A stretch of 40,075 bases of DNA from Myxococcales bacterium (GTDB taxonomy: Bacteria > Myxococcota_A > UBA9042): positions 1 to 40,075 of the forward strand of contig JBBISH010000055.1 of assembly GCA_037441385.1 (NCBI GenBank). The letters are read 5' to 3'. A program made the translations under genes and the position numbers. Each line of letters begins with the position of its first letter. The stretch's first letter is position 1. This document shows, piece by piece, positions 1 through 40,075 of this stretch. Below the pieces are notes generated by a model. It made no database searches. It was not told the origin of the DNA and saw nothing but the letters and a program-made list of their open reading frames with translations.

Positions 1-336
1 GCCGCGGGGTGCGCTGAAAATAGTTCCCTCCACATGCCAACTGGGCCTGCCGCACCAGGATGACATCAATAATTTCAACGAGTAGAAATTGCCCCCCAAC
101 GCCGGCGTGCAGCAGAACTTCGATCGCGGCTGAGCCCCATGCGGATCAGGGCACCACCAATGGCCAGGCAAGCCGCCGCGGCTGGGAGCGACGAAAAAAC
201 GACAATGACTTCGCGAGGTAGAAATTGCCCCCCTTCTTGTCTCTGGCCGTTGCAGTCGTCGAGCAGGGGCGGTACTGTGGCCTTGTGCGGGGTTCCGCAC
301 GCAAATGGGCATGGGCCGATGGTGGAGAGCATCCCT

Positions 337-1389
337 ATGAATTCGTGGCGTTTGGCAGCAGCGGCGCTCTGCGCGGCGCTTCTGGGCAGTGCGGCCCCGG
401 CGCGAGCCCAGGTTTCGGGCGACGACCTGGGGTTTTCGCTCATCAGCAAGGCGCGAGCCTCGCAGGGCAAGCCGATGCTGATTTTCCACCCGCAAGTGGC
501 GGTCGCGGCGCTCGCGGCGACGTGCAAGCGGTCCGATGGCCAAGTCGTCACGATCCCGGTAGGCCCCATCCGCGCGGGCGGCGAAAAGCGCGTCGTGGTG
601 CCGCAGGGCAAGGGTGTGTTCAAATACCAGTGCACGCTCGCGGGCAAGGCCGGCGGCGTCTCGTTCAAGGACTTTGCCTTGGAGTTCGAAGTCTTTGTGG
701 GCGAAATCCCCAAGATCACCATGACCGCCGAAGAGGTCGACGAAGAAAGGCGCCAGCTCACGCTCCGGATGAGCGAGCCCGCAGGCAAGGTCGAGCTCGA
801 CATCTTGGGCGACGACGGCATCCCCATCGACAACGTGGTCCAAAAGTTCGCGGGCGAGGCGCCCGGCACCCCGCTCGTCTTGAAGTGGACGCAGAAGGAC
901 AATCAGGTCATGGGGCGCTTTGCGCTCCGGGCCTACGATCCAGCCGGCTACTACTCGGGGATCGAGTCCGTGACCTTCGTCGACATCCCCCACGAAGACG
1001 TGGTCTTCGAGTCCGGCAAGTGGGACGTGCTCCCTAGCGAAGAGAAGAAACTCGAGGCCCCGCTTACGCGCATCGCCGAGGAACTCAAGAAGGTCCAGGG
1101 CGTCCTGCAGGTCAACCTCTACATCGGCGGCTACACCGACACCGTGGGCAAGGGCGAAGACAACGACGCCCTCTCGCACAAGCGCGCCACCGCCATCGCC
1201 AACTGGTTCGCCAAGAAGGGCCTCCAGACCTCCATCCTTGCGCAGGGTTTTGGCGAACGCGTCCTCAAGGTACCCACGCCGGACAACACCGACGAAATCC
1301 GCAACCGCCGCGCGTCTTACGTGCTCTCGACCCAGCCGCCGCCCGCCGCCCGCGGCTTCCCCAGCCGCAACTGGCACCGCGTGAAGTGA
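337..1389 (+). CDS. Secreted OmpA/MotB-family peptidoglycan-binding domain protein
   Basis: ATG at 337 follows GGAG. Signal peptide MNSWRLAAAALCAALLGSAAPARA. C-terminal OmpA-like motifs VVFESGK, IGGYTDTVG, NDALSHKRATAIA, GFGE and RNRRA. Confidence 0.85.
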   Translation: MNSWRLAAAALCAALLGSAAPARAQVSGDDLGFSLISKARASQGKPMLIFHPQVAVAALAATCKRSDGQVVTIPVGPIRAGGEKRVVVPQGKGVFKYQCTLAGKAGGVSFKDFALEFEVFVGEIPKITMTAEEVDEERRQLTLRMSEPAGKVELDILGDDGIPIDNVVQKFAGEAPGTPLVLKWTQKDNQVMGRFALRAYDPAGYYSGIESVTFVDIPHEDVVFESGKWDVLPSEEKKLEAPLTRIAEELKKVQGVLQVNLYIGGYTDTVGKGEDNDALSHKRATAIANWFAKKGLQTSILAQGFGERVLKVPTPDNTDEIRNRRASYVLSTQPPPAARGFPSRNWHRVK

Positions 1390-3053
1390 GCCGAACCGCG
1401 CCCAACACCGACACCCTCCGCGTTGCCGACCAAAGCGTAACCGCCCAGGTGGCAAAGCAATGCGCCGGTATGCCGGACACCCGGATCCTGCTGGCCGAGA
1501 CGGCGAGCCCCGCCCTCCTCCGGGCCGTCCAGGTCCTCTACCGGGCCGGGGTGCACCCGGACCGCCTCGAGATCCAGACCCGCCGGACCGGTCCCGACCT
1601 CGCCGCCCTGAAGCGCCTGGGCATCGTCCGCGCCGAGTGGTCCGTGGCCGCCCCCGTGCCCAGCCACCCCCAATTCGCGGATCTGGTCAAAGCCCTGGAT
1701 GGTGCAGCGCAGTCGGGCATCCAAATGGCGCTCCGCTGGCCCGTGTCGGCGGCCAACTCCGCGCAACTGCCCGAGCTAGCGCACTGGTGGCAGCACCCGC
1801 ACCCCGCCCTGTGCGCCGTAATTCTTGAGCCCGACCTGGCGAGCGATCCCCCCGTGCTGCACGCCGTCGAGGCGGCCTGGCCACAGACCCGTGATGGTGA
1901 CGGCCCCCTCCTGCTGCGCTCGCAGCGCTGGCCCGCGTGCCTCCAGGGCGCGGCCGACCACATCGAGCCCGCTTCGCCTCGCCAGCTTGCCGCCGACCAC
2001 GCCCAGCCCGTCGCCGCCTGCGCCGCGTGTCCGCTCTTTGCCGCCAAGACTTGCGCGGGCATGCCCGCCGCCTTGCACGCCCACCTCGCCGAACCGTGGC
2101 CGGGCCTGCGGGATCGCCGCGACGACCGCCCACGCGTCCAGCGGCCAAGGCACGCGAGCACCGTGCAATTCTACAGAGATTGCGCCGAGGTCCGAGGCCT
2201 CCGCCTGGGCCTCCGCCAAGCGTGGCGACTGCGCCTGCCGCGAAGCGATGCCGACCAATTCCGCCGCGATGCCCAGGCCGACGGCTGGATGGTGGCCCTT
2301 TCGCGCGAGCCGGTGACGATCCGCGTGGGCGGCCACGCCGACCTGGGGACTTCCGCCGCCGACGGCGACTGCGCCGAACACCTCGCCATGGTGGGCCGCG
2401 ATCCCACACTGCTCGAGCGCCTCCTCGCCGACGAACACGCACTGCTGGACCCGCCAGCCTTGGTGGTCCCGGCCGATCTCGCCGCCCTGCTCGACCGCCA
2501 CCGCCGCCTCGGGCGCGCCTACGGGTTTCCGCCCTGCTGCATCGAAGCCTTCTGCGATGCCTACGTAGAGACCCTCGCCAACCCCGCGGTCAGCGACAAC
2601 GCCTGGCTCCTGCAGCGTGCCGCCAGGCGGTCGCGGCATTTTGCGCCGCAGCTCGCCGTCTTGAACGCCCTCCTCGGCCAAGAGTGCGAGTCGCCGCTCC
2701 GGCACCTGCCCTGCCGCTTCGATTGTCCGGCCTCGCTCGCGCTCGCTCAGGCCCTGGACAGCCCTGCGCTGCGACCACGGCCCGCGCTGGTCTGGTGCGA
2801 CGGCAGCTTTGCCTGGCTCGACGGCCGGTGGGACGCCAGCGCCCAGGCGGTCTTGGACCTGCGCCACGTCGAGCCCGTGGGCCTCGCGCCTCACTCCGAC
2901 CCGGTCTGGCGCGAGCTGGTCGCGGAGTTGCAGCACTCCAGCGGTCTCCGCTGCGATCACGGCGCGGTGGCACTCCTCTTCGGCTCGGTCTGGCGGCCCT
3001 GGCCGCGCCTCCACGGCTTGAACTTTCCACTGCTCTTGCCGTTTTCCTTGTGA
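1386..3053 (+). CDS. Hypothetical Cys-rich protein: degenerate radical-SAM-like N-terminus, CxxC-x6-C-x-G cluster and DUF483-like C-terminus
   Basis: GTG start overlaps the upstream stop (GTGA). Motifs RWPACL, CAACPLFAAKTCAG, GRAYGFPPCCIEAF and RHLPCRFDC. No CxxxCxxC motif. Confidence 0.55.
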   Translation: MSRTAPNTDTLRVADQSVTAQVAKQCAGMPDTRILLAETASPALLRAVQVLYRAGVHPDRLEIQTRRTGPDLAALKRLGIVRAEWSVAAPVPSHPQFADLVKALDGAAQSGIQMALRWPVSAANSAQLPELAHWWQHPHPALCAVILEPDLASDPPVLHAVEAAWPQTRDGDGPLLLRSQRWPACLQGAADHIEPASPRQLAADHAQPVAACAACPLFAAKTCAGMPAALHAHLAEPWPGLRDRRDDRPRVQRPRHASTVQFYRDCAEVRGLRLGLRQAWRLRLPRSDADQFRRDAQADGWMVALSREPVTIRVGGHADLGTSAADGDCAEHLAMVGRDPTLLERLLADEHALLDPPALVVPADLAALLDRHRRLGRAYGFPPCCIEAFCDAYVETLANPAVSDNAWLLQRAARRSRHFAPQLAVLNALLGQECESPLRHLPCRFDCPASLALAQALDSPALRPRPALVWCDGSFAWLDGRWDASAQAVLDLRHVEPVGLAPHSDPVWRELVAELQHSSGLRCDHGAVALLFGSVWRPWPRLHGLNFPLLLPFSL

Positions 3054-3415
3054 TACCAGTTCCGTCCGAATCGGATCGAAAACTCGGGCAATTCTTCGGG
3101 CCCGAACCGGGGTCCCCGCCTGATTCTCGTCAGTTGCAGAACGGGTCAGAGATGCCGTACAGGCGCGAATCAGGTGGTGTGCGTATGCGGCACCCAGGTT
3201 CTCGCCCCCGCACCTCGCTGAAACGTGCGGAGGGGGCGCGCCAGGCCGTCCAGGACCATTGTGTGTTGCCAGCGCTGCTCGGTCCACCCACAGCGTCGAC
3301 TCCGATCGAAGTCGCGATTTGCTGTACGGGGACCCCGGGTAGACAGCAGCGAGCGCCGCAGCTAGTTTTGCCAATCAGGCGGGCACCCCGGGCGCGCCCT
3401 GAACGGGATCCTTGA

Positions 3416-5290
3416 ATGAAAACCCAAGCTGTGACTCCCGATCTCTCGGCCAAGCTCGTCCAGGCGGTCGCCGCCCATCCCCTGCTCCGCAGCGTGGACG
3501 CGCGCACGATCACCGACATCATCAGTCAAAGCGTGCTCGCGCAGTACACCGAAAACGAAGCGGTTTGGCAGCAAGGCGAGCGCGCTGACAGCTGGGGGTT
3601 GCTGCTGCGCGGTCAGCTCGCCGTCCGCGTGCAGCCGCAGGGCCTGGACGAGCAGTTCGACGTCGACCGCCACAACCCGGTCGAGATGGTGGGCGACCTA
3701 GAGGTGCTGCTGGGCCTGCCGCGGCGCTTCAGTGTGGTCGCGATCGACCAGGTGCTGCTCCTCAAGGCGCCGCCGACCCAACTGCTCGAGTTGTTCCAAC
3801 GCGCGCCGGCGTTTGCGGTCGCCATCACCCAACAGTACGCGCAGAAATTCCTCAGCGAGTCCCGCAAGGTACCCCTGCCCTTCTACGACGTGTCGCAGGC
3901 CATGCCCCCGCCCGAGGTCGTGAACCTGCTGCCCGGGCAGTTCTTGGAGCGTCAGCGTGTGCTGCCCGTGGCCTCGCAGGGCAACCGCTTGGTGCTCGGC
4001 TTTGTCGACGACCTGACGGCTCACACCGTGATGGCGGCCCGGCAGTTTCTGCCTGGCTTCGAGCTGATCCCGGTCCGCATCGACGCCAAGGTCTACCAGG
4101 ACGTCTTGCAGTCCAACGCCGGCCGAGCGACCGACACCAAAGAGGACATGTCCCGGTCGAGCAGCAAGATCGAAGCCGTTTCCGCCAGTTCGCTGGGGCC
4201 CACCAAGGTCTTGTCGGCGCCCCGCCTGGACCCGCTGCTCAAACGGATGGTCGCCGAGGGCGCGTCCGACCTCCACATGTCGGGCAATCACCGTCCGCGC
4301 TGGCGCATCGACGGCGAAATGCGCGAAATCGCCGACGCCAAGGTCCTGGGCGAAGCGCAAGTGTGGGACATCATCGAGCCGGCCGTCCCCGACCGCAACA
4401 AGACCCAGTTCATCGAAGACAACGACACCGATTTTGCCTACAACCTCCCCGACGTCGCGCGCTTCCGCGTCAACCTCTTCCGCGATCACAACGGCATCTG
4501 CATGGTAATGCGCGTCATCCCGTCCAAGATTCTGACCCTGGAGCAGCTTGGGCTCCCAGAAGGTGTGCGTCGCATGTGCGACAATCCCAAAGGGCTGATC
4601 CTGGTCACGGGCCCAACGGGCTCGGGCAAGTCCACCACCCTGGCGGCGATGATCGACTACATCAACCGCAACCGCCGCAGCCACGTCATCACCCTGGAAG
4701 ATCCCATCGAGTTCGTCCACAAATCGAACCGGAGCCTGATCAACCAACGCGAAGTGGGCCCACACACCCAAAGCTTCGGCCGCGCGCTGCGGGCGGCGCT
4801 GCGCGAAGACCCCGACATCGTGCTCGTGGGCGAAATGCGCGACAAAGAGACCATCTCGCTCGCGCTCGAGACGGCCAACACCGGTCACTTGGTCTTTGGC
4901 ACCCTGCACACGTCGACCGCCATTTCGACCGTGGACCGCATCATCGACGTGTTCCCGCCCGACCAGCAGGCGCAAGTGCGCACAGTGGTTGCCGATGTCC
5001 TCAAGGGCGTGGTGTCGCAAACGCTGCTCAAGCGCAAGGGCGGCGGCCGCGTGGCGGCACTGGAAGTGCTCATCGGCTCGCACGCCGTGGGCAACCTGAT
5101 CCGCGAGTGCAAGAACCATCAAATCTTCAACATCATGCTCACGTCCAAGCAGTTGGGCAACCAGCTCTTGAACGACCAACTCGAGAGCTTGGTCCGCGAC
5201 GGCCGCTGCGACTACGACGAGGCGATGATGAAGGCCCTGGACAAGCCCGAGCTCGCGAAGCGCTTTGGCAAGGAGTACTACGAGAAATGA
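3416..5290 (+). CDS. pilT: PilT/PilU-family type IV pilus ATPase with N-terminal cNMP-binding-like and GspE/PilB N-terminal-like domains
   Basis: Motifs GASDLH, Walker A GPTGSGKSTT, ITLEDPIE, LREDPDIVLVGEMRD, His box TGHLVFGTLHT and an AIRNLIRE-like AVGNLIRE. N-terminal VWQQGERADSWGLLLRG...VGDLEVLLGLPRRFSVVA resembles a cNMP-binding domain. Confidence 0.9.
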   Translation: MKTQAVTPDLSAKLVQAVAAHPLLRSVDARTITDIISQSVLAQYTENEAVWQQGERADSWGLLLRGQLAVRVQPQGLDEQFDVDRHNPVEMVGDLEVLLGLPRRFSVVAIDQVLLLKAPPTQLLELFQRAPAFAVAITQQYAQKFLSESRKVPLPFYDVSQAMPPPEVVNLLPGQFLERQRVLPVASQGNRLVLGFVDDLTAHTVMAARQFLPGFELIPVRIDAKVYQDVLQSNAGRATDTKEDMSRSSSKIEAVSASSLGPTKVLSAPRLDPLLKRMVAEGASDLHMSGNHRPRWRIDGEMREIADAKVLGEAQVWDIIEPAVPDRNKTQFIEDNDTDFAYNLPDVARFRVNLFRDHNGICMVMRVIPSKILTLEQLGLPEGVRRMCDNPKGLILVTGPTGSGKSTTLAAMIDYINRNRRSHVITLEDPIEFVHKSNRSLINQREVGPHTQSFGRALRAALREDPDIVLVGEMRDKETISLALETANTGHLVFGTLHTSTAISTVDRIIDVFPPDQQAQVRTVVADVLKGVVSQTLLKRKGGGRVAALEVLIGSHAVGNLIRECKNHQIFNIMLTSKQLGNQLLNDQLESLVRDGRCDYDEAMMKALDKPELAKRFGKEYYEK

Positions 5291-6318
5291 CCTTTCGTTC
5301 TGCGAGTTTGATGCTGTGCGCGGTGCTGCTGACTCTGGTGGCGGCGGTGGCGCAGGCGGGCGAGGTCGACGCCTGGGTGCACCGCCAGGGCAACAAGGCG
5401 CTGCGCGACTTGGTGCAGGCCGAGCTGACCGCCGCCAAAAAGAAGAACCTGCAGGGCGTGATCCTGATGTTCACCGCGGACTGGTGTTCGCCCTGCAAGG
5501 CGATCAAGGAGTTTGTGCACGGCTCGGCAGTGGTGCGCAAGGCCCTGAGCAAAGGGCGTTTGCTGTACATCGACGTGGACGAGTGGCGCGGGCCGGCGCA
5601 AGTACTCATCCCCGGCAACGACGTGAGCAAACTGCCCACCATGATTCGAATGGGACCCAACTTCGAGGTGGTGCAGACCTGCTACGGCAGCGAGATGGGG
5701 CTCTTGCACGAAGATGCACTGGCCCACAGCTTTGCACGGCTGCTGGAAGGCAAGCCCATCGAGAAGCCGTTCTACGCGGACAAGCCCGAGCAAGAGCGCG
5801 AATTCATTCTGAAGCAAAGCGAAGCGCAGACGGCGAAGACCAAGGGCGTGCCGGCCCTGTCGGTCGAGGCCAAGGGCAAGCCCGCCGAGCGCAAAGTGAC
5901 CCTGACCATTCGCAACCACGACGGGCCGCGCCGCTGGTTCCTGGTGCCGGCGCGCCTGGATACGCCGCTGCAAGACAAGCCCACAGCCCGCGCGGTCTGG
6001 AAGCTGAAGTGGAGCGAACACGTGCGCGCCGACTACCTGCGCATCCAGGGAACCCCAGAGTTCTACGCCATTCCTGTGGCCGGGTACGGCTCGGTGGTGC
6101 TCAGCGACCTCGCGCTGGCGGGCACGGCCAAAGACGGCAAGCTCTGGGTCTGGGAATTGGACGCGCTGAAAATCGACGGCCAAGAGCAGCAGTTCCAGAT
6201 GAAGCTGCCCTACGAGCTGAAGATCCAGCACTTTGACCAGACGGCGATCGAGAGCCAGAGCGGACCCAGCAAGGTGGAACTGCGGGTCCGCAACCGCTAT
6301 TCGGTGCCCGTCAAGTAG
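5287..6318 (+). CDS. Exported thioredoxin-fold protein with C-terminal extension
   Basis: ATGA overlap with the pilT stop. Signal peptide ending AVAQA. Active-site-like motif FTADWCSPCK. Confidence 0.75.
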   Translation: MTFRSASLMLCAVLLTLVAAVAQAGEVDAWVHRQGNKALRDLVQAELTAAKKKNLQGVILMFTADWCSPCKAIKEFVHGSAVVRKALSKGRLLYIDVDEWRGPAQVLIPGNDVSKLPTMIRMGPNFEVVQTCYGSEMGLLHEDALAHSFARLLEGKPIEKPFYADKPEQEREFILKQSEAQTAKTKGVPALSVEAKGKPAERKVTLTIRNHDGPRRWFLVPARLDTPLQDKPTARAVWKLKWSEHVRADYLRIQGTPEFYAIPVAGYGSVVLSDLALAGTAKDGKLWVWELDALKIDGQEQQFQMKLPYELKIQHFDQTAIESQSGPSKVELRVRNRYSVPVK

Positions 6319-6330
6319 CCGCCGCGGCCG

Positions 6331-6714
6331 CTACTCGCCGATGTGCACAGCGTAGGCGGCGGCGTCCATCAGCGCTGCGTACTCGCCCGAAGCCTCGGCC
6401 TGGATCCGCACCATCCAGCCCATACCGTACGGATCGTCGTTGACCGCCTCGGGGGCGGCGTCCAGGCCTTCGTTCTTGGCCACGACCACGCCGCTGATCG
6501 GCGCGTACAACTCGCTGACACTCTTGGTACTCTCAACGGTGCCGAAGCGGCCGCCCGCCGTGACGCGCGTGCCTTCGGCCGGGAGCTCCACGTAGACGAT
6601 GCCGCCCAGGGCCTCTTGGGCGTGATGGGTCACCCCGACCGTGAAGGTGCCATCGCCTTCGTCGCGGGCCCACTCGTGGTCGTTGGTGTAGCGGAGATTG
6701 GCGGGAACGCTCAT
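6331..6714 (-). CDS. gcvH: Glycine cleavage system H protein
   Basis: LRYTNDHEW, VGVTHHAQEALGGIVYVELP, lipoyl-lysine motif VESTKSVSELYAP, VNDDPYGMGW. Confidence 0.97.
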   Translation of the reverse strand: MSVPANLRYTNDHEWARDEGDGTFTVGVTHHAQEALGGIVYVELPAEGTRVTAGGRFGTVESTKSVSELYAPISGVVVAKNEGLDAAPEAVNDDPYGMGWMVRIQAEASGEYAALMDAAAYAVHIGE

Positions 6715-6742
6715 GATTTCCTCACTGAAGTTCAGGTTGAAG

Positions 6743-7870
6743 CTACGCCTTGGCCGAGCCGGGCGTCACAAACGGATACGGGACGACCACGGCCTTCTTG
6801 GCCTGACCGCGGATGTCGATGGCCAGCTCGGTACCCGGCTGGGTCAAATCGGGGCGGACAAACGCCAGCGCAATCGGCTTCTTGGCTGTGGGCGAGTGGG
6901 TACCGCTCGTCACCTTGCCCACCACCTCGCCGCCCAACAGCACCGGGTAGTCCGAGCGCGGCACCCCGCGGTCCAGCAGCTCGAGCCCGACCAGCTTCTT
7001 GGGCAAACCGGCGGCCTGGCGGCGCTTGAGGGCCTCGCTGCCAATGAACCCGGCAACTTTCTTCAGCTTCATCGCCCAACCAACGCGCGCCTCCAGACCG
7101 GTGGTCTGGTCGTCGAGCTCGTGGCCGTACAGGGGGTAACCCATCTCGAGCCGCAGCGTGTCGCGCGCGCCCAAGCCGATCGGCATCACGCCCAAGTCGC
7201 CGCCAGCCGCAAGCAATTCGTTCCAGAACGGCGTCGCCAGTTCGGGCGGGACAAAGATTTCGAAGCCAGCCTCGCCGGTGTAGCCCGTGGTCGCCACCAG
7301 CAAATTCGCACCCTTCCAGTCGTGAACGCGGATGAAGTTGCGCGGCAGACCGATCGCGTCGCCCGGCGCTACCCGCGCGAGCAGCTTGCTGGCATTGGGC
7401 CCTTGCACCGCAATCTGGGCAAAGTCTTTGCTGCGGTTGTGGATGCGCTCTGGGTGCAAGGCCACGGCTTGGATGTGCGCAAAATCCTTGTCGGCATTCG
7501 ACGCGTTGACGCACAGCAAGAAGCGCTCGCGACCCAGGCGGTACACATACAGGTCGTCGACGGCGCAACCATCCTCGTGGCAAAGCACGGCATAGCAGGC
7601 ATCACCGTCGGCCAACACGCTCACGTCATTGCTGACCAAGCGATTGACCTCGACCTCGGCATCCGGCCCTTCAACAATGATTTCGCCCATGTGACTAACA
7701 TCGAACAGTCCAACCGCCGTGCGCGTGGCCTCGTGTTCGACAACCAGCCCCTTGCCCTGGTACTGCACCGGCATCTCCCAGCCAGCAAAGGCGACCATTT
7801 GGCCGCCCAGCGCCACGTGGGCATCAAAAAGGGGCGTCCGCTGCAAGTCCGTGTGATGGATGTCACTCAT
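6743..7870 (-). CDS. gcvT: Glycine cleavage system aminomethyltransferase T
   Basis: RTPLFDAH, FAGWEMPVQY, GLFDVSHMGE, TGYTGEAGFEI, GLGARDTLRLEMG. AAGGA RBS upstream. Confidence 0.97.
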   Translation of the reverse strand: MSDIHHTDLQRTPLFDAHVALGGQMVAFAGWEMPVQYQGKGLVVEHEATRTAVGLFDVSHMGEIIVEGPDAEVEVNRLVSNDVSVLADGDACYAVLCHEDGCAVDDLYVYRLGRERFLLCVNASNADKDFAHIQAVALHPERIHNRSKDFAQIAVQGPNASKLLARVAPGDAIGLPRNFIRVHDWKGANLLVATTGYTGEAGFEIFVPPELATPFWNELLAAGGDLGVMPIGLGARDTLRLEMGYPLYGHELDDQTTGLEARVGWAMKLKKVAGFIGSEALKRRQAAGLPKKLVGLELLDRGVPRSDYPVLLGGEVVGKVTSGTHSPTAKKPIALAFVRPDLTQPGTELAIDIRGQAKKAVVVPYPFVTPGSAKA

Positions 7871-8023
7871 GTCCGTTCCTTGGTTGCCGTACGACGGTAC
7901 CGGCAGAGGGGGGTTTGGCAGGGTTCACCGGGGTTGTCAATTCTGCTCCCAAGTGCGCGCCTTGCCTTCGGTCAGGCGTTTGTCACGCTGCGAACCCGCG
8001 GCGGGTCCGGGCGCCAACGGCGT

Positions 8024-8932
8024 CTAGGCCTGGGCAACGTGACCGCGGCGCTGGATGCACGCGTCCACCGTATTTCGCATCAATTGTGCGATGGTCATCG
8101 GCCCCACACCGCCGGGCACGGGCGAAATGGCCCCAGCCCGCCAGCGCGCGGCCTCGTAGTCCACGTCGCCAGTGAGCTTGCCATCGTCGCCGCGGTGAAT
8201 GCCCACGTCGATCACGACGGCGCCAGGCTTGACCCAGCCGCCCTGCACCAAGTGGCGCTGGCCCACGGCCGCGATCAGCAGGTCCGCTTGGGCGACGTGG
8301 CCGGCCAAGTCCGGAGTGCGCGAGTGGCAAATGGTCACCGTGGCGTCGGCGTTGGTCAGGAGCATCGCCATCGGCTTGCCCACGGTGATGGACCGACCCA
8401 GCACCACCGCGCGTTTGCCGGCCGGCGTCCAACCGTTGGCTTTTCCATAGATGGCCAGCATCTTCATGATGCCCGCGGGCGTGCAGGCGACCAGGCCGGC
8501 GCGACCGGCCGCGAGCAGGCCCAGGTTGTGCGGATGGAAACCGTCGACGTCCTTGGCCGGGTCGATGCGGTCGATCAACGCATTGGTGCGGATCTGCTTG
8601 GGTACTGGCAGTTGCACCAAGATGCCGTCGATGGCCGGATCGGCGTTCCAGCGATCGACCAGCGCGAGAAGCTCGGCCTCGGTGGTGGTGGCGGGCAGCG
8701 TCTGCATCGTCGAGGCGATGCCCAGTTCTTCGCAAGCCCTGACCTTGTTGCGCACGTACACGGCCGAAGCAGGATCATCGCCAACCAGCGCTACCGCCAG
8801 ACCGGGAGTAATCCCCTTGCTGATCAACTCTTTGGCATCCCGCTGCGCTTCCGCCCGCAGCATCGCGGCCATCGCCTTGCCGTCCAGAATGGCGGCCGAC
8901 ACGCGGGCGGCCCCCATGTCCATGTCGATCAT
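8024..8932 (-). CDS. folD: Bifunctional methylenetetrahydrofolate dehydrogenase/cyclohydrolase
   Basis: ILDGK, ASAVYVRNK, GILVQLP, KDVDGFHP, CTPAG, GRSITVGKP, PVPGGVGPMT. Start placed at the ATG 5 nt downstream of an AGGAGG RBS (8938-8943). Confidence 0.96.
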   Translation of the reverse strand: MIDMDMGAARVSAAILDGKAMAAMLRAEAQRDAKELISKGITPGLAVALVGDDPASAVYVRNKVRACEELGIASTMQTLPATTTEAELLALVDRWNADPAIDGILVQLPVPKQIRTNALIDRIDPAKDVDGFHPHNLGLLAAGRAGLVACTPAGIMKMLAIYGKANGWTPAGKRAVVLGRSITVGKPMAMLLTNADATVTICHSRTPDLAGHVAQADLLIAAVGQRHLVQGGWVKPGAVVIDVGIHRGDDGKLTGDVDYEAARWRAGAISPVPGGVGPMTIAQLMRNTVDACIQRRGHVAQA

Positions 8933-9280
8933 CGCAGCCTCCTCTGGCCCTGCGCAGGCCAAGCACCGTTTGGGGTTTCTATCGTTCGCCACCGCGCGGC
9001 GCACTGACCAGCGCGGCTCGAGCGGGCAAGAGGATCGCACCGCCGACCATGGGGCGCAAGGGCACGGTGCGCCCCCGATCCGCCGCTTTGGGCGCAACTC
9101 GGCGTTGCTGTGTCACTACTCTCCCTGCGGCGACCTCTAGGTCGCCTCAGTCGCTCCGCTCCTTGCGCCTTGATTTGCATCCCAAATCGACGGCCGGGGC
9201 CAATTTCGCGGGTGGATTTTGGGCGCTGGGGTGACGGAACGATTATTTGACGGAAACCGTTGGCGTGTCAGTCTGTTGCC

Positions 9281-10456
9281 ATGCTGCCGGCCGACCATCT
9301 TTCCCAGACCACCCAGCGACTGCCAACCCGCCGTAATGAGCCGGGTTCTACGCCGGGCACCTTCTTTGTCGCGCCCGACGCGCAAGCCACGTGCATGCAA
9401 CTGCTGCGCTACGGCCCCGACGTGTACGAGGAACGGCAGATTGGCGACGTGGGCGAGCTCGGCACCCCGTGCGCGATTGGCTGCATCACCTGGCTGGATG
9501 TGCGCGGCCTAAAGGACGAACGAACGCTGCAGGCCGTCACGCGCTTCTTCGACATCCACCCGCTGGCCGCCGCCGACGTGGTCAATGCGCCGCAGCGGCC
9601 CAAGACCGAGAGCTATGGCAACCACCTGCTCATGATTGCGCACATGGCGCAACTCCGCACCGGTTCGGCGGGCGAGCCCGAGCTCAACATGGAGCAGGTC
9701 GGCTTGGTGCTGGGACGCGGCTGGGTCGTGACCTTCCAAGAGTCGGCGGTGGACGGCGACGTGCTCGAACCAGTGCGGCAGCGCATCCGCAATGGTCGCG
9801 GCAAGATTCGGCATTCGCCCGCGGACTACCTGGCCTATGCGCTACTTGACGCCGTCGTCGACGGCTACTATCCGGCGCTAGAAGGGCTGGGCATCTATCT
9901 AGAAGAGTTGGAGATTCAGACCCTTGAGCGCCCCGTGCCGCAGACTGGCCGGCAAATCCACGCGCTGAAGCGGACGCTGCTACTGCTCCGCCGCGGCATT
10001 TGGCCCGAGCGCGAGGCCCTGTCGGCCCTGATGCGCGACTTGGACGACGACGACGACTCCCAAGCGCTGGTAGGCCCGACCACGCGCGTGTTCCTCCGCG
10101 ACGTCTACGATCACGTGGTGCAAGTTGTCGATATGATTGAGACCTATCGCGAATTCGCCGCCAGCTTGATGGACGTGTACTTGTCGTCGGTCAACAACCG
10201 GATGAACGAGGTGGTCAAGGTACTGACCATCATCTCGACCATTTTCCTGCCCCTGTCGTTCATCGCGGGCGTGTACGGCATGAACTTTGACCCGGACGCC
10301 TCGCCGTGGAACATGCCCGAGCTGAAGTGGGTCTACGGCTACCCGTTCGCCATCGGGCTGATGGTGGTCGTGGCCGCCGGCATGTTGTTGGCATTCCGTT
10401 ACTTTGGCTGGATCGGCCGGCCGTCCAAATGGCCTCGCGGCGAGCGCGACGGCTAA
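9281..10456 (+). CDS. corA: Magnesium/cobalt transporter CorA
   Basis: WLDVRG, HPLAAADV...QRPK, DYLAYALLDAVVD, NEVVKVLT, GMN signature GVYGMNF and MPEL. Start codon uncertain (9260-9281). Confidence 0.93.
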   Translation: MLPADHLSQTTQRLPTRRNEPGSTPGTFFVAPDAQATCMQLLRYGPDVYEERQIGDVGELGTPCAIGCITWLDVRGLKDERTLQAVTRFFDIHPLAAADVVNAPQRPKTESYGNHLLMIAHMAQLRTGSAGEPELNMEQVGLVLGRGWVVTFQESAVDGDVLEPVRQRIRNGRGKIRHSPADYLAYALLDAVVDGYYPALEGLGIYLEELEIQTLERPVPQTGRQIHALKRTLLLLRRGIWPEREALSALMRDLDDDDDSQALVGPTTRVFLRDVYDHVVQVVDMIETYREFAASLMDVYLSSVNNRMNEVVKVLTIISTIFLPLSFIAGVYGMNFDPDASPWNMPELKWVYGYPFAIGLMVVVAAGMLLAFRYFGWIGRPSKWPRGERDG

Positions 10457-10545
10457 TGCAATCAGGTCCCTTTGGTTGACAGATCGGTGAAAAACGATAC
10501 CGTGGCGCCCTGTTGCCGCGATCCTGGCACCACCTGACCCAGCCG

Positions 10546-12576
10546 ATGTCCAACGAAAACCAGTCGCACCAAAGCCCCCTAGCCACCACCACCGCGCCGG
10601 TTCCGCAGCTGACCACCCTGTACCACCGCGTGCGCCAGGTGTTTGCCGACGCGACCCGCCTCGCGACGCAGCGCGGACTGCTGCCGGCGGCCGTAGAACC
10701 CGCGGAAGTGGCGCTCGATCGCCCCAAACAGGCGGCCCACGGCGACTTGGCCACCAACCTGTTCTTTGGCTTGGCCAAGACCGCTCGCAGCAACCCGCGC
10801 GCGCTCGCCGAGCAGATGCTGCCGCTGGTCCGCGAGGCCGACACGAGCGGGCTGCTGGCCAGCTTGGAAGTGGCAGGCCCGGGCTTTGTCAACTTGCGCT
10901 TGACGCCCGAGGGGTGGCGCAGCGCGGCTCGCGACGTGCTGGTGGCCGGCGAGCGCTACGGTCACAGCGACACCGGGCGCGGCGAGCGCGTCCTGCTGGA
11001 ATTCGTCAGCGCCAATCCCACCGGCCCCATGCACGTCGGACACGGCCGCGGCGCGGTGCTGGGCGACGCGCTGGCGCGCATTCTGCGGGCGGCCGGATAT
11101 GCCGTATCTACCGAATACTACATCAACAATGTGGGCAATCAGGTCGGTAAGCTGGGCGAGAGTGTGTGGCACTGGCTGCGCGACGACTCGCGGCGGGCGG
11201 CGGCGCTCGCGACTTGGCGCAAGGGGGAGCCGGTGCCGTTCCCAGACGGTTTTCCCCAGGGCTTCCCGGAAGATGGCTATCGCGGCGCCTACATCGCCGA
11301 GGCAGCCGAACAACTGGCGCAGAACGCCACCCTGCGGTCGGTCTGCCAGGGTCAGAGCGATTGGGCCGATGCGGCCAGCTGGGGCGCGGCCGAGGCACAT
11401 AACCCCACTGGCCGCATGGACAATCGCGGCATCACCGTGGCCGCCTGGCAGCAGATGCTGCAGCGCATTCAAGACGACCTGGGCGCGCTGGACATTCGCT
11501 TCGACCGCTGGTTCAGCGAGCGCCAGCTGCACGGCCTGGATCCGAATAGCCAAAACGCCGTCGCAGACTGCGCCAAGCGCCTGGCTGCTGCCGATTGGGC
11601 CTTCGAGGACGCCGGAACCGGCGCGAGCGACGACGACGACGGGGCCGCACCCGCAGAAGTGGCTGGAAAGGCAGTCTTCTTCCGCGGTACACGCGAGGAC
11701 GTGCCCAAAGGCTTCCGCGATACCAAGGATCGGGTGATCCTGCGCGGCGATGGCCGGCCCACCTATTTTGCCGCCGACATCGCGTACCACGACGACAAGC
11801 TGGCCCGCGGTTTCGATCACATGATCAACATCTTGGGTGCTGACCACCACGGCTACGTGCCGCGGCTGAAGGGCGTGATTCACGCGCTGGGCGATCTGCG
11901 CCGAAGCGAGGGCGACCCCAAGGCCGATCGCTGGAGCGGCGATCGCCTGGAAGTCCTGTTGGTTCAGATGGTCGCGCTGCTTCGCGACGGCAAGCCAGTG
12001 CCCATGGGCAAGCGTTCGGGCGAGTTCGTCACCCTGCGCGACGTCATCGACGAAGTCACCACGGCGGGCAACCCCACCAGCGGCCGCGACGCGGTGCGCT
12101 TCGTGTTTCTGACGCGCAAGGCCGACGCACAACTGGACTTTGACCTGGAAGTGGTGCGCCGCTCGTCGATGGACAACCCGGTGTACTACGTCCAGTACGG
12201 CCACGCCCGGCTAGCCTCGACGCTGGCGCGGGCGGCCGCCGAGGGCAAAGCGCTGAAGCCCGGCGCATCCCTGGACGGCTTGCAGTTGGACGACGAGCGC
12301 GATCTGTGCTTGATTCTTGCCGAATTCCCAGAAGTCGTGGCCCGCGCTGCCCGTGGCCGCGAGCCGCATCAACTCGCTTTCTACTTGCTGGAGGTGTGCC
12401 GCGCGTTCCACGCCTACTACAGCCAGCACAAGCACGACGCCCGGGTCATCAGCGACGACGAGCAGGCCACCCAGAGCCGGCTGGCGCTGGTCGCGGCGAT
12501 CAAGGGCGTGATTGCGGCCGGATTGGGCCTGTTGGGCGTCGCCGCGCCCGAGCGCATGGCCGAGCTGGAGGGCTAG
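10546..12576 (+). CDS. argS: Arginine--tRNA ligase
   Basis: HGDLATN, AGPGFVN, HIGH-type EFVSANPTGPMHVGHGR, GADHHGY, MGKRSG, NPVYYVQYGHAR, APERM. Confidence 0.97.
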   Translation: MSNENQSHQSPLATTTAPVPQLTTLYHRVRQVFADATRLATQRGLLPAAVEPAEVALDRPKQAAHGDLATNLFFGLAKTARSNPRALAEQMLPLVREADTSGLLASLEVAGPGFVNLRLTPEGWRSAARDVLVAGERYGHSDTGRGERVLLEFVSANPTGPMHVGHGRGAVLGDALARILRAAGYAVSTEYYINNVGNQVGKLGESVWHWLRDDSRRAAALATWRKGEPVPFPDGFPQGFPEDGYRGAYIAEAAEQLAQNATLRSVCQGQSDWADAASWGAAEAHNPTGRMDNRGITVAAWQQMLQRIQDDLGALDIRFDRWFSERQLHGLDPNSQNAVADCAKRLAAADWAFEDAGTGASDDDDGAAPAEVAGKAVFFRGTREDVPKGFRDTKDRVILRGDGRPTYFAADIAYHDDKLARGFDHMINILGADHHGYVPRLKGVIHALGDLRRSEGDPKADRWSGDRLEVLLVQMVALLRDGKPVPMGKRSGEFVTLRDVIDEVTTAGNPTSGRDAVRFVFLTRKADAQLDFDLEVVRRSSMDNPVYYVQYGHARLASTLARAAAEGKALKPGASLDGLQLDDERDLCLILAEFPEVVARAARGREPHQLAFYLLEVCRAFHAYYSQHKHDARVISDDEQATQSRLALVAAIKGVIAAGLGLLGVAAPERMAELEG

Positions 12577-13593
12577 TTGAGCGACAAGCACCCCGGCCAG
12601 CCCACGCCCGAGCCGACCGAGCCGTCGTCGCTGTCGCGGCTGCGCGATTTCGACAAGGTGCGCGAGCGGATGGTGCTGCGTGTCGAGGTCCGGCACGTGG
12701 TGCAGGTCGCGCTGCTGGTGCTCAGCCTGGCCGCAGCGGCCTTTGTGGGCGGATGGATGGCGGGGCGCAATGGCTGGCAGCCAGCGTGGCTCGGCGCCCT
12801 GGATGGGCGGGCGGCGGCACCAGAAGCTGAGGCCGCGGCTCCCCTTGCCGCTCCCGCGGCAGTCGCGTTGGCTCCCGCACCGGCACCGGCCCAGCCCCCG
12901 ACACCGTCCGCCGCAGAGGCGGCCGCACCGGGCGAGCAAATCGTCGCCGCCGCCGCAGATCCTGTGGCCATCACCGGGGCGGTCGCCGACGCCGATTTGG
13001 CCCTGGCCGCCAGCGCGGCGGTGGCACAAGTGGTCCCGCCCGTTGCCGAGCCGGTCGCTACTGCGCCGCCCAGCGAGCCCGCCGGCCCTGCGGCGCCTGC
13101 CGAGGTGGCCAAGGCGGAGCCCCCCAAGGCCGCGACTGTCAAAGCAGAATCCGGCAAGCCCGAAGGTGCGTCCGAATCCGACGACAGCCAACCCACGGCC
13201 GCTTCCAGTGCCAAGAAGGGCAGCAAGCGCGCCGCCGCCGCAAAGTCCGACAAGCCCAGCGAAGCCAAGGGCGACGCCACCGCGGACCACGCTGGTGAGA
13301 AGGCGCCGGACAAGCCTGCCGAGCCGCAACCGCCGCGCGCTGGACGGCCAGCCGCCGGAAAATACATGGTGCAGATCAAGGCCTTTCGCAACGAAGCCGA
13401 AGCCACTGCCTTTGCCGAAGCCCTGCGGCAAAAGGGATACACCGTGTCCGTCAGCACCGTGGAAGTCCCTGACAAAGGGCAGTTCTTCCGCGTGCGCCTG
13501 GGTCCGTTTGGCACCCTGGACGCCGCACGCGCTGCGCAAAAGCGGCTCGAAAGCGCGGAGGGCCACGCCACCATCATCTTGTCCGTGCCGTAG
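12577..13593 (+). CDS. SPOR-domain membrane-anchored protein (FtsN/DedD-like)
   Basis: TTG start immediately after the argS stop. One TM helix, an Ala/Pro-rich linker, then C-terminal YMVQIKAF...FFRVRLGPF. The argS-SPOR gene order is common. Confidence 0.85.
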   Translation: MSDKHPGQPTPEPTEPSSLSRLRDFDKVRERMVLRVEVRHVVQVALLVLSLAAAAFVGGWMAGRNGWQPAWLGALDGRAAAPEAEAAAPLAAPAAVALAPAPAPAQPPTPSAAEAAAPGEQIVAAAADPVAITGAVADADLALAASAAVAQVVPPVAEPVATAPPSEPAGPAAPAEVAKAEPPKAATVKAESGKPEGASESDDSQPTAASSAKKGSKRAAAAKSDKPSEAKGDATADHAGEKAPDKPAEPQPPRAGRPAAGKYMVQIKAFRNEAEATAFAEALRQKGYTVSVSTVEVPDKGQFFRVRLGPFGTLDAARAAQKRLESAEGHATIILSVP

Positions 13594-13716
13594 CGGCGGC
13601 GCCCCGCCAAGGTCAACGGCGACGGTGGCGGCACAGCGGCGCTTTTCGCTCGCTCGACCCCAAGCGGATGTGCTATCGTACTGCGGCCCGCGACTGCCGC
13701 CGGGCACGGACTGTCC

Positions 13717-14460
13717 ATGCGCCTTCCGCTCCGCTCCCTTCTCCGTCCCGCGCTCGCTACTCCACTCTTTCTTGCGCTGCTGGCTGCCAGTCCCGTCCTG
13801 GCCAATTCCCCAGGCGGGGCAGCAGGTTCGCAGGCCGTGGCCGCGCTGGCCCAGGCCGCCCAGCGCGAGGCCGCCGAGCTGCAGCGCCGCTATCCCAGCG
13901 CCGACCTGAGCTGGAGCGACACGCTGCTCGGGCCCTCGGCGGTCGTGGGTCTGCAAATCGACGTCCCCGGCGACAGCCTGGAGCGCAAGGCGCTGGAATT
14001 CGCGAAACAACACGCAGCCTTGTGGGGCATCCGCGGCGACGATCTGCGCCTTTGGCACACGACCCGCAGCCGCGATCGCAGCTCGGTGCGCCTCAACCTG
14101 ACCCTACCCACTAGTGCGGGCTCGTTGATCGTGCTGGATCGCGTGCTGGTCGCAACGTTTGACGGCGCCGGTCGCCTGATCACGGTCACATCGGACTTGG
14201 TGCCCTTGGCGCCCGCGCCGGTGGGCCCGATCGGCCAGGCCGAGGCCCGCCAGATCGCGACCAGAGCGGTCTTTTCCAGCCGCGACGGCGCAACCACCAG
14301 CCCAGGTTCGGCCCGCTTGGCGGTCGTCGCCAGCCTGCAAGCAACGCAGGTGGTGTGGGCGGTCGACGTGGTCGGCTCGCGGGCCATCGAGCGCTTTGCG
14401 GTGCTGGTCGACAGCCAGACTGGCGCAGTCTTGAGCAAGCGACCGGTCGCGATTCACTAG
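13717..14460 (+). CDS. Stand-alone secreted FTP/PepSY (thermolysin/fungalysin propeptide-like) protein
   Basis: Signal peptide. FTP-like ALEFAKQHAALWGI...LIVLDRVLVATFDGAGRL and PepSY-like IGQAEARQIA...VWAVDV...VLVDSQTGAVL. No HExxH motif. Confidence 0.65.
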   Translation: MRLPLRSLLRPALATPLFLALLAASPVLANSPGGAAGSQAVAALAQAAQREAAELQRRYPSADLSWSDTLLGPSAVVGLQIDVPGDSLERKALEFAKQHAALWGIRGDDLRLWHTTRSRDRSSVRLNLTLPTSAGSLIVLDRVLVATFDGAGRLITVTSDLVPLAPAPVGPIGQAEARQIATRAVFSSRDGATTSPGSARLAVVASLQATQVVWAVDVVGSRAIERFAVLVDSQTGAVLSKRPVAIH

Positions 14461-14492
14461 TCGTTCCGCCCACATTCCTGGTCAAGCCGGCA

Positions 14493-14571
14493 CATCTCTG
14501 TCCCACCTCGAATATCTCTATCTCACCTCGAATATCTCTATCTCACCTCGAATTTCTCAATCTCACCTCGA
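14493..14571. repeat. 20-bp tandem repeat, about 3.5-4 units, unit TCTCACCTCGAATATCTCTA
   Basis: Units at 14501-14520, 14521-14540, 14541-14560 and a partial unit at 14561-14571. A partial lead-in CATCTCTG lies at 14493-14500. Confidence 0.9.
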
Positions 14572-14579
14572 GTTGCATC

Positions 14580-16286
14580 ATGATCCACCGCACGTCGAAT
14601 CCTGGGGCTGCAGCCCATCCCCTGGCCACCTGCCTGGCCGGCGCGGTCCTGGCGCTCTCCGCGGGCTGCTCGGCCAACACGACCGGCACGGGGGCCACGG
14701 CCCCTGACACGACTGGCGGCGCGGACACCGCGATCGCTCAAACCCAAGACGTGGCCGCGCCGGACGTCAAAAACCAAGCGTGGGTGTACGCCAACGACCC
14801 CGTGACCGATGGCAAGACCACCCAGGTGACGCTGGCGCCGCCCACGGATCCGTCCGGGCTACTAACCGGCGAGTTTGTGCAAGTCTCCAATTGTCTTGCC
14901 GAAGAGGGCGGGGCCGAGATGAAGCAGGGCGGCTATACGTTTGGCCACCTGTGCCACGAGGTGCAAGTCGCCGCGCCCAACGCCAACGGGGACGGCAGCT
15001 ACCTGGACATCGTGCCGCCCGAAGACACCGCCGACATGAACGACCCGTTTGCCGAAGTGCAAATGTACTACCATGTCAACCAGATTCACGACTTCTTTGC
15101 CAACGGCTTTGACCTGCACGACCTGGACTACCCGATGTACGCCCTGGTCAATGTCACGTTTGCAACCTTGATGAGCGGCGGGCAGTTCCAGGGCTTCCCC
15201 AACGCCGCCTTCATGCCCAAAGAGGCGTTTGCCCAGTTTGGTCTTCCCGAGCGCGACAAAGGCGCCATCGTCTTCGGCCAGTACCAGAGCACGGATTTCT
15301 GCTACGACGCCAGCGTCATCTACCACGAATACACCCACGCGATGGTCGGTACGACGCGCCTGGTGGGCGCCACGGTCGACGTCTACGGCATGGACAACCT
15401 GCCCGCCGCCATGAACGAGGGCTTTGCCGACTACTTCTCGTGCAGCAAGCGCAACTCGCCGATCATTGGCCCTTATGCGCTGACCTTCGCCGGAGACTGG
15501 CTGGTGCGCGACCTGACCCAAAGCCGCAAGTGCCCCGACGACCTGACGACCGAAGTCCACGCCGACGGCAAGATCATCGGCTCGGCCATGTGGGAGCTCC
15601 GCTCCGCTCTGGGGCAAGAGGTCGCCGACGGCATCATCTTGAAGGCCCTGCAGCAGTTCTCGCAGCAGACCAACATGGATGCGGCCGCCAAGCTGATCCT
15701 GGCCGAAGCCAAGAAAGTGGACGCCGACACCGGCGCGACGACGCAGACGATCCTGAAAAGTCACGGCATGATCGGTTGCGTGCGCGCCAAGGAGTGGACG
15801 GCGTTCTCGGCCGAGTCGTCGCCGGACAAGATCGGCTACTCGGTGGTCTCGCCCGATGCGATGGGCGGCGGCAGTGCCTCGGCGTTCCCATCGGGCCTGC
15901 CCGGCTATGTGCAGTTCTGGTTGCAGCCGCCGGCCGCCGGCAAGGTGGCGCTGCTGGGCGTCTCGGCCCAGGCTCAGGGCGGCGGCATGTTTGGCGGTGG
16001 CGGCGACGTGATGCTCAACTTCGCGGTCCGCAAGGGTAAGCCGGTGCAGGTGAACATGGTGTCGGGCGGCGCCCCGATCAGCGACGCGGCTCTCGCGCCC
16101 AAGCTCGCGGCCAAGGGCGCGTACTCGCAGCAGTTCGCGGTGACCGGCAATTGCCTGGCGGCCGGCTCCAAGACCTACGTGATGATGCTGAACAACTCGA
16201 AAGACGAAGCGAAGATCCAGACGATGGACGTGCAGTGGGTCGACGCTGTCCCGGCCGGAATCACCGCGGTCGATTGCACCAAGTAA
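14580..16286 (+). CDS. M4/M36-type (gluzincin) zinc metalloprotease lipoprotein lacking its own propeptide
   Basis: Lipobox LSAG-C. Motifs NAAF, DASVIYHEYTH (HExxH), third ligand MNEGFADYF and EVHADG...W. Confidence 0.88.
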   Translation: MIHRTSNPGAAAHPLATCLAGAVLALSAGCSANTTGTGATAPDTTGGADTAIAQTQDVAAPDVKNQAWVYANDPVTDGKTTQVTLAPPTDPSGLLTGEFVQVSNCLAEEGGAEMKQGGYTFGHLCHEVQVAAPNANGDGSYLDIVPPEDTADMNDPFAEVQMYYHVNQIHDFFANGFDLHDLDYPMYALVNVTFATLMSGGQFQGFPNAAFMPKEAFAQFGLPERDKGAIVFGQYQSTDFCYDASVIYHEYTHAMVGTTRLVGATVDVYGMDNLPAAMNEGFADYFSCSKRNSPIIGPYALTFAGDWLVRDLTQSRKCPDDLTTEVHADGKIIGSAMWELRSALGQEVADGIILKALQQFSQQTNMDAAAKLILAEAKKVDADTGATTQTILKSHGMIGCVRAKEWTAFSAESSPDKIGYSVVSPDAMGGGSASAFPSGLPGYVQFWLQPPAAGKVALLGVSAQAQGGGMFGGGGDVMLNFAVRKGKPVQVNMVSGGAPISDAALAPKLAAKGAYSQQFAVTGNCLAAGSKTYVMMLNNSKDEAKIQTMDVQWVDAVPAGITAVDCTK

Positions 16287-16354
16287 GCGCTGGGCCGTGC
16301 ACCAAGTAGGCGCGGGCCCGGCCAACCGCTCAGAAATTGCCTGCTCTGCAAGTG

Positions 16355-16717
16355 TGGTGGAGACGCCGGGAGTTGAACCCGGGTCCAGAAGCCCTCCAGA
16401 ACGCTGTCTACGTGCGTAGCCGAATGATTTTTACTGTTTAGGTGCCCCCCATTCGGCAGGGTGCAGCCAGGCAGTCCCGATTGATCTCACCACGCGCTGT
16501 CCGGGCGACTCGCGCAGCCAGCCCACCTGAATTTCGGCGGTGGCGCTCGGCAGGCGCAGCATCCACAACCGTCGCAGTTAAGTGTTTAAAGCTTAAGCAG
16601 CGAGAGCAAGTTCAACGTTGTCGTTGGCACTTGAAGGTTTGCCTTTTTGTACGCGGCCAAAGGCTCCGCGGCACGCAAACGCCCCTTTGTTGCCCCTGTC
16701 GAAACCGGTACGTCCCC
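16355..16717 (-). ncRNA. ssrA: tmRNA
   Basis: 5' GGGGACGUACCGGUUUCGAC and 3' GACCCGGGUUCAACUCCCGGCGUCUCCACCA form an Ala-type acceptor stem with a G3-U pair and a T-arm. Tag frame at 16593-16628 encodes ANDNVELALAA*. Length 363 nt. Confidence 0.97.
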
Positions 16718-16868
16718 AGGGAAGGTAGGCGAACGGCCGGGCGCACCGGCCAGGTCGCACGTTAGGGGCCGCCGGCCGCCAAGTCAAGCCGGCGACCTTG
16801 ACAGAGAAACTGAACGAGTGCATATTTACCAAGTGCCAAGGCGAGCACGCCCCACAACGGAACCCGCC

Positions 16869-17588
16869 ATGTCCGCCCGACCCAAGGCCCAAGATGCCCG
16901 CGATACCCGCCGACTGCTGGTAGAGGCTGCGCTGGAACTATTCGCCGAGCAAGGCTATTTTGCCACCAGCCTGCGGGACATCGGCCGAGCGGTGGGCATC
17001 CGCGAGTCGGCCATCTACCACCACTTTTCGGGCAAAGAGGCTCTGTTCGAAGCGGCCCTGTTCGAGCCCGAAGAAGGCGAGCGTTTTGGGCCGCCAGCGG
17101 CGCCGCCGATGCCGCCTTTGCCCTTGGATCGCGCCGCGTTGCAGGCCCTGCTCGAGCGCTGGGTGGCGGTGGCGATGGACAAGTTCGCCACGCTGCGCGA
17201 GCGCAAACGGTTCCGCATCATGCTCAGCGAGGGCATGCGTCTGGCCCAGTCGGGCAAGCTCAACTACTTTGACAAGATGGCGCCGCTGCGCCAGCCGATG
17301 ATCGACTTCTTCGACCAACTGATGCAGGCGGGCGTTCTGACCCGCCGCGACCCCGAATTGACCGGCCTGATCCTGATGGCGCCGATCCTGCTGTGGCGTC
17401 AGCTGCTCGAGGTCATGCCCGAGCACGACTATGTGCAGCACCCGCACCGCTATGGCCGGCAGCTCGTAGAGCAATTCTTGGTCGGTGTGCTGGCCGACGA
17501 GCAAAGCCAGAGCCCGGACCTGCGTCCGAGCCCGCCGCCGACCCCGACCCCAACGCACCGCGCGCCCTGCCGCGACTGGATCGACTGA
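16869..17588 (+). CDS. TetR/AcrR-family transcriptional regulator
   Basis: HTH TRRLLVEAALELFAEQGYFATSLRDIGRAVGIRESAIYHHFSGKEAL. Confidence 0.93.
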   Translation: MSARPKAQDARDTRRLLVEAALELFAEQGYFATSLRDIGRAVGIRESAIYHHFSGKEALFEAALFEPEEGERFGPPAAPPMPPLPLDRAALQALLERWVAVAMDKFATLRERKRFRIMLSEGMRLAQSGKLNYFDKMAPLRQPMIDFFDQLMQAGVLTRRDPELTGLILMAPILLWRQLLEVMPEHDYVQHPHRYGRQLVEQFLVGVLADEQSQSPDLRPSPPPTPTPTHRAPCRDWID

Positions 17589-17687
17589 ACCGCACGATGC
17601 CGCCTCTGGCCGGCGCCGTGAATCCCAGAAAGTGTGCACTCGTTCAATTCTGTAGCGCCCATGTGGCGTCCCAACCTGGAGGAACTC

Positions 17688-18410
17688 ATGAAGATGTTGA
17701 CCTCGATCCTTGCGGCCGCTGGCGCCCTGCTCGTGGCGCTGCCCGCCCTGGCCGACCCGACGGCGCTGGACCTGATGCGCAAGTACGACCAGATCATGGG
17801 GCCCGAGAACTTTGACGCGGTCACGCGCATGACGGCCCACCGCGACGATGGGACCGAGCGCACCTACAAGATGCAAGTGCTCAAGAAGGGCGACGACAAG
17901 TTCCGCGTTACCTTCCGCGAACCGGCGGCGGTGGTGGGCCAAGAACTGCTGCGCCAGGGCGACAACCTGTGGGTCTACATGCCCAACCTCAAGCGCGCGG
18001 TGCGGCTCGCCAACCGCGACTCGTTCCAGGGCGGCGACTTCAACAACGCCGACGTGCTCCGCGTCAAGTACGAAGCCGACTACGACGGCACCACAACCGC
18101 CGACGGCGACGCTTGGGTGCTGGAGCTCAAGGCCAAGAACAGCAACGCCAGCTACGACAAGGTCAAGATTTGGATGAAGAAGTCGGACATGCTGCCGGTC
18201 AAGGGCGAGTACTATACGGCGTCGGGCAAGCTGCTGCGCAAGGCCGAGTTCAGCGATGTCAAGAACTTTGACGGCATCGTCCGCCCCAGCAAGATCGTGA
18301 TGCGCAACATGCTGGCTGTGCAGCGCTGGTCGGTGATGGTCTGGGAGGCCTTGAATACCAAAGTGAATCCGCCGGCCACCAAGTTCGTGCTCGACGACCT
18401 GGGCAAGTAG
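17688..18410 (+). CDS. Outer-membrane lipoprotein-sorting (LolA-like) periplasmic protein
   Basis: GGAGGA RBS and signal peptide. Motifs FREPA..VGQELL, NLWVYMPNLKRAVRL, SFQGGDFNNAD, YDKVKIW and YTASGKLLR. Confidence 0.85.
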   Translation: MKMLTSILAAAGALLVALPALADPTALDLMRKYDQIMGPENFDAVTRMTAHRDDGTERTYKMQVLKKGDDKFRVTFREPAAVVGQELLRQGDNLWVYMPNLKRAVRLANRDSFQGGDFNNADVLRVKYEADYDGTTTADGDAWVLELKAKNSNASYDKVKIWMKKSDMLPVKGEYYTASGKLLRKAEFSDVKNFDGIVRPSKIVMRNMLAVQRWSVMVWEALNTKVNPPATKFVLDDLGK

Positions 18411-18457
18411 GCGCACGTTGTCGAACCAGCTGGGCGCCCCAAGGGGCGGAGGCAGCC

Positions 18458-20014
18458 ATGCAAGTGCGGATTCTTCTTCTGATCCTTGGGGCAGGGCTGA
18501 CGCTGAGCGCCCCTGCGCTGGCAGAGCCGGTCTCCGAGCCGGCGGGGCCAACCCCGGTCGCCGTCGAGGAGCCCAAGATCGAGGTCCATGAAACCACTGA
18601 AGAAGCTTCGCTACTCAGCGTGCGGAGCAGTGGCTTCTTGGACATGCGCTGGACCGGGGGCTACGCCTCTGTGGCGCATCTGATTCCGGCCAACGACACG
18701 CCGCACCTGCAAGAACTGACCGAGGGCAACGTTCAGCTAAAGCTGGGTTGGGCCGACAAGGCGCAGGCCTTGGTCGACGCGTCGCTGATTCACCAGCGCG
18801 CCTGGATGTATTGGGGTCAAGGCGCCGACGGCGAGCGGACCCGGCTGGCGGACCACGATGTGGCGAACTACCGGCCGGCGGCTCTGATTTCAGAGGCTTA
18901 CGGCATCTACAACCTGGGCGAGCGGCTGAACCTGACCGTGGGCAAGAAGCGCGTGCTGTGGGGACCGGGCCTGGCGTGGAACCCTACGGATCTGCTCAAT
19001 CCGCCCAAGGATCCCACGGATCCCACCCTGCAGCGCGCGGGGACCTGGCTGGCGCGGCTGGAGCTGCCGATGGACAACTGGAGCCTGAGCTTGGTGGGCG
19101 CGGCCAAGACCACGCGGCAATTTTCTGGCATTCCAAGCGGTTTGGTGTGGTATCCCGACAACCAGCCCACGGGCGAGACCCGCGACGAGCGGCCGCATTT
19201 TGCCCTGGCGGCGCGCCTGTACGCGCTGGTGGCCGAGACCGACCTGAACGCCATGTTCTACATGACCCAGATGTACAACGACGCGTTTGAGTACAAGCCG
19301 CGCCTGGGCTTATCGGCGTCGCACGTGTTTTGGAACGCCTTGGAAGTGCACGCCGAAGTGCTTGGACAGCTGGGGAGCTCGCGCACCTACGTCGACGGCG
19401 ACTGTGTCAGCTCGTTGGGCAAGGCGATGGTCTGTTTCAGCTCGGGCAAGCCCGTTGCCGGCACCACCCTGCTCGACGACGACGGCATCCGCGTCAAGGC
19501 CCTGGCCGGCGCGCGCTACCAGTTTGGCGAAAACGCTGCCATTTCGGCAGAATACTTCTACAACGCAGAGGGTTACAACGCCGAGCAATTCGGCAATTTC
19601 GTAACTGCCGCTACCTACCGGCAGCAAGCGGCCAAGGCGGGCGTGCCGACCGACGTGGTCAGCAAAGCGTTTGGCAGCATGATGCCCACCGCGAGCGATC
19701 CCGGCTCGCCGCAAAAATTCGCCTTCGAGCCGCTGCGCCGCCACTACTTGTTCTTGACCTACACGCACCCGCAGTTGGCCGACGATTTCACGATCAACAC
19801 GGTGGTCATCCTGGGCCTAGCCGACGGCTCGGGCCAGGTGGCGCCGCAGTTGACCTGGTCGGTGCGCTCGTGGTGCAACTTGTCGGCCGGTGCGTTCATC
19901 ACACTGCCTGGGCTGGAAAGTCGGGGCGCCCAAGTGGGCGGTCAGGGCTACACGGAGTACGGGCTGCAGCCAAGTCTGGGGAAGGTCTTCGCCTCGATGC
20001 GAGTATTCTATTAG
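18458..20014 (+). CDS. Probable outer-membrane beta-barrel protein
   Basis: GGAGG RBS and signal peptide. EAY...LTVGKKRVLWG...NPTDLLNP motif. C-terminal amphipathic strand ending in an aromatic residue (KVFASMRVFY). Confidence 0.65.
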   Translation: MQVRILLLILGAGLTLSAPALAEPVSEPAGPTPVAVEEPKIEVHETTEEASLLSVRSSGFLDMRWTGGYASVAHLIPANDTPHLQELTEGNVQLKLGWADKAQALVDASLIHQRAWMYWGQGADGERTRLADHDVANYRPAALISEAYGIYNLGERLNLTVGKKRVLWGPGLAWNPTDLLNPPKDPTDPTLQRAGTWLARLELPMDNWSLSLVGAAKTTRQFSGIPSGLVWYPDNQPTGETRDERPHFALAARLYALVAETDLNAMFYMTQMYNDAFEYKPRLGLSASHVFWNALEVHAEVLGQLGSSRTYVDGDCVSSLGKAMVCFSSGKPVAGTTLLDDDGIRVKALAGARYQFGENAAISAEYFYNAEGYNAEQFGNFVTAATYRQQAAKAGVPTDVVSKAFGSMMPTASDPGSPQKFAFEPLRRHYLFLTYTHPQLADDFTINTVVILGLADGSGQVAPQLTWSVRSWCNLSAGAFITLPGLESRGAQVGGQGYTEYGLQPSLGKVFASMRVFY

Positions 20015-20080
20015 CCTTTCAAGCAGATCGCGTATAGTAATTGAACGCTCGTTCAGCGGGCGCGGTCAACCGGAGGAGCG

Positions 20081-20809
20081 ATGTCGCTAGTCAACCTGAG
20101 CGGAGTCAAGAAGTCGTACCAGTTGGGCAAGACCGAGGTCAAGGCGCTGCTCGGGGTCGACCTGATCATCGAACGTGGCGAATTCACGGTGGTGATGGGG
20201 CCGTCGGGCTCGGGCAAGACCACCTTGCTCAACATCATCGGCTGCCTGGATCGCGCCAGCGAAGGCTCGTACCGCCTGGACGGCGACGAGATCGGCCACC
20301 GCGATTTCAACGATCTGGCTGAAGTGCGCAATCACAAGATCGGTTTCATCTTCCAGAACTTCAATCTGATCCCGGTGCTCAACGTGGTCGAGAACATCGA
20401 GTTTCCGTGCGTCATCCGTGGCGAGGGCGGCAAGTCGCTGCGCGACCGGGTGCTGGCGGTGGCCAAAGACGTGGGGCTAGAGCCCTACTTGCACCACAAG
20501 CCCGACGAGCTGTCTGGCGGTCAGCGGCAGCGCGTGGCTATTGCCCGGGCGCTCATCACCCAACCACAGTTGGTGCTGGCCGACGAGCCGACCGCCAACC
20601 TGGATAGCAAGACCAGCGAGCAGATCATTGATTTGATGCTGGATTTGAACAAGCACAAGGGGGTCACGTTCCTGTTCTCGACCCACGACCCGCGCGTCAT
20701 GCAGCACGCACGGCGGGTGGTGTATATCCAGGACGGCGTGATCGTCGACGGCGCGGCCCACGCCGCCGCGGACGTGGCCAAGATGCAGGCGCAGCTCGCC
20801 GGGCACTGA
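20081..20809 (+). CDS. ABC transporter ATP-binding protein, LolD/MacB-like
   Basis: GPSGSGKTT, IGFIFQNFNL, LSGGQRQRVAIARAL, LADEPTANLD, STHD. GGAGGAG RBS. Confidence 0.95.
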   Translation: MSLVNLSGVKKSYQLGKTEVKALLGVDLIIERGEFTVVMGPSGSGKTTLLNIIGCLDRASEGSYRLDGDEIGHRDFNDLAEVRNHKIGFIFQNFNLIPVLNVVENIEFPCVIRGEGGKSLRDRVLAVAKDVGLEPYLHHKPDELSGGQRQRVAIARALITQPQLVLADEPTANLDSKTSEQIIDLMLDLNKHKGVTFLFSTHDPRVMQHARRVVYIQDGVIVDGAAHAAADVAKMQAQLAGH

Positions 20810-20817
20810 CCGGTGCG

Positions 20818-22311
20818 CTACGGCATCAGCGCCACGTAGGCCGCGCGCCCGTCGCGGTACACGAGCAGCGTTGCCGGGCGGTTGTCCTTCAGGCCCTCGG
20901 CCACGTCGCCGCCCTTGTTCACGGCTTTGCGATTGATTTCCAGGATGACGTCGCCCGGCCGCAGACCGGCGCGCGCGGCGGGGCTGTCGTCCTGCACGTC
21001 GGCGATCATGACACCGCGCAATTCTGCTGGCAGCTCGTGCTGTTGCGCCAGGGCGGGAGTCAGCGGCACAACTTCAAGACCGCGCACGCCCTGGGCCTGG
21101 GGCGCCGCCGGCTGCTGGGCGTTGGGATCCGGGGCCTCGGCCAGCACCGCCTGCAATTGCTGATTCTTGCCCTGGCGTTGCACCATCAGCGCCACCTTGC
21201 TGCCAGCGCCGGCCTGGGCAATGGCATTGCGGAAGCGTTGCGGCGAGTCGACCTGCTTGCCGCCCAGCTCGACCACGATGTCGCCGCGCTGCAGGCCGGC
21301 CTTGTCGGCCGGGGACTGCGGCTGAACTTCGGTAATCAGTACGCCGCCTTCGCCGCTGGCCCCCAAGGACTGGCGCAGGTCGGCGGTCAAGGCCTGGAGA
21401 CCCACGCCCAGGAAGCCGCGCACGACCCTGCCCTTTTCGAGCAAGCTCTTCAGGATCGGCTGCACCATGTTGGCAGGAATGGCGAAACCGATGCCTTGGC
21501 TACCGCCCGAAGACGACGCGATCGCCGTATTGATGCCGACCAACTCGCCGCGCAAATTGACCAGTGCCCCGCCGGAGTTGCCGGGATTGATCGCCGCGTC
21601 GGTTTGGATGAAATCTTCGAAATCGGCGATGTGCACGTCGGCGCGGCCTTTGGCGCTCACGATGCCCATCGACACCGACTGGGCCAGCCCAAACGGGCTG
21701 CCGATCGCCAGCACCACCTCGCCCAAGCGCAGTTTGTCCGAGTCGGCCAGCGCGATCGCCTTGAGTCCCGTGGGCTTGCCTTCAAGGCGCAGCACCGCCA
21801 GATCGGCGCGCGGATCGGCCCCCACCAGTTTGGCCGCCATTTCGCGCCCGTCGGACAGCTTGACCTGAATGGTGGCGGCGCCGTCGATAACGTGGTTGTT
21901 CGTCAGCACGAGCCCGTCGGCCGACACGACCACACCCGAACCGAGCGAACTGCCGCGCGATTGGTCACTGTCGCCGCGCTGGCCAAAAAACTGGCGGAAC
22001 ATCCGCTCTTCCTGGCTCAGCGCCCGGCGCTGCATCTTGGTCGTGGAAATGTTGACGACCGATTGCACGGCCGACTCGGCCACATCGGACAAGACCCCAA
22101 GGTTGCCAGTCACTTGTTGCATGGCTGCGCCCGGCCGAACATTCTGCGCGGGCGCCGCCTGCAGCGCGGGCGCGTCGGCCTTGACGGGGGCAGCCGTACC
22201 CCAGGTCCAAGTCGCCACGCCGGCCAACAAAGCGGCGGTCGCGGCCAGTACCCCGGCCACCCGCGTGGCCGACGGAGCAGACGGTTGGTAGCTACGGAAT
22301 TCAGGTTGCAT
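20818..22311 (-). CDS. degP: HtrA/DegP (Do-family) serine endopeptidase with two PDZ domains
   Basis: GSGVVV, LTNNHV, DLAVL, IQTDAAINPGNSGGAL and two PDZ repeats (SPADKAGLQRGD, SPAARAGLRPGD). Confidence 0.93.
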   Translation of the reverse strand: MQPEFRSYQPSAPSATRVAGVLAATAALLAGVATWTWGTAAPVKADAPALQAAPAQNVRPGAAMQQVTGNLGVLSDVAESAVQSVVNISTTKMQRRALSQEERMFRQFFGQRGDSDQSRGSSLGSGVVVSADGLVLTNNHVIDGAATIQVKLSDGREMAAKLVGADPRADLAVLRLEGKPTGLKAIALADSDKLRLGEVVLAIGSPFGLAQSVSMGIVSAKGRADVHIADFEDFIQTDAAINPGNSGGALVNLRGELVGINTAIASSSGGSQGIGFAIPANMVQPILKSLLEKGRVVRGFLGVGLQALTADLRQSLGASGEGGVLITEVQPQSPADKAGLQRGDIVVELGGKQVDSPQRFRNAIAQAGAGSKVALMVQRQGKNQQLQAVLAEAPDPNAQQPAAPQAQGVRGLEVVPLTPALAQQHELPAELRGVMIADVQDDSPAARAGLRPGDVILEINRKAVNKGGDVAEGLKDNRPATLLVYRDGRAAYVALMP

Positions 22312-22648
22312 TTCTACCTGCGCGGGGAGAGTCGCGGCACCACGCCGCTGCGCACAGGGACAACCACGCGGCGCGCGCGCCTATTCCGCGCTGCTGGCGA
22401 CAGCCCATTTGAGAATTTCTGCGAAGGCCCTGGGCCAGACTTGCAGTGACCCGGCGCGATAGGTAGTCTTGGTGGTTCTCCGTGCGGGCCGGCCGAACGG
22501 CCTCCCATCGCCACGCACCACGTTCACGCACCAAGCGGAAATCTGTCGACCGTCAAAATTGATTGCGCACCCAGCGCGTTGCGAGCAGGCACCAGGGTCT
22601 GCGGCACCCGGACTCGTTTGGGCTGCGTTCAACCATTACCGAGGCGTC

Positions 22649-24082
22649 ATGTATCGTTTCCCACTTGTCCTTGCACTCTCTGCCGCGCTGGTTGCCAGTT
22701 GTGGCGCGCCCGCTGGCACTGGCGGCTCTTCCTCTGGCACCGGGGGTCTGGAGTCCGATGCCAACTCGGGCGGGCTCTCTGGCAGCGATGGAAGTGGCGG
22801 CGACGCCTCTGGAACGACCGGCAAGGACGGTTCGGTCGGCTCTAGCGCCGACACCGCGGGCACGGCCGGTTCGGACACGAGCAATGCGACCTTGGCGTGC
22901 GAAGAAATCAAGTGTGCAAGCGAGGTTGCCGCGTGCAAGGCCGACGCCAAGTGCGCTGCGGCGTTTGCCTGCCAATCCGCCTGCGCCACGCCGGCTTGCG
23001 CGCTGACCTGCCCGCAGGCCACCGGGCCCCTGGCCACGGCTCTGAACAACTGCGCTATTTCCAACAGCTGCGCCGGCAGCAAGCCCGTGTCCGTGTGCGG
23101 CAACGGCAATTGCGAAGCCGGCGAAACCGCGTCCAACTGTGCGGCGGACTGCGGTACCGCGCCGCAACCCGCAGCCTGTACGCCGTACACTGACGTGCAA
23201 GCGATCTTCAAGAACAACTGCAACGGTTGCCACGGCCACCAGTTCGGCACGTCGTGCGCGCAGGCCGGCAACTACCAGACCATCGCCCAGTGGGTCAGTG
23301 GCGGGGCCATGCCGCCAACTGGGCCGCTGAGCGCCGCCGACAAAGCGCTGGTGGCCGCCTGGGCCAAATCTGGCGGCAAGTGCACCGTGGCAGACTGCGA
23401 TTCGGCCCCTGCCAATCCGGTGTGCGGCAACGGCACCTGCGAAGCGGGCGAAACCGCCACCAATTGCGCTAAGGACTGCGCAACGGGGCCGTCGACGCCG
23501 GTCTGCGGCAACGGCAAGTGCGAAGCGGGCGAAACCGCCGCGAGCTGCGCCAAAGACTGCGCGACGGGCCCTGGGCCGGCCACGGGCAACGTCTGCGATA
23601 GCTTGTGCGGCCAGCAGGCCCCCAGCGGCTGCTACTGCGACGACCAGTGTGCGCAATACGGCGACTGCTGCTTGGCCGACGGCAGTATGCCCACCAAGAA
23701 GAACCCCAATACTGCTTGCACGGGCTCGACTTGCACGGCATGCAACGGCAGCGGCGGGGGCGGCACCACCACGCCCGTCTGCGGCAACGGCAAGTGCGAA
23801 ACCGGCGAGACGGCCAGCAACTGCGCCAGCGATTGCGCAGGCGGCACCAAGACTTGCACTACCTACGCCGATGTGCAGGCCATCTTCAAGAACAACTGCA
23901 ATGGTTGCCACGGGCACAAGTTCGGCAATAGCTGCTCGAGCGCGGCCAGCTATTCGATGATCAACAGCTATGTCCAGGCCGGCCAGATGCCGACCAACGG
24001 CACGCTGAGTAGCTCGGACAAGGCGAAGATCGCCGCCTGGGCTGCCGCCAAGAACGCCTGCACGACCGCGCAGTGCCCGTAA
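22649..24082 (+). CDS. Cys-rich modular lipoprotein with two c-type heme domains, four CGNGxCExGE repeats and a somatomedin-B-like module
   Basis: GAGG RBS, lipobox VAS-C and a G/S/T linker. CNGCH occurs twice, each followed by a downstream MP. VCGNGxCExGETxxxCxxDC occurs four times. SMB-like CYCDDQCAQYGDCC. Confidence 0.8.
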   Translation: MYRFPLVLALSAALVASCGAPAGTGGSSSGTGGLESDANSGGLSGSDGSGGDASGTTGKDGSVGSSADTAGTAGSDTSNATLACEEIKCASEVAACKADAKCAAAFACQSACATPACALTCPQATGPLATALNNCAISNSCAGSKPVSVCGNGNCEAGETASNCAADCGTAPQPAACTPYTDVQAIFKNNCNGCHGHQFGTSCAQAGNYQTIAQWVSGGAMPPTGPLSAADKALVAAWAKSGGKCTVADCDSAPANPVCGNGTCEAGETATNCAKDCATGPSTPVCGNGKCEAGETAASCAKDCATGPGPATGNVCDSLCGQQAPSGCYCDDQCAQYGDCCLADGSMPTKKNPNTACTGSTCTACNGSGGGGTTTPVCGNGKCETGETASNCASDCAGGTKTCTTYADVQAIFKNNCNGCHGHKFGNSCSSAASYSMINSYVQAGQMPTNGTLSSSDKAKIAAWAAAKNACTTAQCP

Positions 24083-24169
24083 TCGCCGCGCCGTGCCCGC
24101 AGCCGCTGGCGCAATGCCCCTAGCCGCCACGGCCGGGCAGGCCTGGTTTGACCCCACCGCTCCAACGGA

Positions 24170-24206
24170 CCACGAGATCTCGTGGCGTGCCCGCGAAATT
24201 TCGTGG
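24170..24206. promoter_or_regulatory. Pair of related 16-bp palindromes (operator pair or terminator hairpin)
   Basis: Perfect palindrome CCACGAGATCTCGTGG (24170-24185) and near-perfect CCGCGAAATTTCGTGG (24191-24206), 21 bp start to start. Confidence 0.5.
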
Positions 24207-24599
24207 TTTGCGGTCCACGCTCGAAGTTCGGGCAGCGACGGCGGCGGCACAGAGTTCACACTTCACTAAGTATATCGCAGACTTCGTCGATGCTCTAGCG
24301 TGTGCTGGCGTCTGTTGCGGCGTGTGGTCGGCGGCACGGACCCGGTCTGGCCCGTCCTGCGGTGGGCACGGAGCTGCGGCGACTGGACCGGACTGTTCGG
24401 ACGTTGATATCGTTTGAATAGGAGGCTCCGTCCTGGGCCGCGGCCGCGGCAATTGCGGCAAATACACGATATATTCGTCGGATGAAGTCAGCGCGGTCTG
24501 CAGCCAGTGTACCTGCCCGAATTGGGTGCTCCAACGCTAGACTGCACAGGCGAACCCGCGATGGAGCGGGCCGCACTGCGTGCACACTAGGAGCCAGAG

Positions 24600-27500
24600 A
24601 TGGCCTACACCCTGCCCAACCTTGCCCATGTCGGCCGCGCGACCGCCCTCGCGAGTGCTGTGCTTGCCGTAGCGGGCGGCGCGCTGCTCGCGGGCTGCGA
24701 GTCCGAAACCAGCGATCCATTCCGCGCGCAAGTCGTGCCGGTGCTCGAGCGGCGCTGTGCCAACGGCGCGTGCCACGGCGTGACGGACGCCCAGGCCAAG
24801 GTCAGCCAGCTCGACCCGGCCAAATGGTTGACCTTTCGCATCGATAGCGCCGGCAAGATCACCGACGTAGCAGCCGCAGAGAAATCGGCGAAATCCAAGG
24901 TCAATTCGCGTGAGAAAGTGGCGTTCTCGTCGCTCTTGCGCAAGACGCTGCCGGTGGCGCAGGGCGGTCAATACCACTACAAGAATCAAGTGTTCGACTC
25001 GGTGAACCACCCCGACTACAAAGTGCTAGCCAGCTGGGCGGGCAGCATCACAGACGGCACAGAGGGCAGCGAGCAAGCCCCACTGAGCGCGCGCGAGGAA
25101 CTTTTCCACGACAAAATCTACCCCGAACTGCTGCAAAAAGGTTGCGGAACGGCCACTTGCCACGGCAGCCTCACCTTTGGTGGCGCCGTGTTTGACCAGC
25201 CGGCGGTACCTGGGACGAATCGGCTCAGCCGCGCCGATCTGCGCAAGACAATGGAAGAAGTGCGGCGAAACGTCACGCTGTGGGGCGACCCGCTGCGCTC
25301 GCGCGTGATCGCCAAGATCCTGCCGCTGAACAAGGGCGGCGTGCCCCATAAGGGCGGCAACGACCTGTTCTTCGCGCACGAGGTCGAGGCAGGTAGCGAT
25401 CCGCGCGACGCGCCGCTCATCAAGAACTTGTTGGCCTGGATCGAAGCCACGCGCCAGGAAGAGGGTGCCGCAGCGCCCAGCCAGGACCCGCCCCTGATCG
25501 CCGTGGGCGGGCCGATTCCCGCCGCCGCGGTGTTCGCCGTGCAACCGTTTACTCCGGGGACGGACTTGTACCGGTTGGACGCGCCGTACACCGGCAAGCC
25601 GGTCAACTTGACGGCGGGCATCCACAGCAAACCCGCAGACATCCGTAGCCCGGCCGTGAGTCACGACGGCAAGACCCTGGTGTTCGCCATGCGCACGGCG
25701 GACGACGATGCCCACAACCTGTACACGCTGGGCCTGGACGGCAAGGGCCTGAAGCAACTGACCTTTGACAAGTCGGCCGGGCCGGCGGGCCGCGTCATTG
25801 GCAACTTCAACCCGATTTTTGGGCCCAGCGGCGGCTATGGTCCAGAGCCGGCCAAGACTGGCGAGCGCATCTACTGGTCTTCGCACCGCGGCGACCTGAG
25901 CGACGCATTTGACACGCAAAACGCCGACTTGTATGCCATGTCTCCCGATGGGAGCGCCCAAGAGCAGCTGACCTGGACGGTCATTCCCGAGGTGGCGCCC
26001 TGGTTCCTGTCGACGGGCGAGTTCTACGGCAACATGGCCTACACGATCCGCCGGGCAGCCGAGGGCGGGTTCAAGGGCGTCTTCTTCCGCTTCCCAGTGG
26101 ACCACAACCCCGAGCACCACATCCAACCCGAGGCCCACCCGCACTTTGGCATGAGCGAGCCGCAGCAACTGTTCTATCGGCTGCGCGAACTGCCCGACGG
26201 TCGGGCGGCGTGCACGCTGATGGATCAAGGAAACGTTTGGCGCGGTGGGCAGTTGGCCATCCTAGAGCGGCAGTTCGCCGTCGAGATTCCCGAAGGCCAA
26301 GAGACCAAGGCCACCCTGCCCGGCTTCCGCCACGCGTTGACGAACATCACCCCGGACGCCGCGCGCAGTGGGCAGAGCGCCGGTGGCCTGTGGCGCGACC
26401 CCACGCCGCTGACAGACAGCGCGATCGTCGTGGCCGTAGCCGCCACGCCCACCAACTTGAACGACCCGCTGACCCAGCCGCATACGGCGTTGATGCTCGT
26501 GACGCTGAAGTCGGATCCCACCAGCAACCGTCCCTCGATCGACAAGGCGACCGTGCTGCAAGACGATCCCGCGCTGGCGTGGTCCGAGCCCGTGGCGGCG
26601 CTGGTCCGGGCGCCCGAGGATCCGCCGCACCCCCGCAAGTGGACTGCGGATGGACCGACTGCGCTGCTGGTGCACTCGGGTGTGCAGGTGATCGAGGCGG
26701 TGCTGGCGCAGCTGCCCCCCATGGCGGCACGCATCTTGCGATCGGACCTTGCCTTTGTGCGGGCGGTGGTGCCGCTGAGCGTGGCGGGTGAGCTCAATCC
26801 ACAGCCAGTCCCGGCGGCAGAGACGCGCCATCAACTCAAGGGCGCGACGACCCTGTCGCTGACGGGCCGGATGCCGCTCTTTGCCGCCGTGGAGATCCCG
26901 CCGGCCAGCGATGGCAGCCTGGCGGCAAACATTCCGGCCAAGGTGCCGGTGCGCGTGGTGACGCTCGATCAGGATCACGTGGCGGTGGGCGCACTTCAAC
27001 ACCAATGGTACGCGGCGGCGCCGGGCGAGCGCTTCCCGGTGGGTATCGCGGCGACGTCGTTTGCGGCGCGCTGTGCCGGCTGCCACGGCGCCATGGATGG
27101 CAAACCCGCGTCGGTGCTGCAGCCGCCGATCGACTTCGTCACCCAGGCGTCGGTCACGGCCGCATTGTACCAGGGCCAGGATCGGCGCCGGCCGCTCGAA
27201 CCGCCTACCGTGACCAGTTCGATGTTCCAGTTCGTCGATTTCCGCAATCACGTCCAGCCGATTCTGGACTCCAAGTGCATCAGCTGCCACAGTGGCAAGG
27301 CGCCACAGGGCGGTCTGAGCCTGACCAGCCAGGCCACGGTGCACTACAACGACGCCTACGAAAGCTTGCTGAAACCTGGTCAGGGCTCGGCGGGCGGCTT
27401 TGAGTACGTGGACGCGTTGGGCTATCGCGGTCGCGACTCGTACCTGGCCGAAAAGGTGATGGGCAAGGAATATCAAGCCCCACGCGCACTGACGACCCCT

Positions 27501-27605
27501 TGCCCGCCGCCGGGGTCGCCGCAGTTGACCGCCGAAGAAAAGGCGACGCTGGTGCGGTGGATCGAACTGGGGTCGGCGTGGGTGGGCGTGCCGCCGGCCA
27601 AGTAG
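24600..27605 (+). CDS. HzsA-related (hydrazine synthase alpha-like) multiheme lipoprotein with TolB/PD40 beta-propeller
   Basis: AGGAG RBS and lipobox LAG-C. Heme motifs CANGACH, CGTATCH, CAGCH and CISCH. PD40-like SPAVSHDGKTLVFAMR. HZS-alpha middle-domain-like DGSLAANIPAKVPVRVVTLD...W...PGE. C-terminal DFRNHVQPILDSKCISCH. Confidence 0.75.
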   Translation: MAYTLPNLAHVGRATALASAVLAVAGGALLAGCESETSDPFRAQVVPVLERRCANGACHGVTDAQAKVSQLDPAKWLTFRIDSAGKITDVAAAEKSAKSKVNSREKVAFSSLLRKTLPVAQGGQYHYKNQVFDSVNHPDYKVLASWAGSITDGTEGSEQAPLSAREELFHDKIYPELLQKGCGTATCHGSLTFGGAVFDQPAVPGTNRLSRADLRKTMEEVRRNVTLWGDPLRSRVIAKILPLNKGGVPHKGGNDLFFAHEVEAGSDPRDAPLIKNLLAWIEATRQEEGAAAPSQDPPLIAVGGPIPAAAVFAVQPFTPGTDLYRLDAPYTGKPVNLTAGIHSKPADIRSPAVSHDGKTLVFAMRTADDDAHNLYTLGLDGKGLKQLTFDKSAGPAGRVIGNFNPIFGPSGGYGPEPAKTGERIYWSSHRGDLSDAFDTQNADLYAMSPDGSAQEQLTWTVIPEVAPWFLSTGEFYGNMAYTIRRAAEGGFKGVFFRFPVDHNPEHHIQPEAHPHFGMSEPQQLFYRLRELPDGRAACTLMDQGNVWRGGQLAILERQFAVEIPEGQETKATLPGFRHALTNITPDAARSGQSAGGLWRDPTPLTDSAIVVAVAATPTNLNDPLTQPHTALMLVTLKSDPTSNRPSIDKATVLQDDPALAWSEPVAALVRAPEDPPHPRKWTADGPTALLVHSGVQVIEAVLAQLPPMAARILRSDLAFVRAVVPLSVAGELNPQPVPAAETRHQLKGATTLSLTGRMPLFAAVEIPPASDGSLAANIPAKVPVRVVTLDQDHVAVGALQHQWYAAAPGERFPVGIAATSFAARCAGCHGAMDGKPASVLQPPIDFVTQASVTAALYQGQDRRRPLEPPTVTSSMFQFVDFRNHVQPILDSKCISCHSGKAPQGGLSLTSQATVHYNDAYESLLKPGQGSAGGFEYVDALGYRGRDSYLAEKVMGKEYQAPRALTTPCPPPGSPQLTAEEKATLVRWIELGSAWVGVPPAK

Positions 27606-27629
27606 GGCGGCAAAGCGGAGTTGCAGCGG

Positions 27630-28103
27630 ATGTGGGTCAAGCAACGACGGACATGGGCTGGCTTTTTGGCGCTCGGCGCGGCGACCGCGCAGCTCGCCGG
27701 CTGCGAGACCAGCCAGATGAACGCGACACAGCCGCTCGTCCCCAAGAAGGTAGTCGCCGACCGAACCACCTTTGCGGCCGAGGCGGCGCCACTGCTAGAG
27801 ACCCGCTGCGGCGACGCGATGTGCCACGGCCGCGGCGATCGCCCCTATGCGCTGTATGCGGCGGGCGCGCGGCGGATCCAGGCCGCCGACACGTTCATGA
27901 AGACGCCGCTTACGTCCGCCGAGGTAGATGCCAACTACTGGTCAACGCTTGGATTTGTCGACGCCAGCCAGCCGCGCGCCACCACGCTGGTGCTCAAGGC
28001 CGTAGGCAAGCTTGGCCACGGTGGCGGGCCCGTCTTTGCCGCACCCAGCGACCCCGAGTGTGAAGCGGTGACCAACTGGCTCAGCGGCGAGGTGCCCCGA
28101 TGA
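27630..28103 (+). CDS. Small lipoprotein, putative monoheme cytochrome c with CX4CH motif
   Basis: Lipobox LAG-C. PLLETRCGDAMCHG...LGHGGG...W. Similar to the two N-terminal domains of the upstream gene. Stop overlaps the next start. Confidence 0.7.
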   Translation: MWVKQRRTWAGFLALGAATAQLAGCETSQMNATQPLVPKKVVADRTTFAAEAAPLLETRCGDAMCHGRGDRPYALYAAGARRIQAADTFMKTPLTSAEVDANYWSTLGFVDASQPRATTLVLKAVGKLGHGGGPVFAAPSDPECEAVTNWLSGEVPR

Positions 28104-30607
28104 AGCGCGCGATCGCCTGGATGGTAGCCTTGGCGGTCAGCCTGCTGGCCTGCACCGACGAATTGCCGGCGGTGACGACGTTGCACGTCGATCCCAACCC
28201 GATGACCACCTTGGACAAGATGTGGTCGCCGCAGCCGCACCGCGACCGGCCGCGCGCCATCTGCACCACGGCCAATGCCACCAAGGCCTGGGTCATGCTG
28301 GCGGGCACGGACGACGACCCGGGCCAGAGCATCGCGGTGGTGGACCTGGCGGCGCGCAAGGTGCTGAAGAAGGTGGCGCTCGCGGGCACGCCCTATGGCT
28401 GCGCGCTGCACCCCAGTCAGAAGTTCCTTGTGGTTACGCAGCGCTATAGTGATCACGCGGTCGTACTCGACGCCTCGACCGACGCAGAGGTCGCGCGCAT
28501 CCCCGTGCCGTTCTACACCGAGGAAGTGCTGTTCAACGCCAACGGTTCGCGGTTGTGGCTGGCCAATCGCTGGAAGGACTCGGTGCTGTGGTGGGACGTG
28601 CGAGTCCAGGACGGCGAATTCGCTGTGACGGCCACCAACTACGGCGATCGGGCTGCCGACCAGAGCATGGGCATCCCGGTCAGCGACAACCCGGGCCGGC
28701 TGGCCCTTTCGGGCGACGGCAAGCGCCTCTTTGTCGGCTCCGTGGCAGGTTGCACGATCGCCGTGGTCGACGCGCAGACGGGCACGCTTGTCGACGTGGA
28801 CCAAGACCCGGCGACGACCACCGCCGGCGCGCCCCCGGGTATCAGCCACATCGACCTGCACTCGCCGGTGGGGGGCATGGTCACCCGCGGCAATTTCTTG
28901 TACGTGGCTGACATGGGCCGCGGCCTGGGCGCCCAGCCCGACCAGGGCATCGATATCGACGCCGACGGCAAGGCCGGCGACGCAACGGCCAATCAAGCTT
29001 TCCAGGATCAGCAGAACGAGATTGGGGTCGTGGACACCACCGCCCTGCACGAGGTGTTCCGCTACACGTCGGACACGATCGTGGCCCGCGACTTTCGCGA
29101 TGTCGATCCTGCGCACCCCGAAAAGGGGCCGATGCTGCCGCTGGCGGATCAGTGGTCGCCTTCGGTGGTCAACTTCATGCCACCCGCCACCACGTGGACC
29201 GTGGCCGGAGCGCTGCCCGAAGCGATGCTGGTCCAGGGCGACGACCTCTTCGTGGCCTTTGCGGGCTCCAACGAAGTCCAGCGTTTCGCGGTCGCGGCCG
29301 ACGGCAGCCTGAGCACGACCCAAGCCGCCGGCCAGCTTTGGCGCACGGGCTACAACCCCAAGGCGCTGGCCATCGGTCCAGGCGGCCAGGTCGTGACGGT
29401 CGACCGCTTGGGCGAAAGCCTGACCTTCATCGACCCCAAGCAAGCACCCGGCGCGGCCGAGAAACAACTGGTCATCGGCGACGTGGCCGGCGGGCCCTTC
29501 CCGGCGACCGATGCCGAGCTGGGCGAGGGCGTCAACGAGATGACCGCGGTGTTTACCATCGACGGCGACCAGACTTGCGTGCAGTGCCACCGCGACAACG
29601 GCGCCATGGCGCGGCCGTTTGTCATGCCGCTGCAATCCAGCCGAGCGTGGAGCTTGCGCAACGTGATGGCCCAGCGCGGTCTGTACGACACGCGGCCGTG
29701 GTTCTTCGAGTCGGCGATGAACGAGGACAACTTCTTCCCCGTGCTGAACGAGTTTGTCCGCCGCGAAAATTTCTGCTGCGAGCAGTTGGACATGCTGGTG
29801 TGGGGCAAGTACCCCAAGGTCGATGTGTGTCAGGCCGATCCGAACACGGCGGGCTGCAGCCACGTGCTGCACTGCGAAGAGGACCCGCCGCCTGAATGCG
29901 CCCAGCGCGCCTACGGCAGCAAGACCTTCCTCAAGCGTTCCGACTTCATGAAGGACGCCGCCAAGCACCTTTTTGGCCGCGACACCACCTTTGGCGACGC
30001 GGTGTACAAGGCGGACAGCAAGGGCCAGAAGAAAGCCCTGCCGCTGGACTTCGACGGGGTGACGCGCGTGTTGGGCCTGTTCATGATGCGCACGCCGCGG
30101 CTCTTGCCCAACCCCAACCGCTACCTGAACTTGCCGTCGGCCAAGCGCGGCGCCGCGCTCTACAAGGATCCCGGGGTCGGCTGCAACAACTGCCACCCGC
30201 TGCCCAACACCACCACAGCGACAGGTCCGGTGCCGTTTTCGCCGTTTGGCATGCCGGTGCACTTCCCGCCCGTGATCTCGCCCGAGCGCCGACCTGACGG
30301 CAGCGACGCCATGTTGGTCAACCCAACCTTTATCGCCACGTTCCCCCTGGTCGTGCAGGACGCGGCCGGATTGCACCTGGGTTCCACGCCCTTGCGGGGC
30401 ATCTGGGACCGGCCGCAGACGCGTTTCTACCACGACGGGCGGGCGCGCTCGCTGCGCGAGGCCCTGGCCACGCCGGGCCACACCGTGCTCTTGCCGGGCG
30501 AGACCGGCTACAACGAGCGCGGCGGCAGCTTTGACACCCACGGCGGCACCAGCCAGCTGTCCAAGTATCAGATGCAGGACCTGATCCACTACCTGCTGAC
30601 GCTCTGA
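28100..30607 (+). CDS. YncE-type beta-propeller fused to a di-heme cytochrome c peroxidase/MauG-like domain (HZS beta-gamma-like), lipoprotein
   Basis: Lipobox LLA-C. Propeller repeats SIAVVDL, PGRLALSGDGKRLFV and TGYNPKALAI. Heme motifs CVQCH and CNNCH. RGAALY and TPLRGIW...FYHDGRARSLRE as in the bCCP/MauG family. Confidence 0.8.
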   Translation: MKRAIAWMVALAVSLLACTDELPAVTTLHVDPNPMTTLDKMWSPQPHRDRPRAICTTANATKAWVMLAGTDDDPGQSIAVVDLAARKVLKKVALAGTPYGCALHPSQKFLVVTQRYSDHAVVLDASTDAEVARIPVPFYTEEVLFNANGSRLWLANRWKDSVLWWDVRVQDGEFAVTATNYGDRAADQSMGIPVSDNPGRLALSGDGKRLFVGSVAGCTIAVVDAQTGTLVDVDQDPATTTAGAPPGISHIDLHSPVGGMVTRGNFLYVADMGRGLGAQPDQGIDIDADGKAGDATANQAFQDQQNEIGVVDTTALHEVFRYTSDTIVARDFRDVDPAHPEKGPMLPLADQWSPSVVNFMPPATTWTVAGALPEAMLVQGDDLFVAFAGSNEVQRFAVAADGSLSTTQAAGQLWRTGYNPKALAIGPGGQVVTVDRLGESLTFIDPKQAPGAAEKQLVIGDVAGGPFPATDAELGEGVNEMTAVFTIDGDQTCVQCHRDNGAMARPFVMPLQSSRAWSLRNVMAQRGLYDTRPWFFESAMNEDNFFPVLNEFVRRENFCCEQLDMLVWGKYPKVDVCQADPNTAGCSHVLHCEEDPPPECAQRAYGSKTFLKRSDFMKDAAKHLFGRDTTFGDAVYKADSKGQKKALPLDFDGVTRVLGLFMMRTPRLLPNPNRYLNLPSAKRGAALYKDPGVGCNNCHPLPNTTTATGPVPFSPFGMPVHFPPVISPERRPDGSDAMLVNPTFIATFPLVVQDAAGLHLGSTPLRGIWDRPQTRFYHDGRARSLREALATPGHTVLLPGETGYNERGGSFDTHGGTSQLSKYQMQDLIHYLLTL

Positions 30608-30617
30608 GGCAACCTTG

Positions 30618-30845
30618 ATGCGACGCGCTAAGACGACAAAAGGCGCACTGGTGCTGCTGATTCTGGCGGCACCGTTGGGGGGCTGCGCCCCGGTGCCAGC
30701 CTGGTCGCGCGGCACCCTGGCCGACCGGCGCATGCAGCCAAGCCAAACGCCAGAACGCGATGGATTGCGCCACCACGTATTCAGTGTGCGCGAAGGAGCC
30801 GCCGGGGGCGACGGCGCGGCAGGTGGTGGCTGTGGCTGCGACTAG
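30618..30845 (+). CDS. DUF4266-like small lipoprotein
   Basis: Lipobox LGG-C. VPAWSRGTLADRRM...HVFSVREGAAGG...GGGCGCD, the characteristic C-terminal GGGCGC. Confidence 0.85.
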   Translation: MRRAKTTKGALVLLILAAPLGGCAPVPAWSRGTLADRRMQPSQTPERDGLRHHVFSVREGAAGGDGAAGGGCGCD

Positions 30846-31944
30846 TCCACTTCAACGGCGAATTCTGCTGGCCTTGCTGGCCGTTCTGGCCCATGTCCCG
30901 CTGGCGGACGCGGCGGAACGCGCCGGCTCGGCCGTGCTCCTGTACCGCGACAACGACCATGTCACCGTGTGGAAGCCCGTCGCCAGCGTGTCGACCGATC
31001 AAGGCGACCTGTCGGCCCAGGCGCGCTGGAGCACGGACTTCGTCAGCGCCGCATCGGTCGACCTGGTCACCGCCGCCTCGCCGCGCGGCTACACCGAACA
31101 ACGCCAAGAGTCCGAGCTGGGCACCGGCTGGGCCCTGGGCGAGGGCCGCCGCATCGACTTGAGTGGCACGGTGTCGCGCGAACCGGATTTCCGCAGCGAT
31201 GCTCTGGATCTCGCGACGGTCTGGGAGTGGCTGGACCGCCGCGTGGTGACGACCGCGGGCGTGGGCGTGGCGCAGGCCTCTACGGGGCGCACCGGCGATG
31301 CCACCGCTTGGCGGGACCGCGTCAGCCGCGACGGCCATGTGCAGGTGTCGCTGGTCGCATCGCCCACCTCGGTCGTCGACTTGGCGTGGACGCTGCAGGA
31401 CCTGCAGGGCTATCAGGCCAGCATGTACCGCTATGTGCGGCTCTATCGGCCCGGCGAGGCGCAGCACCTGACCGCCGTGGCCGAGCAAGTGCCCGACGAA
31501 CGTTGGCGGCACGCCGTGTTGCTGCGCCTGCGCCAACGCGTGAGCAAGGCCTGGTTCGCGCAGGGCGACTACCGGTTCTACAGCGACACCTGGGGGATGA
31601 TCGCGCACACGGTGTCGGCCCGGGCCATTTGGACGCTGCCGGGAGGAGCCTGGACCTTGCGCGGCGAGGGCCGGGGCCACAGCCAAAATGGCGCCAGCTT
31701 CTACAGCAGCCGCTACCAGACGCAAGCCGACATGCCGCAGTGGCGCACGGCCGACAAAGAACTGGGGCCGATGTGGACTGCCGCCGGCGGCCTGCACCTG
31801 GAGTGGACGACGCACCCCACCGCGAGCCAAACTGTGCGTGTGGGCGTGGGCGGCGACGTGCTGCACATGCGCCTGCTCGACCACCCGTACCTGCGCGAGC
31901 GCACAGCGCTGCTGGCGACCGTGGACTTGAGCTGGGAGAGATAG
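30832..31944 (+). CDS. DUF3570-like outer-membrane beta-barrel protein
   Basis: GTG start overlaps the DUF4266 gene's GGCGC codons. Motifs DFVSAAS.D.VTAAS, SREPDF, GYQASMYR, EQVPDERWR, YRFYSDTWG..AHT and TADKEL. Confidence 0.82.
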   Translation: MAATSPLQRRILLALLAVLAHVPLADAAERAGSAVLLYRDNDHVTVWKPVASVSTDQGDLSAQARWSTDFVSAASVDLVTAASPRGYTEQRQESELGTGWALGEGRRIDLSGTVSREPDFRSDALDLATVWEWLDRRVVTTAGVGVAQASTGRTGDATAWRDRVSRDGHVQVSLVASPTSVVDLAWTLQDLQGYQASMYRYVRLYRPGEAQHLTAVAEQVPDERWRHAVLLRLRQRVSKAWFAQGDYRFYSDTWGMIAHTVSARAIWTLPGGAWTLRGEGRGHSQNGASFYSSRYQTQADMPQWRTADKELGPMWTAAGGLHLEWTTHPTASQTVRVGVGGDVLHMRLLDHPYLRERTALLATVDLSWER

Positions 31945-32499
31945 ATGCCCCCAAACCTAGTTGGCGCGCGCCACCTTGCGACCATGGCGTTGGTTGCAGC
32001 CTGCAGCTCGCCCGTGTCGCCCGCCGACCCGATGGACGCCACCCAGAAGGTCGACTCGACGCTGCCGTTGTGCAGCGAGACCGCCCAGGTCTTCGCCATC
32101 GACAAGGGCGAGAAACGCGTGGTGCTGTCGGCCGGCGGCGATCTGGCCGTGACGCAAGGCTTTCAGGGCTTCTTGTTCGTCCGTGTGGGCTTGCACACCG
32201 CAGCCGCGTTGGCCAAGGCCGTGCCGATGAGCGTGGTCATTCAGCTGGACAATGGCGACGAAGAGTACCTGCCGCAGCGTATCGTCAAGACCCAGGCCTC
32301 GGCGAACGCCTTCGAAACCGTGGAAACACCGGTCTTCTTCAACGACGCCACCATCACCGAGCTCGTTTCGCGCAAGGCCGCCGTCGACATCGAAGTCGAG
32401 ATGCCGACTTGCGTGCTGCGCGCCCACGTCGACACCGTCCTCACCTACGGCGGCTACATGGACGCCGACGCCAGCTTCTGGGGCACGGTAGCCGACTGA
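31945..32499 (+). CDS. Hypothetical lipoprotein
   Basis: Starts directly after the previous stop. Lipobox-like VAA-C. GC3-biased codon usage. Contains a QGFQG..FV motif. Confidence 0.65.
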   Translation: MPPNLVGARHLATMALVAACSSPVSPADPMDATQKVDSTLPLCSETAQVFAIDKGEKRVVLSAGGDLAVTQGFQGFLFVRVGLHTAAALAKAVPMSVVIQLDNGDEEYLPQRIVKTQASANAFETVETPVFFNDATITELVSRKAAVDIEVEMPTCVLRAHVDTVLTYGGYMDADASFWGTVAD

Positions 32500-32733
32500 T
32501 CCTTGCGTATCAGACGGGTTCCGTAGGACTCGAACGCTGCAAAAACGAACCGGGCCGCCTGCGTGAGCAAGCGGCCCAGTCCAGCTCCGCAACTATACAT
32601 GCTGACGGAAATCGAACATCATCGTTGTTTCGTCGCCGCGCGTCGGCCGAATAGGACGCGCGCTTGGCGACCCACCCAGCACGCAGCCAAACCGATGACG
32701 TTAGACATCGGTCAGGCTGCATAGCTTACTCGC

Positions 32734-35097
32734 CTAGTAGACGCAGCAAGCGTAGCCGTACTGCGAGCTCGGCGGGTGGTCGTCGCCCGCGTTGCCCACG
32801 CCCGGCGCGGCATTGCCACCGTCGTTGTCCGAGTAGGACGCGGTCCAGTTGGCCGAAGCCGTCAGCTTGCCGGCAGCGCGCAGCACCGCGCTTTGCGAGA
32901 TCGAGCAGAGGCGCGAGTTCAGGTTGGCACAAGCGGCCGAAGCCGTCGGCCAGTCGACCAGCGTCGAATTCTCGATCTTGGTCGTGCACACGCCACTGAT
33001 CTCGGTCATGCCGGGGCCGTTGCACTCGAAGGTCTTGCGCTGGCTGGCGCAGCAGATGAAACCATAGTGCTGGCCCATGTTGGTGTCGTCCGAGACGGGA
33101 CCGACGCCCTTCTCGTAGCCGGTGTTGTCGTTGTCCGAGTGATCCGAGGCCCAGTAGCCCCAGCCCGCGTTGGGCAGCTTACCGTTGCTGCGCAATACCT
33201 GGTACTCGGCCTTGCTGCACAGGTCGGCCTTCAGGCCGGCGCAGTAGACGGCGGCCTGGCGGAAGTACACGCTGGGGTTGTCGTGCATGTAGACCACGCG
33301 CACGCCGTTGATGTACTGGTCGGTTGGGCTGGGCGGCGTGAAGTTGTAGCAGCACTGCGCGGTCCAGCCGTTGCCGTTGCTGTGGTCGTCGCCGGTGCCG
33401 TTGTTGACTTCGCTCCACTGGCCCGCGTCGTTGTCCGAGAACGAGTTGGTCCACAGGGCGTTCGAGACGAGCATGCGGGTGTAGTTCAGCACGAACGACT
33501 GGCTGTCCGAGCAAATGTCGGCCTTCTTGCTGGCGCAGTAGTTGGCCGAGTTCTGGAAGTTGCAGTTGCCGCAGCCGGTGGGCGCCGTGCAGATGCCCTG
33601 GATTTCGGGACCGGGGCAGACGTCGGTCTGCAGGCCAACCCAGCTGCCGTTCTGGCAGATCTGCGGGACCGAGCCGCTGTAGCGGACGGTGCCTTCCTTG
33701 GTGCTGTCGCAGGCCGCCGAGTCGTCGCCGAGCTTGACGCTGCTGTCGACAATCAGGTTGCCCTTGATCTGGATCTTCTTGTTCGACAGGGTCTGGATGT
33801 TCATCGACCACTTGAAGTCGCCGTCGAAGCCGCCCGAACCGCCGCCGCTCTTGAGGTCCTTGACCGTGATCGACCAAGCGCCCTTGATGTTCTTGTTCAC
33901 CCAGTCGCCAGTCATGTCGCCCGAGACCAGCGGCGTGTCGGTGTTGAAGTTGGTGGTCAGGGTGGTGCCGGTCTTGCCGCCGCTGTACAGCACGTAGGGG
34001 TTGGGGATGCCGGGGCCGTACAGTTCGACCTTGACGCCGCTCAGATCCGAGTTGTTGATGGTCATGTTGACCCACAACTTCTGGGCCTGGCCGATGTCTG
34101 GGAACGTCAACGTGTCGGTGACGCCGGCGCCCAGTCCGTCCGGAATCTTGATGGTGCCCGTGCCGGCGGTGGAGTCGACGAACTGGTTCCAGATCAGGCC
34201 GTTGCTGATCTCGTCGATCATGTCGGCGGCGATGGCCGAAGCGATGCACGCGTACGAGCCGTCGGCGTTGATGCCGTTCATCACCAGGCCCGTGCCGCAC
34301 TTCTTGCCCAGGTCGGGGATGACCGGCTTGTTGGCCAGGTCGGCGTAGCTGCCCGAGCCGGCCACGGTGGCCAGCGAGGCCGCCTTGACGTAGGCGCTGA
34401 GGTCCGTGGCCTTGGCGTAGACGCTGTGGTCCGGAATGTTGGCCAGATCGGCGTACGAGCCCGTGCCGGCGACCTTGGCCAACGACGCGGTCTTGGCGTA
34501 GGCCGACAGGTCGGTGGTCTTGGCGTAGCCGGTCAGGTCCGGGCCGCCGGTCAAGTCGGCAAAGGCGCCCGAGGTGGCGACCTTGGCCAGCGAGGCGGTC
34601 TTGGCATAGGCGCTCAGGTCAGCCGTTTTGGCATACGCTGCCAGGGCTTGCGGGTCCAGAGCGCTGGCGCCCACGCAGCCCGAGCACTCGATGCCTTCGG
34701 CCACAGCGGCGCGCAGCGCATACACGACCGAAGTCATGGCCACGCGCGGCAGCTCGGGGTCCGACTCGACCTTCATGCTGAGGTACGCAGACGGCAGGCC
34801 GGACAAAGCCGCGGCGGTCAAGGGCACTTTGCTACCCAGCGTGTACTGGAAGACGCCGCCCTTGACCGAGACCGAAACCGGCCCTTCGATCCATACCGGG
34901 TTGCCGCCCACGGCGTCTTTCAAGACGGCGAAGGTCATGTTGTAGAAACCATCGGCTGCCGGACCACCGCCCGCAGAGAGCAACGTGCCTTCGATGGCCG
35001 TATTGGTGGGAATCGCGGCCTGCGCCGACGCCGCCCACAGCGAAGCCGTTGCGGCGAGCGTGCTAAGTAACACTTTGGAACGTTTGCTGAACATCAT
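32734..35097 (-). CDS. Secreted fibre/adhesin-like protein A: conserved N-terminal domain, 36-aa repeats, P-domain and three Cys-rich lectin-like C-terminal repeats
   Basis: GGGAG RBS and signal peptide ending SAQA. LAKVATSGAFADL-type repeats. P-domain-like IPDGLGAGVTDTLTF...GAWSITVKD. Three C-x6/7-[LI]CS...W...SDND...CC units. Confidence 0.8.
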   Translation of the reverse strand: MMFSKRSKVLLSTLAATASLWAASAQAAIPTNTAIEGTLLSAGGGPAADGFYNMTFAVLKDAVGGNPVWIEGPVSVSVKGGVFQYTLGSKVPLTAAALSGLPSAYLSMKVESDPELPRVAMTSVVYALRAAVAEGIECSGCVGASALDPQALAAYAKTADLSAYAKTASLAKVATSGAFADLTGGPDLTGYAKTTDLSAYAKTASLAKVAGTGSYADLANIPDHSVYAKATDLSAYVKAASLATVAGSGSYADLANKPVIPDLGKKCGTGLVMNGINADGSYACIASAIAADMIDEISNGLIWNQFVDSTAGTGTIKIPDGLGAGVTDTLTFPDIGQAQKLWVNMTINNSDLSGVKVELYGPGIPNPYVLYSGGKTGTTLTTNFNTDTPLVSGDMTGDWVNKNIKGAWSITVKDLKSGGGSGGFDGDFKWSMNIQTLSNKKIQIKGNLIVDSSVKLGDDSAACDSTKEGTVRYSGSVPQICQNGSWVGLQTDVCPGPEIQGICTAPTGCGNCNFQNSANYCASKKADICSDSQSFVLNYTRMLVSNALWTNSFSDNDAGQWSEVNNGTGDDHSNGNGWTAQCCYNFTPPSPTDQYINGVRVVYMHDNPSVYFRQAAVYCAGLKADLCSKAEYQVLRSNGKLPNAGWGYWASDHSDNDNTGYEKGVGPVSDDTNMGQHYGFICCASQRKTFECNGPGMTEISGVCTTKIENSTLVDWPTASAACANLNSRLCSISQSAVLRAAGKLTASANWTASYSDNDGGNAAPGVGNAGDDHPPSSQYGYACCVY
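33744..35019. repeat. Long direct repeat, copy 1 (paralogous coding segment)
   Basis: Aligns to 36004-37279 at a constant offset of 2260 at every point checked. 33744-33837 differs from 36004-36097 at one base. Confidence 0.9.
34312..34635 (-). repeat. Three tandem 108-bp (36-aa) coding repeats
   Basis: YAKTxDLSAYxKxASLAxVAxxGxxADL...P occurs three times. An equivalent block lies at 36572-36895. Confidence 0.85.
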
Positions 35098-35329
35098 TCT
35101 GCTCCCTGAGACCGCACAGGTGGGGTGGTGGCGTGGCCTGCGTTCGTCTCGTTGCCCGACGCATTAGGGTAGCTTGTGCAGTGCGGATCGTCAAATGCCT
35201 GAACAGCGCACCACTTTCTGGCGAAGGTCGCGGCGGCCGGCGCGGTGCCGAGCCCAAAAATGCGGCGGCCCGCACCGGGAGGTACCGATGCGGGCCGCGC
35301 CAATGGGGTCGACTGGACCTAGCTCGGGG

Positions 35330-37399
35330 CTATTGTTCCCAACCGCCCGTTGCGGTGTCGAGGTCGTCGACGAATTCAAGTCCGGCTGGGAGCTTCAGCG
35401 AGCCCTTCGTGAACGCCAGCAACAGCAGGCGATGGTAGAAGCCGGCCGGCGCCCAACCGACTGACGAGGAAATCGCGAACATCACGGAGCTCGTACGGTT
35501 GCCCGGCACCGCGAAGGTCGGGTTGGCGGTGCCGCAGTTGCCGGCATAGCAGGCGCCGCTCGTGCTCCAAGTGTTGGCGCCGTTGATGGTCGCCGAAGAG
35601 TAGTCGCTCCAGTTGCCGCCACACGAGTACCAGAAGGTGGGTGCCCAGTTGATGGTGTTCGCGGTCGAATTCTTGATGCGGAACAGGAAGAGCATGTGCT
35701 GCGACATGTTGCTGTCGCTGTATTGGGGGATCATCTGGTTGATCAGGGCACCGCCGACTGTTGCGCGGCCGCCGTTGACAAACGTCATCCGCCACAGGTC
35801 TTTGTCGGCGCTGGCGCTGGCAATGATCGCACCGTTGGACCAACTGGACGGCGCGATACCCAGCGAGTAGTCGCCGCTGTTGCCCATCGGCCAACCGTAG
35901 TTGTTGTCGTACCCTTCTACGCGACCCCAACGATAGGTGGGCCGGAGGTTGCCGTTGTTGATGTTGCCCGTCACGGACAGGTTGCCGGCGATGCTGACGT
36001 CCTTGTCGACAATCAGGTTGCCCTTGATCTGGATCTTCTGGTTCGACAGGGTCTGGATGTTCATCGACCACTTGAAGTCGCCGTCGAAGCCGCCCGAGCC
36101 GCCGCCGGCCTTGGTGTCTTTGACCGTAATCGACCAGGCGCCCTTGATGTTCTTGTTGGTCCAGTCGCCATTCATGTCGCCGCTGACGATCGGGGTATCG
36201 GTGTTGAAGTTGGTCGTGAGCGTGGTGCCGGTCTTGCCGCCGGCGTAGATGATGTAGGGGTTGAGGGTGCCGGGGCCGTACAGCTCGACCTTGACGCCGC
36301 TCATGTCCGAGTTGTTGATGGTCATGTTCACCCAGATCTTCTGGGCTTGGCCGATGTCCGGGAAGGTCAGCGTGTCGGTCACGCCCGCGCCCAGGCCGTC
36401 GGGGATCTTGATGGTGCCGGTGCCGGCGGTCGAGTCGACGAACTGATTGTAGATTAGGCCGTTGCTGATCTCGTCGATCATGTCCGGAGCGATCGCCGAG
36501 GCGATGCAGGCGTACGAACCGTCGGCGTTGATGCCGTTCATCACCAAGCCCGAGCCGCAGGTCTTGCCCAGCGACACGGGGGTGGGCGTGCCGCTCAGGT
36601 CGGCATAAGCGCCGGAGCCGGCGACCTTGGCCAGCGACGCGGCCTTGACGTAGGCGGCCAGGTCGGTGGTCTTGGCGTAGCCGCTCAGGTCGGGGCCGCC
36701 GCTCAGGTCGGCAAAAGCGCCGGTGGTGGCGACCTTGGCCAGGCCGGCGCTCTTGGCGTAGGCCGACAGATCGCTGGTCTTGGCGTAGCCGGTCAGGTCG
36801 GGGCCGCCGGTCAGGTCGGCGAAGGCGCCGGTGGTGGCGACCTTGGCGAGCGACGCCGTCTTGGCATAGGCGTTGAGATCCGTGGTCTTGACGTAGGCAG
36901 AGAGCACCTGCGGGTCAAGTGCGCTGGCGCCCACGCAACCCGAGCACTCGATGCCTTCGGCCACCGCGGCGCGCAATGCATAGACCACCGCCGTCATCGG
37001 CTGGCGTGGCAACTCGGGGTCCGACTCGACCTTCATGCTGAGATAGGCGCTGGGCAGGCCGCTGAACACCGACGCCTGGATGGGCGTCTTGCTGCCCAAG
37101 ATGTACTGGAAGGCGCTACCTTTGACCGAGATCGACACAGGCCCTTCGATCCACAGAGGGTTGCCGGCCGTCGCGTCCTTGAACACCGCAAAGGTGACGT
37201 TGTAGTAGCCGTCGGCCGCAGGAGCGCCGCCGGCAGCGGTCAAGGCGCCTTCGATGGCCACCTGACTCGGGATCGCGGCGTGGGCAATCGAGGCCGTCCC
37301 GATCGAGCCCGCCAGCGTCGCCAAGCCGGTAAGCAACAGCGTGCAGAGTCGGCGCGCCCAGTGCGCACGCGGTTGAACTTCCATGGGAATTGCAGACAT
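35330..37399 (-). CDS. Secreted fibre/adhesin-like protein B, paralog of A with a different C-terminal domain
   Basis: GAGGAG RBS and signal peptide ending AHA. Same N-terminal domain, repeats and P-domain as protein A up to KGNLIVD, then an unrelated Trp/Asn/Ser-rich domain. Confidence 0.8.
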   Translation of the reverse strand: MSAIPMEVQPRAHWARRLCTLLLTGLATLAGSIGTASIAHAAIPSQVAIEGALTAAGGAPAADGYYNVTFAVFKDATAGNPLWIEGPVSISVKGSAFQYILGSKTPIQASVFSGLPSAYLSMKVESDPELPRQPMTAVVYALRAAVAEGIECSGCVGASALDPQVLSAYVKTTDLNAYAKTASLAKVATTGAFADLTGGPDLTGYAKTSDLSAYAKSAGLAKVATTGAFADLSGGPDLSGYAKTTDLAAYVKAASLAKVAGSGAYADLSGTPTPVSLGKTCGSGLVMNGINADGSYACIASAIAPDMIDEISNGLIYNQFVDSTAGTGTIKIPDGLGAGVTDTLTFPDIGQAQKIWVNMTINNSDMSGVKVELYGPGTLNPYIIYAGGKTGTTLTTNFNTDTPIVSGDMNGDWTNKNIKGAWSITVKDTKAGGGSGGFDGDFKWSMNIQTLSNQKIQIKGNLIVDKDVSIAGNLSVTGNINNGNLRPTYRWGRVEGYDNNYGWPMGNSGDYSLGIAPSSWSNGAIIASASADKDLWRMTFVNGGRATVGGALINQMIPQYSDSNMSQHMLFLFRIKNSTANTINWAPTFWYSCGGNWSDYSSATINGANTWSTSGACYAGNCGTANPTFAVPGNRTSSVMFAISSSVGWAPAGFYHRLLLLAFTKGSLKLPAGLEFVDDLDTATGGWEQ
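36004..37279. repeat. Long direct repeat, copy 2
   Basis: Colinear with 33744-35019. Confidence 0.9.
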
Positions 37400-37944
37400 G
37401 ATAACTCCTCAAGTGGATGCGTGCGAGACCGCCGGTGAGGTCTGCGCCGGTGCAGGCGCGGCAGGGCCGAATACCTCGCAGCGGCAGCGTATCGGATCGG
37501 CAGGTACAATTCCAGGCGGATCGAAACTTCTTTGCCCAGAAGGCACGGCGTGAATGTTTGGAAATACAAGCCGTAGCCACAGGTTCGCCAGCCGCCCGTC
37601 GACCTGCAGGCAAGACGGTGCAGGCAAGACGGTGGCCCTGCGCTGAACTTGATTCCCCTGGCGCAGTGGGCAACAGGAGCAGGGCCAAGATCCAGTCTGG
37701 ACGGGCAAGCCCGTGTCGGCGGCGCTGAGAAGCACCGTTGACGCTGTCAATTGCCCGGCGTAGTCTCGCCTTAAGGTAGAAGCCGTTTGTGTTGGGTGGC
37801 TGTCGGCACTCGGCTGTCCGCGGTCGGCCACGCCGCTGAGGCGCGATCTCGGTCGCCGCCACGGTTTGACCCGCCACCCGCATGGGTAGACGCCGACTGC
37901 AAGGGCAACAGGGAGCGTGCAACCGCGCCCGCGGGTGCAGGATC

Positions 37945-39942
37945 ATGGCAAGCACCGACTTGGACTACCAATTGCTGCTCCGCGAGCTGGCCGAAGCGCG
38001 CCAGCAGCTGGCCGAGTCCCAGCAACTGGCGCACGTCGGGCACTGGCGCTTCCAACCGCACAGCCGGCTGCTCACCTTTTCGCCGGAAATGTGCCGTATC
38101 CTGGACTTGCCCCCTGAGCGCGCCCACCCAAAGTTCGCGGAATACCGGGATCGCATCCACCCCGACGATCGTCAGCGCGTGCTGAACTTGCTTGCCCGAT
38201 CGGCGCTGGAGGGCGGGACCCACGCGATCTTCTACCGGGTCAAGCACGGCGACGGCACGATCCGCCACCTGTACGGCGTGGGGAGCGTGACGCTGGACAT
38301 CGCGGGCGAGGTCGTGGAAATCCGCGGAACGACCCAGGATGTGACCGAACTCATCGCCGCGCGCGGTGAGTTGGCGCGCAACGAAGCGCTCTTGCAGGAA
38401 GCGCAGAACTTGGCGCAGGTCGGCTCGTTCGTGCTGGAGCAGGCGCCCGATGGATTGCGGTTGCTCGCTTCGCAAAAATGGTTCGAGATCCACGGACTGG
38501 CTGACGTGCGGGCGGCCATCGCCACGGCGGCGGCCTTGGCGTCTGTGCACCCCGACGACCGCGATCGCGTGCGGACGGCGATCGGCGAGGCGCTCAGGGG
38601 CGCGATGGTGCGCTTCGACTACCGATCCGTGCACAGCGGCGGCGAAATCCGCTACCTGGCCGCTTCGGTGCGCCCGCACAGCGGCGAGAGTTCGGTGCGC
38701 TTGGTCGGATCGGTCCAGGACATGACCGAGCGCAAGCTTGAGGAGCTGGAACTGGTCAAGGCGCGCGAGTTGGCGCTGCAGGCTTCGAAGGTAAAGTCGC
38801 AATTCCTGGCCAATATGAGTCACGAGATTCGGACGCCGGTGGCGGGCATCTTGGGTATGGCGGGCTTGGCGGCCGAGACCGCGTTGAGCGCGGAGCAACG
38901 CGACTATGTCGACGGGATTCTACTGTCGGCGCGCAACCTGCTGCGCATCGTGAGCGATGTCTTGGATCTGGCGAAGATCGAGTCGGGCAAGCTGACGGTG
39001 GAGCAGATTCCCTTTGCTTGTCACGACTTGCTGGACGAGACGGTGGCGGGATTGCGGCGACACGCGATCGCCAAAGGGCTGGAGCTCGACCTGCACGTGC
39101 ACAGCGAGGTTCCGTTGTGGGTACGCGGCGATCCAACCCGACTGGGGCAGGTGCTGGTCAACCTGGTCGACAACGCCCTCAAGTTCACCGCGCACGGGCG
39201 CGTCGGCGTGGACTGCCAGTGGCACGCGGGCGAGCTGACCGTTGCGGTGAGCGACACCGGCATCGGCATCGGTGCCGAACGGTTGGAGCAAGTGTTTGCG
39301 CCCTTTGAGCAGGCCGACAGCTCGACCACGCGCCGATTTGGCGGCACCGGTCTGGGTTTGACGATCGTGCGACAACTGCTCGCCATCATGAGTGGGACCG
39401 TGGCGGTCACGAGCGAGCTGGGGGTGGGCACGCGATTCGTGGTGACGCTTCCGGCCGCCGCAGCGGAGCCGACGACGACGACATGGCCGCGAGCGGCCGA
39501 GAGCCAGCACCTCCGCGCCCTGCGGCCGGTACAGCGCCTCTTGGTGGCCGAAGACAACCCGGTCAACGCCAAAGTGCTGACCACATGGCTGAAAAAGCGC
39601 GGCTATCATGTCGATCTGGTCGGCGACGGTGCGGCGGCCGTCGCGGCGGTGACCCAGGGGGACTACGACTTGGTGCTGATGGACGTGCAGATGCCCGGCA
39701 TGGACGGGCTAGAAGCCACGCGCACGATTCGCGCGCGCCAGGCGCCGTCTGGGCAAAGGCTGCCGATCGTGGCCCTGACGGCCAACGCGATGAAAGGGGA
39801 CGACCAGCGCTGCCGCGAGGCCGGCATGGACGGCTACTTGGCAAAGCCCGTGGCGTTTGCGGAGCTGGCGGCGGCACTCCGCGGGCTGGGCCGCAGCGCG
39901 GCCGACGCCGACGAAGCCAGCGACGAACCCGCCGCGTTTTAG
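37945..39942 (+). CDS. Cytoplasmic hybrid sensor histidine kinase/response regulator with two PAS domains
   Basis: Two HPDD PAS_3-like units. H-box FLANMSHEIRTP, N-box NLVDNALKFT, G boxes DTGIG and GGTGLGL. Receiver AEDNPVN...LMDVQMP...KP. No TM segments evident. Confidence 0.95.
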   Translation: MASTDLDYQLLLRELAEARQQLAESQQLAHVGHWRFQPHSRLLTFSPEMCRILDLPPERAHPKFAEYRDRIHPDDRQRVLNLLARSALEGGTHAIFYRVKHGDGTIRHLYGVGSVTLDIAGEVVEIRGTTQDVTELIAARGELARNEALLQEAQNLAQVGSFVLEQAPDGLRLLASQKWFEIHGLADVRAAIATAAALASVHPDDRDRVRTAIGEALRGAMVRFDYRSVHSGGEIRYLAASVRPHSGESSVRLVGSVQDMTERKLEELELVKARELALQASKVKSQFLANMSHEIRTPVAGILGMAGLAAETALSAEQRDYVDGILLSARNLLRIVSDVLDLAKIESGKLTVEQIPFACHDLLDETVAGLRRHAIAKGLELDLHVHSEVPLWVRGDPTRLGQVLVNLVDNALKFTAHGRVGVDCQWHAGELTVAVSDTGIGIGAERLEQVFAPFEQADSSTTRRFGGTGLGLTIVRQLLAIMSGTVAVTSELGVGTRFVVTLPAAAAEPTTTTWPRAAESQHLRALRPVQRLLVAEDNPVNAKVLTTWLKKRGYHVDLVGDGAAAVAAVTQGDYDLVLMDVQMPGMDGLEATRTIRARQAPSGQRLPIVALTANAMKGDDQRCREAGMDGYLAKPVAFAELAAALRGLGRSAADADEASDEPAAF

Positions 39943-40075
39943 ACTGATCTTCCACCGCCGGAATCCAAAATCCCAAAAGGATCCAATCTCCTATCGTGAA
40001 CTTTCCGTGACAATGTAGGCACTAAATTACTGATTTTCCTCTGGAACTCTCCATTGTGCCAGCGTACAATCCACG

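Follow-up and report, generated by a model that had tools for sequence, protein, structure and literature searches.

Does a myxobacterial operon that resembles the genes for hydrazine synthase (HZS) encode a hidden anammox-type pathway, or a different redox enzyme? A 2025 paper (PMC12758564) described pairs of an HZS alpha homologue and a fused beta-gamma homologue from outside anammox, and the pair reported here is less novel than the original prediction for this DNA implied. The window analysed is the whole stretch of 40,075 nucleotides. Its host is not an anammox bacterium but, as had been supposed, a myxobacteria-like organism; the relatives found, at 57 related loci, all come from Myxococcota-type genomes assembled from metagenomes.

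Operon organisation and export signals

The operon (24600-32499, Table 1) consists of six tightly packed genes on the plus strand, in keeping with the predicted co-oriented set with small gaps or overlaps: g1 and g2 are 15 bp apart, g2 and g3 overlap by 4 bp, 7 bp separate g3 from g4, g4 and g5 overlap, and g6 follows g5 directly (0 bp). Third-position GC is 0.71-0.89 across the six frames, high as expected for coding sequence. Examination of the DNA at the g5 start makes a GTG at 30823-30832 likelier than the ORF opening. The downstream hairpin, scored on the minus strand, is the sole terminator-like site within 24000-33000 and probably marks the operon end.

Export signals were read off the translations. 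All six genes carry one, and the five lipoboxes claimed earlier are present, with cysteines at LLAGC33 (g1), QLAGC28 (g2), LLAC18 (g3), LGGC24 (g4) and VAAC20 (g6); g5 has only a plain signal peptide, ending ADA|AE. The lipobox Cys is kept in 54/54 alpha relatives, 23/23 g2 relatives and 37/41 beta-gamma relatives. The operon contains four CXXCH and three CX4CH motifs, so that the predicted total of seven haem-c motifs holds only if CX4CH is counted. All seven are conserved across relatives: CANGACH, CGTATCH and CAGCH of g1 are each kept in 54/54 and CISCH in 53/54, both g3 motifs (CVQCH and CNNCH) in 41/41, and the g2 motif residues C63, C68 and H69 in 23/23 sequences. This conservation far exceeds chance.

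Table 1 Features of the operon and its products
Feature	Residues	Nucleotides	Strand	Description
g1	1001 aa	24600-27605	+	P0001, HZS-alpha-like lipoprotein
g1 first N-terminal haem domain	C53-H59	24756-24776	+	CX4CH, CANGACH
g1 second N-terminal haem domain	C182-H188	25143-25163	+	CX4CH, CGTATCH
g1 propeller	~296-670			TolB-like
g1 middle domain	825-829	27072-27086	+	CAGCH, then Asp833
g1 C-terminal domain	893-897	27276-27290	+	CISCH
g2	160 aa	27621-28103	+	P0002, small mono-haem lipoprotein cytochrome
g2 haem motif	C63-H69	27807-27827	+	CX4CH, CGDAMCH
g3	835 aa	28100-30607	+	P0003, fused HZS-beta-gamma-like lipoprotein
g3 propeller	~50-460			Seven-bladed, YVTN/YncE-type; includes conserved DxDxDG-type loop D285-T296
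g3 gamma-like haem 1	493-497	29576-29590	+	CVQCH
g3 gamma-like haem 2	695-699	30182-30196	+	CNNCH
g4	76 aa	30615-30845	+	P0004, DUF4266 lipoprotein
g4 C-terminal CGC	Cys73-Gly-Cys75	30831-30839	+	
g5		30760-31944 (ORF)	+	P0005, DUF3570 protein, plain signal peptide
g5 candidate FMN-attachment motif 1	D93-FV-SAAS99	31036-31056	+	
g5 candidate FMN-attachment motif 2	D101-LV-TAAS107	31060-31080	+	
g6	184 aa	31945-32499	+	P0006, lipoprotein without known family (no Pfam or NCBIfam match); Atlas neighbours hypothetical proteins only, mostly Myxococcota
Hairpin		32546-32583	.	17 pairs, GC-rich; between g6 and convergent downstream minus-strand gene

Homology of g1 and g3 to hydrazine synthase

The best PDB sequence match of g1 is HZS alpha (5c2v_A, 2.8e-12), and a profile of the 54-sequence alpha family matches it at 3e-39, spanning the propeller, middle and C-terminal domains. 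The AF2 model of g1 (pLDDT 90.5) returns 5c2v_A as its top Foldseek match (E 7e-31, target-normalised TM 0.65, 847 columns), followed by TolB (2.5e-13). As originally proposed, g1 is a remote, whole-length homologue of HZS alpha. The two have in common the propeller, the middle haem and the C-terminal haem, whereas g1 adds two N-terminal CX4CH haem domains; His126 and His250, both invariant, are candidate distal ligands for these haems.

For g3, the NCBIfam models hydrazine_beta (2.5e-7), gamma (1.3e-6) and BC fusion (1.5e-6) all score far under their cut-offs. The g3 family profile matches HZS beta (5c2v_B, 5.9e-26), HZS gamma (5c2v_C, 9.7e-18) and MauG (7.5e-8) in the PDB, and Foldseek ranks 5c2v_B second for the AF2 model (pLDDT 91.9, target-normalised TM 0.71). 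Single sequences give only weak evidence for the propeller and CCP/MauG assignments, which become clear with family profiles and models. The proposed fusion of propeller and di-haem domain stands: g3 is a remote homologue of fused HZS beta-gamma, with an invariant His778 and a Cys559-Cys560 pair also present in its di-haem domain.

The MauG match bears on a peroxide enzyme, in which the gamma-like di-haem domain would act like bacterial cytochrome c peroxidase or MauG; either thiol/flavin-derived electrons would reduce H2O2 in the envelope, or H2O2 would oxidise a protein or small-molecule substrate held by the propellers. We consider this possible, and a tentative second choice. Di-haem peroxidases are also matched by the g3 family profile. 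Trp534, the majority residue (30/41 relatives), lies at the place of the CCP/MauG inter-haem Trp and so hints at peroxide chemistry, and other HZS homologues carry a CCP/MauG-type Trp in the same segment (PMC12758564). The ApbE partner in relatives has AhpC-TSA/Redoxin-type domains, and CCP_MauG or DHOR genes adjoin L002, L003, L030, L034 and other related loci. However, Pfam CCP_MauG, one of the models put forward with the original prediction, gives no g3 match at E <= 0.1, and a gamma-domain-only profile has HZS gamma as its sole PDB match (5c2v_C, 3.7e-14). For a simple peroxidase, the strictly co-inherited (30/39 loci) four-haem alpha-like protein would also be superfluous.

Residues that distinguish the family from anammox HZS

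The alpha plus beta-gamma architecture and the haem count resemble HZS, as would befit a genuine hydrazine synthase making hydrazine from NO and ammonium in a hidden anammox-type pathway in Myxococcota. Yet g1 and g3 miss the defining features of the anammox enzyme, since their scores fall far under the equivalog cut-offs (hydrazine_alpha, 47 bits against 800; BC fusion model, 26.6 against 1250) and the tyrosine haem ligand is missing from every one of the 54 family members examined. In HZS alpha this ligand, Tyr591, lies four residues past His587 (PMC12758564), which agrees with the spacing given earlier. The corresponding residue is Asp833 in g1; among the 53 of 54 family sequences listed it is Asp, Ser, Thr or Ala and never Tyr. 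The family-wide absence of the ligand argues for a reaction unlike that of HZS, as was first suggested from the Asp in g1. In addition, Gly972 of g1 is aligned with His772, the distal His of haem alpha-II, Phe536 of g3 is aligned with the His144 position, and none of the 28 window proteins scanned is a hydrazine dehydrogenase or HAO-type protein. PMC12758564 draws the same negative conclusion for other homologues. Hydrazine synthesis by this operon is exceedingly improbable.

The DUF4266/DUF3570 flavin module

Both families named for the remaining module are confirmed over the Pfam cut-offs: g4 matches PF14086 (DUF4266) at E 1.6e-18 and g5 matches PF12094 (DUF3570) at E 1.6e-26. The module is, however, more than the barrel first envisaged. 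According to PMC8238504, ApbE flavinylates DUF3570 with covalent FMN at two [S/T]GA[S/T] motifs, and DUF3570 genes form clusters with those for ApbE, DUF4266 (a protein with a CXC motif) and a thioredoxin-like protein. With DUF3570 a target of covalent FMN attachment by ApbE and DUF4266 its CXC partner, the enzyme would be wired to a flavin/thiol electron-transfer module, not merely coupled to a beta-barrel. The Atlas neighbours of g5 are DUF3570 clusters, one with Porin_4 on 34% of members, and DUF3570 may adopt a beta-barrel fold in the outer membrane.

The CGC of DUF4266 lies within the last residues in all 23 relatives from the loci. Where published DUF3570 proteins have [S/T]GA[S/T], g5 has SAAS and TAAS, and these sites are candidates for flavinylation: in an alignment with 40 relatives, both g5 sites keep the pattern D-x-x-[ST]-A-A-S, and relatives linked to ApbE, L001, L003 and L012 among them, share the SAAS/TAAS variant. 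ApbE is present in 21/57 loci and a thioredoxin-like gene in 19/57. An extra gene between beta-gamma and DUF4266 encodes a Redoxin+ApbE fusion in L003, L010 and L017 and ApbE alone in L012 (Pfam E 1e-72 to 1e-78). The present operon is without ApbE, a thioredoxin-like gene or DsbD, and a tblastn search of the 40-kb window, using six queries for ApbE or redoxin, gave no hit (best E 0.05), so flavinylation here would rely on a gene elsewhere in the genome. DsbD was also absent from the flank ORFs scanned (sets of 29, 129 and 111).

Conservation of the gene set

Gene-set counts cover the 39 of 57 loci whose sequence extends 6 kb or more past alpha on the downstream side. g2 occurs in 35 of these, DUF3570 in 33, beta-gamma in 30 and g6 (by tblastn, each time within the cluster) in 13; alpha, beta-gamma and DUF3570 stand together in 29. 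The neighbourhood is thus conserved as a gene set, DUF4266/DUF3570 included, but not as an order, which varies by subfamily (g2>g3>g4>g5>g6, g2>g4>g5>g3, g3>g2>g5), and the flanks differ.

These counts bear on whether the DUF4266/DUF3570 pair simply happens to lie beside the haem proteins, with no functional unit, for which one could point to the missing ApbE and thioredoxin-like genes and to a coupling drawn from gene context and a single structure prediction. This we regard as very unlikely: in 29/39 loci alpha, beta-gamma and DUF3570 stay together although the gene order takes at least three forms and the flanks are unrelated, and DUF3570 is found in 33/35 loci with g2 versus 0/4 without it. 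Sequence identities to the window proteins also co-vary across loci (Spearman rho 0.70-0.92), to which shared genome ancestry contributes.

Hints of N-oxide or anaerobic metabolism occur in the flanks of a minority of related loci, none of them from this window. A NapA-like gene flanks L012 (895.6 bits, cut-off 904), type II DMSO-reductase alpha subunits flank L013, L016, L054 and L057, and NnrS flanks L017; Crp/Fnr-type regulators flank 7 loci and hemerythrin 3.

An iron-linked context appears among alpha paralogues without beta-gamma, where alpha stands beside imelysin and a DHOR di-haem protein in 6/9 loci (L030, L034, L042, L043, L047, L056); the pairing is likewise seen in L037, L040 and L044. 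Such neighbours would suit an envelope conduit in which lipoprotein cytochromes and flavinylated DUF3570 reduce or oxidise iron or another metal, for uptake or extracellular electron transfer, with the HZS-like propeller proteins as terminal metal oxidoreductases. An MtrC-like multihaem protein neighbours L010, and cytochrome c7/c3-type proteins neighbour L017, L028 and L051. Flavinylation clusters are tied to iron handling, with the VIT1 iron transporter in 25 DUF3570 clusters (PMC8238504). Metal redox is nonetheless unlikely. There is no imelysin, TonB receptor or iron transporter near the operon in the window or its close clade, and the closest solved relatives use small nitrogen compounds or peroxide as substrates, not metals. 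Metal reductases typically have long haem wires, and this operon has only seven haems and no such wires.

Predicted docking of g2 on DUF3570

g2 has no Pfam or NCBIfam family. hhalign against alpha residues 22-151 gives a probability of 99.4% (E 8.7e-22), and g2 is paralogous to the first of the two N-terminal haem domains in g1. Besides the haem motif residues, C28, R74, R85, E101 and H133 are invariant in the 23 sequences. When DUF3570 residues 53-394 and g2 residues 29-160 were predicted as a complex, ipSAE was 0.68 (runs 0.65, 0.69, 0.68) compared with 0.00 for the best of 3 controls, a result that also counts against a chance neighbourhood. At the 0.68 mark, calibration passed 116/157 solved complexes and 2/215 mismatched pairs, counts that are rough with the custom alignments used. 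Contacts agree by at least 81% between runs, with a partner pLDDT of 83 or more. The PDB contains no relative of either protein, so the prediction does not reproduce a solved complex. The predicted interface comprises g2 residues 72-77 and 130-132, adjoining the haem ligands His69 and His133, and DUF3570 loops with the invariant Y223, R224 and V226; neither Ser99 nor Ser107 of the candidate FMN sites is a predicted contact. The prediction favours a small CX4CH cytochrome that docks onto DUF3570, and we propose that g2 links the HZS-like part and the flavin module.

A proposed electron chain

We give a probability of about 0.5 to the operon encoding a thiol/flavin-to-haem electron chain that feeds an HZS-type two-haem enzyme reducing a small oxidant. 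The lipid-anchored, extracytoplasmic machine would combine an HZS homologue, a complex of g1 and g3, with the flavinylation-associated electron-transfer module of g5 and g4. A thioredoxin-like protein and the CXC of DUF4266 would bring reducing equivalents into the envelope in thiol form; these would pass onto the FMN of DUF3570 and the haem of docked g2. From there the low-spin haems of g1 (CX4CH and C-terminal) would relay them to a pair of putatively open haems, CAGCH of g1 (alpha-I-like) and CVQCH of g3 (gamma-I-like). By analogy with HZS, an internal tunnel may join these two sites, where a small diffusible oxidant would be reduced in two steps. As substrate we would guess an N-oxide first, for instance NO, with hydroxylamine as the intermediate of its reduction, and peroxide as the main alternative; the product would not be hydrazine. 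NO binds haem gamma-I of HZS (PMC12607021). Trp534 and the imelysin/DHOR context of the alpha paralogues are counted against this electron-chain explanation.

Earlier papers describe the DUF3570 module and, separately, non-anammox homologues of HZS; their union we did not find in the literature. The operon joins remote relatives of HZS subunits to a putative flavin-carrying envelope protein in a myxobacterium, which suggests a new extracytoplasmic redox enzyme and not a hidden anammox pathway.

A six-gene operon of haem lipoproteins and a DUF4266/DUF3570 pair

The six genes g1 to g6 are packed tightly in one orientation, with 15 bp between g1 and g2, a 4-bp overlap of g2 and g3, 7 bp between g3 and g4, overlapping g4 and g5, and 0 bp between g5 and g6, in agreement with the original observation of short gaps or overlaps. 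Their third-position GC content (0.71-0.89) is of the coding type, and a scan for sigma-70 promoters over 24000-33000 returned no sites. Lipoboxes can be read in g1, g2, g3, g4 and g6 and a plain signal peptide in g5; the lipobox Cys is kept in 54/54 relatives of g1, 23/23 of g2 and 37/41 of g3, and the export signals first noted for all six products, five of them with lipoboxes, are confirmed. The seven haem c motifs that had been counted were found to comprise four CXXCH and three CX4CH motifs, all of which are conserved across the families. HMM searches likewise placed g4 in DUF4266 (PF14086, E 1.6e-18) and g5 in DUF3570 (PF12094, E 1.6e-26), both above the Pfam cut-offs. For g6, an Atlas search returned hypothetical proteins only.

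Coordinates of the operon genes and of other features in the window and in related loci (L numbers)
Feature	Position	Strand	Remarks
Operon g1 to g6	24600-32499	+	six genes
g1	24600-27605	+	HZS-alpha-like, lipobox
g2	27621-28103	+	mono-haem CX4CH lipoprotein
g3	28100-30607	+	fused beta-gamma-like, lipobox
g4	30615-30845	+	DUF4266, lipobox
g5	ORF opens 30760, ends 31944	+	DUF3570; likely start GTG at 30823-30832
g6	31945-32499	+	lipobox
GC-rich hairpin	32546-32583		3' of g6, before convergent gene
EAHPH motif, g1 residues 511-515	~26130-26144		in propeller
DxDxDG-type loop, g3 residues 283-299	~28946-28996		in propeller insertion
ATPase, T2SS/T4P type	3416-5290	+	N-terminal cyclic-nucleotide-binding domain
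Thioredoxin-fold ORF	~5300-6318	+	follows the ATPase
Cys-rich lipoprotein	22469-24082	+	probable start Met61; 518 bp upstream of g1
Large secreted protein, 787 aa	32734-35097	-	no Pfam/NCBIfam family
Large secreted protein, 689 aa	35330-37399	-	no Pfam/NCBIfam family
Second cluster, L021	2292-9288	-	more divergent
Second cluster, L010	27-1310	-	more divergent
NapA-like gene, L012	1562-3964	-	NrfD and 4Fe-4S partners

The alpha-like protein

When g1 was searched as a single sequence, the alpha subunit of hydrazine synthase (HZS) was its best solved relative (2.8e-12), with a match confined to the C-terminal domain. A 54-sequence family profile extended this match across the propeller, middle and C-terminal domains of the HZS alpha chain (5c2v_A, 3e-39). 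The AlphaFold model of g1 (pLDDT 90.5) also has HZS alpha as its top PDB match in Foldseek (E 7e-31, target-normalised TM 0.65 over 847 columns), followed by TolB at 2.5e-13, so the kinship proposed from the sequence is borne out by both routes. The curated family models score low, with 47.4 bits for NCBIfam hydrazine_alpha against an equivalog cut-off of 800 and 19.7 bits for Pfam HZS_alpha against a cut-off of 26.6. PF26549, a family that co-occurs with PD40-type propeller families, is pre-computed on many of the relatives. In g1 as in HZS alpha, the propeller is followed by a middle and then a C-terminal haem domain, while g1 is longer by ~260 N-terminal residues that carry two extra CX4CH haem domains with invariant candidate distal ligands His126 and His250.

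In HZS, the ligand of haem alpha-I is Tyr591, which stands four positions past the zinc-bound His587. In g1 this His+4 residue is Asp833, as had been noted from the sequence; among the 54 relatives, 37 have Asp there, 13 Ser, 2 Thr and 1 Ala, and none has Tyr. The distal ligand of haem alpha-II, His772, aligns to Gly972 of g1. The g1 propeller contains an E-x-H-x-H motif, EAHPH, that is near-invariant among the 54 relatives (E in 51, the first H in 53, the second in 52), a pattern that suggests a metal or acid-base site.

The fused beta-gamma-like protein

As a single sequence g3 matched HZS beta at 6.5e-4 and HZS gamma at 3.5e-3. With a 41-sequence family profile these rose to 5.9e-26 (5c2v_B) and 9.7e-18 (5c2v_C), and the profile also matched MauG (7.5e-8) and, at 1e-5 to 1e-6, peroxidases. 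The g3 model is of similar quality (pLDDT 91.9) and its Foldseek list places HZS beta at rank 2 with a target-normalised TM of 0.71. Because that list is swamped by beta-propellers, the gamma domain was judged by a profile of this domain only, for which HZS gamma was the sole PDB match (3.7e-14). As to the label MauG-like given earlier to this domain, only the family profile reaches MauG; g3 itself has no match to Pfam CCP_MauG (PF03150) at E <= 0.1. With MauG and the di-haem cytochrome c peroxidases, g3 shares a di-haem domain that contains two CXXCH motifs, yet the g3 domain is closer to HZS gamma, is fused to a propeller and is paired with an alpha-like protein.

NCBIfam scores are again far below the cut-offs (30.1 against 560 bits for beta, 27.6 against 625 for gamma and 26.6 against 1250 for the BC fusion). 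The marker residues of HZS gamma are His144, Cys165 (a third haem link) and Asp168. His144 aligns to Phe536 of g3, and Trp534 lies two residues earlier. A Cys559-Cys560 pair, conserved in 28/41 relatives, is located 62-63 residues past His497, compared with 59 in HZS gamma, in a segment that falls outside every HZS alignment. The two haem motifs of g3 are ~200 residues apart, those of HZS gamma ~123. In HZS beta, a loop with a conserved Glu is positioned in the tunnel. An insertion in the g3 propeller holds a conserved DxDxDG-type loop, DIDADGKAGDATAN, which resembles calcium-binding loops and in which D285, G290, D294 and T296 are near-invariant.

Remote homologues rather than a hydrazine synthase

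The elements of the HZS fold were found in g1 and g3: an alpha propeller with two haem domains, a beta propeller of seven blades and a gamma domain with two haem motifs. These proteins are remote homologues of hydrazine synthase, with an identity of ~15-16% to the Kuenenia stuttgartiensis enzyme (PDB 5C2V/5C2W) in structural alignments. The operon product is not a hydrazine synthase, because the NCBIfam scores amount to 27-47 bits against cut-offs of 560-1250, because Tyr591, His772 and His144 are not conserved in the alignments, and because anammox partner genes are absent among the window proteins scanned (no hydrazine dehydrogenase or HAO paralogue among 28). On the same grounds, namely scores short of the equivalog cut-offs, key residues not conserved in the alignments and no anammox genes among the window proteins scanned, we rejected a hidden anammox pathway. 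The beta-gamma fusion resembles the Scalindua form, modelled by NCBIfam as hydrazine_BC. Further differences from the anammox enzyme are that the HZS-like subunits of the operon are all lipoproteins, that alpha precedes beta-gamma where the anammox order is reversed, and that the host belongs to the Myxococcota and not to the Brocadiia.

Comparison with published homologues

To our knowledge, hydrazine synthase was long thought to be without relatives. The first reports of homologues outside anammox date from 2023-2025. A wider HZS family with 'hzs-like' genes was suggested by Dalcin Martins et al. (PMC10732223), and Hagglund et al. 2025 (PMC12758564) reported pairs of HZS alpha and fused beta-gamma homologues, in clades I-IV. 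These published pairs share with g1 and g3 the position of alpha upstream of fused beta-gamma, the loss of key HZS residues, a Trp in the CCP/MauG-type segment and, in the case of clade I, the alpha-II haem; the published alpha TM values of 0.66-0.67 compare with 0.65 for g1. By the same account, an FG-GAP/CRTAC1 gene adjoins the published pairs, whereas here the intervening gene is the CX4CH cytochrome g2, which has no FG-GAP match in Pfam, and clade I beta-gamma proteins carry eight extra haem motifs where g3 has two CXXCH only.

The main text of PMC12758564 mentions neither Myxococcota nor DUF3570, DUF4266 or the outer membrane; at least one Polyangium spumosum protein appears in a tree of its supplement. 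When the protein database was searched with a profile of our alpha alignment, only the same Myxococcota family and propeller proteins came back, and neither HzsA nor the published clades were reached.

Related loci and gene neighbourhood

A scan of species-representative genomes identified at least 57 related loci all in assemblies labelled Myxococcales, Myxococcota, Polyangia, 'Deltaproteobacteria'-type or similar; because only one peptide pattern served as query, 57 is a lower bound. Several genomes hold two or three paralogous loci. Gene content was counted in the 39 loci with >=6 kb downstream of alpha: g2 is present in 35, DUF3570 in 33, beta-gamma in 30, DUF4266 in 19 (a short gene for which tblastn is weak) and g6 in 13, while alpha, beta-gamma and DUF3570 occur together in 29. 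The conservation expected of the neighbourhood thus holds for the gene set but not for gene order, which varies between subfamilies; the flanks, including the cytochrome upstream of the operon, do not recur across the loci. DUF3570 is found in 33/35 loci with g2 and in 0/4 without it.

Among the nine loci lacking beta-gamma, alpha has neighbouring imelysin and DHOR di-haem genes in six, and in one a beta-gamma-like gene lies on the opposite strand; alpha is therefore seldom without a di-haem partner. The pairing of an alpha-like protein with imelysin (Peptidase_M75) defines a paralogous subfamily (L030, L034, L037, L040, L042, L043, L044, L047, L050, L056), in which a DHOR di-haem oxidoreductase replaces beta-gamma in all but L050, and of which L043 and L044 also retain g2, DUF3570 and ApbE. 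In some genomes a second cluster lies close by, as in L021 and L010; that of L021 encodes an alpha-like protein (HZS_alpha Pfam 1.5e-8), ApbE, a beta-gamma-like protein and an RnfC-like Nuo51/4Fe-4S protein. Four relatives, L013, L016, L054 and L057, encode alpha subunits of the type II DMSO-reductase family within ~6 kb of the cluster (Nar/Nxr/Ebd-like, ORFs of ~1150-1180 aa, scoring 262-310 bits where the cut-off is 985), and a NapA-like gene (895.6 against 904 bits) is found within the same distance in L012. Two ORFs, L020:3093-8411 (over-long) and L015:406-681, were excluded from the Pfam flank scans.

In the window itself, the Cys-rich lipoprotein upstream of g1 has two FKNNCNGCHGH haem c motifs, about five VCGNGxCExGETAxxCAxDC repeats and Cytochrome_CBB3 as its only Pfam match. 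It was rejected as a member of the module, as tblastn detected it in 0/57 loci. The two large secreted proteins on the other side are encoded with an unusually low first-position GC (0.52-0.53), and the longer one combines DLSAYAKTASLAKVA-type repeats with a Cys-rich C-terminal half.

The DUF3570 flavin module and its predicted contact with g2

Meheust et al. 2021 (PMC8238504) showed that ApbE flavinylates DUF3570 proteins at two [S/T]GA[S/T] motifs. The genes cluster with those for ApbE, a thioredoxin-like protein and the small protein DUF4266, whose C-terminus bears a CXC, and the function of this module is called uncertain in that paper. Measured against that account, the operon shares the DUF3570-DUF4266 adjacency, the terminal CXC and the two Ser/Thr motif sites. 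The g4 protein ends in CGC (residues 73-75), as do 23/23 relatives, and the aligned sites in g5 read DFVSAAS99 and DLVTAAS107, with Ala replacing the Gly of the published motif. This SAAS/TAAS variant is common to the ApbE-linked relatives, and a more distant clade has SGAT.

The clusters of the relatives hold ApbE and thioredoxin-like genes as in the published systems (PMC8238504), whereas the g1-g6 operon has neither; tblastn with six ApbE or redoxin queries gave chance-level matches only in the operon and the 40-kb window (best E 0.05), and no DsbD is encoded nearby. By tblastn, ApbE occurs in 21/57 loci and a thioredoxin-like gene in 19/57. In the clade of the window, a Redoxin+ApbE fusion gene lies between beta-gamma and DUF4266 in L003, L010 and L017, and L012 has an ApbE gene. 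The thioredoxin-fold ORF of the window was rejected as a partner, as it is 19 kb away and not conserved; together with the preceding ATPase it seems unrelated to the operon.

The g2 protein is a mono-haem lipoprotein with an invariant His133 and is a paralogue of the first g1 haem domain (hhalign 99.4%). Complex prediction of g2 with DUF3570 gave a median score of 0.68 (runs of 0.65, 0.69 and 0.68); of three controls, the highest scored 0.00. At that mark, calibration retains 116/157 solved complexes and 2/215 mismatched pairs, counts that are only a rough guide for the custom alignments used. The runs agree in >=81% of contacts, and pLDDT of the partners is >=83. The predicted contacts lie beside the g2 haem ligands and on conserved DUF3570 loops and do not include the candidate FMN-site serines. 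The modelling thus supports binding of g2 to DUF3570.

PDB searches with DUF3570 and g2 yielded no significant relative. A barrel fold for DUF3570 is only a lead, suggested by a non-significant match to the FpvA barrel (E 0.71) and by Porin_4 on 34% of one Atlas cluster. MtrCAB is a porin-cytochrome electron conduit, in which a barrel-type envelope protein and cytochromes pass electrons through a decahaem insert. Any likeness would be one of working only, a barrel-type protein touching lipoprotein cytochromes, with the difference that the proposed barrel would carry a flavin in place of the decahaem insert; no sequence relation between MtrCAB and the operon proteins was found.

A proposed electron path and its meaning

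In HZS itself, no role is assigned to the alpha-II haem, and electrons are not needed at the alpha-I site. The three additional CX4CH haems, present family-wide, suggest that electrons are delivered to or through alpha in the present case. Most likely, thiols on a thioredoxin-like protein and the CXC of DUF4266 would pass electrons to FMN on DUF3570, from where they would move to the g2 haem and on to the low-spin haems of g1; these in turn would supply two HZS-type catalytic haems that reduce a small oxidant. The direction in which electrons move along this HZS-like chain is inferred, as are its location, its substrate and the tunnel. N-oxide chemistry is a first guess for the substrate, based on fold ancestry and on scattered neighbours in relatives (NapA-like and Nar/Nxr-type molybdoenzymes, NnrS, Crp/Fnr regulators and hemerythrin). 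Live rivals to this guess are peroxide chemistry and iron redox.

In the most far-reaching reading, a DUF3570 outer-membrane flavo-barrel with its docked CX4CH cytochrome would form a new envelope conduit (thiol to covalent FMN to haem) powering an HZS-type two-site tunnel enzyme, which would perform N-oxide chemistry not yet described outside anammox, such as the reduction of NO by way of hydroxylamine channelled within the enzyme. We regard this as unlikely, with a probability of roughly 15%. If it were true, the hydrazine synthase fold would represent a single specialised branch within a larger family of N-oxide enzymes with tunnel-coupled sites.

Both halves of the system are already published, HZS homologue pairs outside anammox in PMC12758564 and the DUF3570 module in PMC8238504. 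In the main text of PMC8238504, neither hydrazine synthase (HZS) nor propeller proteins are mentioned. A full-text literature search, covering main texts, found nothing that joins HZS homologues with the DUF3570 module or treats Myxococcota HZS homologues. The operon family provides HZS homologues with defined partners, namely a small cytochrome, a covalent-flavin protein, a CXC lipoprotein and the flavin transferase of the relatives, and hence a concrete, testable proposal on their electron source, while the DUF3570 module gains a candidate terminal enzyme. If confirmed, this would link two orphan systems and shed light on the origin of the anammox enzyme from ordinary periplasmic haem proteins.
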